Assembly: GCA_965203055.1 (NCBI GenBank)
Contig: OZ241863.1
Location: 480,001 to 544,000 of the forward strand
Length of the DNA: 64,000 nucleotides
DNA from: Spirochaetia bacterium
GTDB taxonomy: Bacteria; Spirochaetota; Spirochaetia; SZUA-6; Bin103
Direction of reading: 5' to 3'
Part shown: positions 1-64,000 of the stretch, one piece after another
How the letters are laid out: each line of letters begins with the position of its first letter
How positions within the stretch are numbered: the stretch's first letter is position 1
Made by a program: the position numbers and the translations under genes
The notes under the pieces: model-generated
Databases searched by the model: none
Told to the model about the DNA's origin: nothing
What the model saw: the letters and a program-made list of their open reading frames with translations, nothing else

Positions 1-2
1 TC

Positions 3-1160
3 GAGCACGGCGGTACCCAGTGCGGGTTCTGCACCCCCGGCATCGTGGTGTCGCTGCACGGGCTGCTGCTCGACCGGGACAAGGGACTCTCGATCGACGA
101 CGTCAAGTACGCCCTGAGCGGCCACCTGTGCCGCTGCACCGGGTACCGCTCGCTCAAGGACTGCGCCGCCACGCTGGAACGGGAGCTGGGCGGCCGGCTC
201 GACGCGCGCGGCAGCGATCGGGTGGCGGCGCTGGCGGCCGCCGGAGCGATTCCCGATTACTTCACGACGATCCCGGAACGGTTGCGGGCGCTCCGGGAGG
301 AAGAGCCGGCCGGCAGCGGCGCCGCCTCCGGCCCGGCGCCGGAGGTGCGCATCGCCGGCGGCACCGACCTGTACGTGCAGCGGGGCGAGGAGATCCCGGA
401 CCGCCGCGTCGAGGTGTTGGGCCGGCGCCGGGAGCTGAAGGGCATCCGCCGCGCCGGCGGCGAGTTTCGCGCCGGCGCCTTCACCACCTTCGAGGAGTTC
501 GGCGCCCACCCGGCGGTGAACGCCGCGATTCCCCGCATCGCGGCGTTCAATCACCTGATCGCCTCCTGGCAGATCCGCAACCGCGCCACCCTGGCGGGCA
601 ACATCGTCAACGCCTCGCCGATCGGCGACTTCACCGCCCTGCTGCTGGCGTTGGACGCCAGCATCGTCCTGGCCGGCGGCGGCGGCCGGCGCTCGGTACC
701 GCTCAAGGAGTTCTACCGCGGCTACAAGCAGCTCGACCTGCGGCCCGGCGAGCTGCTCACCGAGGTGAGGTTCCCCGATCCGGCCGGCGCGCGGGTCAAC
801 TTCGAGAAGGTCTCCAAGCGCACCTGCCTCGACATCGCCTCGGTCAACGCCGCCTGCTCGATCCGCTGCGCCGGGGACGGCGACACCATCGCCGAAGCGC
901 ACTTCAGCCTGGGCGGCGTGGCGCCGGTGCCGCTCTACCTGCGCGCGGCCTCGCAGGCGGTGCGCGGCCGCGCCCTCGACCCGGACACGGCGCGGGAGGC
1001 GCTACGCCTTGCGGACGGGGAGATCGCGCCGATCTCCGACGTGCGCGGATCGGCCGCCTACAAGCGGCTGCTGGCGCGGCAGTTGCTGATCGCCCACTTC
1101 GTCACCCTCTTTCCCGAGCGCTTCACCGCCGAGGCGTTCCTGGCGGGCGGCACGCCGTGA
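3..1160 (+). CDS. xdhA: Xanthine dehydrogenase Fe-S/FAD subunit, 5'-truncated by window edge
   Basis: Frame from nt 3 reads EHGGTQCGFCTPG, then GHLCRCTGY (2Fe-2S motifs); IAGGTDL and QIRNRATLAGN FAD motifs; stop overlaps xdhB start (GTGA 1157-1160). Confidence 0.9.
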   Translation, partial: EHGGTQCGFCTPGIVVSLHGLLLDRDKGLSIDDVKYALSGHLCRCTGYRSLKDCAATLERELGGRLDARGSDRVAALAAAGAIPDYFTTIPERLRALREEEPAGSGAASGPAPEVRIAGGTDLYVQRGEEIPDRRVEVLGRRRELKGIRRAGGEFRAGAFTTFEEFGAHPAVNAAIPRIAAFNHLIASWQIRNRATLAGNIVNASPIGDFTALLLALDASIVLAGGGGRRSVPLKEFYRGYKQLDLRPGELLTEVRFPDPAGARVNFEKVSKRTCLDIASVNAACSIRCAGDGDTIAEAHFSLGGVAPVPLYLRAASQAVRGRALDPDTAREALRLADGEIAPISDVRGSAAYKRLLARQLLIAHFVTLFPERFTAEAFLAGGTP

Positions 1161-3412
1161 CGCACGTCGACTCGCACCTGCACGTGCGCGGCGAATCGCA
1201 GTACGTGGACGACGCGCCGCCGCCGCCGGGGATGCTGCACGCCGCGGTGTTCGGCTCCCCCAAGGCGCACGGCGTCATCACCCGGCTCGCCGCCGACCGG
1301 GCGCGTGCGGCCCCCGGCGTGGCGGCGGTGCTCACCGCGGCCGACATCCCCGGCGTCAACCGCTTCGGCCCGATCATCGAGGACGAGCAGTTGCTGGTGG
1401 AGCGCGAGGTCTGCTTCATCGGCCATCCCATCGCCGTCGTGGTCGCCCGCAGCGCGCACCGGGCGCGGCAGGCGCGCGACCTGATCGAGGTCGAGATCGA
1501 CGACCTGCCGGTGGTGGTCGACCCGCGCGCGGCGTTCGCGCGCGGCGACCTGATCCATCCGCCGCGCACCATGGCGATGGGCGACGTGGCCGGCGCCTGG
1601 CGGGAGTGCGCGCTGGTGGTGGAGGGGCGCTGCGAGATCGGCGGCCAGGAGCATCTCTACCTGGAGACGCAGCGCTGCCGCGCGGTCCCCCTGGAAGACG
1701 GCGCGATCCGGGTCTTCTCCTCCACCCAGGGGCCGGCCGCGGTGCAGCACGTGACCGCGGCCGTGCTCGGCAAGCCGATGCATCAGGTGGAGGTCGACGT
1801 GAAGCGGCTCGGCGGCGGCTTCGGCGGCAAGGAGGACCAGGCCACCCACTGGGCGGCGATGGCGGCGCTGGCCGCCGCGCATCTGGACGCGCCGGTGGAG
1901 CTGGTGCTGAACCGGCCGGACGACATCAGGATGACCGGCAAGCGCCATCCCTACTCCGCCGACTTCAAGATCGGCCTGACCGCGGACCGCAAGATCCTCG
2001 CCTACGAGGCGACCTTCTATCAGAACTCCGGGGCGTTCGCCGACCTCTCCCCGCCGGTGCTGGCGCGCACGCTGTTCCACGCTACCAACGCCTACTTCAT
2101 CCCCAACGTGCGGGTGACCGCGGCGCCGTGCCGCACCAACCTGCAGCCGCACACCGCCTTTCGCGGCTTCGGCGGGCCGCAGGGGATGTTCGTGATCGAG
2201 GCCGCGATCAACAAGGCGGCCGACGCGCTGGGGATCGAGGCGGCGGCGATCCAGCGCGCCAACCTGCTGCGCGACGGCGACCGGTTCCATTACGGCCAGC
2301 GGGTGGAGGCGAGCCGCGCCGAGCGGACCTGGGACGAGCTGACGGCGGCCTTCGCGGTCGATGCGATCCGGCGGCGGGCGGCGGCGTTCAACCGCGCCAA
2401 CTTCGCGGTCAAGAAGGGCTGCGCGCTGATGCCGGTCTGCTTCGGCATCTCCTTCACCAAGAGCCACCTCAATCAGGGCAACGCGCTGGTCCACGTCTAC
2501 GCCGACGGCAGCGTGAGCGTGACCACCGGCGGCATCGAGATGGGGCAGGGCATCAGCAGCAACGTCGCCGCGGTGGTGGCGCGCACCTTCGGCATCGAGC
2601 CGCGGCGGGTGCGGGTGGAGAGCACCAACACCACGCGGATCGCCAACATGTCGCCGAGCGCCGCCAGCGCCACCACCGACCTGAACGGCAACGCCGCGGC
2701 CATCGCCGTCGAGACGATTCTCCGGGGCATGCGGGAGGTGGCGGCCGGGGAGCTGGGCGCGGCGGAACCGGGCGCGGTGACCATCGCCGGCGAGCGGGTG
2801 CGCGTGGCCGGCGAGCCGGCCGGCATGAGTTGGCAGGACCTGGTGGGCCTCACCTACCGCGCGCGCCGGCGGCTGTCGGCGCACGGCTACTACGCCACGC
2901 CCGGCCTCCACTACGACGAGGAGCGCGAGCGGGGGCGGCCGTTCGCCTACCACGTCTACGGCGCCGCCGTGTTCGAGGTGACCGTCGACTGCCTGCGCGG
3001 CACCTGCGCCGTGGATCAGGTGAAGATCGTCCACGACCTGGGCCGCTCCATCAATCCGAGCGTCGACCGCGGCCAGGTCGAAGGCGGGCTGGCGCAGGGC
3101 ATGGGCTGGATGACGCTGGAGGACCTGCAGTGGGACCGGGAAGGCCGCTGCCTCTCCCACGCGCTGTCGACCTACAAGGCGCCGGACGTCTACTTCATGC
3201 CGGACGACATGGCGGTCAAGTTCCTGGAACCGGAGCGCAACCCCTACGGTCCGCTCGGCGCCAAGGCGGTCGGCGAGCCGCCCCTGATGTACGGCATCGG
3301 CCTGTTCTTCGCCATCCGCAACGCGATGAAGGCATTCCGCCCCGGCGCCGACCTCCGCCTCGACGCCCCCATGACCCCGGAACGCGTGCTGCTCGACCTG
3401 CACCCCGGATGA
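1157..3412 (+). CDS. xdhB: Xanthine dehydrogenase molybdopterin-binding subunit
   Basis: GQEHLYLE, RLGGGFGGKE, TAFRGFGGPQG, GGIEMGQG, AKAVGEPP motifs; start placed at GTG 1157, the upstream part of ORF 20..3412 overlaps xdhA out of frame. Confidence 0.92.
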   Translation: MTHVDSHLHVRGESQYVDDAPPPPGMLHAAVFGSPKAHGVITRLAADRARAAPGVAAVLTAADIPGVNRFGPIIEDEQLLVEREVCFIGHPIAVVVARSAHRARQARDLIEVEIDDLPVVVDPRAAFARGDLIHPPRTMAMGDVAGAWRECALVVEGRCEIGGQEHLYLETQRCRAVPLEDGAIRVFSSTQGPAAVQHVTAAVLGKPMHQVEVDVKRLGGGFGGKEDQATHWAAMAALAAAHLDAPVELVLNRPDDIRMTGKRHPYSADFKIGLTADRKILAYEATFYQNSGAFADLSPPVLARTLFHATNAYFIPNVRVTAAPCRTNLQPHTAFRGFGGPQGMFVIEAAINKAADALGIEAAAIQRANLLRDGDRFHYGQRVEASRAERTWDELTAAFAVDAIRRRAAAFNRANFAVKKGCALMPVCFGISFTKSHLNQGNALVHVYADGSVSVTTGGIEMGQGISSNVAAVVARTFGIEPRRVRVESTNTTRIANMSPSAASATTDLNGNAAAIAVETILRGMREVAAGELGAAEPGAVTIAGERVRVAGEPAGMSWQDLVGLTYRARRRLSAHGYYATPGLHYDEERERGRPFAYHVYGAAVFEVTVDCLRGTCAVDQVKIVHDLGRSINPSVDRGQVEGGLAQGMGWMTLEDLQWDREGRCLSHALSTYKAPDVYFMPDDMAVKFLEPERNPYGPLGAKAVGEPPLMYGIGLFFAIRNAMKAFRPGADLRLDAPMTPERVLLDLHPG

Positions 3413-5592
3413 GCATCGAACGCGACTTCGACGTTCCCATGATCGCCGGCCTGGCGCTGCGGGAGAAGCAGATACAGCAGAACTACCGTCCGGTCATTGG
3501 CGTTCACAAGTGGTTTGCGCGCCGTCCCGGCACGCTGTTCCGCGGCCTCCTGCTGGCCGAATTCGGAACCGGCCCATTGCAAGACACGTTCTTTGCCGGC
3601 AATGACTTGCTCGGCCGGCGCATCGCCGACCCGTTCATGGGCGGCGGCACGCCCCTGATCGAGGCGAATCGACTCGGCTGCGACGTGCAGGGATTCGACG
3701 TCAATCCGATGGCCGCCTGGATCGTACGCGAGGAGATCGACCATCTCGATCTGGCCGCGTACGGACGGGCCGCCGGGAGCCTGGTCGACACGCTGCGCGG
3801 CGAGATCGGGCCGTACTACCGCACCTTCTGCCCGCGTTACGGCGACGCCGAGGTGCCGGTGAAGTCGTTCCTGTGGGTCAAGACGCTCGCCTGCGCGGGG
3901 TGCGGCGAGTCGATCGATCTGTTCCCCGGATACCTGCTGGCGGCGAACCGGCGCCACCCGACCAACGTGCTCGTCTGCGCCGCGTGCGGCGATCTCAACG
4001 AGGTAGCGGACCGCGACGATCCAGGGGGATGCGCTGCCTGCGGCCGCGCGCTCCGGTTGACGGGGCCGGCGCGCAGAGGCCGCTGCGATTGCCCCCGTTG
4101 CGGGCATCCGAACCCCTATCCGGGCAAGTCCGGCCGCCCCTTGCAGCATCGCCTGTTCGCCATCGAATACCACAATCACCGGCGGAAGGGCGAGCATCGG
4201 GGACGCTTCTTCAAGCGGCCCGACGCGGACGACCTGGCGCGCGCGAACGCGGCCGGCGAACGCTGGCGGCGGCTTGCGCCGCGCTTCGTCCCCGACGACG
4301 CGATCCCGCCGGGCGACGAGACCGGCCGACTGCACCGCTGGGGATACACCCGCTACCGCGACCTGTTCAACGGGCGCCAGCTTCTCGGTCTGGAGTTGAG
4401 TTGCCGCCTCGTTTCCCAGGTCGAGGACCGGCGGTTGCACCGCGCGCTGGCAACCAATCTGTCCGATCTGTTGCGCTATCAGAACCTGCTCTGCCGCTAC
4501 GATCCCATGGCGCTCAAGGCGCTGGACATCTTTTCCGTCCATGGCTTCCCGGTAGGATTGATCCAGTGCGAGTCCAACCTGCTCGGGATTACCGGTGAGA
4601 ACGGGGCAAACGTCGGCTCCGGCGGTTGGACCAACATCATCGACAAGTACGCCAAGGCGAAACGCTATTGCGCCGCGCCGTTCGAGGTGCGCCGCCACGG
4701 CGCGCGCAACCTGCAGGTGCCGATTACCGGTGAGTGGATCGGCGAGCAGCGCGACGGCCGGCGGCGGGCGGTGGGCATTCGTTGCGCCGACGCGACGCAG
4801 GTGGAGCTTCCGGCCCGCAGCCTCGATGCCGTGTTCACGGATCCGCCCTACTTCGGCAACGTCCAGTACGGCGAGCTGATGGACTTCTGCTACGTATGGC
4901 TCCGCCGGCTGGCCGGCAACCGAGCCGATGGCTTCGACCGCCGTTCCACGCGGTCACCGCGAGAGCTGACCGGGAACACCACCGGGGAACGCGGCCTCGA
5001 TCATTTCACCGAAGGACTTGCCGGCGTCTACACGCGCATGGCCCGCGCCTTGAAGCCGGGTGCGCCGCTGGCGTTCACGTTCCATCACAACAAGCTGGAA
5101 GCCTACTACGCCGTCGGAATCGCGATTCTCGATGCCGGGCTGGTCTGTTCGGCGTCGCTGCCATGCCCGGCCGAAATGGGAGGTTCGATCCACATCCACG
5201 GCACCGGATCGTCGATCATCGACACCGTGTTCGTATGCCGCGCTACCGGTACGGTGCCGCGCCGCTGGCTGGCCGGCACCTCGGAGGAGGTCGCGGCCCT
5301 CGTTGCCAAAGACGTCACCTTGCTGGAGGCTGCAGGCCGCACGCCTACTCGCGGCGATACCCGGTGCATGGTCTTTGGTCATCTGACCCGTCTGGCGGCG
5401 TGGAATCTGAGGCGCAGTTGGGACGTGAACCTGCCCACCGCGCAGAAGGCGGCCACGTTCGCGGCAGCCGTTGCCCACATGGGCGCCCCGGAGGCGATCA
5501 TTGCAGCCGTGCTTCCGGCCGCCGCGTCACCGGGGCCGCTCTTCGCCGCGGCGCTACACGACCAGGAAGATCACTATGCCGTTCCCTTTTGA
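3409..5592 (+). CDS. DNA amino-methyltransferase (DUF1156-like) with Cys-rich insert
   Basis: HKWFARRP, DPFMGGG (motif I), FTDPPY (motif IV), several CxxC pairs; ATG 3409 overlaps xdhB stop. Confidence 0.85.
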   Translation: MSIERDFDVPMIAGLALREKQIQQNYRPVIGVHKWFARRPGTLFRGLLLAEFGTGPLQDTFFAGNDLLGRRIADPFMGGGTPLIEANRLGCDVQGFDVNPMAAWIVREEIDHLDLAAYGRAAGSLVDTLRGEIGPYYRTFCPRYGDAEVPVKSFLWVKTLACAGCGESIDLFPGYLLAANRRHPTNVLVCAACGDLNEVADRDDPGGCAACGRALRLTGPARRGRCDCPRCGHPNPYPGKSGRPLQHRLFAIEYHNHRRKGEHRGRFFKRPDADDLARANAAGERWRRLAPRFVPDDAIPPGDETGRLHRWGYTRYRDLFNGRQLLGLELSCRLVSQVEDRRLHRALATNLSDLLRYQNLLCRYDPMALKALDIFSVHGFPVGLIQCESNLLGITGENGANVGSGGWTNIIDKYAKAKRYCAAPFEVRRHGARNLQVPITGEWIGEQRDGRRRAVGIRCADATQVELPARSLDAVFTDPPYFGNVQYGELMDFCYVWLRRLAGNRADGFDRRSTRSPRELTGNTTGERGLDHFTEGLAGVYTRMARALKPGAPLAFTFHHNKLEAYYAVGIAILDAGLVCSASLPCPAEMGGSIHIHGTGSSIIDTVFVCRATGTVPRRWLAGTSEEVAALVAKDVTLLEAAGRTPTRGDTRCMVFGHLTRLAAWNLRRSWDVNLPTAQKAATFAAAVAHMGAPEAIIAAVLPAAASPGPLFAAALHDQEDHYAVPF

Positions 5593-6646
5593 GGTCAGCT
5601 TCGCAGAGATTCGGGCTGATCCGGATGCTTACGTGGACGCGGTGTTCGGCGCTCTCCATTCCGAGTTCATGCTGATGCCCCGCGGCAAGGGATTCGTGGA
5701 GTTCAACACGTTCGAAGCAGGCTACGAGACGTTGAAGCGGGCCACCGCGGGTTTCCGGGACGTCACTCCGGAGACCGTCACGCGAGCGATATTCGAAGTG
5801 CCGGTGACGCTGTTGGTGCTGCGCTGCATTCTCGGCTTCACTCCCTCTGAGTGGGCCGCTTACGCGACGGGCTACACCGGCGTCGAGATCACCCAGGGTG
5901 CGGCGCGAACCATTGACCGCGCAGTCCGAATAAACCCGGGAGCAGCCCTTACGGGGCGAGGAGCGGTGACCGAAGACCGAGTCCGGGCACTGGTCGCCGC
6001 CGCCTGTCATCTTCTTGAATCCGGAGTGCCGGTGGACGTTCCTCACGACAGCCTCCACCGATTCGACAAGGCCGATACCAGAGAGGGACTTTCCGGTGTC
6101 CGCTTGATGGCGGACTTGGGTGTCCCCTATTCCATGCTGTTGTATGAGCGTTTCCTGGGCCGGCCGTTTGCCGCTCACCGCGATTCCGTGAGTGAGCTGG
6201 TCGGAAACCTGGTTGAGAGCGCCATCGAAGACGTGCTGACCCGCGCCGGGATCAGCTTTCGCAAGACCGGACGAGCGGAGCGGCTGCCGGGATTCGATCA
6301 GGCTCCCGACTTCGTCATCCCCAACGAGTTCAACCCGCAGATCGTGATCGAGGCCAAGCTCACCGAAGACGACGGTACGGCACGCGACAAAGTCACGCGC
6401 GTCCAGCACCTGGCCTCGCTCGGCGCCGAAGGCCGTCCTTCCGAACAGCCGGCATTCGAAGTAGTCGCCTGCATCGCCGGCCGGGGCTTTGGCGTACGCC
6501 GCGAAGACATGCGCAAGCTGTTGCTCGCCACCCGAGGCAAGGTCTTCACGTTGCAGAACATCCGGCAACTCGTGGAGCACACCCGCCTCCGTGAGTTCCG
6601 CACACGGTCAGATCATCGCCCCCGACCCGACGGACCGTCAGGCTGA
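5576..6646 (+). CDS. Putative restriction endonuclease, PD-(D/E)xK fold
   Basis: APDFVIP...IVIEAK motif near C-terminus; overlaps 3' end of the methyltransferase. Confidence 0.7.
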   Translation: MPFPFEVSFAEIRADPDAYVDAVFGALHSEFMLMPRGKGFVEFNTFEAGYETLKRATAGFRDVTPETVTRAIFEVPVTLLVLRCILGFTPSEWAAYATGYTGVEITQGAARTIDRAVRINPGAALTGRGAVTEDRVRALVAAACHLLESGVPVDVPHDSLHRFDKADTREGLSGVRLMADLGVPYSMLLYERFLGRPFAAHRDSVSELVGNLVESAIEDVLTRAGISFRKTGRAERLPGFDQAPDFVIPNEFNPQIVIEAKLTEDDGTARDKVTRVQHLASLGAEGRPSEQPAFEVVACIAGRGFGVRREDMRKLLLATRGKVFTLQNIRQLVEHTRLREFRTRSDHRPRPDGPSG

Positions 6647-6791
6647 GGTGCTTTATCCGGGGGAAGTGCCATGTAGTTGGCTGCGACGAGTGGACGTTCA
6701 GTTGGCGAAGACCATGGAAGATATCTGTGGTGCGCTGGCGGTGTTCAAACGGGACGTATCGGTCCGACACACACCGGAGGTGTTCGAATGA
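6627..6791 (+). pseudogene. C-terminal relic of a DarT/DUF4433-like DNA ADP-ribosyltransferase
   Basis: Frame reads PTDRQAEVLYPGEVP...VFE*, resembling the QAE catalytic motif; stop overlaps next ATG (ATGA 6788-6791); no N-terminus. Confidence 0.5.
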
Positions 6792-8426
6792 AGGAAGGCA
6801 ACCTGTTTTTCGAACGATGCTATCGCTGATGCGGCGCGCGCAGGGCATCGTCAAGACGGTGCCGGCGGCTCGAGCGACCGTGGCGCCCGTATCCGGCGTT
6901 CATCGCTTTGGGCAGCATACGGAGACGCCTTGGGATGGATCAGCGAGCTGACCGATAAAGACGGACTCAGACGGAGGACCGATGGCGCGCCGCTGTCAGA
7001 GCCTGTGGCATGGACACGCCGGATCGGCGGTCGTGCCGGTATCAACGTGCGGCTTCCTCGTGGTTGCTACTCGGACGACTCGCAACTGCGGCTGGCGACC
7101 GGACGCGCCATCAGCGCGGGCGGTTTCGACGTGGAGGCTTTTGCCAAGGTCGAGCTTCCGGTATGGCTGAGCTACGCTCTTGGTGCGGGAAAATCCACGA
7201 CTGCGGCGGCGGAGAACCTTGCGAGACCGAGGTCTTCTTGGTACGCGAATCAATTCAAGGGTTGGACTGAATCGGGTGGAAATGGCGCGGCGATGCGCAT
7301 CCAGCCCCACGTGTGGGCTGCGCGGACACCGGACGATCCAGAGAGCTTTCTTCCGGATGTTGTGCGCAACGCGATCTGCACCCATTCGCATCCCACAGGT
7401 CTGATGGGAGCAGTGCTCCATGCACTGTGTGTCGGCCATGCGATAGCTGACGCACGTTGCCCAACTTCCAACGAGCTTGCCAAATCGATCGAAGTTGCTA
7501 AACGGCTACCGGAAATCATGGCGAATGACGTTGAATTCCGATACTGGCGCGTTGCATTTGAGCAGGTAGCAGGAGACCTTAGCGAAGCCTGGGACGTCGT
7601 GGTAGAAGATACACGGGGAGCAGTATGAATAGTCAACACAATCGCGAAGAACGTGACCCGAGACCGCTACAAAAACATGGTGAACGGGCTGCGTCTGCGT
7701 GATCCTGCGCGTCGAGGAAGCGGAATGCTTACGGCCGTGGCTGCTATCGCACTGACTTGGTGGGAGCCCCGCCCCGCGGAGGCAATGCGAATCGCCGCAA
7801 ACGAAGTCGGTACGGACACCGACACCATCGCGACGATGGCCGGCGCCATCGTCGGCGCCGTGGCGGACGCGGATCCACCGGTAGAAGTGATCGACGCCGA
7901 TCTCTTTCGTGCCGAGGCAGATCGATTGGCGGCGATTGCCGCCGGGGGCTACTCGCCGCCGAGTCACCGATATCCCGATCTGCTGCGCTGGTCGGCACCG
8001 GCATCGCGTGCTGACGCACTGATATCATCGAAGAATGGTCGCTTGAGGGTGTGTGGTCTAGGCGGCGTGTCGGAGGAAAAGAGCGAGCCGATCAAGTCCG
8101 CGCACGCAGGTTTCCTGTGGCAATGGATCAGGCTTGAGTACGGGCAGACCCTTCTGATCAAACGTCGTGTCAACGTACGATCCGTCGATGATGTAGACGA
8201 TGGAACGTCCGCTGCAGGAGGATCAAACGGACATGACGTCCGATCGAGGCAAGTGACTTCTGACAGGGGGGATCTGAATACGGTGCTCTCGTACGTAAAG
8301 GATCATATCGGCAGCGATGAGGAGATAGGGCGTGCGCTACGGCAGGTAGTGAACAAGAGCACACCAGGCGAAATTCACGAGTTCACAGGCAAGCTCATCG
8401 ATCTTATTCGTTCCGGGGCCCGGTGA
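6788..8426 (+). pseudogene. ADP-ribosylglycohydrolase (ARH/DraG family), disrupted
   Basis: AAYGDALG, YSDDSQ, GNGAAMR, THSHP, GTDTDTIATMAG all in one frame; in-frame TGA 7626-7628; ATG 6788 joins this frame only if one base is removed around the T5 run 6806-6810. Confidence 0.8.
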
Positions 8427-8464
8427 CTGTCTCGGTTGATGGCGGTCCGGTGCCGGCCTTGAAG

Positions 8465-8821
8465 TCAGCTGCCGCGGTAGGTGGTGTAGCTCCAGGGTGA
8501 GACCAGCAGGGGGACGTGGTAGTGGGTGTCGGCGGCGATGCCGAAGCGGATCGAGACCTGATCCAGGAACGGCGGATCAGGTAACGCCACGCCCGCGCCG
8601 GTGAAGTACTCGCCCACGTGGAACACCATCTCCCACCGGCCGGTGCGGAAGGCGTCCCCTGCGAGCAGCGGCGCGTCGCAGCGCCCGTCCTGATTGGTGC
8701 GGGCGGTCGCCACCAGGCGGCGTTCCGCGCCGGCGGAGCCGACGGCAAATAGCTCCACCCGGATGCCGGCGCCCGGCCGGCCCTGCGCGGTATCGAGGAC
8801 GTGGGTAGTGAGCTGGCCCAT
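8465..8821 (-). CDS. uraH: 5-hydroxyisourate hydrolase (transthyretin-like)
   Basis: [21 protein letters not shown], terminal YRGS. Confidence 0.95.
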
Positions 8822-8822
8822 T

Positions 8823-9674
8823 TCATTTCCTCCGCAGCGTCGCTTCGATCTGGCCGTTGGGTTCGTCGGTCGGCAGGAACAGCCGCCCCCGGGCGTCGCG
8901 GCCGAAGGCGGACAGATTGATCGCCAGGTAGTGGACGTTGGGCATCGCCAGCGTGATTTCGGTGATGGCCGGCGCCGCGGCCAGGGCGGCCTCTCCCATG
9001 CGGTAGAGGCTGTCCTGCACCGAGTGGCTGAAGGTGGCCGCGAAGACCCGCAGCAGGGCGGCGCGGATGGCGGCGGCGGTGCCGCTGAAGTCAACCCCCG
9101 GGCCGTGACCGGCGTCAGCGAAGCGCCACGCCGCGCGCAGCCGAGTGGCCAGGATACGGTCGGTGGTCGGCGCCAGGGTGGTGTACTCATCCTGCGGGAA
9201 GCCGGTAAATCCCGACTCGGTGGTCTTCATGATCGCCAGGTCGCGCACCCCGCCCACGATCTCGCGCGTGGACCGGGTGGCCGTGACGCGGGAGAACGGC
9301 GTCCCGCCTTCGGCGCGAACGAAGCTGTGATCGTGGGGCTGCCCGTCGATCCGCAGCCGGCCCCAGACCGTCTCTTCGACTTCGACCTGCGCTTCCGAGA
9401 CCTGCGGGTACCGATCCAGAAAGCACTGCGCGATCGCCAGCGCGAACGGCTCGTTGGCAGCATCGACGTGCTCGAAGGCCAGCACGTTTACCAGATTCTT
9501 CATCGTGTCGGTGGGTACCACGGAGGAATTGTCCGCCGCGGTGTAGGCGCGGGCGAAGTCGCCGTCCAGGGTCACCTTGACGCGCGCTTCGCGCACCTCG
9601 TGGCGCTGCCGGGCGCGTTGCACCCGCAGCACCCGCACGTTGGCCTTTCCATACTGCTGTCCAACAAACGGCAT
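8823..9674 (-). CDS. pucL: Urate oxidase (uricase)
   Basis: YGKxx[24 protein letters not shown] motifs. Confidence 0.92.
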
Positions 9675-9686
9675 CGACGTTGCCCC

Positions 9687-9923
9687 TTAGCGTGAGAAGC
9701 CGTTGGCCGGGTGCATGCTCTGGACAGTGTCCGCCTCGGCCTGGGGCAGCTCGTTGCTGCAGTTCAGATCCTTGGGTCTCCTGCGAGCCGCTACCTTGAG
9801 CAACTCCCGTAATTCCCGTTCCGCCCTGGGATCAAGCGGCCGGCCGAGCCGGGGCTCCCCCTCGATACTTTCGATGAGATCTCGTTCCTCGTCGTCAAGA
9901 TAGGTGAGTGGTGAATCAGTCAT
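9687..9923 (-). CDS. Small hypothetical protein, possibly a truncated antitoxin-like gene
   Basis: Strong SD (AAGGAGGAG) just before ATG; acidic N-terminus LDDEERDLIESIE; C-terminus uninformative. Confidence 0.4.
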   Translation of the reverse strand: MTDSPLTYLDDEERDLIESIEGEPRLGRPLDPRAERELRELLKVAARRRPKDLNCSNELPQAEADTVQSMHPANGFSR

Positions 9924-9944
9924 TTCTCCTCCTTACCTGGCCGG

Positions 9945-10382
9945 TCAGGTCAGGTGTTCGATCTGGACGCCGCCCCAACGGGCGTCGAGGTATTCGGCGA
10001 CCAGGCGGCGGTGGCAGCGGTGCGGCTGATGCTCGCTGCACAGCAGGCAGCCGCCGTCCAGAAGCGCGCGCGGGATCGTCTCTGCCACCCGCCGCTCGCG
10101 CATCAGGTCCAGGAATCGCGCCTCGTAGGTGTCCCAATCGATGCGCTTCTTGCGGTAGTCGCTGAGCAGGGCCTGAGTGGGTGCGAGGCGCGGCTCGTGG
10201 ACGTAGTCGATGCCGCAGAGCTGATCCAGAAACCAGAACAAGTCGTCCTGCTTGGCGAAACCGGATAGCTGCGAGGTATTGTTGAGCCGTACGTCCAGCA
10301 CCCGTTTGACGCCCGATTCCCGGAGCAGTCCGAAGAACCGACGCGCGGACTTCCTGGTGAAGCCGATGGTGGCGATTCTCAC
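9945..10382 (-). CDS. DUF488 family protein
   Basis: TIGFT, DVR, LAP, LLCSE..P..CHR motifs. Confidence 0.85.
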   Translation of the reverse strand: MRIATIGFTRKSARRFFGLLRESGVKRVLDVRLNNTSQLSGFAKQDDLFWFLDQLCGIDYVHEPRLAPTQALLSDYRKKRIDWDTYEARFLDLMRERRVAETIPRALLDGGCLLCSEHQPHRCHRRLVAEYLDARWGGVQIEHLT

Positions 10383-10957
10383 GTCATCTCCTCGGCAACG
10401 AAGGCGACCCGCTGCGCCTGCCGCGCCAGCGCATGCGCGAGCAACTCCTCGCGTGATTGAAACAGATCGAACTGAATCAGGAGTCGGTCCAGCGTCTTCT
10501 CATGCGGTTCGAGCTCGCCATCGGCAAGGATGTGCGCGACCGCGACGCCCCGCGCCGCCAGCGCCGGGGCGACCAGCAGCGTGCGGTGACAGTCCAGCGG
10601 CTCCTTCTCGGCGCACATGAGCGCGGTGCGATGGCGCGCGGCGCTGTCCACGATCCGCGCCAGGCCGTCCCGAAACAAGCTGGTTCGGGCGACCAGCTCA
10701 TACCGAATCTGCCCGTCCCGGTAACAGGCGGGGTCGGCCGAGCGCCCGCCAAGCTCGCGCCCGAGGCAGGTATAGCGAATGCCGTGTTCCTTGAGCGCCG
10801 CGGACAACGCGTCTCGATTGAACTGCGGGCAGAAGCGGCTGAACGGCGCCGAACGCACGTCGGCCACGGCCGTGACGCCGTTGCTCGCCAACAGCTCCAG
10901 AAACGCTTCCAACGAGTGGTTGGAGTGGCCGATGGTGAGTACTTGGGGCGCGGTCAT
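10379..10957 (-). CDS. DUF488 family protein (second subtype)
   Basis: TIGHSN, DVRSAPFS, ELGGR, LMCAE..P..CHR; 4-nt overlaps with neighbours. Confidence 0.85.
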   Translation of the reverse strand: MTAPQVLTIGHSNHSLEAFLELLASNGVTAVADVRSAPFSRFCPQFNRDALSAALKEHGIRYTCLGRELGGRSADPACYRDGQIRYELVARTSLFRDGLARIVDSAARHRTALMCAEKEPLDCHRTLLVAPALAARGVAVAHILADGELEPHEKTLDRLLIQFDLFQSREELLAHALARQAQRVAFVAEEMT

Positions 10958-11643
10958 GATCGGCGATCGCATTCGATGATGGCAGCAATCAGCTTGTAGC
11001 GGAACTGCTGGTATCGTTCACCGAGGCTGATGGTCAGGTAGCACTCCCCGAGGTCATAGCCGCCGTCCAGCTTGGCGAGGTATTCGCGCTCGTACACCGG
11101 ATCGGTAACCCACAGCGCATAGTCCGCGCCGGCGTGGGAGAACCGCCCCTGCACGCGGCGTTTGCGGTTGCCGAATGCCTCCCCGGGGCTGAACACGACG
11201 AGCCTGATTCGCTCGGCGTGGACCAGGCGCAACGAACCGGACGGCGGCCGCATCGACTCTTCCGGTATCCGGTCGTTGCGCCCGTGGTAGGTGTGGCAAC
11301 CGTCGATCCAGAGCGGCGCCACCGGATCCCCCAGGGCCGGCAGATCGAACCACGACCACGTTCCCTCCTTGCGCCAGTAGCGGTCGGGGTCGAGCAACCA
11401 GTTTTCGGTTTGCCATCGATCCGGCCGCGGCTCCAGTACCGGCAGGCTGATGATGTCCAGCACCCGGGGGTCGCCGCCGTCCTCGTACTGGCGCTCATAT
11501 TCGGACACTTCCTGCCCGGGGCGGCCGCTCACCGGGCGGATCCAGTTACCGACCTGCCGGCCCGCCAGTTCGCGGCCGGCAATGCAGCGCCCGGCCAGCT
11601 TGCGCGAGTTCGCAAGGCACACCATTCGCTTGCGGTCGATCAT
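10954..11643 (-). CDS. Dual OB-fold domain-containing protein
   Basis: CLANSRKxxGRCIAG, WIRPV, QTEN, VTDP, LTISLGE, YKLIAAII pattern; start at ATG 11643. Confidence 0.7.
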   Translation of the reverse strand: MIDRKRMVCLANSRKLAGRCIAGRELAGRQVGNWIRPVSGRPGQEVSEYERQYEDGGDPRVLDIISLPVLEPRPDRWQTENWLLDPDRYWRKEGTWSWFDLPALGDPVAPLWIDGCHTYHGRNDRIPEESMRPPSGSLRLVHAERIRLVVFSPGEAFGNRKRRVQGRFSHAGADYALWVTDPVYEREYLAKLDGGYDLGECYLTISLGERYQQFRYKLIAAIIECDRRS

Positions 11644-12884
11644 GGCCCGGCGCCCTCCGCCGCCCGGATCACGAGGCGCAGCTCGCTGTCGTCGATCAGC
11701 CGATACTCCGGCAGCCGCCCGGACAGCTCGCGGCATTCCCGGCGAATGATCGGCACCCCGTCGCCGCGCGTGTCCATCAGCCGCGTGCGGCCCACGCCGG
11801 ACGGCGCCGCGCAACGGGCCAGCAGCGACACGATCAACTCGTTCCGGTTCGCTTGGCGCAGGTGCAGGCTGTCCGGCGTGAGGCTGTTGACCAGCCCGCC
11901 GGGGACGTACAGCTCCAGGCGGTCGCCGAACAGGTGCAGGCGCACCCGGGCGCCCGCGATCGAGTAGTCGCGGTGCGCGACGGCGTTCACGATCGCCTCG
12001 AATACGGCGCGTTCGCTGAACTGGGGACGCTCCGAACGGGCAGTCTCCTTGGTTGCGCGGACCAGCATGTTGCGCCGTACGAAGTGCAGCGCTTCCGCGA
12101 TCTGCTCGTCCAGCGGCCCGCCGAGGTCGCGGGCGTCGGTCTGGTAGTTGGCGGCGGTCCGCTCGCCGGCATAGCTGACCGCCTGAATGTACGCGTGGGG
12201 CAGCCACCGCTGCGGGTCCGCGGTGCAGAGCAGCACGCCGGCGAGGGTCAGCCGCGCCCGTCCGTCCGGGTCATCGGCGACGATGCGGAGCTTACGCAAC
12301 TGGTCGTCAGGGTCAGCCGGAGAGTCGTCGAGGTCGCCGCGCACGAACCGCTGCGCCAGCGAGTAGTGCAGATCGGCCGGGGCGGTGGCCGGCACGATCG
12401 ATTCATCGAACCGGATCACTCGACTCTGGCTGCGTTGCTGGAACAACCGTGCGAGCACCTCCGGCGCCAGTTCTCGCTTGGAGCTGCCGATCCGGTGGAA
12501 GTAGCCGCCCGGGCTCTTGTGCACGAACAAGCTGCGTTCGACGTCGACGCGCAGCACCGCGCCGGTCCCGCCCTCCGCGGGCTCCAACTCCTGCTTGCGG
12601 ATGTCGGCATCGAGCGCCGGTTGCACCAGGTCGTTGCAGATTTCTCGCACCCAGCTCTCCACTACGTCCAGGTCGTCCAGCGGGATGCCTTGGATGCGCC
12701 GCGTGTTGTCGTCCACGCCGACGATCAGCGTGCCGCCGCGGCTGTTGGCAAACGCCGCCAGTTCGTCAGCCAGCGCGCGCCGCTCCGGGGCACGGACTCT
12801 GCCACCGGTGACGTGAACGCTCTTGAACTCCAGCCGCGCATCCTCGCCCAAGCGGATGCGCCGCGCAAGATCGCGGTCGGCCAT
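11640..12884 (-). CDS. AlbA_2 (Schlafen-like) plus HATPase_c_4 'RecG-like regulator' protein
   Basis: GED..LEFKS, AFANSRGG.LIVGVDD, EAIVNAVAHRDY, PGGL, RN..I, G.GV. Confidence 0.85.
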   Translation of the reverse strand: MADRDLARRIRLGEDARLEFKSVHVTGGRVRAPERRALADELAAFANSRGGTLIVGVDDNTRRIQGIPLDDLDVVESWVREICNDLVQPALDADIRKQELEPAEGGTGAVLRVDVERSLFVHKSPGGYFHRIGSSKRELAPEVLARLFQQRSQSRVIRFDESIVPATAPADLHYSLAQRFVRGDLDDSPADPDDQLRKLRIVADDPDGRARLTLAGVLLCTADPQRWLPHAYIQAVSYAGERTAANYQTDARDLGGPLDEQIAEALHFVRRNMLVRATKETARSERPQFSERAVFEAIVNAVAHRDYSIAGARVRLHLFGDRLELYVPGGLVNSLTPDSLHLRQANRNELIVSLLARCAAPSGVGRTRLMDTRGDGVPIIRRECRELSGRLPEYRLIDDSELRLVIRAAEGAGP

Positions 12885-12897
12885 CGCGGTGGGGATT

Positions 12898-14691
12898 CTA
12901 CGGTATCACGGGGACGTGCGCGAAGCGGGTGACGTCGACCAGGCCGAGATCGGAGATGCGCAGCTCGGGGATGACCACCAGGGCGAGCAGGCTGAGCTGC
13001 ATGTAGCCATTGTTGAGCGCGCAGCCGCAGTCGCGCATCGCCTGCATCACGCGCGCCGACTTGGCCGCGACCGCCTCGGCGCGCTCGGTGGACATCAGGC
13101 CGCCGACCGGCAGCTCCACCAGCGCGGTTACCCGGCCCGCGCGCACCACCACCACCCCGCCGCCCGCGGCGGCCAGCGCATTCACCGCCTGCGCCATGTC
13201 GCCGGCGCAGGTGCCGGCCACCAGCAGGTGATGACTGTCGTGGGCCACCGTCGAGGCAACGGCGCAACGGCCCCGGAACCCGAATCCCTTCACGAAGCCG
13301 TTCACCACCGTACCCGCCCCGCGGTGGCGCTCCACCAGCGCCAGCGGCAGCACGTCATTCGCCGGATCGGGCTGCACCGCGCCGTCAATCACCGTCAGGG
13401 CGGCGGTCAGATGACGGGTCGGCGCCTGGTTCTCCAGCACGCCGATGACGTTGGCCGTCACCGTGCCGTCCGCCTGCCCCGCAGGCACCACGAAGTCCGC
13501 CGCGGCCACCGGGCGGGCAAGGCGCACCGACTGCCGGAACCGCGGCTCATGCTGCCAGACGGGCAGCTCCAACAGCAGGCGGCCCGCTTCGGCGGCCACC
13601 TCGCCGTTGACGATCACCAGGCCGGCGGCAAAGTGGTCCAGGCTGTCGGCCACCACCAGGTCGGCATAACGCCCCGGAGCCAGGCTCCCCAGGTCGCGCT
13701 CCACGCCGAAGTGCTCGGCGGTATTGATGGTCATCATCTGCAGCGCCACCAGCGGATCGCACCCCAGCTCCACCGCGTGGCGCAGCACCCGGTCCATGTG
13801 CCCCTCCTGCACCAGGGTGGCGGCGTGCACGTCGTCGGTGCACAGGATGAACCGGCGCGGGTCCAGGCCGCGCTCCGTCACCGCGGTGATCTGCGCAGCT
13901 ACGTCGTGCCAGGCCGAACCGAGCCGCAGCATCGGGCGCAGGCCGCGGCGGGCGCGCTCCACCGCATCGACCTCGCGCGTGTTCTCGTGATCGTCGGCCG
14001 GACCGCCGGCCAGGTAACCATGAAACGGGCGCCCCAGATCGGGACTGGCGTAGTGGCCGCCGACCGTCTTGCCGGCGCGCATGGCGGCCGCCACTTCCGC
14101 ATGCATGGCCGGGTCGTTGGCGGCCAGGCCGGGGAAGTTCATCATCTCGCCCAGTCCGATGACGCCCGGCCACGTCATCGCTTCTTCCACCTCGCGCGGG
14201 GTGATCACCGCGCCCGGCGTCTCCAGTCCCGGCGCCGAGGGCACGCAGGAGGGCATCTGCAGGAACACGTGGATCGGCATGGCGGCCGCCTCGGCCAGCA
14301 TCATGCGCACGCCGTCGAGGCCGAACACGTTGGCGATCTCGTGCGGGTCGGCGAACAGCGCGGTGGTGCCGTGCGGCAGCACCGCGCGCACGTACTCGGT
14401 AATGGTGCACATGCTGCTTTCCACGTGCATGTGGCCGTCGGTCAGCCCCGGCACCAGGAAGCGGCCCTCCGCCTCCAGCACGCGGGTGCCGGCGCCGGTG
14501 CAGTAGCCGGCATCCTCCACGACGCAGGCGATGCGCCCGCAACTCACCGCAATGTCGATCCCCTCCACCACCTCGCGGGTGAGCACGTTCACCCAGCGGC
14601 CGTTGCGAATCACCAAGTCCGCCGGCGCCCGCCCGGCGGCCACGTCCACCAGCCGGGTCGCTGCCTCGTGCCATGCTCTGCGCTGCCGCAT
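12898..14691 (-). CDS. ade: Adenine deaminase
   Basis: PGLTDGHMHVESS, DPHEIANV, GEMMNFPG, DHE, CTDD, STVAHDSH; start approximate. Confidence 0.93.
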   Translation of the reverse strand: MRQRRAWHEAATRLVDVAAGRAPADLVIRNGRWVNVLTREVVEGIDIAVSCGRIACVVEDAGYCTGAGTRVLEAEGRFLVPGLTDGHMHVESSMCTITEYVRAVLPHGTTALFADPHEIANVFGLDGVRMMLAEAAAMPIHVFLQMPSCVPSAPGLETPGAVITPREVEEAMTWPGVIGLGEMMNFPGLAANDPAMHAEVAAAMRAGKTVGGHYASPDLGRPFHGYLAGGPADDHENTREVDAVERARRGLRPMLRLGSAWHDVAAQITAVTERGLDPRRFILCTDDVHAATLVQEGHMDRVLRHAVELGCDPLVALQMMTINTAEHFGVERDLGSLAPGRYADLVVADSLDHFAAGLVIVNGEVAAEAGRLLLELPVWQHEPRFRQSVRLARPVAAADFVVPAGQADGTVTANVIGVLENQAPTRHLTAALTVIDGAVQPDPANDVLPLALVERHRGAGTVVNGFVKGFGFRGRCAVASTVAHDSHHLLVAGTCAGDMAQAVNALAAAGGGVVVVRAGRVTALVELPVGGLMSTERAEAVAAKSARVMQAMRDCGCALNNGYMQLSLLALVVIPELRISDLGLVDVTRFAHVPVIP

Positions 14692-14756
14692 CGGCGCCGA
14701 TGGTAACCTGAAACTGCGGCGGCGGTCTCGCCGGCTTGCGCCGGCTGGGCGGCCCA

Positions 14757-16106
14757 TCAGTCTGCCAGCCGGTCAGCAGCCCGGTCCCAGACCGGGCGCC
14801 CGGCGACGTAGGTGGCGCGCACCGCGCGCTCGTCGCCGAGGATCGCCAGGGCGAACAGGGTGTCCTCCAGCCCTCGCGACAGTGCCGCGCGGTCCTTCAG
14901 CTCCGGCGTGGCGGCGGGATCGAGCACCACGAGGTCCGCCCAGCGGTCCGGTTCGAGCATGCCGATTTCCTGCTCCAGTCCGAGTTGCACCGCGTTGCCG
15001 CGGGTGGCCAGATGGAACAGATCGTGGGCGCTGAGCATGTGCCCGCGCAGCAGCGCCACCTTGTAGGCCTCCCCCATGGTGCGCAGCATCGAGTAGCTGG
15101 TGCCGCCGCCCACGTCGGTGGCGAGGCCGATGCCCACCGGGCGGGCCGAGTCGCCAAGGCGCCTGAGGTCGAACAGGCCGGAGCCGAGGAAGGTGTTGGA
15201 GGTGGGGCAGTGCACGACGGTGGCGCCCGCTTCCGCCAGGCGCGCGCACTCCCGCTCCGCCAGATGAACGCCGTGAGCGAAGAGGCTGCGCGGGCCGAGC
15301 AGACCGCAGCGGTCGTACACGTCGGTGTAGTCCCGCGCCCACGGAAAGTCGCGCCGCACCGCCGCGATCTCCGGCAGGCTCTCGGAGAGGTGGCTGTGCA
15401 CGTAGCACTCGGGGTGCCGCGCGGCCAGCTCGCCGGCGGCGCGGAGCTGCGCGGCGCTGGAGGTGACCGCGAAACGCACCGTAATGGCGTAGCGCAGCCG
15501 CCCGCGGCCATGCCAGCGTTCGAGCAGCGCCTCGCTGTCGCTTGCCCCGCGCTCAGGAGTGTCGCGCAAGGCCGCCGGCGCATTGCGGTCCATCATCGTC
15601 TTGCCGGTCACCAGCGCCAGGCCGCGCCGTTCGGCGGCTGCCAGCAGCGCCTCGGTCGCGCCGCGATGCACGGTGGAAAACACCACCGCGGCGGTGGTGC
15701 CGTGCCGCGCCAGGCGGTCGAGGAACACCTCCGCCGCGGCGCGCGCGTGGGCCGGCGCCGCGTAGCGGCTCTCTTCCGGGAAGGTGAAGCGCTCCAGCCA
15801 GTCGAGCAGGTTGCGGCCGGGGGCGGCGAGCATGCGGTACTGCGGAAAGTGAACGTGCGCGTCGATCAGCCCCGGCAGCACCAGCGCCGCCCCATGGTCG
15901 TCCACCGGCAGTGAGCGGAACCGCTCCGGCAGGCGCGCCGCGGGCCCGCGCCAAGCGATGCGGCCGGCGCCGTCCACGGCCACGGCCCCGCGGCGGAAGA
16001 ACTGCACCGCGCTCTCCGGCGCGACGCCCTCCGGCGCGGCGCCGGGGGCGGCGCGGTAGGTCAACACCGCGCCGCGCACCACCCTTGCGGCGGCGCCGGC
16101 GTTCAC
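14757..16106 (-). CDS. guaD: Guanine deaminase
   Basis: PGLIDAHVHFPQ, LLDWLERFTFPEE, HLSES, HCPTSNTFLGSG, ATDVGGG. Confidence 0.92.
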   Translation of the reverse strand: MNAGAAARVVRGAVLTYRAAPGAAPEGVAPESAVQFFRRGAVAVDGAGRIAWRGPAARLPERFRSLPVDDHGAALVLPGLIDAHVHFPQYRMLAAPGRNLLDWLERFTFPEESRYAAPAHARAAAEVFLDRLARHGTTAAVVFSTVHRGATEALLAAAERRGLALVTGKTMMDRNAPAALRDTPERGASDSEALLERWHGRGRLRYAITVRFAVTSSAAQLRAAGELAARHPECYVHSHLSESLPEIAAVRRDFPWARDYTDVYDRCGLLGPRSLFAHGVHLAERECARLAEAGATVVHCPTSNTFLGSGLFDLRRLGDSARPVGIGLATDVGGGTSYSMLRTMGEAYKVALLRGHMLSAHDLFHLATRGNAVQLGLEQEIGMLEPDRWADLVVLDPAATPELKDRAALSRGLEDTLFALAILGDERAVRATYVAGRPVWDRAADRLAD

Positions 16107-16663
16107 GGCGCGACCCGAGCTTCGAGCCGAAAGCGGAGGATGCGCTCGACGTTGGCCAGCGCCAGGGCGCGTTCGGCGGCCGCGGAATGGTCGATCCGCT
16201 CCTCGAACGCGGCCAGGATCGCCTCCTTGGCGGCGCCCTTCACGGCGAAGATGAACGGAAAGCCGAACCGTTTGCGGTAGCGCGCGTTCAGGTCGGCGAA
16301 GCGGGCGAACTCGGCGCGGGTAAGGCGGTCGAGACCCGCGCCGGCCTGCTCGCGCCGTGAGGCCTCGGCGACGCCCTTCGCGGCGGCGCCGCCGGCCACC
16401 GCGGCGCGGTCGGCCAAGTCGGGGTGGGCGCGCAGCAGCGCGAGCTGGGCGTTTGCCGGCGCGGCCCGCACCGCGCCGGCAAACGCCGCGATCAGGGCCT
16501 CGCGATGCGCGAACGGGCGCGCTGCGGCTGCCGCCGCAGCGACCCAGGGAGAATGTTCCGCCACGTCACCGAAGCAGGCGGTGAATGCCTCGTCATCCAG
16601 CGCATTGACCGCTTCGATGGACAAGGGTGGGGCCGGCGGCCCCCCGCCCGCCGCCACTGCCAT
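16103..16663 (-). CDS. uraD: OHCU decarboxylase
   Basis: EHSPWVA, LRAHPDLA, SRREQAGAGL, YRKRFGFPFIFAVKG. Confidence 0.9.
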   Translation of the reverse strand: MAVAAGGGPPAPPLSIEAVNALDDEAFTACFGDVAEHSPWVAAAAAAARPFAHREALIAAFAGAVRAAPANAQLALLRAHPDLADRAAVAGGAAAKGVAEASRREQAGAGLDRLTRAEFARFADLNARYRKRFGFPFIFAVKGAAKEAILAAFEERIDHSAAAERALALANVERILRFRLEARVAP

Positions 16664-16689
16664 GCGCAGCCGCTGATCGGGCCGGCGCG

Positions 16690-17799
16690 CTACTCCGGCA
16701 GCTTGTCGTCGACGCCGCGCACGTACCAGTTCATGCCCAGCAGGGTGCCGTCGTCGAGCACTTCGCCGGCAGCCGCCGCCATGGTCCCGTCCTGGCGGTA
16801 GATCGGCCCGGTGAAGGGATGGAACTCGCCGGAAGCGATCTTGCGCTCGGTTTCCTGCGCCATCGCCACCACGTCGTCGGGCAGGTTGGTGTAGGCCGCC
16901 ATCCGCACCATGCCGGGGCCGATGCCGTCCCAGGTGTCCTTGGACTCCCAGGTGCCGTCGAGGACCGCCTGGGCGCGCGCGATGTAGTAGGGCCCCCAGT
17001 CGTCCATCACCGCGGTGAGCTGGGAATCGGGCGCGAACGCCATCATGTCCGACGCCTGGCCGAAGCCGAGGATGCCATTCTCGGCCGCAATCTGCAGCGG
17101 GGCGGTGGAGTCGGTATGCTGCACCATGATGTCCGCGCCCTGGCCGATCAGCACCTTGGCGGCGTCCGCCTCCTTGCCCGGATCGAACCACGAGTTCACC
17201 CAGATGAGCTTGATCTTGAAGTCGGGGTCGATCGACTGGGCGCCGAGCATGAACGAGTTGATGCCGCGCACCACCTCCGGGATCGGAAACGAGACGATGT
17301 AGCCGGCCACGCCGGTCTGCGACATGCGCGCCGCGATCTGCCCGATCACGTAGCGGCCCTCGTAGAACCGCCCGGAGTAGGTCGAGACGTTGTCAGCGCG
17401 CTGATAGCCGGTAGCGTGTTCGAACTTCACGTCCGGGAACTGCTCCGCCACCTTGATGGTCGGCTCCATGTAGCCGAACGAGGTGGTAAAGATCAGCCCG
17501 GCGCCCTCGCGCGCGAGGCGGGTGATGGCTCGTTCGGCGTCCGGCCCCTCGGCGACGTTTTCCACGTACACGGTCTCGACCCGGTCGCCGAGCGCTTCTT
17601 CGACGTCGAGGCGGCCCCGGTCATGCTGGTAGGTCCAGCCGTGGTCGCCGATCGGGCCGACGTAGATGAAGCCGATCTTCAGGCTGGCATCGCCGCCCTC
17701 CTCTCCGGCGGGCGACGCGAACGCGGCGGCGGCCGTCAATGCCAACACCGCGGCCATTGCAATGGCGCTCTTGAGCATCTTCATATTCATGGGATTCAT
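16690..17799 (-). CDS. BMP-family ABC substrate-binding protein (purine/nucleoside)
   Basis: Signal peptide; IYVGPIGDHGWTYQH, TTSFGY, WFDPGKE, QHTDS. Confidence 0.9.
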   Translation of the reverse strand: MNPMNMKMLKSAIAMAAVLALTAAAAFASPAGEEGGDASLKIGFIYVGPIGDHGWTYQHDRGRLDVEEALGDRVETVYVENVAEGPDAERAITRLAREGAGLIFTTSFGYMEPTIKVAEQFPDVKFEHATGYQRADNVSTYSGRFYEGRYVIGQIAARMSQTGVAGYIVSFPIPEVVRGINSFMLGAQSIDPDFKIKLIWVNSWFDPGKEADAAKVLIGQGADIMVQHTDSTAPLQIAAENGILGFGQASDMMAFAPDSQLTAVMDDWGPYYIARAQAVLDGTWESKDTWDGIGPGMVRMAAYTNLPDDVVAMAQETERKIASGEFHPFTGPIYRQDGTMAAAAGEVLDDGTLLGMNWYVRGVDDKLPE

Positions 17800-17838
17800 T
17801 CCTCGATGAACGGGGATTTCGGCAGGAACGGCCCCGGC

Positions 17839-18759
17839 TCAGCGGTCGGGCACGAACTGCTGGCCTATACAAGCAGGTGTGTTGACTTTCGTCAAGAGCC
17901 GGTTGCCGGACACCAGCACCAGGGCCGCAATGGTGGCCAGATAGGGCAGCGCTCCCAACAGTTGCGACGGGACGCCGATTCCCACCCCCTGCGCGTACAG
18001 GCCCATGATCCACACCGTCCCGAACAGATAGGCGCCGATTGCCACCCGCCGCGGCGCCCAGGTGGAGAACACCACCAGCGCCAGCGCGATCCAGCCGCGC
18101 CCGGCGGTCATGTTCTCGATCCATTGCGGGGTGTAGACCAGCGACAGATAGCCGCCGGCAAGACCGGCGCAGGCGCCGCCGAACAGGATGCAGGCGTAGC
18201 GCACCCGGATCACGGGGTAGCCGAGCGCGTGCGCGGAGTGATGGTTGCCGCCGATTGCCCGGATCACCAGCCCCAGGCGGGTGCGCGCCAGGGTCCAGGC
18301 GACCAGCACGGTGAGGGCCACCGAAACGTACACCAGCGGATCCTGGCCGAACACCACCGGCCCGATCAGCGGGAGGTCGCTGAGCAGCGGCACCCGGACG
18401 GCCTGCAGCTTCACCCCGGGCAGCCCGGTGAAGTTCTCGCCGATCAGCCCGGCAAGGCCGAGCCCGAACAGCGTCAGCGCCAGCCCGGTGGCGACCTGAT
18501 TGGTCACCAGCGTCTGGGTCAGGTACGCGAACAGCAGCGCCACCGCGATGCCGGTGACGACCGAGGTGGCCACCCCCACCAGCGCCGAGCCGGTCAGGTA
18601 GGCGGCCGCGAAGCCGCTTACCGTGCCCATGATCATCATCCCTTCCACGCCCAGGTTGAGCACCCCCGAGCGTTCCACCACCAGCTCGCCGATGGCGGCC
18701 AGCAGCAGCGGCGTCGACGCGGTGACGATCGTCAGCAGAACCGATTGCAACTCGATCAT
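17839..18759 (-). CDS. Nucleoside-type ABC permease
   Basis: ERSGVLNLGVEG, GRGWIALALV, LPYLAT. Confidence 0.9.
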   Translation of the reverse strand: MIELQSVLLTIVTASTPLLLAAIGELVVERSGVLNLGVEGMMIMGTVSGFAAAYLTGSALVGVATSVVTGIAVALLFAYLTQTLVTNQVATGLALTLFGLGLAGLIGENFTGLPGVKLQAVRVPLLSDLPLIGPVVFGQDPLVYVSVALTVLVAWTLARTRLGLVIRAIGGNHHSAHALGYPVIRVRYACILFGGACAGLAGGYLSLVYTPQWIENMTAGRGWIALALVVFSTWAPRRVAIGAYLFGTVWIMGLYAQGVGIGVPSQLLGALPYLATIAALVLVSGNRLLTKVNTPACIGQQFVPDR

Positions 18760-19819
18760 TCGATCACCTTCCGGCGCAGCTTCAGCCGGTAGCGGATCAG
18801 GGTGTCGCAGGCCAGGATGAAGAACAGCAGCGTGCCCTGGAACACCTGGGCGGTCTTGGCGGACAGCCCGAGCGTGATCTGCGCGCCTTCGCCGCCGAGA
18901 TAGCTGATCGCCAGAATGATGCCCGCGAGCACGACCCCGAGCGGGTTCAGCCGGCCCAGGAACGCCACGATGATCGCGGTGAAGCCGTACCCCGGCGAGA
19001 TCGACGGCTGCAGTTGGCCGATCGGCCCGGCAATCTCGCCGATACCGGCCAGTCCCGCCAGGCCGCCGGACAGCAGCAGGCAGAACCACACCGTACGCGG
19101 CCGCGCGAAGCCGCCGAAGCCGCCGGCGCGCGGCGCGTCGCCCGACACCTGGATCTCGAAGCCCTTCAGGGTGCGCGCCAGGAACAGGAACAGCACGCCG
19201 GCGGCCAGCACCGCGAACAGCCCGCCCAGGTGCACGCGGCCGTAGCCGAGCGACGGCAGGAGCTGAAACTCCTGCAGCTCGACCGATTCCGGGAAGTTGA
19301 ACCCGCCGGGGTCGCGCCAGGGGCCGCGCACCAGCCAATCCAGCAGTAGCTGCGCCACGTAGACGAGCATCAGGCTGGTAAGTATCTCGTTCGCCCCGAA
19401 GCGATTGCGGAGCAGGGCGGGAACCGCCGCCCAGAGCATGCCGCCGCCGACGCCCAGCGCCAGCATCAGCGGCAGCGCCAGCGGCGATTCCCAGTAGGTC
19501 GCCAGGATCGGGACCGCGGCGCCGGCCAGGGCGCCCGCGGTGAGCTGCCCCTCGGCGCCGATGTTCCAGACGTTGGCGCGGAAGCAGACCGCCAGACCGG
19601 CGCCGATCAGGACCAGCGGCGTGGCCTTGACGATCAGCTCTTCGATCGACCACAGCGTGGTGACCGGCTCGATGAAGTAGACGTACAGCGCCGGCAGCGG
19701 CGGCAGCCCGCGCGCCGCGAACAGGATGCCGCCCACCACCACGGTGAGCAGCATGGCCAGCACCGGCGACAGCACCACCATCGCCCGGCTGGGATGCGCC
19801 CGCTGCTCGAATTGCAGCG

Positions 19820-19823
<4 letters not shown>
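18756..19823 (-). CDS. Nucleoside-type ABC permease
   Basis: WNIGAEGQ, NEILTSLML, GYGFTAIIVAFLGRLNP. Confidence 0.9.
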
Positions 19824-21351
<1,528 letters not shown>

Positions 21352-21355
<4 letters not shown>

Positions 21356-22110
21356 CCTTCTCCCCCGGGCCGGCCGCGCTGCCAGGCGCGCTGCGCCGCG
21401 GCGTAGGCATCCGGGCTGCCAACGTCGTAGCAGGCGCCGTCGGCGAGGTAGCCGTAGACCGCGGTCCGCTCCGTCAGCCAGCCCAGGAAGTGGCCGGGGG
21501 CGTCCGGGTTGCCCCCGGCCTGCAGGTACTCGCGCACCAGCGGCTGCGCCGCCGGCGGCAGCACGTACAGCGCCAGGCTGGCGAGCCGCGACTTCGGGCG
21601 CCGCGGCTTCTCCTCGAAGTCGACGATGCGTCCCGCGGCGTCGAGCAGCACGCAGCCGTGGCGGCCGGCAAGGTGGCCGCGGCTCGGCGCCCGCAGGCAC
21701 ACGTTGACCGCGGCCGCCTGCCGCCGCGCGAACTGCAGCGGCCCGGTCAGCTCGAAGGCGAGCAGCTTGTCGGTGGCGGCCACCAGGATGGCCGTTTGGC
21801 GGCCGAGCCGCTCGAGGGCGAACTGCAGGTCGCCGACCGCCCCGTAGCGTTGCTCCTCGGTCCGGGTCCGGTCGCTGATCAGACTGGTGCGGAGGGCCGG
21901 CGGCTGCGCCTCCAGGTAGCGCTGCAGCGCCGGGTAGAAGCGGTCGTTGGTGACGATGGTGACCGTTTCGACGAGAGCGGAGCGGGCGAGGTTGTCGAGC
22001 AGGTGGGCGAGGATGGGGCGGCCGCCGATCTCGATCAGCGCCTTCGGCGTATCGGGGAACAGCGCGCGCATCCGAGTGCCATGGCCGGCGGCAAGGAGGA
22101 CGGCATTCAA
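21352..22110 (-). CDS. Sugar-1-phosphate nucleotidyltransferase
   Basis: LLAAGHGTRM...PKAL, FEEKP, DVG. Confidence 0.85.
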
Positions 22111-23264
22111 GGCGGTGCGGCGGCGGGCAGCGGCGCAGGCCGGGCGCTTGGCGCCGCGGCGGCGCCGTTGAGGAGGACCTTGGCGCCGGGCTCTGCCGGC
22201 CGCGGCCTGGCCGCCGGCGCCACCCGCACCGGCACCACGTTGAATCCCTCGGCCGCGTAGGCCTGCGCGATGCGCCGCAGGTGCGGCCGGTCCTCATAGG
22301 TGCCGATCGCGGCGCCTCCCGAGCCGGTGAACTTGGCGTGCGCCCCCTGCTCGCGGGCGATGTCGATCATGCGGGTCTGCTCCGGCGGCAGATCGTACAC
22401 CGCGCGCCGCAGCTCGAAGTCGCGGTCCATGATCGGCCCGAGCCGTTCGCGCCGCCCCTGCCGCAGCGCGGCGAGCGCCTCGTCTACCAGCGCGGCCTTG
22501 CCGGCCATCGCCTCGGCCACCGCCGGGTCGTGCTGCACCTCGGCGCGGTAGCGCATCACGTTGTGGATGGCGCCCGAAGACTTGGACAGCCGTTCATGGT
22601 AGGCCACGAACAGCGGCGGCAGGAGGTCCGCCGGCAGCGGCCGGTAATTCCCGTGGCGGCCGCCATTGTCGGCGTAGGCGGCGGGGGAGAAGTCCATCGC
22701 CACCACCCCCCCGTAGACGGCCGCCACGCGGTCCTGCAGCCCGGCGCTGATCCGCAGCTCCAGGGTTTCGGCCTCCAGGATGACGTTGGGCTGCTCGGCG
22801 CGCGGAATGTCCGCCTCGGTGACCTCGTAGAACTGCAGCAGCGCGTTGAACACCGCGGTAACGATCGCCGACGAGCCGCCCAGACCCACTCCGAAGGGGA
22901 TATCCGATTGGTACTCGATGGTGCAGTTGCGCCGCGGCAGGGCAATGCCCCGTTGGCGGCAACTGTGGTGGAAGCGCACCAGGGTGGCTTCGATCAGACG
23001 TACGCCCCCGTAGTAGCCATACTGGCGCCGGTAGCGCGCCAGCGCCGCCATGTCGGCGAAGCTGGCGGCGTCGCGCGCGGTCGGCACCACCGTCAGGCGC
23101 GCCGACTCGTACAACGAGACGCGGGCGGCAAACGCATCGAACAGCAGCGCGATCACCTTGCCGCCGAACAGGTCGGAAGGGTTGCCCACGAGTCCGGACC
23201 GGGCGTAGGTGGTGCGCCGGATCACCTCGGTCGGGTAGGTGTGCGGCGGCGGCAGGTGGTTCAT
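22107..23264 (-). CDS. GHMP kinase, glucuronokinase-like
   Basis: ARSGLVGNPSD, YYGGVRL, IPFGVGLGGSSA, AGLQDRV, KFTGSGGA; start could be 23312. Confidence 0.8.
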   Translation of the reverse strand: MNHLPPPHTYPTEVIRRTTYARSGLVGNPSDLFGGKVIALLFDAFAARVSLYESARLTVVPTARDAASFADMAALARYRRQYGYYGGVRLIEATLVRFHHSCRQRGIALPRRNCTIEYQSDIPFGVGLGGSSAIVTAVFNALLQFYEVTEADIPRAEQPNVILEAETLELRISAGLQDRVAAVYGGVVAMDFSPAAYADNGGRHGNYRPLPADLLPPLFVAYHERLSKSSGAIHNVMRYRAEVQHDPAVAEAMAGKAALVDEALAALRQGRRERLGPIMDRDFELRRAVYDLPPEQTRMIDIAREQGAHAKFTGSGGAAIGTYEDRPHLRRIAQAYAAEGFNVVPVRVAPAARPRPAEPGAKVLLNGAAAAPSARPAPLPAAAPP

Positions 23265-23344
23265 GGCGTCAACTTCCAGCGTGCGGCCGCCAGCGTCCCA
23301 GTCTTCTGGCACGCGGGGAATTCAACGCAATCGAAGCGTGTTCG

Positions 23345-24325
23345 TCAAGGCACCGGCGCGCCGCGGCTCGCGTTGAACAGCCGATACCACTCGCCGCGCG
23401 TCAGTTCGAGGTCGATGCCCTGCGCCGCGGCGTGAATCTCAGGCCCGGTTCTGCCTCCCAGAATCGGTTGGATCCCGGCCGGATGGCGGAGGATCCAGGC
23501 GATGGCGACCGCCGCGGGGTGCGCGCCGCGGCGCCGGGCGACCGCCTGCAGTTCGCGGCGCGCCGCGCGCAGCCGGGAGTCCGCCCCGGCGGCGTCGTCC
23601 CGGACCAGCTTGCCGGCGCCGAGCGGCGCCCAGGCCTGCACGGTAATGCCGGTTCGCATGCAGTATGCCAGCGTGCCGCGGCCGCGCACCGGCCGGTCCG
23701 GGCGCGCGTCGTTCACCACGATGGCATCGTCCAGCAGGTCGGGATGGGCCAGACTCACCTGGAGCTGGTTCACCAGCAACGGGTGATCCAACGCCGCCGC
23801 GAGCAGCTCGATCTGCTCCGGCGCGTAGTTGCTGACGCCGAAGCAGCGCACCTCGCCGGCGGCGTGCAGCCGGTCGAACGCCGCGGCCACCTCCTCCGGT
23901 TGCATCAGCGCGTCGGGCCGATGCAATACCAGGAGATCGAGATACTCGACCGCCAGCCGTTCGAGGCTGCCGCGCGCCGCGGCGAGGATGTGCGCGCAGC
24001 TCGAGTCGTAGCAGGTGCGCGCGCGGGAAGGGTCGGCGGCGGAGCGTACCACCCCGCACTTGGTCTGCACGACGACTCGGGAGCGCAGCGACGGGTCGAT
24101 CTCCCAGATGGTCGAGAATGCCTGTTCCGCCCTGCCGAAGGCATAGATGTCGGCCAGATCGAAGTGATCGATCCCGGCCGCCAGCGCCGCCTCCAGCACG
24201 CTGCGGGCCTGCTGCCGCCGGCCGGCGGTCAACTCGCCGCTGTCCCACGGCCCCGCGAGCGCCGCGCAGCCGTAGGCCAGCCGGCTCACCTGCGGGCCGT
24301 CGCGGCCCAACCGGAACTGTTTCAT
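23345..24325 (-). CDS. Aldo/keto reductase (YdhF-like)
   Basis: FDLADIY, QTKCG, LHRPD, GVSN, AWILRHPA. Confidence 0.88.
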   Translation of the reverse strand: MKQFRLGRDGPQVSRLAYGCAALAGPWDSGELTAGRRQQARSVLEAALAAGIDHFDLADIYAFGRAEQAFSTIWEIDPSLRSRVVVQTKCGVVRSAADPSRARTCYDSSCAHILAAARGSLERLAVEYLDLLVLHRPDALMQPEEVAAAFDRLHAAGEVRCFGVSNYAPEQIELLAAALDHPLLVNQLQVSLAHPDLLDDAIVVNDARPDRPVRGRGTLAYCMRTGITVQAWAPLGAGKLVRDDAAGADSRLRAARRELQAVARRRGAHPAAVAIAWILRHPAGIQPILGGRTGPEIHAAAQGIDLELTRGEWYRLFNASRGAPVP

Positions 24326-24364
24326 CGCGCTCCCCTCAACGTATCCCGAACCGGACTGCGGCGC

Positions 24365-25186
24365 TCAGCGCTGGCAGCGCGGACAATAATAGGTGCTGCG
24401 CTGGCCGGCGCGCACCAACCTCACGGCGTTGCCGCAGCCCGGGCACGGCTCCCCGGCGCGCCCATAGACCGCAAGCCGGGCGCTGAAGTATCCGGGGCGG
24501 CCGCCGGCGTCGCGGAAGTCGCGCAGGGTGGTGCCGCCGGCCACGATCGCGGCTTCGAGGACTGCGCGCACCGCCGCCACCAGAGCGGCGTAGCGGCGGC
24601 GGGAGATATTGCCGGCGGCGCGCAACGGATGGATGCCGGCGTGGAACAACGCCTCGTTGGCGTAGATGTTGCCAACGCCGCACACGATACGGGAATCCAT
24701 CAACAGCGTCTTGACGGCGCTGTGGCGGCGGCGGGCGCGGGCGTAGAGATAGTCAGCGGTCAGCTCGGGGCCGAGCGGCTCGGGGCCCAGCTTGCGCAGC
24801 AGCGGATGGAGGGAGCGGCCGGCGGCGGGGTGCCAGAGGCAGGCGCCGAAGCGGCGCGGGTCGGTAAAGCGCAGCGCGTGGCCGTCGTCCAGGACGAGAT
24901 CCAGGTGATCGTGCCTGGCGACCGGGGTCGGCGCCGGAATCAGGCGCAGGGTTCCCGACATCCCCAGGTGCAGCAACACCGTACCGGGCGGCGCCGTTTG
25001 CAGCAGCAGGTACTTGGCGCGCCGCGCCACCTCGCGGATGGTGCGGCCGGGCAGCGCGGCGTCCAGCTCCGGCGGCACCGGCCAGCGCAGTTGGCGCTGG
25101 CGCACCACCACCGACCGTACCCGGCGCCCGATCAGGTGCGGCCTGATGCCGCGCCGGGTGGTCTCCACTTCCGGCAGCTCAGGCAT
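24365..25186 (-). CDS. mutM: Formamidopyrimidine-DNA glycosylase
   Basis: MPELPEVE, RRAKYL, HLGMSG, DPRRFG, GVGNIYA, C-terminal zinc finger CPRCQ. Confidence 0.97.
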   Translation of the reverse strand: MPELPEVETTRRGIRPHLIGRRVRSVVVRQRQLRWPVPPELDAALPGRTIREVARRAKYLLLQTAPPGTVLLHLGMSGTLRLIPAPTPVARHDHLDLVLDDGHALRFTDPRRFGACLWHPAAGRSLHPLLRKLGPEPLGPELTADYLYARARRRHSAVKTLLMDSRIVCGVGNIYANEALFHAGIHPLRAAGNISRRRYAALVAAVRAVLEAAIVAGGTTLRDFRDAGGRPGYFSARLAVYGRAGEPCPGCGNAVRLVRAGQRSTYYCPRCQR

Positions 25187-25303
25187 GCCGCTCCGCAACC
25201 GCCACGGGCGCGCACCATGCCACGGGCGGACGCGGCTGGCAAACGCGGCCCGCGGCGGGGGCGCGGGCGGACGGGGCCGCGGTATGCTACGCTCGTTCGG
25301 GAG

Positions 25304-26068
25304 ATGGAGAACCGACTGCAACTCACTGCGCGGCGCCGGGAGCTGGCGTTGGACGGGCGCGGCTACCGCGGCTGGCGGCTGCGCGAAGAACCGCTCGCAC
25401 TGGCGCCGGAGCGCACGGCGCTGCTGCTGTGCGACGTCTGGGATCATCACTGGTGCCGCGGCGCGGAGGAACGCCTGGAATTGCTGCTGCCGCAGATCGA
25501 CGCCGCGGCTCGGGCGGCGCGCGGCCTGGGCATGCTGGTGGTGCACGCTCCGTCGGACACCATGCCATGGTACGCGGATCATCCGGCCCGGGCGCGGGTG
25601 CTGCGGGCGCCGCCGGTAGCGGCGCCCGCGGAACGGCCGCACCCGGATCCGCCGCCCCCGATTGACGGCAGCGACTCCTCCGACACCAGCGGCGATCCGG
25701 CCGCGGGCGGTACCCGCCGCTGGACCCGCCAGCATGCGGGAGTGTGGATCGATCCCGAGCGCGACGCCATCAGCGATGACGGGCGCGAGCTGCTGGCCTG
25801 CTATCGGCAACGCGGCATCGAGACCGTGCTGTTGGCCGGGGTCCACACCAACATGTGCGTGCTCGACCGCAGCTTCGCCATCAAGCAGATGGTGCGCTGG
25901 GGGGTGCCCATCTATCTGGTGCGCGACTTGACCGACTGCATGTACAACCCGGCGCGGCCGCCCTACGTCAGTCATGCCGCGGGGCTGGAGTTGGCGGTGA
26001 GCTACGTCGAGCAGTTCTGGTGTCCGAGCGTGACCGGCGCGGAGCTGAGGCGCTGCGCGGGACAGTAG
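25304..26068 (+). CDS. Isochorismatase/cysteine hydrolase family protein
   Basis: LLLCDVWD, VHAPS, GVHTNMCV. Confidence 0.75.
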   Translation: MENRLQLTARRRELALDGRGYRGWRLREEPLALAPERTALLLCDVWDHHWCRGAEERLELLLPQIDAAARAARGLGMLVVHAPSDTMPWYADHPARARVLRAPPVAAPAERPHPDPPPPIDGSDSSDTSGDPAAGGTRRWTRQHAGVWIDPERDAISDDGRELLACYRQRGIETVLLAGVHTNMCVLDRSFAIKQMVRWGVPIYLVRDLTDCMYNPARPPYVSHAAGLELAVSYVEQFWCPSVTGAELRRCAGQ

Positions 26069-26101
26069 CCGCGGCCTAAGCCGGTGCGGTACCTTTTGCC
26101 C

Positions 26102-26434
26102 ATGGATGAGCAGCGACAACTGGCGCCCGCGCTCCCCAGCGCCCTGTTCCTGGCCGGCAGCGGCGTGGCGGTGCTGTTGGCCAACGGCATCTTGTTGAAT
26201 CCGGTATCGCGCACCATTCTGGCCGCCGTGGCCGTGGGGTGGGGATTGTGGACCGTCCTTACCCGGCCGCACCTGCGCCGCGCGGGATGGTCCGCCGTCG
26301 CGGGCGGCGGCATCATGCTGCTGTTCGGTTCCGTGCTGCAGGGTCTGGTCAGCGTGGGCGGGGTACTCCTGATCGCCGCCGGCGGCGTCTCCTTCCTCAG
26401 CGGTTTGTTCCGCCGCGGCCTGCGCCCGCGCTGA
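26102..26434 (+). CDS. Small membrane protein
   Basis: About four hydrophobic segments. Confidence 0.5.
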   Translation: MDEQRQLAPALPSALFLAGSGVAVLLANGILLNPVSRTILAAVAVGWGLWTVLTRPHLRRAGWSAVAGGGIMLLFGSVLQGLVSVGGVLLIAAGGVSFLSGLFRRGLRPR

Positions 26435-26462
26435 AGCCGGCGGGCGGTTCGTCAGCGGCTGA

Positions 26463-26849
26463 TCAGGGAGCCAATGCAAACGGCCACTCCGGGGTGGCCA
26501 ACAGCATCAGCGTGGTGCCCGCCAGCGCCATGTTGCGCATGAAGTTGAACCTCTCCTGGTGCCATACCCGCGCGTCGTCCTGCGGCGCCGGCCGGTGCAC
26601 CACCAGGGCGGCCAGGAGCAGGAACGCCGCCACCACCATCACGCCCGCGCGCGGGTAAAACCCGAGGCCGATGGAGAGCGCGCCCCCGATCAGCGCCAAG
26701 CCGGTCAGCGGCACCGCCAGGAACGGCAGCGGCACCTTCCGCGAAGCGGCGTAGTCGATCAGCGCCGGCAGTTGCGTGAAGTGGCTGATCCCCAGCAGCA
26801 GGTACATCAGCGCGGCCATGAGCCGGCCAATGACGAACAGAACCTCCAA
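26463..26849 (-). CDS. DoxX family membrane protein
   Basis: GRLM..., FMRNMALAG; SD AAGGAGGAG before TTG start. Confidence 0.8.
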   Translation of the reverse strand: MEVLFVIGRLMAALMYLLLGISHFTQLPALIDYAASRKVPLPFLAVPLTGLALIGGALSIGLGFYPRAGVMVVAAFLLLAALVVHRPAPQDDARVWHQERFNFMRNMALAGTTLMLLATPEWPFALAP

Positions 26850-26946
26850 TACTCCTCCTTAAGGTACCGCCAAGGATAGCACGAACGCGCACGCGGTTCG
26901 CTGCGCTCGGCTTGATCGGGAGCGGGATTATCGCTACGGTGGCATC

Positions 26947-27993
26947 ATGATCAGAGCAGGAATCATTGGCCTCGGCGGCATTGCGCGTTCCCATGCTGCC
27001 GCCATCGCGGAGCTGGACAACGTGGAGATCGCGGCCGTCGCCGATCTGTTCGCCGACAAGCGGGCGCAGTTCATGGAGCAATGGGGGGTCGCCAAGGGGT
27101 ACGCCACCCATACCGAGTTGCTGCAGGACCCCGCCGTCGACGCGGTGGCCATCACTCTGGGGCATCAACTCCATCACCGCCTGACGGTGGACGCCTGCAA
27201 CGCCGGCAAGCACGTGCTGGTGGAAAAGCCGATGGCGCTCAGTCTGGAGCAGTGCGACGCCATGATCGACGCCGCCGACGCCAACCGGGTCAAGCTGATG
27301 GTGGGTCACACCCAGCATTTCTACGGCACCAGCCTCAAAGCCAAGGAGCTCCTCGATTCCGGGCGCCTGGGGCCGCTGATGTCCGTGGTGTGCTACATGT
27401 CCAAGAACTGGGGCTACCGGGGCCGGCGCCCGCAGTACCGCAGCCGCTACCACGGCGGCGGCATGTGGTTGTCCAACGGCGTGCACGTGGTGGACCGCCT
27501 GATGTGGCTGCTCGGCTCCCAGGCGGTGGCGGTGAGCGCGGTACTGGGAACCCGCGCCCACTATCAGGCTTCCGAAGACACCGCCACCGCTCTGGTGCGC
27601 TGCAAGAACGGCCTGGCCGGCGTGGCGGTGGCCTGCGGCTACGCCGACGGCGGGCCGTCGTTCGAGAGTCACGTGATCGGCGCCCACGGCTCCCTCAAGT
27701 TCAGCCAGCACGGCGAGAAGTTCGTCAAGCTCGGCCACGGCGAGCAGTGGGAGGACGTTCCCTTCGACGATCCGCCGGCCGAGTTCTTCCACGAATGGCA
27801 GGCGTTCGCGGCCGCCATCGAACAGGATATCGAGCCGCCTTCCGACGGGATGTGGGGCCGCCAGGTCATGGAGATACTGCTTGCCGCCGAGCAGTCCTCC
27901 ATCAGCAACCGGGAGGTGGTGCTGGAAAGCGGACTGAGCTGGATCAACCAGCGCACCGGATCGCCCATCACCATCGAACATGGCTGGCACTGA
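26947..27993 (+). CDS. Gfo/Idh/MocA oxidoreductase
   Basis: GIIGLGGIA, GKHVLVEKPMA, GGGM...GVH.VD. Confidence 0.9.
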   Translation: MIRAGIIGLGGIARSHAAAIAELDNVEIAAVADLFADKRAQFMEQWGVAKGYATHTELLQDPAVDAVAITLGHQLHHRLTVDACNAGKHVLVEKPMALSLEQCDAMIDAADANRVKLMVGHTQHFYGTSLKAKELLDSGRLGPLMSVVCYMSKNWGYRGRRPQYRSRYHGGGMWLSNGVHVVDRLMWLLGSQAVAVSAVLGTRAHYQASEDTATALVRCKNGLAGVAVACGYADGGPSFESHVIGAHGSLKFSQHGEKFVKLGHGEQWEDVPFDDPPAEFFHEWQAFAAAIEQDIEPPSDGMWGRQVMEILLAAEQSSISNREVVLESGLSWINQRTGSPITIEHGWH

Positions 27994-28017
27994 GCCGGCG
28001 CGCGGGAGCCGCAGGCC

Positions 28018-28980
28018 GTGAATCGCTACCTGCTGGTGGGGGCGGAATCCGCGGCCCGCTATGCCGATGCCCTGCCCCGGCTGCCGCAGGCGCGCATCGC
28101 CGCGGTGGCCGACGCGGATGAAGCCGGGCGCCGCCGCGCCGCCGAGCTGGCCGGCGCCGGGCGCCACGCCGCCGGGCCTGAGGAGCTGCTGGCCGGCGGC
28201 GCGGCGTGCGACGGCATGCTGGTGCACGGCGCGCCCGCCGCCCGCCTGGACCACGCCCGCACCGCGCTGCGGTACGGCAAGCCGGTGCTGCTGGAGCTGC
28301 CGGTCCGGTCCGGCGCCGAGCAGGTGGCCCTCCTGGCGGAGGAGTTCCGGGCCGCCGGGGTGGCGCTGATGGTGAGCGGCACGCTGCGCTATCAGCCGGC
28401 GCAGCAGGTGCTGAAGCAGCGCCTCGAGGCCGGCGTTCTCGGCACCTTGGGGCTGCTGCGCGCCCACCTCTGGCGCGGCCGCGGCGCTGTGGCGGCGCCG
28501 GACCTGTCCCCGGCGGAGCGCTGCCGGGTACTGAGCGTGCCCTGTCTCGATCTGGCCAACTGGCTGTTCGCGGCGCTGCCTGAGTCGGTCTACGCCCGCG
28601 CCGCGGCGCCGGGCTACTTGCAGATCCATCTCGGCTTCCGGGACGGAGGAATGGCCCTGATCGACCTCAGCGACGACCTGCCGCCGGGGGACGGATACCG
28701 TTCGGTGACAGTGATCGGCTCCGCCGGAGCCGGCTATGCCGACGACCATCACAATCGCAACCTGCTGTTCGGCGGCGGCAACGCCGCGGCCCGGGCTCCG
28801 GGCGAAGGCCACCTGGACCTGGCGGCGGAGCTGGAGGAGTTCGCCGCCGCCGGCGCCGGCCGGCGCGCGCCCGCGGTGACCGGCGCGGAGGCCGCCGCCG
28901 CCCTGCAGGTGGCCGCCGCGGCCGCCGCCTCCGCCGCGAGCGGCGCCGCGCTGCAGCGGAACGGAGACCACTATGGGTGA
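28018..28980 (+). CDS. Divergent Gfo/Idh/MocA-like protein
   Basis: GKPVLLELP (EKP degenerate), RYQP; operonic with paralogues. Confidence 0.65.
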   Translation: MNRYLLVGAESAARYADALPRLPQARIAAVADADEAGRRRAAELAGAGRHAAGPEELLAGGAACDGMLVHGAPAARLDHARTALRYGKPVLLELPVRSGAEQVALLAEEFRAAGVALMVSGTLRYQPAQQVLKQRLEAGVLGTLGLLRAHLWRGRGAVAAPDLSPAERCRVLSVPCLDLANWLFAALPESVYARAAAPGYLQIHLGFRDGGMALIDLSDDLPPGDGYRSVTVIGSAGAGYADDHHNRNLLFGGGNAAARAPGEGHLDLAAELEEFAAAGAGRRAPAVTGAEAAAALQVAAAAAASAASGAALQRNGDHYG

Positions 28981-30073
28981 CGTGAGCTACCGGTGCGCCG
29001 CGCTCAGCGCGGTGAAGCACGACTATCTGCCGCGCGCCGTGCACGCCCATCCCTGCTTCGAACTGGTGGTGGTGGCCGATGACCCCGGCGTGCCGGAGTG
29101 GGCGCACGAACGCAACGCGGAGTTCGCCGCCGAGTTCGGCGTGCCCTACGTGCGCGGCGTCGCGGCCGCGATCGCCGATTACGACGTGCAGGTGGCGGTG
29201 GTGAGCAGCGAGGCGGAGCGGCACTGCGATCTGAGCGTGCGCGCCGCCGAGGCCGGGCTGCACGTGATTCAGGACAAGCCGATGTCCACCGAGCTGGCGG
29301 AATGCGACCGCCTGCTGGCCGCGGTGCGCGCCGCCGGGGTCCGCTTCCTGTTGTGGAACCGCAACCTGCTGCCGGCGCTGGTGCAGGCGCGCGCGGAGTT
29401 GCAGCGCGGCGCCATCGGCGTGCTGCGCGCCATCCACGTCGACTTCTACTTCGCCAAGGACGCCGGTCCGCCCAAGGGCAGCCGGCAACCCGGCTACCCG
29501 CCGATCAACTGGCTGGCGCGGCAACTGGAAGCGCACGCCGACGGCTCCGACGGCGGTGTCGGCCGCACCCCGATGGGCGAACTGCAAATCGAGGGCATCT
29601 ATCCTCTCGGCTACATCCACCGGCTTGCCGGCAGCCGGGTGCGGCGCGTGTTCGCCCGCACCGCGGCGCACTTTCATCAGGCCAACGCCGACAACGAGGT
29701 GGACGATCTGGCGACGGTCACCCTGGAGCTGGAGAACGGCATGCTCGGGTCGCTGTGCATCGGGCGCATCGGGGCCGCCAGCCATCCCGAGATCGGCGAG
29801 ATCAAGTTGCACCTGGTGGGCAGCAACGGCGCGCTGGTGATCACCGAGGCGCGCCCCGAGGTGGGGATCCACTACCGCGGCCAGCCGCCCGCCGAGTACC
29901 GCAACGTGCGCGTCGCCGACAGCAACAACTTCCTGCTGATGGAGAATTTCAAGACCGCCATCGAGACCGGGGCGGATACCCTGCTCGACGCGCAGGCGGG
30001 GCGCGACATCACCGCTACCGTCGCCGCGGCCATCGAGTCGGGACGCACCGGGCGGCCGGTCGACGTCGCTTGA
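28973..30073 (+). CDS. Gfo/Idh/MocA oxidoreductase
   Basis: GLHVIQDKPM, C-terminal AAIESGRTGRPV. Confidence 0.8.
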   Translation: MGDVSYRCAALSAVKHDYLPRAVHAHPCFELVVVADDPGVPEWAHERNAEFAAEFGVPYVRGVAAAIADYDVQVAVVSSEAERHCDLSVRAAEAGLHVIQDKPMSTELAECDRLLAAVRAAGVRFLLWNRNLLPALVQARAELQRGAIGVLRAIHVDFYFAKDAGPPKGSRQPGYPPINWLARQLEAHADGSDGGVGRTPMGELQIEGIYPLGYIHRLAGSRVRRVFARTAAHFHQANADNEVDDLATVTLELENGMLGSLCIGRIGAASHPEIGEIKLHLVGSNGALVITEARPEVGIHYRGQPPAEYRNVRVADSNNFLLMENFKTAIETGADTLLDAQAGRDITATVAAAIESGRTGRPVDVA

Positions 30074-30136
30074 TCCCCGCCTGAAGGCCGTGCCGGCGCG
30101 CGCCGGGGCTTGGCGGCGTCCCGCGGGCGGCCCGGT

Positions 30137-31024
30137 TCAGCCCACCGGGAGGGTGCGCCCGGTGTGGGCGCGGCCGATGCGCGCGGTCCGTTCGCTGCCG
30201 CCGGAGACGACGCGCACGCCGCGGTCGATCTGCTCGGCCACGGTGTCGGGCTCCGCCACCTCCAGGAAGGCCACGCCGTTGGCGGCGCAGGCCGCGCGTA
30301 CCCGTTCGTTCGCCGCCACGACGCGCGGATCATGCTGCCCCGGGATCCGCTCCACGCCGTAGGACATGTGCAGGTCGCCGGGGCCGCACTCGGCGAAGCC
30401 GATGCCGGGCACTGCCAGAAGCTGCTCGATGTGCGCCACCCCGCGCACCGACTCCACCTTGATCCCCAGCAGCAATTCGCCGTCCGGGTTGAGCGGCCAG
30501 GGGTCGCACCGGGCAATATATTGGGCGATGTCCAGGCCCCAGATGGCAGCCGCCGAGGGCTCGGAGCCGACGCCGCGGGTGCCGCGTTCCAGTCCCCGGC
30601 CGACGCCGATGGTGTTGCGCGGGTAGCGGCACGATTCGACGAACGCCCGCACCGCGTCGGGGGTCTCCGCCTGGCACAACAGCACGCCGTGCACCCCGCG
30701 TCCCAGAATCTGACGGAACTGCCAGGCGTTGTAGCGGACCGCGGCCTCGCTGGTGCCGTCTACCGGCGCCTCGACGATCACGGCCGGCGTGCGGTGGCCG
30801 CTGTTGGTGGGGCCGCCGGCTGCCAGACCCTCCAGGTAGCGGCCCAGCCCGCCCAGGTCGAAGGCGCCGTGTTCCATGCCCACGTTGATGTAGTCGGCCC
30901 AGGTGTGGGCGTCCCGCATTCCCTGTTCGCGGGTCAGAACTGCGCCGGTATGGCTGCCGACGTAATAGACCGGCTGGCCCGCGGCCAGCAGCTCGACGGT
31001 GCGGTTGACTCTCGTGGCTCCCAT
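30137..31024 (-). CDS. HpcH/HpaI aldolase family protein
   Basis: MEHG, QILGRGVHG, RYP...GTRG, KVES, GPGDL. Confidence 0.8.
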   Translation of the reverse strand: MGATRVNRTVELLAAGQPVYYVGSHTGAVLTREQGMRDAHTWADYINVGMEHGAFDLGGLGRYLEGLAAGGPTNSGHRTPAVIVEAPVDGTSEAAVRYNAWQFRQILGRGVHGVLLCQAETPDAVRAFVESCRYPRNTIGVGRGLERGTRGVGSEPSAAAIWGLDIAQYIARCDPWPLNPDGELLLGIKVESVRGVAHIEQLLAVPGIGFAECGPGDLHMSYGVERIPGQHDPRVVAANERVRAACAANGVAFLEVAEPDTVAEQIDRGVRVVSGGSERTARIGRAHTGRTLPVG

Positions 31025-31042
31025 ATCGCCATCCTCGCCTGG

Positions 31043-32158
31043 CTAGGCTTCCGCGTCCAGCTCGGCCAGCTCCACCCACGCGCCGCGGCGCGCGGACTCG
31101 ACTGCCGCTTCGGTGAACACCTGCGTGCGCCAGCCGTCGCGCAGTCCGGGATGGCTGCAGGGTTGGCCGGCGGCGCGTTGCCGCAGCGCCGGCAGCACGA
31201 ACTCGGCCCAGCGGTTGACCCGGTTTTCGGGGATCTGCTCGACCGCGTCCAGCTCGCCGTTGGCGCGCGTCAGGCTGACGGTGTGGCGCACCCGGTCGAT
31301 GGCGAGCGACGCCTCGGTGCCGTGCAGTTCCACCTCCGGCGCCAAGCCCTTGCGCAGCATCGGAGCATGCGACAACAACATCATTCCCACCGCCCCGTTG
31401 TGGAACTCCCAGGTAATGGCGCCGTAGTCGTAGGCGGTGCCGGCGCGGCTGCGCGGCGCCTGGTGCGCGGCGTGCGCCTCGCCCCACTCCAGCGCCTCGG
31501 TCAGGTCGATGGCGCCCAGGTCGGGCTTGGGCGGAGAGATGACGCCGGCCTGGGTGACCACCCGGCGCGCCTCCGAACCGATCAGCCAGCGTACCGCGTC
31601 ATAGGCGTGGGAGCCGACGTCGCCGATGCTGCCGGCCGCCGACAGGGCGGCGTCGTCGCGCCAGGTAAACGGCATCGCCGGCGGCCGCGGATTGTGCCAG
31701 CGGTACACCACCACCTTGATTTCGCCGAGCGCTCCGCCGGCGGCCAACTCCCGGGCGCGGCGGAACTTCGGCTCGTAGCGGGTCCAGTAGGGCACGTAAT
31801 GGCCCAGGCCGCGGTCGCGGTAGGCCGACCAGATGCGGTAGGCTTCGGCGACGTCGGCGCCGACCGGCTTGTCGCAGAACAGGTGCTTGCCCGCCGCGGC
31901 CGCCGCCAGGGCCGGCTGCAGATGCAGCCGGTCCGGCGTCAGCACCACCACCAGATCGACCTGCGGATGGTCAACGACCTCGCGCCAGTCGCCGGTGATG
32001 AAGCCGCAGCCGTCCAGGCGCGCGGCCGCTTCCAGCCGGTCACGGCGGCGCGCGCACAACGCCGTGATGCGCGCCGCGTCCGGCGCCCCGCGCAACTCCG
32101 CCCGATACGGCGTACCGATATAGCCGGTCGCCCCGATCACTCCCGCGTGAAACAACAT
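31043..32158 (-). CDS. Gfo/Idh/MocA oxidoreductase
   Basis: GVIGATGYIG, GKHLFCDKP, DVGSHAYD. Confidence 0.85.
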   Translation of the reverse strand: MLFHAGVIGATGYIGTPYRAELRGAPDAARITALCARRRDRLEAAARLDGCGFITGDWREVVDHPQVDLVVVLTPDRLHLQPALAAAAAGKHLFCDKPVGADVAEAYRIWSAYRDRGLGHYVPYWTRYEPKFRRARELAAGGALGEIKVVVYRWHNPRPPAMPFTWRDDAALSAAGSIGDVGSHAYDAVRWLIGSEARRVVTQAGVISPPKPDLGAIDLTEALEWGEAHAAHQAPRSRAGTAYDYGAITWEFHNGAVGMMLLSHAPMLRKGLAPEVELHGTEASLAIDRVRHTVSLTRANGELDAVEQIPENRVNRWAEFVLPALRQRAAGQPCSHPGLRDGWRTQVFTEAAVESARRGAWVELAELDAEA

Positions 32159-32294
32159 ACCGCGGCCTATCCTTACCCGAATCGGCGCCCCGCCGCCAGC
32201 GCCGGATTGCCATGCTATTGTGGCCTCACGCAACGCCGGCCCGCCGGCTCGGCGTTGCGTATCAGCCGCTGAATTGTGGAGGTGATCCCCTGAT

Positions 32295-32792
32295 ATGCGC
32301 GAGGCCGGCTCAAGCGCTCCGGCTGACGACCCCGTTGCCGCGATCCTGTCCCGGATCGAAGCAGCCGAGGGCTGGTATCACCGGCTGATCCTGGTGGCCG
32401 GCGCCGGCGGGTCAGGGAAGAGCGCGGCGCTGCGGGCGGTCGCGCAGGCCACCGGCGCGCCGGTGCTGAATCTCAACCTGGAGCTGTCCCGCCGGCTGCT
32501 GGAGCTCACCGCGCGGCAGCGCGTGCTGCGGTTGCCCGGCCTGCTGGACGAGCTGATCCCGGGCGACCGCTCGCCGGTCCTGCTGGACAACACCGAGCTG
32601 CTGTTCGAGCCGGCCCTGCGGACCGACCCCCTGAAGTTGCTGCAAGGCGCGGCGCGCAACCGCACGGTGGTGGCGGCCTGGAACGGCGCGCTGGCCGGCG
32701 GCTGGCTGACCTGCGCTGAACCCGGCCATCCCGAGTACCGCCGCTACCGGCAGGACGGTCTGGTAATCGTCTCCCTGGGGACGGTACCGTAA
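32295..32792 (+). CDS. brxF: BREX-3 P-loop protein
   Basis: [41 protein letters not shown]; first gene of the BREX-3 order. Confidence 0.85.
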
Positions 32793-32808
32793 AGGTGGAC
32801 GACCCACG

Positions 32809-35800
32809 ATGACCTATCGCGACGTGATCCGGTTCGAGCCGATCGAGACCGTGGTGCAGTTGCGCGACGCCGACCACGAATCGGCCGCCCGCGCGCTGGT
32901 TGCCACCTACGTGGTGAGCGACGAGATGGCGGAGAAGCTGACCGCCGTCCTGATCCCGCAGCTTCGGTTCGACCGCCCGGCCGACCACAAGGGCTTCCTG
33001 GTGGTGGGCAACTACGGCACCGGCAAGTCGCACCTGATGTCGGTGATTTCCGCGGTGGCCGAGCGCGGCGAGCTGCGCGACGCGCTCACCAACCGGGAGG
33101 TGGCCGCCGCGGCGCGTCCGATCGCCGGTCGGTTCAAGGTCGCCCGCACCGAGCTGGGCGCCACCACGATGGACTTCCGCGCCTTCGTCTGCTCGCAACT
33201 CGAAGAAGCGCTCGCCTCCTGGGGCGTCGCGTATCGGTTCCCCTCGCCTGACAAGATCCCGAACCACAAGGGGGCGTTCGAGGAGCTGATGGCGGCGTTC
33301 CACCGGCAGTACCCCGATCACGGGCTGCTGCTGGTGGTGGACGAGCTGCTCGACTACCTGAAGAGCCGCCGGGACCAGGAGCTGGTCCTCGACCTGAACT
33401 TCCTGCGCGAGGTGGGCGAAGTCTGCAAGGACCTCCGCTTCCGCTTCGTGGCCGGCGTGCAGGAGGCGATCTTCGACAGCCACCGCTTCGCCCACGCGGC
33501 GGACAGTCTGCGGCGCGTCCGGGATCGCTTCGATCAGCTCCTCATCGCCCGCGCTGACGTGAAGTACGTGGTCGCCGAACGGCTGCTCAAGAAGAATGGC
33601 CACCAGCAGGCGCAGATCCGCGGCTACCTGACGCCGTTCACCCGGTTCTACGGGAACATGAACGAGCGCCTGGACGAGTTCGTACGGCTGTTCCCGGTCC
33701 ATCCCGACTTCATCGACACCTTCGAGCGGATCACTTCGATCGAGAAGCGCGAGGTGCTGAAGGCGCTCTCCATCGCCATGAAGGCGAGTATCGACGAGGA
33801 GCTTCCATCCGACCGACCGGGACTGATCGCCTGGGACGCCTATTGGCGCACGCTGCGCGAGAACCCGGTGTTCCGCGCCGACCCCGACATCAAGGAGGTG
33901 ATCGATTGCAGCCAGGTGCTGGAGGCGCGCATCCGGCAGGCGTTCACCCGCCCGGCCTATCGGCCGCTGGCGCTGCGGATCATCCGCGGCCTGTCGGTGC
34001 ACCGCCTGACGCACCAGGACATCCACGCGCCGCTCGGCGCCACCGCGGCGGAGCTGCGCGACGGCCTGTGCCTCTACCAGCCGGGCATCGAGGACCTGGG
34101 CGGCGAGCCGGCCGACGATCTGCTCACCCAGGTGGAGACCGTGCTGCGCGAGATCCGGCGCACGGTCAGCGGCCAGTTCATCTCGGCCAGTCCCGACAAC
34201 GGCCAGCACTATCTCGACCTCAAGAAGACCGACGATTACGACGCCCTGATCGAGAAGCGCGCCGAGACCCTCGACGATGAGCAGCTCGACCGCTACTACT
34301 ACGCGGCGCTCAAGCGCGTGCTGGAGTGCACCGACGAGACCTACGTCAGCGGCTACCGGATCTGGGAGCACGAACTGGAGTGGCGCGAGCGCCGCGCCGC
34401 GCGGCGCGGCTACCTGTTCTTCGGGGCGCCCAACGAGCGCTCCACCGCGGTCCCGCCGCGGGATTTCTACCTGTACTTCATCCAGCCGCATGACCTGCCG
34501 CGCTATCGGGACCAGCAGCGCCCGGACGAGGTGTCGTTTCGGCTCACCGGTCAGGACGATGCCCTCCGGCACGCGCTCAGGAGTTGCGCGGCGGCCCTCG
34601 ACTTGGCGTCCCGCGCGTCCGGACACGCGAAGGAGGCGTACCAGGGGAAAGCGGACGGCTTCCTGCGGCACCTGACGAACTGGCTGCAGGAACGGATGAG
34701 CGCGGCGTTCGAGGTCACCTGCCGGGGACGGACCAAGTCCCTCATGGGGTGGGTCAAGGGGGTCCGGGGCGCGCTGACCGGAACCGGCGCGCGGGCCAAC
34801 GTGCGCGACTTGGTGAACGCCGTGGGGTCCGCGGCCCTGGCCGCCCACTTCGAGAACGAGGCGCCGGAGTATCCCGCCTTCGCGGACTACCACACCACGG
34901 CGAGCCGGCCGCAGGCGGTGGGCGGCGCGCTGCGGTGGATCGCCGGGGCCGGCACCAGCGCCGGCGCCGCGAAGACGCGGCAAGGAGCGAAGGTCCTCGA
35001 CGCCCTGGAGCTGCTTGACGGGGAACGGCTCGACCCCGGCCGCTCGCGGTACGCCCGGCACGTCGTCGAGCTGCTGCGCGGCAAGGGGCTGGGGCAGGTC
35101 CTGAACCGGGCGGAGCTGATCCACACGGTTCGGGACGTCGAGTACCTGGCCCCGGGGAGATACCGGCTGGAGCCGGAGTGGGTGGTCGTGCTGCTGGCCG
35201 CCCTGGTCTACTCCGGCGACCTGGTGCTGGCCATTCGCGGCAAGAAGATCGACGCGACCGACCTTGCGGGGCTGGCGGCCGCGCCGCTCGATGAGCTGGT
35301 CGACTTCAAGCACGTCGAACGCCCCAAGGAGTGGAACATCCCGGCGCTGCGCGCCGTATTCGAGCTGCTGGAGCTGACGCCGGGCATGGCGCAGCTCGTG
35401 GCGCAGGGCAAGGAGGAACCGGTGCAGGAGCTGCAGAAAGCCGTCACGGCCTGGGTGAACCGGCTGGTGACCGCGCAGCAGGCGCTGCGCGAGGGGGTGT
35501 ACTTCTGGGGACGGAACCTGCTCGACGAGCCGGCCGGCGGCCGCGACCCGCGCGGCGCGCTGGATGCCGCGAAGACGTTTCTCGAATCGCTGCAGCCGTT
35601 CTCAACCCCCGGCCGACTCAAGAACTTCCGGTACGAGGCGCACGACGTAGAGCGGCACCGGGCCGGCATGGAGGCCGTGCGCGAGGTGGAGTCCCTGCAG
35701 GAGTTGGCGGCGGCGCTGGGCGGCGCGGCGGCCTATCTGTCCGCGGCGGAGGCGATGCTGCCGAGCGGCGATGCGTGGACTGCGCGGATGAAGGACGGGC

Positions 35801-36552
35801 GGACGGCAGTCCTGGAACGGGTCGCCGATCCGGCGGCGCGGGCGCGGCCCGGGTTCCGGTCGGAGACGCAACGGGGGCTCGCGGAGCTCAAGGCGCGGTA
35901 TGTCCGCGCCTACCTCGACCTGCACGCGCGCGCCCGGCTCGGCGTCGACGACGACGCGCGCAAGCGCCGGCTCCTTACCGGCGCCCGCCTGCAGCAGGCC
36001 GCCGCGCTGGCGGCCATCGACCTGCTGCCCCGGCAGCGCCTGACCGACTTTCAGAACCGTCTGGCCGGCGTGCGGACCTGCTACGAACTTACCGAACAGA
36101 ACCTCGCCGCCGCCGCCGAATGTCCGCACTGCGGCTTCCGGCCGGCGGCCGAACCGACCCCGGCGCCCGCCGGCAAGGTGCTCTCGGCCCTCGACGACGA
36201 GCTCGACGCCATCCTCGCCGATTGGACCGCAGCGCTGCTCACCAACCTGGACGACCCCACTATCAAGGATCAGTTGGCACTGCTACGGCCGGGTCAGCGG
36301 GCGATGGTGCAGGAGTTCATCGCCTCCCGAACGTTGCCTGAGAAACTTGGCCACGATTTCATCGCCGCACTCCGCGACGCCCTCTCCGGCCTGACCAAGG
36401 TCACCGTGACCACAGCGGCGTTGCGCGCCGCGCTCGTCGCCGCCGGCTCCCCGGCTACCATCGACGACCTGAAGGACCAGTTCTCCGCCTACGTCGACCG
36501 GCAGGCGCGGGGGCACGACCCCGCCAAGGTCCGCATCGTCCTGGAAGAGTGA
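32809..36552 (+). CDS. brxC: BREX-3 large ATPase (BrxC/PglY, DUF6079-like)
   Basis: GNYGTGKSH Walker [12 protein letters not shown]alker B, CPHC near C-terminus; gene context. Confidence 0.85.
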
Positions 36553-36560
36553 GGTCCTAT

Positions 36561-37517
36561 ATGGCCGAAACCGATGCCCATGAAATCCCCCGCATGTACG
36601 CGGTCACCGGACTGCGCGATTTCTTCCGCTATCATCGCGACGTCTACGTCTCCGGCAACCTGCTGATCTACTACGAGGAGGGCAACGTCAATGCCGCGGT
36701 AGCTCCCGACGTGTTCGTCGTGTTCGGGGTGCCGAACCGCCCCCGGCCGATCTACAATCTGTGGGAGGAGGGCAAGAGTCCCGACTTCGTGTTGGAGATT
36801 ACCTCGCGCCACACTCGGAACGAGGACCACGGGCCGAAGCGGGAGCTGTACCAGTGGCTGGGCGTGCAGGAGTACTGGCAGTACGATCCGACGGAAGGCT
36901 ACCCGGAGCCGCGGTTGCGTGGTATGCGTCTGGTGGATGGGAGGTACGAGGCGCTGGCGGCGACCACCGTTTGGGGGAGGTCTCTGTTTGTGTACAGCGC
37001 GGTGCTAGGGCTGGAACTACGGGTAATGGAAGGGGATCTGCGTTTTCACGACCCCCGGACGGAACACACTATATTGACTCTCACCGAGAGCGACGAGGAG
37101 CTGATGCGGGAACTAGTGGACCGGGGGTGGCAGAACCAAGAGCAGTTGCAGGTAAAGGAGGCGTGGCAGCAGGAACAACTGGCGCGGCAGCAGGCGGAAC
37201 AGGCATGGCAGGGAGTAGAGCAGGCGTGGCAGCAGGAGCAACTGGCACGGCAGCAGGCGGAACAGGAGCGGCAGCAGGCGGAACAGGAGCGGCAGCAGGA
37301 ACGACTGGGGCGGCAGCGGGCGGAACGAGAGCGGCAGCAGGCAGAAGACGCGCGCCATGCGGCAGAAGCGCAGGTGGCGGAGCTGCAGGCATGCTGGCGC
37401 GGCGCCACGAACCCGGCGCCGACTCCGGTCCCAGAGGGTAAACGCCCTGCGGCCACCGACTGCCTCCTTGCAAGACGCTGCCGCGGACCGCTCGACGGCG
37501 AGCTGCGGGAACCGTAG
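36561..37517 (+). CDS. Uma2-family endonuclease with repetitive coiled-coil tail
   Basis: MAET..H, APDVFVV, PDFVLEITS, D..K..LY, EYWQYDP; true 3' end may be 37441 (see findings). Confidence 0.85.
   Translation: MAETDAHEIPRMYAVTGLRDFFRYHRDVYVSGNLLIYYEEGNVNAAVAPDVFVVFGVPNRPRPIYNLWEEGKSPDFVLEITSRHTRNEDHGPKRELYQWLGVQEYWQYDPTEGYPEPRLRGMRLVDGRYEALAATTVWGRSLFVYSAVLGLELRVMEGDLRFHDPRTEHTILTLTESDEELMRELVDRGWQNQEQLQVKEAWQQEQLARQQAEQAWQGVEQAWQQEQLARQQAEQERQQAEQERQQERLGRQRAERERQQAEDARHAAEAQVAELQACWRGATNPAPTPVPEGKRPAATDCLLARRCRGPLDGELREP
37159..37340 (+). repeat. Coding tandem repeats (21-bp and 63-bp periods) in Uma2 tail
   Basis: cagcaggcggaacaggagcgg x2 at 37251-37292; aggcgtggcagcagga at 37159 and 37222. 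Confidence 0.85.
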
Positions 37518-37575
37518 GGCGAGGCCGACCGGTACGCGCTTGCCGAACAGCTCAGCCGAGCGGTGCCCCCGGGCA

Positions 37576-37650
37576 GCTTGGTCACTCGTCGAATGACCAA
37601 GCCAGCCGGCCGCACGTCAGGTTGGTCACTCCTCGGCTGACCAACCTGAC
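37576..37650. repeat. Two tandem inverted repeats TTGGTCA-N9-TGACCAA
   Basis: gcttggtca/tgaccaagc (37576-37602) and gtcaggttggtca/tgaccaacctgac (37616-37650), both with 9-nt spacers. Confidence 0.85.
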
Positions 37651-38094
37651 CGCTGATCAGCGGCGGATCGTCGCCTTGTGCGAGGTGCGCCGGAATCACG
37701 CGCGTTCCTCATGTAGGAGACCGGACTTTCTCGGCGATCATCTCGTTGCCGCGCGCCGCGATCTGATCGACGCACTGGCACCGTACGTTCTTTCGACGCA
37801 AGCGTTTGGACCCGCTCGTCCAGGCCGGCCTGATCCGCGCGACGAAGCCCGGACGAGCCGCGCCACCCGGACCAAGTGCCTGAGCGCCTGGCGGTCCGCT
37901 GCCGCCGCACGGACGATGCATGAAACGGCGGCCGACGAGGTTGGTCACTCCTGGCTCCCGGCTTGGTCACACGCGCGGTCGTCTGGGCGTGAGGACCGCC
38001 GATCCGTCGCAGGCGGGCGCCGTGGGGAATCGATTCGTCAGCCGTGACCGCCGCGCGTTGAAGCGCCGCAGACGGCCGGCCCGTTATAGGGGGC

Positions 38095-39147
38095 ATGGCC
38101 ATCCATCAGCCCCACGACCGTCTGTTCAAGCGCGTGTTCGGCGCCCCGGCGGAAGCCGCGTCATTCCTGCAAGCCAGGCTGCCCGCGCGGCTCAGCCGCT
38201 CCCTGCGCTGGCCCACGCTCAAGCGGCTCCCCGCTTCGTTCGTTGCCCCGGACCTCCGCGGCACCGCTTCCGACCTGCTGTTCGAGATCGGTTACGCCGC
38301 ACCCGGCGTCGCGCAGGCTCCGCTCTGGCTCTACCTGCTGTTCGAGCATCAGTCCACCCCGGACTACTGGCTGCGCCTGCGCCTGCTGGCCTACTGCTGC
38401 CGCATCTGGGAGCACGACCGCCAAGTCCACAAGGATGCCGGCTACCTGCGCCCGATCCTGCCGCTGGTGTTCTACCAGGGTCCCACCGGCTGGCAGCACT
38501 CCCCGCAGTTCGCGGACCTGTTCCCGGCCGCAACGCGGGACTGGCCATGGCTGCCGCGGTTCGAGCACGTGCTGTTCGACCAGACTCAGATGTCGCCGGC
38601 GCAGGCGGCCGGCAGCGTCCGGGCACGGTTGCTGCAACTGACGATGATGCACGCCTTCAGCCGCGCGATGCGGGAGGCGCGGGCGCGGATGCGGGCGCTG
38701 CTGGACGACTTGGAGCGGGAAGGAAGCGGCGGGCAGGACGACATGAAGATGTTCATGCACTATATCGCGGAGACGGGGCCTGAAGACACGCCCGAGGCGA
38801 TGGGCGATATACTGAGCCACACGGCGGCAGGAGGGGAGTTGATGACGAGCGGCGAGCGGCTGCGCCAGGAAGGGCGCGACCAGATGCGCGACCAGATGCG
38901 TAACGAGATGCGAGCGGTTGCCGAACAGCGGCACCGCGAGGGCCGGAGCGAGGGCCGGAGCGAGGGGCGACTCGAGGGCCGTCTGGAAGGCCAGCGCGAG
39001 GGGCGGCTGGAGACGATCGACGGTCTCCTGAGGACCGGCGTCGACTGGTCGTTGATCGAGCGGGCGACCGGGATCGGCGAGCAGGAGTATCAGAAGCTCA
39101 GGAGCCAACCCAACGGCGCGGCCGCGGCCGGCGGCGACGGGACCTGA
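38095..39147 (+). CDS. Rpn/YhgA-like recombination-promoting nuclease
   Basis: HQPHDRLFK, SDLLF, YLLFEHQS, PLVFYQG, C-terminal EGR 12-bp repeats. Confidence 0.9.
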   Translation: MAIHQPHDRLFKRVFGAPAEAASFLQARLPARLSRSLRWPTLKRLPASFVAPDLRGTASDLLFEIGYAAPGVAQAPLWLYLLFEHQSTPDYWLRLRLLAYCCRIWEHDRQVHKDAGYLRPILPLVFYQGPTGWQHSPQFADLFPAATRDWPWLPRFEHVLFDQTQMSPAQAAGSVRARLLQLTMMHAFSRAMREARARMRALLDDLEREGSGGQDDMKMFMHYIAETGPEDTPEAMGDILSHTAAGGELMTSGERLRQEGRDQMRDQMRNEMRAVAEQRHREGRSEGRSEGRLEGRLEGQREGRLETIDGLLRTGVDWSLIERATGIGEQEYQKLRSQPNGAAAAGGDGT

Positions 39148-39198
39148 CGACGCACCCAAAGGAGACCGGTCACCCGCCGTTCGCCGGGAGCGGCCGGC

Positions 39199-41085
39199 AT
39201 GGCTGAGCGAGACGACGGCTCCCAGAACAAGCTCTTCCGGACCGAGGTCGTTCCCGGTACGGCCGGCAGCGGACGCCTGTTCGACGAACAGGCGATGACG
39301 CCCGAACCGGTCGAGTGCCTGGGAATGACGTTCGCGTCCGGCGCCGCGCGGCGCGCGTACTTCATGGAGCGCCTGCGGGAACTGCTGCCGGAGCTGCGCA
39401 AGCGCCCCGACTTTCCCGCCGGCGATGACGAAGCCATCCTGCGGCTCTCCGATCCGCCCTGGTACACCGCCTGCCCCAACCCGTTCCTGGCCGACTTCGC
39501 GGCGCACTACGGCCGCCCCTACGACGCCGGCGAGCCGTATCACCGCGAGCCGTTCGCGGTCGACGTCAGCGAGGGCAAGACCGATCCGCTCTACCGCGCG
39601 CACGGCTACCACACCAAGGTGCCGCACCGGGCGATCGTGCCGTCGATCCTCCACTACACCAAGCCCGGCGACCTGGTGCTGGACGGGTTCTGCGGCTCGG
39701 GCATGACCGGCGTGGCCGCGCAGTGGTGCGGCACGGCGCCGGCCGAGTACCGGCGGAAGATCGAGCAACAGTGGCAGGCGGAAGGCCGCCCGGCGCCGGA
39801 GTGGGGTGGGCGCCGCGCGCTCCTGGGCGACCTGTCGCCGGCGGCGACCTTCATCGCCGCCAACTACAACACGCCGTTCGACGACGCCTTTGCCAAGGCG
39901 GCGCGGCAGCTCCTGGACGAGGTGGAAGCCGAGATCGGCTGGATGTACGAGACGCTGCATACCGACGGCAGGACGAAGGGCCGGATCAACTACACGGTAT
40001 GGAGCGAAGTGTTCTCGTGCCCGGAATGCGCCGGCGAAGTCGTGTTCCTCGACGCCGCGCTCGCCGGCGACCGGCGGACTCGGCCCGAGTTCCCGTGCCC
40101 GCACTGCTCGGCAAAGTTGACCAAGCGCAGTCTGGAACGGTCGTTCGAGACGTTCGTCGACCACGTTTCAGGTGACACATGGAGTCGAATACGGCTGCGG
40201 CCGGTGGCGATCAACTACGCGGTCGGCGCGTCAACCTGCGAGAAGGTGCCGGACGCTGACGATCTGGCGATGCTCGACCGGGTCACCAGCCTCCGGCGGC
40301 CGCTCGAAGTGCCGGTGAACGCCTTTGCCATCGACGAGATGTACCACGGATCGCGGCTGGCGCCGAAGGGATTTACCCACGTCCACCGCATGTTTCTGCC
40401 GCGATCTGCCCACGCCTTGGGGGCGATGTGGCGGCGCGCTACGGCGTGCGGCGAGCCGCGACTGCGGAACATGCTGCTGTTCTTCGTCGAGCAGGCGATC
40501 TGGGGCATGTCCGTCCTGAACCGCTATGGCCCTACCCACTTCTCCCAAGTGAACCGCCAGTTGTCAGGCGTCTACTACGTCGGTTCACAGATCGCCGAAG
40601 TCTCACCCCGGTATATCCTGGACGGCAAACGCGCCCGTCTGAGCAAGGTCTTCGCAGCGACTCACCGCCGGCACGACGTGACTGTTTCGACCGCCGACTG
40701 CGCGGCGACGACCCTGCCGGACGACTCCATCGACTACGTCTTCACCGATCCCCCGTTCGGCGAGAACATCTACTACGCCGACCTCAACTATCTCGTCGAG
40801 TCCTGGCACCGCGTCCTCACCGCCAGCCGCCCGGAAGCGATCATCGACCGCGCCAAGGGCAAGACCATCACCGACTATCAACGCCTGATGCAGCGCTGCT
40901 TCGCCGAGTACTGCCGCGTCCTCAAGCCGGGCCGGTGGATGACCGTGGTCTTCCACAACTCCCGCAACGCCGTGTGGAACGCCATCCAGGAAGCGATGCT
41001 CGCCGCCGGCTTCGTAGTCGCTGGGCATCCACATGTACGACCGCGTATCCGCCGTACTCGCCGAGTTAATCGCGAACTCATATGA
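39199..41085 (+). pseudogene. pglXI: BREX-3 DNA methyltransferase PglXI, C-terminally truncated at about 41022
   Basis: PPWYTACPNP, HGYHTKVPH, DGFCGSG, FTDPPF; host-like codon usage ends after GFVVA, last ~19 aa derive from unrelated DNA. Confidence 0.7.
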
Positions 41086-41104
41086 CGCCGACGCGACCAA
41101 GGTC
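41021..41104 (+). pseudogene. Relic of a GHKL (HATPase_c/MutL/MORC-like) ATPase N-terminus
   Basis: Hand translation LGIHMYDRVSAVLAELIANSYDADATKV contains the ExxxNxxDA motif; not in ORF track. Confidence 0.7.
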
Positions 41105-42218
41105 TCACGATGAGATAGTGAAGGTGTACCGTACCCAGACAGATCAGCGGCTTGATCTTTTGGTAGCCACGCCACCGTGCCAAGGAATGAGTTCTTCGAA
41201 TCCAAGCCGCGGGAGGAGGAGTACGAATCAGGGTCGCAAGGAAGATCTCAACAAGCTGATCCTCGAGGTCATTCCCGCGGCGACACGGCTTGGTCCCCGA
41301 ATCATCGTTGCAGAGAACGTCCGTCCAATCTTGACTCTTGAGGTGAGTTGTGGCGAACGTCGCCAGAAAGTCATCGACCACCTGAGAGACGGTTTGCCTG
41401 AATACCATTTCTTTTCCGGGATCATAAACGTCGCAGACTATGGTATCCCGCAGGACCGTCGCCGAGCGGTTGTAGTGGGTATCCGGCGCGACGAGCCGGG
41501 GCTTGGTTCGATTTGCGGCGCAAACGTCGTCCCATGGCCGCGGAGGACACACGCGGAATTTCCAGAGAATGGTCAATGCCAGTGGACGACTATCCGGCAG
41601 TGGATGGATTACGTGGGGTACGAGACTCTGGACTCGGCGTCATCAGCGGAGTCAATAGGCCGACACCCATTGCATTACGTTCCGAACTATGCCAATAATC
41701 CGGACCGTTACTTGCAGATTAGTCAGATTCCGCCGTATTCTGGTCGGAGCGCGTATGAAAACGACACGTGCCCGACTTGTCGTAGTCAGCCAATTCGCGC
41801 CGGAGTAGTCAAGTGCATACGTGGACACGTCATGCGCAATCGCCCGTACGTTCGCACCGGGAAGAGATTCAGACTCGTGAAGGGATTTCGATCAAGCTAC
41901 CGAAGAATGGCTCCCGACCAACCCGCCCGAACGATCACTACGAACACCAGCCACGTTGGCAGTGACTTCAAGATTCATCCATGGGAGAACAGGGTCCTGA
42001 GCACTCTCGAGTGCTCCGATCTCCAGACCGTCCCACGGTTTTTTAACTGGTCAAGTGCCATCGACGCTCAACCTAGGAGTAAGCGATACTTGATTAGAAA
42101 CTTAATTGGCGAGGCATTTCCTCCGTATTTCACTTTTCTCCATGGTAAGGTACTTGCTGAAGCGCTTCAGAACTCTCACTTCGATGCCAAGCACTTCGCC
42201 CATGACGTACGGCAGTAA
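41082..42218 (+). pseudogene. DNA (cytosine-5) methyltransferase lacking N-terminal motifs I-III
   Basis: TPPCQGMS (IV), ENV (VI), PQDRRR (VIII), RVLSTLECSDLQ (IX), IGEAFPP (X); no FxGxG, in-frame TAA at 41067 upstream. Confidence 0.8.
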
Positions 42219-42340
42219 ATCGTCTGTCGGCCGAAGTGACCAAGCCGGATCTTACGCGAGACGGCTATCAGTCAGATGACGATCTGAGCATCGATTGGAT
42301 TGGACTCTGAGTGTCGATCAGTCGAGGATCGGAAGACGTG

Positions 42341-44965
42341 ATGCGCGTTGATGCCAGTGGCGCTTCCGGCTTGGATTTGCTGTCGCATCCGCTGGTGCTC
42401 AAGGGGGCTTGGATGCGCGTTGACGCTTGGTACCGCAGTGGTAATCTGGCACCCGAGCCGGAATTGTCACGCTGGCGACTCCATCCCGAAGCAGAACTGC
42501 GCGAGATAGGAGCAGCGCTGCGTGCCGGTAAGTGGCGTCCGAGCCTCTGGCAGCAGGTTCCGTACCCGAAGAAGGGAGCGTGTCTGCGCCACTACGTGGT
42601 GCCGACCGTCCGCGATCAGGTTGCATTTATGGCGTACATGGTGCTCCTTGGTCCCTTGGTGGATAGTCGTGTCCCGGATTTCGTGTTCGGCAACCGGTGG
42701 AACCGCAAGATCGTCTGGGATCGTCGGTGCGTCAAGCCGCAGTGGGTTCTGCATCCCTATCAGCTGCTGACCAACACCGCGTACTTGCCGTATTCACGAT
42801 CGCATGGCATGTTTCGGCGGGTCACGCACTGGACCGTGGCTCGTATGACCGGCGCGCGGATCGAGCACAAAGACTATGGCGGTTACGTGCAGCATCCGGA
42901 CGACTACGCATCCCGGCTTCCCCAATGGACCCGCAGAGAGTGGTCTCCGCCAAGCTCCGACAACGCGAGCGTCTACTGGGCGGCCCTCGATATCGAGCTT
43001 GCCTATCCCTCTATCTACCTTGGACGACTGCGTAAGGCGTTGGTCGAAATGCTGGGAAAACCTTCAACGGTCGAGGAACTGAAAACAATATATGGCGGTT
43101 ATCCACAGCCGATTCTTGTTGCGCTTGCTAATCGGAAAGAGGTCCAATGCATCGCAGGCGGTCTCGTGGACGCCCTCGAGAAGGTTGAGATCGACGCTGG
43201 ACCGATCCCTGAGAACTCCTGGCGTCCGAAACACGCGATAGGAAATCTGCCTCCCCAAAAGGACTCGGGTCTTCCCACCGGCCTTGCGGTTTCAGGCATT
43301 TTGCTAAACGTGGCGCTCCATCCTGCGGATCAATCGATCGAGCGTTATTTGCATGAACACCGTCACGAAGCCATCACTAGGTTTGCCGATGAAATATTCG
43401 TCCTGGCCCGCTCACTCGGTGGGCTGTTCGACCTCATGGAAGCCGTGTGGCGGGGGCTTGCCCAGGATGAGAACGCACGGTTGGCAAACCCTGAAACGGA
43501 ATCAAATCTCCATTTGAACTGGACCAAGATCGAGCCGAAGTCGATCCACGACATCATTGTTTGCTTCCTCAAGGCTCATGGTTGGAAAAAGTGTGAGCAT
43601 GGTACGGCTCTCTACTACTGTACGACCCCGGATCAAGTCTCGGGACTTCGCAAGTGGTGGTATGAACATCGCGAAGATCAGGAGTATGCTCGCATGTCAG
43701 ACGCCACCAAGCGTTCCGCCATTGGCTCTGGTGAAGTGGGACCATTTGTAACGACGTTGGTAGCTCGCATGAGCGAAATTGGCCGAGATACTTTGACCGA
43801 GCGGTTCGGCGAAGGGGCGCGGCAAAGGCTGATCCGGCTTCACGATTTGGCTAGATTCGACATCGACGACGTACAGGTAAGGTCGGACACCCGCCGCGCT
43901 TTCGCCGCGAACCGCCTCGTACGTGCCTGGCTACCTCCGGAGAGTTCACGCCGGGATCTTGCCGACATCCGCGACTCGGTCGCTCATGTGTTCCGAAACA
44001 CACCGTGGAAGTTCTCGCTCTGGCGGGCCGTCGTTCGCGCGGCCGCGCGCCGGCCGCAACGACCAAATCAGGCGGATGATCGCACTGCGCGGGACTGGCT
44101 GTCGAGTCAACTCGGATTGATAGCTGATCCGCCCGATGAGCGTCGCTTGGAGGTATGGATGACCACATGGCCGGAAGACAACGTCAGCGAGCAGCCCGAT
44201 CGGGATCCAAGTTGGCTTGGCCTGTACCTATCGTTCCACCGCACGGCGTTCTGGCAAGCATTGGCGGAGGGCCTCAGATGGCTATGGCGGCATGACGATG
44301 AGGCGTCCCACCCTGTCGCCGCCGGGTACGCCGGTCCCTCACCGAGTCGTTGGACCGTACGAGCTATACCACAGGGCGCGCACGCGAGCGTGCGCAGGCA
44401 TCTCGGCGCACTTGACCAATGGGTCGACGTACTCTACAAGCCTGATACGATTGAAGATCTTCGTAGATGGCCTTGGGAATTGAATCAGCTTACCGCCGCT
44501 GCTATTGCGTCGGCCTCACGCTACGACTTGGCCGTAACGTGGCGCCATGCCGAGCCTCCCGGTGACGCAGAGTTGAAGGTACCCGCCGGGCCACTTTGGC
44601 GGACCATACCGAAAACGATACAGTATCTCGAGCTGTTGGAACGCGTGAGTAGACACTCAACCGAACACGATCTTGACCTGTGCACTCTGCCGCACTTGTG
44701 GCTTGGCGGGCAGGATCGACGACTGGGTGATTTCCTTTTTCCTCGTGGTGGCGGGTCCCGAATTGACTCAAAGGAAGAACGTCCGCGCATCGTCGCGGCA
44801 GGCATATCGCTCGGATGCTCCGAGAGCATCAGCGCGGAGTTCGCGGCAGCGCTTGTGCCCAAACCTACCTGCGCGGGCAAATCGCTTCGCGATGATGGTC
44901 TTGCTCTGTGGGAGTATCACCGGGCACGGAGCATCCTTCTGGGACAGCCCGGAGAACTGCGATGA
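42341..44965 (+). CDS. Large UG/Abi-like reverse transcriptase with long C-terminal extension
   Basis: PYPKK...R....VRDQV, FGNR, LDIELAYPSI (Asp at 42989), GLPTG...SGILLN (43268), RFADEI (43382-43393), LHLNWTK; alternative GTG start 42311. Confidence 0.85.
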   Translation: MRVDASGASGLDLLSHPLVLKGAWMRVDAWYRSGNLAPEPELSRWRLHPEAELREIGAALRAGKWRPSLWQQVPYPKKGACLRHYVVPTVRDQVAFMAYMVLLGPLVDSRVPDFVFGNRWNRKIVWDRRCVKPQWVLHPYQLLTNTAYLPYSRSHGMFRRVTHWTVARMTGARIEHKDYGGYVQHPDDYASRLPQWTRREWSPPSSDNASVYWAALDIELAYPSIYLGRLRKALVEMLGKPSTVEELKTIYGGYPQPILVALANRKEVQCIAGGLVDALEKVEIDAGPIPENSWRPKHAIGNLPPQKDSGLPTGLAVSGILLNVALHPADQSIERYLHEHRHEAITRFADEIFVLARSLGGLFDLMEAVWRGLAQDENARLANPETESNLHLNWTKIEPKSIHDIIVCFLKAHGWKKCEHGTALYYCTTPDQVSGLRKWWYEHREDQEYARMSDATKRSAIGSGEVGPFVTTLVARMSEIGRDTLTERFGEGARQRLIRLHDLARFDIDDVQVRSDTRRAFAANRLVRAWLPPESSRRDLADIRDSVAHVFRNTPWKFSLWRAVVRAAARRPQRPNQADDRTARDWLSSQLGLIADPPDERRLEVWMTTWPEDNVSEQPDRDPSWLGLYLSFHRTAFWQALAEGLRWLWRHDDEASHPVAAGYAGPSPSRWTVRAIPQGAHASVRRHLGALDQWVDVLYKPDTIEDLRRWPWELNQLTAAAIASASRYDLAVTWRHAEPPGDAELKVPAGPLWRTIPKTIQYLELLERVSRHSTEHDLDLCTLPHLWLGGQDRRLGDFLFPRGGGSRIDSKEERPRIVAAGISLGCSESISAEFAAALVPKPTCAGKSLRDDGLALWEYHRARSILLGQPGELR

Positions 44966-46704
44966 GGACAGTCTCGCTACACCGGCTGCTGTGGGGTGCC
45001 CTTGCGGAAACCGTTCCGCCACATGAGTGGCCTCTTCGACCTTGGGAACTCCCGGCGGTTGGACTTCCGGCTCGTGTTGCCGTCTCTCTGTTCAGTTCCG
45101 CGATAAGTGAGCTGCCTCCGAAGGACTGGGAAGCGACACATGGTCCGTTGTCGTGGACCGTCGGCCGCGGGGCTGACCTGCTCGCAATGGGAAGGCGCCA
45201 CCAGCTGGAACTTGCGGCAGGCGAGCCAACTGATGTCGATCCGGCTGAACCGGAGGTGCACAGGTCGTCGGACTGGGACGTACCGCCGCACGCGGCTTAC
45301 TTTCTACCTCGTCTAGCCACAACATCGGTTGACGCCAACAGTTATGCCGTCTATTGCGACGTATTGATGCTACTCACCGCAATCGACGGTGAGGAGTCGA
45401 TTCTCGATGCTATAGTGGACCATGGTACGGGTGCAGTGCCGTTTGAGGATCGATGGAGTTGGCGCTCTCGCATCCATCTGCCCAAAGAAGCGTGGCGTCT
45501 GATCGAGCGAACTCTGCGCTGGGCGGAGAACCCAGTCGAGGATGTCGAGCAGATCGTGAAGTCGCTTGCCGTGGCCTTGGAGGAATGGAGGCCCGCCAAG
45601 GTCGGGTTCGATGACTTCGTTCGCGAGCGAGTCGACGTGCTGCTGGACGCGAGAGACGAACACGAGGGCACGCGTACGGTGCGCCTCCCTGATTCACCTG
45701 ACTCGGAGCTACCGACCGAGTTAATGCTGCAGGATAGGCAACTCTACGATCAGTTTGTCGTGCGCATAGGGCAGATCGATGCCTGGACGCCGAAAGCGCA
45801 TGTCGTTGCGAACTTCCCTGCGATGGCTCCGGGATCGATACGTGGCATCATGGAGCAAGTAGCGTATGCGTTCCGATCTCCAAGCCACGGTAGCCCCGAT
45901 CACACACCCGACTTGGTTCTACTCCCGGAGGTCTCGATCCCACAGCCCGAAGTCCCGGTAGTGCGCGACTTGGTTGCAAGAACAGGTCGCGCGGCGCTGG
46001 CCGGCTTGTACTGGCAGGAGCTCAAGCCCGTGTATCGGGCATGTTACGGGACGGTGCCGGCCAGGAAGTGGTTCGTCAACGAAGCTGAACTCGTGATCCC
46101 TTTCGGACGCGACGATCGTGGTCCGCCGAGCATCCGCTGGTACCGCGTACGGAAGCCGCTGCCGGCGCACAATGAAACAGGTTTGGCGCAAGCCCTTTCC
46201 GCACAGTCGCCAGGTACGACGTGGCGCATTCTACGGGGCTACCGGTGGTACCGTTTCGTGCATCGCCGGTGGGGCGACTTTACGATTTCCATCTGCGCGG
46301 ATTTGATCGATACGGCTCCTTGGCGGTCACTACGCGGCGAGTTGCTCCATCTGTTCATGGTCGCCTTCAACAAAGACGTAGATCTCTATGATTCCCTCAC
46401 CTGGGTCAGGGCATACGAGACCTACGTGAACCTTGTCTCTGTAAATCACGGCCAATATGGTGGCTCCTTTCTCTGGACGCCGCGCCGAAGCCACTCCCAC
46501 GAGCTTGCTCGACTCCGGGGACAAAAGCTGTTCGTTACTGCCGACATCACCATTCCGGTGAAGGACCTGCTTGCGGCGCAGCGTCTCGGTGTTCGGGACG
46601 CTATCTCGACGGCAGCATGCGATTGGGCCGGGACTCAGCACCAACGGTCCGCGTTCAAGTCACCGCCTCCCGGATTCCAGCGACGAGCCCTTCTGATTGT
46701 GTAG
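44962..46704 (+). CDS. Protein with C-terminal nitrilase/carbon-nitrogen hydrolase domain
   Basis: Triad DLVLLPE (E 45928), RKPLPA (K 46153), ICAD (C 46294), VNHGQYGGS; GGAG 7 nt before ATG; ATGA overlap with RT. Confidence 0.85.
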   Translation: MRTVSLHRLLWGALAETVPPHEWPLRPWELPAVGLPARVAVSLFSSAISELPPKDWEATHGPLSWTVGRGADLLAMGRRHQLELAAGEPTDVDPAEPEVHRSSDWDVPPHAAYFLPRLATTSVDANSYAVYCDVLMLLTAIDGEESILDAIVDHGTGAVPFEDRWSWRSRIHLPKEAWRLIERTLRWAENPVEDVEQIVKSLAVALEEWRPAKVGFDDFVRERVDVLLDARDEHEGTRTVRLPDSPDSELPTELMLQDRQLYDQFVVRIGQIDAWTPKAHVVANFPAMAPGSIRGIMEQVAYAFRSPSHGSPDHTPDLVLLPEVSIPQPEVPVVRDLVARTGRAALAGLYWQELKPVYRACYGTVPARKWFVNEAELVIPFGRDDRGPPSIRWYRVRKPLPAHNETGLAQALSAQSPGTTWRILRGYRWYRFVHRRWGDFTISICADLIDTAPWRSLRGELLHLFMVAFNKDVDLYDSLTWVRAYETYVNLVSVNHGQYGGSFLWTPRRSHSHELARLRGQKLFVTADITIPVKDLLAAQRLGVRDAISTAACDWAGTQHQRSAFKSPPPGFQRRALLIV

Positions 46705-46815
46705 CGAGATGCTCTACCCGTGTTGATCGACCGTCCGTTGTGGTTCCTTTGGATATGGGGCGAACCCTCTGCGATCGTGTGTGCGCTTTGAGCGCTAAGA
46801 GCGGGAGACGAGCCG

Positions 46816-49635
46816 GTGTTGCAACCCGGTGATTGGGCGTGGAGCCCCGCGCACCGGCAGGTTTGCCGGGTGGTCGAGACGCAGGACCTGTGGGGAGCGG
46901 CGCAGCGCCGGGTCTGGCTGCCGGCTTCCGAGGCGTTCGTCCGGGTTCGGTCGGACCAGCTCCGTCCGCTCTCGGAGTCGGCCGTCGCGGGGCGCTCGTG
47001 GCTGACCTACGCGGCAGCCGCGGCGCGGGTCGCCGGCGCGCTGGCGCAGGACGCGCTGCTGGCGCCGATCGAGTCGCCGGTCATCCCGTTGCCGCACCAG
47101 ATCAGTGCGCTGGCGCGGGCGACGGCGGGCAACCGCGTCCGCTATCTGCTGGCGGACGAAGTCGGACTCGGCAAGACGATCGAGGCCGGTCTCATCATGC
47201 GCGAGCTCAAGCTGCGCGGCATCGTACGGCGAACCTTGGTGGTGGCCCCCAAGGGGCTCGTCAACCAGTGGGTGGCGGAGCTGCGCACCCACTTCGCCGA
47301 GGAGTTTCGCGCCTTCCTGCCGAGCGACTTCCCCGCCTTCCGCCGCATCGCGCCGGCGGACAACGTCTGGCGAACCTGCGATCAGATCGTGTGCCCGCTG
47401 GATGCGGTCAAGCCGCTCGACGGCCGCCGCGGGTGGTCGCGGGAACGGGTGGCCGAGCACAACCGCGACCGGTTCGAGGACCTGACCGCCGCCGGCTGGG
47501 ACCTGATCATCATCGACGAGGCGCATCGCCTGGGCGGCAGCACCGATCAGGTCGCCCGCTATCAGCTTGGCCGCGGGTTGGCGGAGGCCGCGCCTTGTCT
47601 GCTCCTGCTCTCCGCGACCCCGCATCAGGGCAAGACCGACGCGTTCCATCGGCTGCTGTCGCTGATCGACGCGACCGCGTTCCCCGACCCCGGCGCCATC
47701 TCCAGCGAACGGGTCCGGCCATTCGTGATCCGCACCGAGAAGCGGCGCGCGATCGACGCCGACGGAAAGCCGTTGTTCAAGCCGCGCCATACCCGCCTCG
47801 AACCGATCGCCTACGATGAGCGGCACGCCGGCCAGCGCGCGCTCTACGAGGCGGTGACCGAATACGTGCGCGACGGCTACAACCGGGCGCTGCGGGAACA
47901 CCAGGGGCACCTCGGCTTCCTGATGATCCTGATGCAGCGGCTGGTCACCTCCTCGACCCGCGCGATCCGCGTCACCCTGGAACGCCGCCTCGAAGCGCTG
48001 GCCGCGCCGGGCGAGCAGCTCCTGCTGTTTCCCGAGCTGACTGACGAGGAATGGGCCGACCTCGACGGCCAGGAGCAGATCGACACGTTGCTCTCCAGCC
48101 GGTTGAGCGCCCTCAAGAACGAACGCGCGGAGGTGACGCTGCTCCTCGAAGCGGCCCGGCGGACGGAGCGCGCCGGCGCCGATGCCAAGGCGGAAGCCCT
48201 GCTCGGCTGGATCTATCGGTTGCAGCAGGAGGAGAGCGACCCCGATCTGAAGGTCCTGATCTTCACCGAGTTCGTCGCCACGCAGGAGATGCTGCGCGAA
48301 TTTCTGGCCGACCGGGGATTCCCGGTGGTCTGTCTCAACGGATCGATGGGATTGGAGGAACGCGCGCAGGCGCAGCAATCGTTCGCCGGCGCGGCCCGCT
48401 TCCTGGTGTCGACCGACGCCGGCGGCGAAGGTCTGAACCTGCAGTTCTGCCACGTGGTGGTCAACTACGACATTCCCTGGAATCCGATGAAGCTGGAGCA
48501 GCGGATCGGCCGCGTCGACCGCATCGGCCAGACCCACGCCGTGAGGGCCGTCAACTTCGTGGTCCGGGATACGGTCGAGCACCGCGTCCGCGAGGTGCTG
48601 GAGGAGAAGCTGGCGGTCATCCTGGCGGAATTCGGCGTCGACAAGACCGAAGACATCCTCGATTCGGCGCAGGCCGGACAGATGTTCGACGATCTCTACG
48701 TCGAGGCGATCGTCCGCCCACACGGTCTGCGCGCCCGGGTCGATGCCGTGATGCGCGAGGTCGGACGGCAAGGCCAGGCGGTCCGCGAGAGCGCCGCGGT
48801 CTACGGGAGCGCCGAAGCGCTCGATCCGGGACCGGCGCGGCGCCTGCGGTCTCACCCCCTGCCGCACTGGATCGAAACCATGGTCGTCAACTACCTCCGC
48901 GCGCACGGCGGCGCCGCAGACCGGAGCGGCCAGACCTGGAACCTGACGTGGCCGGACGGCGAGCGTCTGGAAGCCGTCTCGTTTGCCGCCGGGGGCGCGC
49001 GGGGCGCGCCCCGCGACCTGTCCGCCCGCCAGCTCACGCTCGACGACCCGCGGGTGCGCGCGCTCGTCGAGCGGCTCCCCCGGTTCGCCCCCGGCCAGCC
49101 GATCCCCTGCCTTGCGCTGGAACGATTGCCGGCCGAGGTGCGGGGCTTCTGGTCCCTGTGGCAGATCACGCTGCACGCCCCCGAGCGAGGCCGCAGCCGC
49201 GTCATGCCGCTGTTCCGCCACGACGACGGGCGGATATTCGCGCCGACCGCGCGGTTCATCTGGGACCGGCTGCTGGCCGGCGCGCCGGCTGCCGGCCCTG
49301 CTCTCCACGGGCCTGCTCTCCACGGCGCAGCGGCCGCCGCGGCGTTCGCGGCCGTCGAACGGTCGGCCCGCGAGCATGGCCGGCCGGTCTACCAGGAGCT
49401 GCTCCTCGCCCACCGCGCGGACGTCGCCGCGCGCCGCGAGCGGGGCGAATACTCCTTCGCCGCCCGGCGCCGCTCCATCGGGCGGATCGGGCTGCCGGCG
49501 GTGCGCAACCATCGCCTGGCGCAGCTTGCCGCCGAGGAGCGGTCGTGGCGCGCGGCGCTCGCGCGCGAGAACGAGTCCAGCCCGGACCTGGCGCCGCTGA
49601 TCGTCGTCCGGGTGGAGGGAGCGGGCGGTTCGTGA
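46816..49635 (+). CDS. brxHII: BREX-3 SNF2-type helicase
   Basis: LADEVGLGKT, DEAH, SATP, GEGLNLQ, EQRIGRVDRIGQ. Confidence 0.88.
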   Translation: MLQPGDWAWSPAHRQVCRVVETQDLWGAAQRRVWLPASEAFVRVRSDQLRPLSESAVAGRSWLTYAAAAARVAGALAQDALLAPIESPVIPLPHQISALARATAGNRVRYLLADEVGLGKTIEAGLIMRELKLRGIVRRTLVVAPKGLVNQWVAELRTHFAEEFRAFLPSDFPAFRRIAPADNVWRTCDQIVCPLDAVKPLDGRRGWSRERVAEHNRDRFEDLTAAGWDLIIIDEAHRLGGSTDQVARYQLGRGLAEAAPCLLLLSATPHQGKTDAFHRLLSLIDATAFPDPGAISSERVRPFVIRTEKRRAIDADGKPLFKPRHTRLEPIAYDERHAGQRALYEAVTEYVRDGYNRALREHQGHLGFLMILMQRLVTSSTRAIRVTLERRLEALAAPGEQLLLFPELTDEEWADLDGQEQIDTLLSSRLSALKNERAEVTLLLEAARRTERAGADAKAEALLGWIYRLQQEESDPDLKVLIFTEFVATQEMLREFLADRGFPVVCLNGSMGLEERAQAQQSFAGAARFLVSTDAGGEGLNLQFCHVVVNYDIPWNPMKLEQRIGRVDRIGQTHAVRAVNFVVRDTVEHRVREVLEEKLAVILAEFGVDKTEDILDSAQAGQMFDDLYVEAIVRPHGLRARVDAVMREVGRQGQAVRESAAVYGSAEALDPGPARRLRSHPLPHWIETMVVNYLRAHGGAADRSGQTWNLTWPDGERLEAVSFAAGGARGAPRDLSARQLTLDDPRVRALVERLPRFAPGQPIPCLALERLPAEVRGFWSLWQITLHAPERGRSRVMPLFRHDDGRIFAPTARFIWDRLLAGAPAAGPALHGPALHGAAAAAAFAAVERSAREHGRPVYQELLLAHRADVAARRERGEYSFAARRRSIGRIGLPAVRNHRLAQLAAEERSWRAALARENESSPDLAPLIVVRVEGAGGS

Positions 49636-51614
49636 CGAGCTGGCGTGATTCGATCCTCGCGGAGCTCGCCCCGCACGCCGCCCGGCTCACGATCGCGGCC
49701 GACCCCGACGGCCTGCTGCTGGAAGCGGGGGTGCTCCAGGAAATCGCGGCGCGCGGGTTCGAGCTGATCACGGTCGAGGATCGCGTCGCGTTCCGCTTCA
49801 CCTACGAATCGCGCTACCGTTCGCGCGGGGACCGCGGCGAGCGCACCGGCCCGGGCCTCGTGCTGCGGACCGACGAATCGGACCTGGGCGCGCTGCCGTA
49901 CGATCTCCTGCACGCCGGCCGGCGGGTCTCGTTCAGCCTGGGCGCGCTGTTCCCGCACCTGAGCCGCGCGGTCATGAGCACGCTGGAGCGGAGCGACCTC
50001 GATGCCCTGTATCAGGCGCAGACGCGCGCGCCGCCGGCCCGCCCGCTCGGTGACGCTCAGACCGCCGACTTCGTCCTGCGCCACGTCTTCGGGATCGCGC
50101 CCGAAACCATCAGGCAGGAGTCCGATCTGCTCCGCTTCCTGTTGCGCCGGCACTACCGCGAGCTGCGCATTCCGGCGCCGCTCGACGATCACCTGCTCCG
50201 GCTGCTGGCGCGGAACCCGGCGTTCGCCGCTTGGCCGTTGCGCCGGATCATGGCCGACCGCGAGGCGTTCTTCGCGTTCCTGCAGGAGCGCTGGCCGGCC
50301 TTCCTCGACCGGCGCACGACCGACGCCGCCACGATACGCGATCCGGCCACCGCTTCCGAAATCTCGTTCGACCACCCCGACGTGCGAGTCTACCTCGACA
50401 ACCTCTTCCTGGAGGGTTTTCTCCGGCCCGTACCGCACCCGCGCGCCGCGCGGCTGGCCGGCTCGTGGGAGATCGCCGGCATCAGGCGCGACCCGGCCGC
50501 CGATCGGCAGCGCCGGCTGGCAGGGCTGCTGAACGCCGTCGAGACGTCGATCCCCGCGCCGACCGCGCGGCACCAGGAGTGGCTGGCGTTCGCGCGGCGC
50601 TGGGCGCAGGTGAACGCCCTCCGGTTCGGCGCCAACGGCGGCCCCGGCGCCGCTGAATCCCGGTCCCGGTACGCCGCCATCCGCGATCGGATCGACGCGG
50701 CCTTCGCGGCGTGGCTCGCACAGCGCTACGGCGCGCTCCACAACCAGCCGCCGCTGCCGCCGGTGATGGTCCACCACGTGCCGCGCATGCTCGCCCGGGC
50801 TCTGGAAGAATCTGCCGAGGCCAAGGCGGCGCTGGTGCTGGTGGACGGCCTGTCGCTCGACCAGTGGTCCACGGTCCGCGGCGTGCTGGCCGAGCAGCGG
50901 CCGGGCCTGCGGTTCCGGGAGGGCGGCCTGTTCGCGTGGATACCCACGCTCACCATGGTGTCGCGGCAGGCGTGCTTCAGCGGCCGCCCGCCGCTCTACT
51001 TCCCGTCCAGCATACACACCACCGACCGCGAGCCGGCCGCGTGGCAGCGGTTCTGGGCGGACGCGGGACTGTCCGCGGCCGAGGTCGGTTATCAAAAGAC
51101 CCTGCGCGACCGAGCCGATCTGGACCGCGCCGCGCAGCTCGCGTCGCATCCTGGCGTGCGCGTGGCCGGACTGGTCGTCGACGCGGTCGACCGGATCATG
51201 CACGGCATGACGCTCGGCCAGTCCGGCATGCACAACCAGATACGCCAGTGGACGAGGCGGGGCGTGCTGGCGGACCTGCTCGACCTGCTGCTCGACCACG
51301 GCTTCGCGGTCTGGCTCACCTCCGACCACGGCAACGTCGAGACGCGCGGCTGCGGCCGTCCGGGCGAGGGCGCCGCCGCGGACCTGCGCGGCGAACGGGT
51401 TCGCGTCTACTCCGATCCGGGGCTGCGCGCGCGGGTGGCGGAGCGGTTTCCGGACGCGGCGGCGTGGCCGTCACTCGGGCTGCCGGACGACTACCTGGCG
51501 TTGATCGCTCCCGGCCGAGCGTCGTTCGTCCGCCCGGCGGAGCGTCCCGTGGCGCACGGCGGAATCACGCTGGAAGAGGTGGTCGTGCCGCTGGTGCGGA
51601 TCGAACGGCAATGA
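49632..51614 (+). CDS. pglZ: BREX-3 PglZ phosphodiesterase-domain protein
   Basis: DPDGLL, LVLVDGLS, PTLTMVSRQ, TSDHG, HGGITLEEVVVP; GTG start overlaps helicase stop. Confidence 0.9.
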   Translation: MTSWRDSILAELAPHAARLTIAADPDGLLLEAGVLQEIAARGFELITVEDRVAFRFTYESRYRSRGDRGERTGPGLVLRTDESDLGALPYDLLHAGRRVSFSLGALFPHLSRAVMSTLERSDLDALYQAQTRAPPARPLGDAQTADFVLRHVFGIAPETIRQESDLLRFLLRRHYRELRIPAPLDDHLLRLLARNPAFAAWPLRRIMADREAFFAFLQERWPAFLDRRTTDAATIRDPATASEISFDHPDVRVYLDNLFLEGFLRPVPHPRAARLAGSWEIAGIRRDPAADRQRRLAGLLNAVETSIPAPTARHQEWLAFARRWAQVNALRFGANGGPGAAESRSRYAAIRDRIDAAFAAWLAQRYGALHNQPPLPPVMVHHVPRMLARALEESAEAKAALVLVDGLSLDQWSTVRGVLAEQRPGLRFREGGLFAWIPTLTMVSRQACFSGRPPLYFPSSIHTTDREPAAWQRFWADAGLSAAEVGYQKTLRDRADLDRAAQLASHPGVRVAGLVVDAVDRIMHGMTLGQSGMHNQIRQWTRRGVLADLLDLLLDHGFAVWLTSDHGNVETRGCGRPGEGAAADLRGERVRVYSDPGLRARVAERFPDAAAWPSLGLPDDYLALIAPGRASFVRPAERPVAHGGITLEEVVVPLVRIERQ

Positions 51615-52354
51615 CCATGGATGAGCGGCGCAGGATCATCGGCTTCGATCGCAAGCTCAGCTTGAGCTGGTTGGACGCGACCGCCGACTGGACGGCGCAG
51701 GGCCTGCCCGCGGCCGCGATACGGAAGCGGCTCGACCGCCTGCTCGACGGGCAGGTAGCGGGCGGCGGCCCCCACAGCGCGCGCGGCAAGACCATGACCG
51801 TGCTGCTGCATCTCTGGGTGCTGATCCCGGACGAACTCGGCCCCTTGCGGGACGATGGCATCGACCTGCTGCGCGGCCGCTCCGGCCGCGACCGCCTGCC
51901 GGTCCACTGGGGCATGTGCCTGGCCACCTATCCGTTCTTTCGCGACGTGGCCGCAACGACCGGCCGGCTCCTTGCTCTGCAGGGCCGCGCCGCGCTGGCG
52001 CAGATCGTCCGGCGCACCACCGAATCCTGGGGCGCCCGGAGCACCGTGACGCGCGCTGCGCAACGCATCGTCCGCTCCTTCGTCGGCTGGGGCGTTCTGG
52101 CCGAGACCGGCGAGCGCGGCATCTTCGCGCCCGCGCCAAGAATCGCCGTGCACGACGGCGGCACGGCCGCCTGGCTGCTGGAAGCCGGCATCGCCGCCGC
52201 CGGCCACCGGGAGTACCCGCTCCGCAGCCTTGCCGGTCAAGCCTCGTTCTACCCACTCGATCTGCGCCTGGCCGCCCGCGACGTCCGTCTCCGCCCGCGG
52301 CTGGCGCTCCATCATCGAGGGATCGACGGGCCGGTCGTTACCGGCGATGGCTGA
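51611..52354 (+). CDS. brxA: BREX-3 BrxA-like protein
   Basis: IGFDRKL, ARGKT, HWGM..A.YPFF, WG.R; last position of BREX-3 order. Confidence 0.7.
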   Translation: MTMDERRRIIGFDRKLSLSWLDATADWTAQGLPAAAIRKRLDRLLDGQVAGGGPHSARGKTMTVLLHLWVLIPDELGPLRDDGIDLLRGRSGRDRLPVHWGMCLATYPFFRDVAATTGRLLALQGRAALAQIVRRTTESWGARSTVTRAAQRIVRSFVGWGVLAETGERGIFAPAPRIAVHDGGTAAWLLEAGIAAAGHREYPLRSLAGQASFYPLDLRLAARDVRLRPRLALHHRGIDGPVVTGDG

Positions 52355-52486
52355 GGCGGGATTGCGGCCGGGGCCGCGGCGGGTCAGCCGATTGCTCCGG
52401 CTGCTCAGTACCTTTCCCACTCGGCGCCCTTGCAGGGTAAGCTGAAGGGCAACCTACGTAATCCCGTAAGAGGGGAGGTTCACATT

Positions 52487-54520
52487 ATGCGTAAACCGTA
52501 CTGGGCAGCCCTTGCTGCCATCGTCCTGTGCGCCGGCACGGCGTTTGCCGCAGGCGAAACCGAAGGGGGCGGCAGCGACGCCGCCATGGGCGACATGGGC
52601 GGCGCCATGATGGTGGACTTCGAGCCTACCCGGCAGGTGGTGCAATACAACACCATCGCCGACTATGAACGCGCGACCGGGAACAAGATCAGCTCGTTCC
52701 AGCAGTCGCCGATGCTCGATCCGCTGGTGGCCAACGGCTCGCTGCCGCCGGTGGAAGACCGGCTGCCGGATGAACCGCTGGTGATGCAGCCGGCCGACCG
52801 CATCGCCGAGTACGGCGGCACCATGATCAACGGCCACGAAGGCAACGTCGACTTCCTCGAAGACCTGCTGCGCGAGTTCCCGCACGTGTACGGCTCCGAC
52901 ATGCAGGGCGTGCTGCCCAACGTGTTCATGCAGGCCGACACCAGCGCCGACGGCAGGACGACCACCTTCACCATCCGTCCCGGGATCAAGTGGTCGGACG
53001 GCGAGCCGTTCGGGGCGGACGACTTCATGTTCTGGTACGAGGCGGTCGCGCTCAACCAGGAGTTGCGGCCCAACGGGGTGAACAACATGAAGGCCGGCGG
53101 GGAGATGGGAACGGTCGCCAAGGTGGACGACAACACCATCGTGATGACCTTCCGGGCGCCGTACGGGGTGTTGCACGAGCGCCTCAACCGGTGGCGGCCG
53201 ATGCCGTACCGCCCGGCGCACTACCTGAAGCAGTTCCATCCCGGCTACACCGACGCCGGCGAGGTGGCCGCCGCCGCCAAGGAGAAGGGGTTCAACACCT
53301 GGGTCGAGCTGTTCTGGGACGAAGCCTACTGGTACAACAACCCGAACACGCCGACCATCTTCGCCTGGCGCACGCTCAACCGGGGCAACAGCGCGCCGGT
53401 GCAGGAGCTGGAGCGCAACCCCTACTACTGGAAGATCGACATCGCCGGCAACCAGCTTCCCTACATCGACCGCGTGAGCCGCCCCAACATGGGCGACCGC
53501 GAGGCGATTCTGCTCAAGGTGCTGGCCGGCGAGAACGACTACATGAATCCGTACACCCTCGGTTTCAGCACCAACTACCCGGTACTGAAGCAGAACGAGG
53601 AGCGCGGCGGGTACCGGCTCTATCCGCAGTTCGGCTGGTCGAACGTGGTGGGGGTCGTCGTCTTCAACATGTCGATCGACGATCCGGTGCTGCGCGAGCT
53701 GTTCCGCGACAAGGAGTTCCGCATCGCGCTGTCGATCGGCTACGACCGCGACGAGATCAACGAGGTGGTGTTCAGCGGGCAATACAAGCCGTCCCAGGTG
53801 GCGCCCCCCGACTCGTCGGTGTACGACGGCGGCAGCGCCGCCTTCAAGCAACACATCGAGCATGACCCGGACCGGGCCAACCAGATACTGGACGGTCTCG
53901 GCCTGACCTGGAACAGCGACCGCAGCCAGCGCCTGCTGCCGGACGGGCGTCCGTTCGAGCTGGTGGCGCAGGTGCATACCGGCTGGATTCAGCAGGTGCC
54001 GATCGCCGAGCTGATCGCGCAGGGCTGGGAAGACCTCGGCCTCAAGACCGTCATTCGGCCGCTGCAGGGCAGCGACCACTCGGCGCGCCGGTCGGCGGGC
54101 GACTACGAACTGCAGATTCGTCCGGTCAACTGGGCCGGCGTCGCGCCGATCATCGGCGCGCTGCGCTGCGAGCCGGTGCCGATCTGCCCCAACTGGTTGG
54201 TCAATCCGCCGTGGGCGCGCTGGGTCCTGACCGGAGGCGCCGACGGCGAGGAGCCGCCGGCGGGGGTGAAGCGGTTGTATCAGATCTTCGAGGAGTTCCT
54301 GGCCGAGCCCGACGCCCAAAAGCGGTTCGAGCTGGAAGCTGAGATGTACCGCATCCACCAGGACAACCTGTGGCTGATCGGCTCCATCAAGCAGCCGGCG
54401 GACCTGCTGCAGATCCGCTACGCGCCGTTCTCCAACCGCATGTACAACATTCCCGACCCGGTGGCGCCCGAGTGGTATTACTCCGCTCCCGAAACCTGGG
54501 CCTACCGCGCCGACGGCTGA
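52487..54520 (+). CDS. ABC substrate-binding protein family 5, copy 1
   Basis: Signal peptide; LPPVEDRLP, YGG, KWSDG.PF.ADD, RNPYYWK.D..GNQLPYID. Confidence 0.9.
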   Translation: MRKPYWAALAAIVLCAGTAFAAGETEGGGSDAAMGDMGGAMMVDFEPTRQVVQYNTIADYERATGNKISSFQQSPMLDPLVANGSLPPVEDRLPDEPLVMQPADRIAEYGGTMINGHEGNVDFLEDLLREFPHVYGSDMQGVLPNVFMQADTSADGRTTTFTIRPGIKWSDGEPFGADDFMFWYEAVALNQELRPNGVNNMKAGGEMGTVAKVDDNTIVMTFRAPYGVLHERLNRWRPMPYRPAHYLKQFHPGYTDAGEVAAAAKEKGFNTWVELFWDEAYWYNNPNTPTIFAWRTLNRGNSAPVQELERNPYYWKIDIAGNQLPYIDRVSRPNMGDREAILLKVLAGENDYMNPYTLGFSTNYPVLKQNEERGGYRLYPQFGWSNVVGVVVFNMSIDDPVLRELFRDKEFRIALSIGYDRDEINEVVFSGQYKPSQVAPPDSSVYDGGSAAFKQHIEHDPDRANQILDGLGLTWNSDRSQRLLPDGRPFELVAQVHTGWIQQVPIAELIAQGWEDLGLKTVIRPLQGSDHSARRSAGDYELQIRPVNWAGVAPIIGALRCEPVPICPNWLVNPPWARWVLTGGADGEEPPAGVKRLYQIFEEFLAEPDAQKRFELEAEMYRIHQDNLWLIGSIKQPADLLQIRYAPFSNRMYNIPDPVAPEWYYSAPETWAYRADG

Positions 54521-54533
54521 CCGGCGGCCTGTG

Positions 54534-55562
54534 ATGCGTTTGGCAGCTCTTTCGTACAGTCATCATGGGCGCGGCATCGCCGCCGCCGCGCGCGACCTTG
54601 GCCATGAGGTGGTCGCGGTCATGGACCCGGAGGCGGAGCCGCGGCAGCAACTGGAGCAGCAGTTCCACTGTCCCGGCTACGCGGCGGCCGGCGCCTGCCT
54701 GGACGCGGCCCGGCCCGACGCCGCCATCGTGTGCGGCAAGCACGTCGCCATTCCCGGCTACGTGCAGGCGTGCGTCGACCGCCGGATTCCCTATCTGCTG
54801 GACAAGCCGTTCGCGGACTGCGCCGCGCGCCTGCGGCCGGCCGCCGAGGCCACCATCGCGCACGGCGTCCCGCACGCCCTTACCCTGCCCAACCGCGGCA
54901 GCCTGCTGGTCGAGAAGGTGGCGCGGATGACGGCGGACGGCAGTCTCGGCGACTTGATCCTGTACAGCAGCCGGCTCAACAACGGGCCGCCGACCCGCTA
55001 CGACCCGACCCCCTCCTACTGGCTCAACCTGCCGGCGCAGTCGGGCGGCGGCTCGTGGATCGTGGAGGCATCGCACGGCATCGACACCTTTCTCCAGTTC
55101 GCCGGCGCCGGGCCGGTCACGGTGGTGGGCGGCGTGCTCTCCAACCTGCTGCACCGCCGCGCGGTGGAAGACACCGCGGTGGGCGTGATCCGCACCGCAA
55201 CGGGAGTCACCGGGATCATCGAGTCGGGTTTCAACTACCCCTCCGGCGCGCGCGCCGGCGACCACTTCTTTCGCTTCGTGGGCAGCAAGGCAACGGTGAT
55301 CGAACGCTACGGCGACCGCGGCGAACCGCTGATCGAAGTGCACACCGGCGGCGGCGCGGCGATCACCCCGGACCTTGGCCACGGCGAACGGATGCGGCGC
55401 GTGGTGCAATGGGGCCTGGAGGCGATTGCCGAGGGGCGCAGCGGCGATCCCGACGTGATGCAGGCGGTGCGGGTGCTGGAAGTGCAGGACGCGGTGTACG
55501 AGTACGCGCGTACCACCGCCGCCGCGGCCGGCCCCTTCCCCCTCGGCGCCCCTGCAGGGTAA
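54534..55562 (+). CDS. Gfo/Idh/MocA oxidoreductase
   Basis: LLDKP, SGGG....ASHGID, VED. Confidence 0.8.
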   Translation: MRLAALSYSHHGRGIAAAARDLGHEVVAVMDPEAEPRQQLEQQFHCPGYAAAGACLDAARPDAAIVCGKHVAIPGYVQACVDRRIPYLLDKPFADCAARLRPAAEATIAHGVPHALTLPNRGSLLVEKVARMTADGSLGDLILYSSRLNNGPPTRYDPTPSYWLNLPAQSGGGSWIVEASHGIDTFLQFAGAGPVTVVGGVLSNLLHRRAVEDTAVGVIRTATGVTGIIESGFNYPSGARAGDHFFRFVGSKATVIERYGDRGEPLIEVHTGGGAAITPDLGHGERMRRVVQWGLEAIAEGRSGDPDVMQAVRVLEVQDAVYEYARTTAAAAGPFPLGAPAG

Positions 55563-55604
55563 GCTGGGCGGAACCTACGTATCCCGTAAGAGGAGGCTCA
55601 CATT

Positions 55605-57638
55605 ATGCGTAAACCGTACTGGGCAGCCCTTGCTGCCATCGTCCTGTGCGCCGGCACGGCGTTTGCCGCAGGCGAAACCGAAGGGGGCGGCAGCGACGCC
55701 GCCATGGACGACATGGGCGGCGCCATGATGGTTGACTTCGAGCCCACCCGCCAGGTGGTGCAGTACAACACCATCGGCGACTACGAACGCGCGACCGGGA
55801 ACAGCATCAGTTCGTTCCAGCAGTCGCCGGTGCTCGATCCGCTGGTGGCCAACGGCTCGCTGCCGCCGGTGGAAGACCGGCTGCCGGATGAACCGCTGGT
55901 AATGCAGCCGGCCGACCGCATCGCCGAGTACGGCGGCACCATGATCAACGGCCACGAAGGCAACGTCGACTTCCTCGAAGACCTGCTGCGCGAGTTCCCG
56001 CACGTGTACGGCTCCGACATGCAGGGCGTGTTGCCCAACGTGTTCATGCAGGCCGACACCAGCGCCGACGGCAGGACGACCACGTTCACCATCCGTCCCG
56101 GGATCAAGTGGTCGGACGGCCAGCCGTTCGGGGCGGACGACTTCATGTTCTGGTATGAGGCGATAGCGCTCAACGAGGAGCTGCGGCCCAACGGGGTGAA
56201 CAACATGAAGGCAGGCGGGGAGATGGGAACGGTCGCCAAGGTAGACGACAACACCATCGTGATGACCTTCCGGGCGCCGTACGGGGTGCTGCACGAGCGT
56301 CTCAACCGGTGGCGGCCGATGCCGTACCGCCCGGCGCACTACCTGAAGCAGTTCCATCCCGGCTACACCGACGCCGGCGAGGTGGACGCGACGGCCAAGG
56401 AGAGGGGGTTCAACTCGTGGGCCGAGCTGTTCTGGGACGAAGCCTACTGGTACAACAACCCGAACACGCCGACCATCTTCGCCTGGCGCACGCTCAACCG
56501 GGGCAACAGCGCGCCGGTGCAGGAGTTGGAGCGCAACCCCTACTACTGGAAGATCGACATCGCGGGCAACCAGCTTCCCTACATCGACCGGGTAAGCCGC
56601 CCCAACATGGGCGACCGCGAAGCGATTCTGCTCAAGGTAATGGCCGGCGAGAACGACTACATGAACCCGTACACCCTCGGCTACGCCACCAACTACCCGG
56701 TGCTGAAGCAGAACGAGGACCGCGGCGGATACCGGCTCTATCCGCAGTTCGGCTGGTCGGACGTGCTGGGGGTCATCACCTTCAACATGTCGATCGACGA
56801 TCCGGTGCTGCGCGAGCTGTTCCGCGACAAGGACTTTCGCATCGCGCTGTCGATCGGCTACGACCGCGACGAGATCAACGAGGTGGTGTTCAAGGGACAG
56901 TACAAGCCGTCGCAGGTGGCGCCGCCCGACTCGTCGGTGTACGACGGCGGCAGCGCGGCCTTCAAGCAGCACATGGAGCACGACCCGGACCGCGCCAACC
57001 AGATTCTGGACGGTCTTGGCCTGACCTGGAACGGCGACCGCAGCCAGCGCATGCTGCCGGACGGGCGTCCGTTCGAGCTGGTGGCGCAGGTGCATACCGG
57101 CTGGATTCAGCAGGTGCCGATCGCCGAGCTGATCGCGCAGGGCTGGGAGGACCTTGGCCTCAAGACCGTCATTCGGCCACTGCAGGGCAGCGACCACTCG
57201 GCGCGCCGGTCATCCGGCGACTACGAGCTGCAGATTCGTCCGGTCAACTGGGCGGGCGCCGCGCCGATCATCGGCGCGCTGCGCTGCGAACCGGTGCCGG
57301 TCTGTCCCAACTGGCTGGTCAATCCGCCGTGGGCGCGCTGGGTCCTGACCGGCGGCGCCGACGGCGAGGAGCCGCCGGCGGGGGTGAAGCGGTTGTATCA
57401 GATCTTCGAGGAGTTCCTGGCTGAGACCGACGCCCAAAAGCGGTTCGACCTGGAAGCGGAGATGTACCGCATCCACCAGGACAACTTGTGGATCATCGGC
57501 TCCATCAAGCAGCCGGCGGACCTGGTGCAGGTCTACTACGCGCCGTTCTCCAACCGCATGTACAACATTCCCAACCCGGTGGCGCCCGAGTGGTATTACG
57601 CCGCTCCCGAAACCTGGGCGTACCGCGCCGACGGCTGA
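55605..57638 (+). CDS. ABC substrate-binding protein family 5, copy 2
   Basis: Same motifs as copy 1; SD GGAGG upstream. Confidence 0.9.
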   Translation: MRKPYWAALAAIVLCAGTAFAAGETEGGGSDAAMDDMGGAMMVDFEPTRQVVQYNTIGDYERATGNSISSFQQSPVLDPLVANGSLPPVEDRLPDEPLVMQPADRIAEYGGTMINGHEGNVDFLEDLLREFPHVYGSDMQGVLPNVFMQADTSADGRTTTFTIRPGIKWSDGQPFGADDFMFWYEAIALNEELRPNGVNNMKAGGEMGTVAKVDDNTIVMTFRAPYGVLHERLNRWRPMPYRPAHYLKQFHPGYTDAGEVDATAKERGFNSWAELFWDEAYWYNNPNTPTIFAWRTLNRGNSAPVQELERNPYYWKIDIAGNQLPYIDRVSRPNMGDREAILLKVMAGENDYMNPYTLGYATNYPVLKQNEDRGGYRLYPQFGWSDVLGVITFNMSIDDPVLRELFRDKDFRIALSIGYDRDEINEVVFKGQYKPSQVAPPDSSVYDGGSAAFKQHMEHDPDRANQILDGLGLTWNGDRSQRMLPDGRPFELVAQVHTGWIQQVPIAELIAQGWEDLGLKTVIRPLQGSDHSARRSSGDYELQIRPVNWAGAAPIIGALRCEPVPVCPNWLVNPPWARWVLTGGADGEEPPAGVKRLYQIFEEFLAETDAQKRFDLEAEMYRIHQDNLWIIGSIKQPADLVQVYYAPFSNRMYNIPNPVAPEWYYAAPETWAYRADG

Positions 57639-57688
57639 CCGGCGGCTTCCGGTAGCAGCCGACTGCCGGTAGCGGCCATCCCGCGGGA

Positions 57689-57713
57689 CCCCGCGCCGCC
57701 CGGCGGCGCGGGG
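57689..57713 (+). promoter_or_regulatory. Intercistronic GC stem-loop after the binding-protein gene (mRNA stabiliser or attenuator)
   Basis: ccccgcgccgcc-c-ggcggcgcgggg perfect palindrome, no U tract. Confidence 0.5.
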
Positions 57714-57813
57714 CTCCCCGGCAGGGCGCGCGGCGCCGGGCGCGGCAATCGAAATCGAAAGCCGCGCTGCGGCGCCGGGGCCCGCGGCCGCCGCCGGCGG
57801 ACAGGTCAATCTC

Positions 57814-58800
57814 ATGGCGCGCTTCATCGGCTGGCGGCTGCTGGTCATGATTCCCACGCTGATCATCATCAGCGTGGTGGGCTTCATCATCATTCAGGCG
57901 CCGCCCGGCGACTACGTGACCTCCTACGTCGCGGTGCGCGAGTCGCGCGGCGAGATGGTCGAGCCGGAACTGGTCGACGCGCTGCGCGCCAGCTTCGGCC
58001 TCGACCGGCCGATCCACGTCCAGTACTGGCGCTGGCTCACCAACCTGGTGCAGGGGCGGCTGGGCTACGCGATGCAACTCAAGGAGCCGGTGACCCAGGT
58101 GATCGCGGCCCGGCTGCCGGCCAGCATCTCCATCTCGCTGTTCTCGCTGATCATCGTCTACGTGATCGGGGTGCCGATCGGCATTCTGTCCGCCACCCGG
58201 CAGTACTCCGCGGCGGACTACGTGTTCACGGTGATCGGGTTTCTCGGCGTTGCGACGCCCAACTTTCTGTTCGCGCTGGTGATGCTCTGGCTGCTGTTCC
58301 TGTGGACCGGCAACGTGGCCGTGGGGCTCTACTCGCCGGAGTTCCAGAATGCCCCGTTCAGTCTGGCCAAGGTGCTGGACCTGTTGGGTCACATCTGGAT
58401 TCCGGCGCTGGTGGTCGCCACCGCCGGCACCGCGGAGCTGATCCGCACCATGCGCGCCAACCTGCTCGACGAGCTGCACCGGCCCTACGTGATCGTGGCG
58501 CGGGCGCGCGGCGTGGGGCCGACCAAGCTGCTCTACAAGTATCCGCTGCGCATTGCCTTCAACCCGGTGATCAGCACCGTCGGCTGGACCCTGCCGGCGC
58601 TGGTGGAAGGGGAGGTGCTGGTCTCCCTGGTGCTGGGGCTGCCTACCCTGGCGCCGGTGCTGTTGCGCTCGCTGCAGCAGCAGGACATGTTCCTGGCCGC
58701 CAGCATCGTGATGATCCTGGCGCTGCTGACGCTGGTGGGCACGCTGCTCAGCGACATCCTGCTGGCGGTGGTGGACCCGCGCATCCGGGAGGCGGTGTGA
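57814..58800 (+). CDS. ABC permease, DppB/OppB-like
   Basis: PPGD, GLDRP...QY, ARARG, DILLAVVDPRIR. Confidence 0.9.
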   Translation: MARFIGWRLLVMIPTLIIISVVGFIIIQAPPGDYVTSYVAVRESRGEMVEPELVDALRASFGLDRPIHVQYWRWLTNLVQGRLGYAMQLKEPVTQVIAARLPASISISLFSLIIVYVIGVPIGILSATRQYSAADYVFTVIGFLGVATPNFLFALVMLWLLFLWTGNVAVGLYSPEFQNAPFSLAKVLDLLGHIWIPALVVATAGTAELIRTMRANLLDELHRPYVIVARARGVGPTKLLYKYPLRIAFNPVISTVGWTLPALVEGEVLVSLVLGLPTLAPVLLRSLQQQDMFLAASIVMILALLTLVGTLLSDILLAVVDPRIREAV

Positions 58801-59864
58801 GGCGCCGCGGCCGCCGCGCGCGCCGCCGGGAGCGGGCGGAAGTGCCGGAGCTGGCCGGAGATGCGCTGCTCTCGGTGCGCAACCTGCAGACCTGGTTCTT
58901 TTCCCGCGAAGGTGTGGTGCGGGCGGTGGACGGGGTGAGCTTCGAGGTGACGCAGGGGGAGATTCTCGGCATCGCCGGGGAGAGCGGCTGCGGCAAGAGC
59001 GTCACCAGCCAGTCGATTCTGCGCATCGTGCCGGACAACGGCCGCATCGTCGGCGGCCGCATCCTGTTCCGCAGCGACGGCGCCGGCGCCACCCTCGACC
59101 TTGCCGCCGAGGAAGCGGACGGCGCGTTGATTCGCAGCATCCGCGGCAAGGAAATCGCCATGGTGTTCCAGGAGCCGATGACCTCGTTCAGCCCGGTGCA
59201 CACGATTGGCAACCAGATCATCGAAACGGTGCGCATCCACCAGCAGGTCAGCGAGCAGCAGGCGCGCGCCCAGGCGCTGGAGATGCTGCGCCGCGTCGGC
59301 ATGCCGAGCCCGGCGCAGAACATCGACCAATACACCTTCAACCTCTCCGGCGGCATGCGGCAGCGCGCGATGGTGGCCATGGCGCTGGCGTGTCAGCCCA
59401 AGCTGCTCATTGCCGACGAGCCCACCACCGCGGTGGACGTCACGATCCAGGCGCAGATGCTGGAGCTGATGCGCGAGATTCAGGCCGAGTTGGGGATGGC
59501 GATCATCATGATCACCCATGACCTGGGCGTGATCGCCGAGATGTGCGATCGGGTGATGATCATGTATCTCGGCAAGGAGGTGGAGTACGGCGCCGTGGAG
59601 GACATATTCCACCGCCCGCAGCACCCCTACACGCGCGGTCTGTTGGCCTCGATTCCGAAGATGGAGCCGGGGCGGGTGGAGATCGACCCGATCGAGGGGG
59701 TAGTGCCGAGCCCCTACGCGATGCCGGCCGGCTGCAAGTTCCATCCCCGCTGCCGCGACCTCATGGCCGGGGTGTGCGAGCGGCGCGACCCGCCGCTTAC
59801 CGACGTCGCCCCCGGGCACGCGGTGAGCTGCTTTCTGTACGGCGGCCGCGAGGAGGTAGCGTAG
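58797..59864 (+). CDS. ABC ATPase, DppD/OppD-like
   Basis: GESGCGKS, LSGGMRQR, ADEPTT, HPYT, GCKFHPRC; start uncertain. Confidence 0.9.
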   Translation: MRRRGRRARRRERAEVPELAGDALLSVRNLQTWFFSREGVVRAVDGVSFEVTQGEILGIAGESGCGKSVTSQSILRIVPDNGRIVGGRILFRSDGAGATLDLAAEEADGALIRSIRGKEIAMVFQEPMTSFSPVHTIGNQIIETVRIHQQVSEQQARAQALEMLRRVGMPSPAQNIDQYTFNLSGGMRQRAMVAMALACQPKLLIADEPTTAVDVTIQAQMLELMREIQAELGMAIIMITHDLGVIAEMCDRVMIMYLGKEVEYGAVEDIFHRPQHPYTRGLLASIPKMEPGRVEIDPIEGVVPSPYAMPAGCKFHPRCRDLMAGVCERRDPPLTDVAPGHAVSCFLYGGREEVA

Positions 59865-59865
59865 C

Positions 59866-60921
59866 GTGAGCGCGCCGCCGCCGATCGTGGCCGTACGCAA
59901 TCTGGTCAAGCACTTCCCCGTCGAGCGCGGCTTCCTGCGCCGCAAGGTGGGGTTGGTGAAGGCGGTGGACGACGTGAGCTTCGAGCTGAACTCGGGCGAA
60001 ACGCTGGCCCTGGTAGGCGAGAGCGGCTGCGGCAAGACCACCACCGGGCGCTGCGTCATCCAGGCGCTCAAGCCCACCTCCGGCGCCGTGTGGTTCGCGC
60101 TCGACGGGGCCGCTCCGGTCGATCTGACCCGCCTGGAGTTGCGCGAGCTGAAGCTGGCGCGGCGCAACATCCGCATGATCTATCAGGATCCCTATTCCTC
60201 CCTGAACGCGCGCATGACCCTGCTGCAGATCATCGGCGAGCCGCTGGTGATCAACCGGTTCACCTCCGGGCGCGCCGAGCTGCAGGAGCGGGTGGCGGAG
60301 CTGTTGCGCATGGTGCGCCTGGATCCGGCGCTGATGAACCGCTATCCGCACGCCTTCAGCGGCGGCCAGCGGCAGCGCATCGCCATCGCGCGCGCCCTGG
60401 CCCTGCAGCCCAAGGTGGTGATCGCCGACGAGCCGGTGTCCGCCCTGGACGTCTCGGTGCAGGCGCAGATTCTCAATCTGCTCAAGGAGCTGCAGACCCG
60501 GCTCGGGCTCACCTACCTGTTCGTGGCGCATAACCTGGCGGTGGTGAAGTACGAGGCGGAGCGGGTGGCGGTGATGTACGCCGGCAAGATCGTGGAAACC
60601 GCGGAGACCGAAGAACTGTACCTGCGGCCGCGCCATCCCTACACCGAGGCGTTGATGTCGGCGGCGCCCAACCCGGATCCCGCCACCCGCGACCGGCCGC
60701 GCATCGTGCTGCGCGGCGAGGTGGCGGATCCGAGCAATCTCCCGGCCGGCTGCGCGTTTCACCCGCGTTGCCACTACGCGCAGGAGCGGTGCCGCGCCGA
60801 GGCGCCGAGGCTGCGGGCGGTGGCGCCGCAGCGGGCGCAGGAGGCGCCGCATCAGGCGGCCTGCCACTTTGCCGAGGAGCTGGCCCTGGCCGGCATCAAG
60901 CCGCCGGAAGCGGTCGCATGA
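59866..60921 (+). CDS. ABC ATPase, DppF/OppF-like
   Basis: GESGCGKT, FSGGQRQR, DEPVSALD, GCAFHPRC. Confidence 0.9.
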   Translation: MSAPPPIVAVRNLVKHFPVERGFLRRKVGLVKAVDDVSFELNSGETLALVGESGCGKTTTGRCVIQALKPTSGAVWFALDGAAPVDLTRLELRELKLARRNIRMIYQDPYSSLNARMTLLQIIGEPLVINRFTSGRAELQERVAELLRMVRLDPALMNRYPHAFSGGQRQRIAIARALALQPKVVIADEPVSALDVSVQAQILNLLKELQTRLGLTYLFVAHNLAVVKYEAERVAVMYAGKIVETAETEELYLRPRHPYTEALMSAAPNPDPATRDRPRIVLRGEVADPSNLPAGCAFHPRCHYAQERCRAEAPRLRAVAPQRAQEAPHQAACHFAEELALAGIKPPEAVA

Positions 60922-62075
60922 GCGATGGCCGCATGAGCGCGCCTGCTGCCACCGCGCCCGCCGCGCCCGCGGGCGCGCCCGCCCAGCGGCTGCTGGTCGC
61001 GTCCCAGTGGCAACTCATCCGCTGGCGCTTCGTCAAGCACCGCCTGGCGGTGGCGGCGCTGGTGGTGCTGGCGCTGTTCTATCTGGCCGGCATCTTCGCC
61101 GAGTTCGTGGCGCCCTACGACCCCTACAAGTTCGTCGACGAGCTGACCCTGGCGCCGCCGCAGCGCATCCACTTCCGCGACGCCGAGGGGCGCTTCCACC
61201 TGCGCCCGTTCGTGCACCCCCAGGTCAAGTCGCTGGACGAAGTGACCTGGGCGACGATCTACACCGAGAACACCGCGCTGCGCCATCCGCTGCATCTGTT
61301 CGTGCGCGGCGACCCCTACCGGCTGTGGGGGCTGTTCGAGAGCGACCTCCACCTGTTCGGCGTCCGCGATCCCGAAGCCCGCTTCTCGCTGCTCGGCCAT
61401 GACACGGTGGGCCGCGACCTGTTCACGCGCATCGTCTACGGCGCGCGCATCTCGCTGACCATCGGCCTGTTGGGCATTGCGGTGAGCTTCTTCCTCGGCA
61501 CCCTCATCGGCGGGCTGTCGGGCTACCTGGGCGGGCGCGTGGACATGGCGATTCAGCGCATCATCGAGTCGTTGCGCGCCATCCCGACGCTGCCGCTGTG
61601 GATGAGCCTGAGCGTGGCGCTGCCGCCCAACTGGCCGGTCACCAAGACCTACTTCGCGATCGTGGTCATCCTCTCGATCGTCGGCTGGACCAGCATCGCG
61701 CGGGTGGTGCGCGGGCGCTTCCTGGCGGTGCGCGAGGAGGACTTCGTGGGGGCGGCGGTGCTGGACGGCGCCGGCAACGTGCGCATCATCTTTCGCTATC
61801 TCTTGCCGTCGTTCATGAGCTACATCATTGCCCGGCTCACCCTGGCGATACCGCAAATGATCCTGGGCGAGACCGCGCTGAGCTTCATCGGCCTGGGGAT
61901 GCAGGCGCCGGCGATCAGTTGGGGAGTGCTGCTCAAGGAGGCGCAGGCGATTCGCGTGCTCGCCGAGTCGCCCTGGATCCTGCTGCCGGCGGCGTTCGTG
62001 GTGGTGAGCATCCTGGCCTTCAACTTCGTCGGCGACGGGGTGCGCGACGCCGCCGACCCCTACACCCGCGTGTGA
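60918..62075 (+). CDS. ABC permease, DppC/OppC-like
   Basis: GRDLFTR, GARISL, ETALSFIGLG, SWG, GDGVRDAADP. Confidence 0.9.
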   Translation: MSDGRMSAPAATAPAAPAGAPAQRLLVASQWQLIRWRFVKHRLAVAALVVLALFYLAGIFAEFVAPYDPYKFVDELTLAPPQRIHFRDAEGRFHLRPFVHPQVKSLDEVTWATIYTENTALRHPLHLFVRGDPYRLWGLFESDLHLFGVRDPEARFSLLGHDTVGRDLFTRIVYGARISLTIGLLGIAVSFFLGTLIGGLSGYLGGRVDMAIQRIIESLRAIPTLPLWMSLSVALPPNWPVTKTYFAIVVILSIVGWTSIARVVRGRFLAVREEDFVGAAVLDGAGNVRIIFRYLLPSFMSYIIARLTLAIPQMILGETALSFIGLGMQAPAISWGVLLKEAQAIRVLAESPWILLPAAFVVVSILAFNFVGDGVRDAADPYTRV

Positions 62076-62079
62076 GGGC

Positions 62080-63030
62080 CTAGAAGCCGGCGCGTTTGTC
62101 GGTAACGTTCCGCAGCGGTTGACCGGCGAGGTAGCGCTCCAACTGCTCCAGCGCGAACCGGAAGGTCTCCGCCTGGCGCCGTTGCGAAAACCCGGCGCGG
62201 TGCGGCGTCACTACCAGGTTGGGCGTGGTCCACAGCGGGCTGTCGTCCGCCACCGGCTCCGTCTCGCACACGTCGAGGCCGGCCCCGGCGATGGTTCCGG
62301 CGCGCAGGGCGGCCATCAGCGCCGGCTCGTCGATGATGCCGCCGCGGCTGACGTTCACCAGGTAGGCGGTGGGCTTCATCCGCTCCAGTTCCGCGGCGCT
62401 GATCAGGTGATACGTCTCCGGCAGCAGCGGACAGGTCACCGCGACCGCGTCCGCGCGCGCCAGAAACGCATGCAGGTTGGCGCGCGTCGGCGGCAGCAAC
62501 TCGGCGACTCCGGGCGGCGCCGGGTCCGCGCTGCGCACCGGGTCGAGCGCCAGCACCGTCATGTCGTAGCCGGCGGCGCGCCGCAGGGTCTGCAGGCCGA
62601 ATCCCCCCAGCCCGATGATCAGCAGCGTGCCGCCGGTCAGCGAGGTCACCTCGTACCGCTCCCAGCGGCGGTCGACCGCGGCGCGCACCACCCCGCGGCT
62701 CAGCGCCAGCAGCAGCGCCCAGGCGTGCTCGCCGCCCTGCACCGCGTACTTGCCGGCCATGTTGGTGAGCGTGAACGGCAGCTCCGCCACCGCGGGCGTC
62801 AGCAGCGTGTCCAGGCCGGCGCTGAAGGAGTGCGCCCACTTCAGGTTGCGCGCCGCCAGCAGCAGCTCGGGGGTGAGGGCGCCCAGCGCCACTTCCACCT
62901 CCGGCGCCAGCGCCAGCGCCGCGGCCGCGTCGGGCGCGTATGCCACCTCGTGGCCGCCGCCGCGGCGCGCCGCGGCTTCCAGCTCGGCGCGCTGCTCGGG
63001 CGTGAACGAAAAGCTGACCAGAATCTTCAT
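62080..63030 (-). CDS. D-2-hydroxyacid dehydrogenase family protein
   Basis: IIGLGGFG, NVSRG, AGLDV...EP, TPH. Confidence 0.9.
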   Translation of the reverse strand: MKILVSFSFTPEQRAELEAAARRGGGHEVAYAPDAAAALALAPEVEVALGALTPELLLAARNLKWAHSFSAGLDTLLTPAVAELPFTLTNMAGKYAVQGGEHAWALLLALSRGVVRAAVDRRWERYEVTSLTGGTLLIIGLGGFGLQTLRRAAGYDMTVLALDPVRSADPAPPGVAELLPPTRANLHAFLARADAVAVTCPLLPETYHLISAAELERMKPTAYLVNVSRGGIIDEPALMAALRAGTIAGAGLDVCETEPVADDSPLWTTPNLVVTPHRAGFSQRRQAETFRFALEQLERYLAGQPLRNVTDKRAGF

Positions 63031-63980
63031 GCCGACCTCCCGGCGCCGGCGGGCGCCTGAATCTCTTCCGGAGGGGGGAACCCATGCTGGTTGCGGTGCG
63101 GCGCGCTGTCGAAGTGCTGGGTGGACTTGTACCACTCAAGGCGCCCGTCCGCGGCCACCGGGCGCACGCGGCGCAGCAGCGCGTCCTGCTCGCTGCGGCT
63201 CATGGGGACGAAGTCACGCGCCGCGGCGCTGTTATGATCCACGATCTCCACCGAGGTCATGCCGGACACCAGCGTCGACACCGGCTGCGACAGAGCGAAC
63301 CGCAGGCACTCGGCCGGCGTCAGCCCCGCCGCGGTGAGGAACTGCGCGCGCCCGCCGAGCGCCTTCATGCCGATGACGCCGATGCCGCGCCGCTGCGCCT
63401 CCGGCAGCACGCTGCGGATGAAGCTCTTGTAGTGCGGGTCCATCACCGTGACCGGCATCTGCACCGCGGACCAGGGGAACTCGTGACCGAGCATGGCCAG
63501 CAGATAGGCCGGATCCTTGTGGCCGGTGCAGCCGACGTAGCGGACCTTGCCGGCGGCCAGCGCCTGGCGGGCCGCTTCAGCCGCGCCGTCCGCGGCGAAC
63601 ACCAGTTCGTCGTCGGTGGCGTAGTTGATCTCGTGGAACTGCCACAGGTCGATCACCTCGGTGCGCAGCCGGCGCAGGCTGTCCTCCAGGTTGGCGAGCG
63701 CGCCGCCGCGGTCGCGCGCGCATACCTTGGTCATCAGGAACACTTCGGAGCGGCGGCCCTCCAGCGCCTCCCCCATGAGCTCTTCCGAACGGCCGTCGTT
63801 GTACTCCCAGGCGTTGTCCATGAAGGTCACGCCGCGGTCGATGGCGCGGCGAATGACGCGCACCACTTCGCGGTCGGAATTGCCGGCGCCGGGGCTGGCT
63901 ACGTGAGCGCCTCCCATGCCGAGAATGGATACTTGTTCCCCGGTGGAGCCCAGAGGCCGTTGCGGAAGCGCGTCACTCAT
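63027..63980 (-). CDS. Aldo/keto reductase
   Basis: LGMGG, DNAWEY, MTKV, DLWQFH, GMKALGG. Confidence 0.88.
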   Translation of the reverse strand: MSDALPQRPLGSTGEQVSILGMGGAHVASPGAGNSDREVVRVIRRAIDRGVTFMDNAWEYNDGRSEELMGEALEGRRSEVFLMTKVCARDRGGALANLEDSLRRLRTEVIDLWQFHEINYATDDELVFAADGAAEAARQALAAGKVRYVGCTGHKDPAYLLAMLGHEFPWSAVQMPVTVMDPHYKSFIRSVLPEAQRRGIGVIGMKALGGRAQFLTAAGLTPAECLRFALSQPVSTLVSGMTSVEIVDHNSAAARDFVPMSRSEQDALLRRVRPVAADGRLEWYKSTQHFDSAPHRNQHGFPPPEEIQAPAGAGRSA

Positions 63981-64000
63981 ACCGCCCGGACCCTACACCA

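Follow-up and report, generated by a model that had tools for sequence, protein, structure and literature searches.

Described RT-Nitrilase Systems and Embedded Guests

Several reverse transcriptases (RTs) of the UG/Abi lineage are paired with a nitrilase, either within one protein or through a neighboring gene. In DRT1 (UG1; structure 9YFD), an RT and a nitrilase effector with E-K-C chemistry are fused in a single protein of ~1230 aa, and a small transmembrane (TM) partner accompanies 18% of DRT1 genes. Both DRT1 and DRT5S/L synthesize protein-primed, untemplated DNA, a mode that was shown for DRT5S, and abortive infection depends on the activity of the nitrilase as well as on that of the RT (PMC13275509). 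The same paper reports that conservation of the DRT1 priming serine does not extend to other Class 3 groups, and DRT1 and DRT11 (UG5-large) are described as working alone (PMC13275509, PMC13436386).

Two other groups have the nitrilase in a gene of its own. UG6, a Class 3 UG/Abi RT that corresponds to family 'E' of Kojima & Kanehisa, is followed by a separate downstream nitrilase gene, and UG5-small (DRT5S) is described as an RT with a separate nitrilase and no TM partner (PMC9226505, PMC13436386). The defense prediction for UG6 is given as 'inconclusive' in PMC9226505.

Genes embedded in BREX, Hma, DISARM, or type I RM systems are often defense systems themselves, and such 'guilt by embedding' guests, for example BrxU in BREX, lie co-oriented inside these large methylation-based hosts (bioRxiv 10.1101/2024.01.29.577857). 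The terms 'reverse transcriptase' and 'nitrilase' are absent from the main text of that preprint, and a literature search for BREX with an embedded RT or nitrilase found no report of the association. A candidate paper on a nitrilase proved to concern the unrelated Nit1C nitrilase.

The BREX Type 3 Locus and Its Low-GC Block

The original BREX classification gives the type 3 gene set, in order, as brxF, brxC, pglXI, brxHII, pglZ, and brxA. All six genes, each with a PADLOC match, are present in the window, by which we mean the whole 64,000-nt stretch of the Spirochaetia contig OZ241863.1 that was analyzed (Table 1); the helicase was assigned with model PDLC02500, which PADLOC names BrxHI|BrxHII and describes as BrxHI. 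The slot between brxC and pglXI houses two guest genes, one of them PDC-S03-like and carrying a 21-nt tandem repeat at 37097-37369. The RT-nitrilase pair shows the same co-oriented habit as the embedded guests described above.

Table 1. Features of the BREX type 3 locus, with positions counted from the first letter of the window
Feature	Position	Strand	Evidence
brxF (BREX type 3)	32295..32792	+	PADLOC BrxF 1.6e-50
brxC (BREX type 3)	32809..36552	+	PADLOC BrxC full length, 1823 bits; Pfam DUF6079
Uma2-family putative nuclease, embedded guest gene	36549..37517	+	Pfam Uma2 1.2e-15; PADLOC PDC-S03 1.2e-8
Rpn/YhgA-like recombination-promoting nuclease, embedded guest gene	38095..39147	+	Pfam PF04754 2.3e-38; NCBIfam TIGR01784 above its cut-off
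pglXI, 3'-truncated	39199..41020	+	PADLOC PglXI 1e-231, profile positions 6-591 of 919 only
GHKL (HATPase_c_3) ATPase N-terminus fragment, ~27 codons	41021..41102	+	weak Pfam match
C5 cytosine methyltransferase pseudogene	41103..42218	+	PF00145 profile positions 48-311 of 324
Reverse transcriptase, 874 aa	42341..44965	+	PADLOC RT_UG6 2.3e-22 partial; Pfam RVT_1 7.5e-4
Nitrilase-superfamily protein (predicted effector), 580 aa	44962..46704	+	PADLOC RTasNitrilase 1e-33
brxHII (BREX type 3 helicase)	46816..49635	+	PADLOC PDLC02500, 1416 bits, profile positions 2-930 of 933
pglZ	49635..51614	+	PADLOC PglZ 2.9e-264, profile positions 2-664 of 666, aa 529-1187 of ORF 48051-51614
brxA	51617..52354	+	PADLOC BrxA 1.2e-60, aa 303-539 of ORF 50711-52354

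The initial annotation had described a co-oriented block of low GC content, nested in BREX-3 between pglXI (ORF 39199-41085) and brxHII and encoding a C5-methyltransferase body, an 874-aa RT, and a 580-aa nitrilase protein. This description holds: all three ORFs lie on the + strand, PADLOC identifies both flanking genes, and the GC content is 58.5% in the block (41021-46704) against 68.9% in the BREX genes on its left (32295-41020) and 72.1% in those on its right (46816-52354). Even the hand counts given then, 26/60 at 42061-42120 and 44/60 at 47041-47100, are exact. The left edge is a real breakpoint, as nucleotide homology with the closest related locus, L001, ends at 41021. No direct or inverted repeats flanking the block were found, and an Rfam scan of 36000-48000 returned no match at E ≤ 0.1.

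Truncated pglXI and the Methyltransferase Segment

About 607 codons of pglXI are kept, after which the ORF continues through foreign sequence to its stop at 41085. PglXI relatives in four other BREX-3 loci (L001, L003, L004, and L006) are 927-1000 aa long, the one in L003 spanning profile positions 7-918; the missing remainder of the window protein was not found elsewhere in the window, which therefore holds no intact PglXI. The segment 41022-42364, which carries the methyltransferase, stands in place of the 3' end of pglXI in L001, while the genes from the RT through pglZ are still collinear with L001 at 74% nucleotide identity.

The methyltransferase ORF (41082-42218, 378 aa) begins at a chance ORF start. 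Its residue 8 aligns, at 90% identity, to residue 74 of 445-aa relatives, so that ~73 N-terminal residues are missing and with them the AdoMet-binding motif I, which lies near residues 24-31 of the relative P0385. The relatives belong to the ordinary Dcm type, and many carry a Vsr fusion. Between pglXI and the methyltransferase lies a GHKL fragment in a reading frame of its own; because the fragment is short, its match to Pfam HATPase_c_3 is weak (5.2e-4; 20.5 bits where the cut-off is 25; profile positions 4-23 of 137).

The annotation had further proposed that the methyltransferase, the RT, and the nitrilase form one defense module with a possible link to cytosine methylation; in its full form, this reading ties methylation to the action of the RT and nitrilase. 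The three ORFs are indeed co-oriented and contiguous, and all lie below the GC content of the flanks. However, the methyltransferase part does not stand: besides being 5'-truncated, separated from pglXI by the GHKL fragment, and placed in a segment that interrupts the collinearity with L001, it differs in composition from its neighbors (54.5% GC for 41021-42340 versus 59.7% for the RT-nitrilase pair) and is not conserved beside RT homologues, which the annotation itself had named as a ground for refutation. A tblastn search found a homologue in 0 of 40 related loci, and the PF00145 domain occurred in none of their 181 neighbor ORFs, a set that took up to three ORFs of at least 150 aa per side and one representative per cluster, out of 317 ORFs within 6.5 kb. 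We therefore consider the three-gene module highly improbable. Sequence comparison instead identifies the methyltransferase and the GHKL fragment (41021-42218) as recombination debris that replaced the 3' third of pglXI, a replacement that probably disabled BREX in this genome. The annotation of the window should be corrected accordingly, with the methyltransferase as a pseudogene and the BREX locus as one that lacks the end of pglXI.

The RT and the Nitrilase Protein

The RT domain spans ~aa 1-530, and the C-terminal remainder of the protein (residues ~531-874) is all-helical and has no family match. Its UG/Abi lineage is indicated by PADLOC, whose best models are all DRT/UG RTs with RT_UG6 first (2.3e-22), by an hhalign comparison with UG6 (100% probability, E 2.7e-38, residues 4-530), and by the predicted fold: the AF2 model (pLDDT 79, pTM 0.87) matched group II intron, DGR, DRT9, and Abi RTs in a Foldseek search. 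In NCBIfam, neither this protein nor the nitrilase had a specific match. The possibility of a group II intron RT or a retron RT was rejected: Rfam gave no intron or ncRNA match, the only hits were weak, partial ones to TIGR04416 and to 6ar1, the structure of a group II intron RT, and the RT always comes with its nitrilase.

All 27 aligned RTs retain the Asp of motif A and the leading Asp of motif C. Motif C reads FADD in 24 of them and FADE in the window RT and two close relatives. The FADE motif may weaken polymerase activity, but it appears to be tolerated, because the two relatives that share it have diverged to 69-72% identity with the window protein.

The start codon of the nitrilase gene overlaps the RT stop codon (ATGA). 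The encoded protein starts with ~310 residues that are conserved in the family, and a C-N hydrolase domain follows. The domain matches three PADLOC models, namely, RTasNitrilase (1e-33, at aa 331-592 of the longer ORF 44908-46704), RT_UG5-nitrilase (5e-23), and Drt1a (1.8e-11), as well as DRT1 in PDB 9yfd (2.4e-7); a Pfam search of the protein returned no match. Residues 1-310 had no family match, and an Atlas search with them returned only unnamed clusters at 0.85 or below. The nitrilase triad, reported as intact at the outset, is E323, K398, and C445 in the 580-aa protein, and none of the three residues varies among the 33 family members aligned. The AF2 model resembles amidases and carbamoylases according to Foldseek, and it is poor (pLDDT <50) over residues 445-522, the catalytic Cys included. 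Against the PDB (entries to 2026-04-08), Foldseek returned only generic nitrilase-superfamily and RT folds, and 9YFD was not among them.

The truncated pglXI and the two gene fragments beside it could also mean that the whole region is a decaying defense island, in which BREX is dead, the RT-nitrilase pair is decaying too, and nothing is functional. The FADE motif would fit such decay, and degraded copies of the pair do exist elsewhere, interrupted in L011 and L014 and reduced to remnants in L024, L027, and L030. The window genes, however, are full length without internal stops, their products are 69% (RT) and 76% (nitrilase protein) identical to those of L001 over the whole length, the triad is intact, and FADE recurs in diverged relatives. 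Thus, general decay is very unlikely to account for the pair.

A Sister Clade of UG6

At E ≤ 1e-3, 270 relatives of the RT (8000 candidates scored) and 134 of the nitrilase protein were found, the RTs in two size forms of ~810-950 and ~1400-1500 aa. Clustering at 50% identity gave 179, 408, and 1119 RT representatives at thresholds of 1e-30, 1e-10, and 1e-3, respectively. By their many relatives and conserved catalytic residues, the two ORFs are judged to be real genes. So far, the RT-nitrilase group has been seen only in MAGs and genomes of uncultured lineages; a tblastn search of plasmids gave no match to the RT and three weak matches to the nitrilase domain, two of which served as outgroups below.

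In 37 of 40 loci, the RT is followed directly by the nitrilase; the other three comprise two contig ends and one RT fragment. Among the 37 linked loci, the two parts are fused in frame in 19, split in 15, and degraded in 3, and most of the splits fall where the window genes are divided. Because relatives are fused, the two proteins are taken to be associated, and a C-N hydrolase fused to or associated with the RT is a feature of Class 3. The stand-alone nitrilase of the initial annotation is only a recurrent variant in a family of mostly fused proteins. The absence of a small partner gene, also remarked there, extends to the family: no conserved small ORF adjoins the RT-nitrilase pair, with one TM-like small ORF on the same strand across 41 loci.

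In a tree of 72 rows, obtained by a quick LG+G4 search with two long-branched plasmid RT-nitrilase fusions as the outgroup, UG6 forms one clade (support 100) and the family of the window RT is its sister clade (99); the UG6 reference sequences were picked by PADLOC score only. UG6 is thus the nearest RT clade, and it shares with the window the nitrilase in a separate downstream gene. Several features set the two apart. The PADLOC model has 925 positions; true UG6 proteins align to its full length with 700-1100 bits, whereas the window family reaches 40-86 bits over part of it (77 bits at positions 138-348 for the window RT). Furthermore, the C-terminal halves are not alignable, as hhalign stops at residue 530 of the window family and residue 467 of UG6, leaving the pseudo-kinase region of UG6 unmatched. 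Most members of the window family are single fused proteins, and its nitrilase protein has the extra conserved N-terminal region; the separate nitrilase gene described for UG6 (cluster 285) has a counterpart in the window and in 15 of the 37 linked loci, against fusion in 19. Finally, no Toprim or primase domain that would correspond to the DnaG-type primase associated with UG6 (cluster 192) was found in the scanned window ORFs or, at E ≤ 1e-8, in the 181 neighbor ORFs of the 40 loci.

The other RT-nitrilase systems are more distant. At E ≤ 1e-3, the RT of the window matches none of the UG5 RT models, and sequence similarity to UG5 is confined to the nitrilase domain. With UG5-small, the window shares the two-gene layout of an RT and a separate nitrilase (cluster 249 there) without a TM partner. 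DRT1 shares the E-K-C effector, but it is one fused protein instead of split genes, and PADLOC Drt1a matches the RT of the window at no better than 1.3e-6. No relevant report emerged from a literature search for other named groups (UG40-UG43). From these sequence comparisons, the pair is an uncatalogued Class 3 UG/Abi group, sister of UG6, without a PADLOC v2 model of its own. The suggestion that it is related to DRT1 is borne out at the level of a Class 3 UG/Abi RT-nitrilase unit, through the nitrilase matches and the affinity to UG6. It falls outside all named groups tested. As to the architecture that the annotation called distinct, a separate downstream nitrilase has already been described in UG6 and UG5-small (PMC9226505, PMC13436386). 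Class 3 RT-nitrilase systems would gain a sizeable branch, with the 179 representatives at E ≤ 1e-30, that the 2023 PADLOC models miss or only weakly touch.

Embedding in Defense Loci

Fourteen of the 41 loci are embedded in other defense systems, i.e., BREX-3 (six), BREX-1 (four), Hma (three), and DISARM (one), where they adjoin known guests such as HEC-01, ShosTA, SoFic, and RmrA-like genes. Some copies, those of L021, L031, and L037, lie among housekeeping genes. At E ≤ 1e-3, neither the RT nor the nitrilase of the window matched a PDC or HEC model. In three of the BREX-3 loci (L003, L004, and L006), the order is brxF-brxC-pglXI-RT-nitrilase-pglZ-brxA, with a gene of cluster C40 before pglZ in L003, and BrxHII was not found within 10 kb of the RT-nitrilase pair.

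This distribution is an argument for a working accessory of BREX, Hma, and DISARM, which might step in as a backup effector upon inhibition of the host system or might substitute for BrxHII. Such a role would also fit the gene ends, which overlap or abut the BREX neighbors, and the equal rank order of identity for BrxC, RT, and nitrilase across five BREX-3 loci, which is consistent with long co-residence. Against it, 27 of the 41 loci lie outside such systems, some without any defense neighbors, unrelated autonomous systems fill the same slots, and both the window and L001 keep BrxHII together with the RT-nitrilase pair. The BREX-3-embedded RTs are not resolved as one clade (the best tree has four changes), although they may have arisen once, and the relatives DRT1 and DRT11 act on their own. 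An accessory role is therefore unlikely.

A stronger form of the idea, that the pair is a true component of a BREX type 3 subtype, taking the place of BrxHII in L003, L004, and L006 and diverging in step with BrxC, we regard as quite unlikely. If it were true, the RT-made DNA adduct or the nitrilase might supply the BREX exclusion step, or act as a tripwire when a phage blocks BREX, and the clade would be specialized for methylation-based immunity (BREX-1, BREX-3, Hma, and DISARM). The repeated embedding in these four hosts and the occupation of the brxHII place in three BREX-3 loci offer a test of cooperation between guest and host.

The reading that we favor, and hold to be likely, is that the RT and the nitrilase (42341-46704) constitute a two-gene antiphage unit of Class 3 UG/Abi type, from the sister clade of UG6, that is an autonomous guest in a variable slot of BREX type 3, with the methyltransferase and GHKL pieces left by a separate recombination.

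Proposed Mechanism

From the homology to DRT1 and DRT5, we infer a DRT1-like mechanism for the two-gene unit. The RT would use a protein residue as the primer for short stretches of untemplated DNA, and the resulting DNA adduct would drive the assembly of an oligomer with the nitrilase, which would be kept poised but silent. The two proteins, made as separate chains by coupled translation, should act as one complex. A cue from the replication stage of the phage would then release the nitrilase, whose chemistry on amide or amine substrates would stop the infected cell, leading to abortive infection. The natural fused and split forms, which share one junction, would lend themselves to studies of how the nitrilase is controlled by the RT.

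Gene Layout of the BREX-3 Locus

A full BREX type 3 gene set was recognized on the + strand of the window with PADLOC and Pfam. Three co-oriented ORFs, encoding a C5-methyltransferase, a reverse transcriptase (RT) and a nitrilase protein, lie between pglXI and brxHII. The GC content of this block (41021-46704) is 58.5%, compared with ~69% for the window and 68.9% and 72.1% for the left-hand and right-hand BREX genes, respectively; the two 60-base GC counts made by hand in the initial annotation were exact on recount.

The brxC-pglXI interval houses two guest genes, encoding a Uma2-family putative nuclease, with a weak match to PADLOC PDC-S03 and a 21-nt (7-residue) unit repeated in tandem at least nine times in the 3' half of its gene, and an Rpn/YhgA-like recombination-promoting nuclease. 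Because three related loci (L001, L003 and L004) have a Schlafen AlbA_2/HATPase_c_4 protein in this slot instead of the Rpn/YhgA-like nuclease, the slot is variable too. About 27 kb upstream, a long ORF (1606-5592) partially matches (about 4100-5300) DUF1156/HmaB-type and PglXI-type methyltransferase models, and the adjoining 5000-9000 has 61-65% GC; this may be the degraded remainder of another defence locus.

Coordinates of the features discussed, in the window and in related or outgroup loci
Locus	Feature	Position	Strand	Remark
Window	Long ORF	1606-5592
Window	brxF	32295-32792	+	PADLOC/Pfam
Window	brxC	32809-36552	+	PADLOC/Pfam
Window	Uma2-family gene	36549-37517		between brxC and pglXI
Window	Tandem repeat	37097-37369
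Window	Rpn/YhgA-like nuclease gene	38095-39147
Window	pglXI	39199-41085	+	PADLOC/Pfam
Window	RT (874 aa)	42341-44965	+	ORF between pglXI and brxHII
Window	RT motif C	43391-43402
Window	Nitrilase protein (580 aa)	44962-46704	+	ORF between pglXI and brxHII
Window	brxHII	46816-49635	+	PADLOC/Pfam
Window	pglZ	end at 51614	+	PADLOC/Pfam
Window	brxA	end at 52354	+	PADLOC/Pfam
L003	BREX-3 locus	7099-17477		RT-nitrilase between pglXI and pglZ
L004	BREX-3 locus	6999-16579		RT-nitrilase between pglXI and pglZ
L006	BREX-3 locus	7197-16433		RT-nitrilase between pglXI and pglZ
L011	Inserted ORF	11828-13213
L014	Inserted ORF	12033-13073
L032	DISARM locus	2-21689
L001	Cluster C40 gene	19432-20448
L003	Cluster C40 gene	14449-15414
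L027	Cluster C40 gene	12161-12829
L041	Small ORF after plasmid fusion	5183-5605		140 aa
L042	Small ORF after plasmid fusion	3659-4129		156 aa

The RT-Nitrilase Unit

The true unit consists of the RT and the nitrilase, whose stop and start codons overlap as ATGA. Among 8000 candidates scored, 270 RT relatives were found at E<=1e-3, falling into two length classes (roughly 810-950 and 1400-1500 aa). For the nitrilase protein there were 134 relatives, most of them close to 580 aa long. When 1.84 billion representatives were searched with a profile, 179 proteins were returned at 1e-30, 408 at 1e-10 and 1119 at 1e-3. A sample of 40 related loci was drawn from genome assemblies; every one is a MAG, and many phyla are represented. 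In 37 of these loci the RT is followed by a nitrilase homologue, the three misses being two contig ends and one RT fragment. The two genes are fused in frame in 19 of the 37 loci, split in 15, mostly at the window's own junction, and degraded in 3; fused and split forms alternate on the RT tree, with at least 8-9 forced changes. L004 is of the fused type and L001 of the split type. In L011 and L014, an inserted ORF interrupts the fused gene within the RT helical region, and these copies are natural knock-outs.

The nitrilase E, K and C residues do not vary in any of the 33 sequences, and the protein's N-terminal 310 residues are conserved too. RT motifs A and C are conserved among the aligned members, motif C being FADE in the window RT and two of its close relatives (P0002 and P0009) and FADD in 24 of 27 aligned members. 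The AF2 model of the RT (pLDDT 79) matches RT folds, and that of the nitrilase protein (pLDDT 74) matches folds of the nitrilase superfamily.

A search beside the RT-nitrilase genes gave no conserved partner ORF, small or transmembrane; domain scans of the window ORFs and of 181 neighbour ORFs detected no primase, and no Rfam RNA matched within 36000-48000. A small ORF follows each of the two outgroup RT-nitrilase fusions from plasmids (L041, 1235 aa; L042, 1069 aa), in the manner of the UG1 and UG5-large partner gene, and has no counterpart in the window family.

Damage to pglXI and the Methyltransferase

The initial annotation had put the methyltransferase forward as a member of a candidate defence module, a proposal that had to be abandoned: its ORF is 5'-truncated, none of the 40 loci has a homologue, and PF00145 is absent from the 181 neighbour ORFs scanned, which cover part of each locus neighbourhood. 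The PF00145 match begins only at profile position 48, and the alignment to 445-aa relatives (90% identity) runs from their residue 74 onwards, so that 73 N-terminal residues, motif I among them, are missing. Vsr fusions are numerous among its relatives, which marks the family as ordinary Dcm-type. The methyltransferase is a scar and not a partner of the RT-nitrilase.

The neighbouring pglXI is also broken. Its product covers only positions 6-591 of the 919-position PADLOC profile; relatives are 927-1000 aa long, and the L003 protein spans the whole profile. Between the two broken genes, 41021-41102 can be read in a third frame as the start of a GHKL ATPase (Pfam HATPase_c_3 at 5.2e-4, below its cut-off, with a 30-residue query). 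In L001, the closest related locus, 7134-8977 matches window 39199-41021 (77% at the nucleotide level) and 10001-19288 matches 42365-51604 (74%), a collinear stretch running from the RT to pglZ; window 41022-42364 occupies the place of the L001 pglXI 3' end. This nucleotide comparison settles the history. Together with the pglXI truncation and the methyltransferase and GHKL fragments, it indicates that BREX function has probably been lost in the window genome and that the RT-nitrilase is older than the pglXI damage.

Position among the UG/Abi RTs and Proposed Mechanism

As described in PMC9226505 and PMC13436386, Class 3 UG/Abi RTs carry or are associated with a nitrilase: UG1, UG5-large and UG29 are RT-nitrilase fusions, UG5-small has the nitrilase as a separate gene, and UG6 has a kinase-like C-terminal domain and is accompanied by separate genes for a nitrilase and a DnaG-type primase. 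The best PADLOC model for the window RT is RT_UG6, but with a score of 77 bits that covers positions 138-348 of 925; its relatives score 42-86 bits. Seven true UG6 proteins, which came up at the tail of the profile search, match the full model at 700-1100 bits. Profile-profile alignment of UG6 with the window RT family extends over the RT region only (residues 4-530 versus 6-467). A quick LG+G4 tree of 72 rows, rooted by the two plasmid fusions with their long branches, places UG6 (support 100) as sister to the window family (support 99). PADLOC PDC and HEC models matched neither protein, and the literature search turned up neither additional named UG groups nor any account of an RT-nitrilase/BREX association. 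For these reasons, the family is filed as an uncatalogued group of Class 3. The window RT had no match in 72,556 plasmids.

According to the account in PMC13275509, DRT1, and DRT5S/L in vitro, synthesize untemplated, protein-primed DNA. The DNA adduct of DRT1 assembles a dormant filament from which the nitrilase is released during infection, leading to abortive infection, for which both active sites are required. The window RT and nitrilase may follow the same logic, as two chains of one complex: a DNA adduct would hold them in a dormant assembly, and release of the nitrilase would cause abortive infection.

Defence Context

Context was assigned by ORF clustering followed by PADLOC and Pfam on representatives, with part of each neighbourhood domain-scanned. 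Counting the window, 14 of 41 loci lie inside large methylation-based systems, a pattern used to predict defence genes (bioRxiv 10.1101/2024.01.29.577857). These are BREX-3 (window, L001, L003, L004, L006 and the remnant L027); BREX-1, between brxC and pglX with an RmrA-like gene and HEC-01 (L016, L018, L025, L030); Hma, between hmaC and hmaB with ShosTA (L017, L020, L022); and DISARM, between drmMI and drmA (L032). The L032 system hosts three guest units, namely an AriAB-like ATPase-Toprim protein, a fused RT-nitrilase and SoFic. Elsewhere, neighbours include DruE, RM enzymes, JetA, a CBASS-like NTase, a KAP NTPase and integrases or transposases, and housekeeping genes adjoin the RT-nitrilase at some loci. 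RT-nitrilase GC is below that of the flanks in 32 of 38 loci, and the RT-nitrilase tree mixes host phyla, as would be expected of mobile defence genes.

L003, L004 and L006 share the order brxF-brxC-pglXI-RT-nitrilase-pglZ-brxA, with no BrxHII homologue within their 10-kb flanks; in L003, pglZ is separated from the nitrilase gene by a cluster C40 gene. BrxC, RT and nitrilase give one and the same rank order of identity across the five intact BREX-3 loci, which suggests that the RT-nitrilase has long been co-resident with BREX-3. However, the BREX-3-embedded RTs do not resolve as a single clade on the tree. The cluster C40 protein (about 330 aa) recurs in BREX-3 loci beside the RT-nitrilase; its L001 copy had no Pfam match, and the L001 and L003 copies match only the C-terminal positions (about 370-577 of 597) of PADLOC retron RT_III-A.
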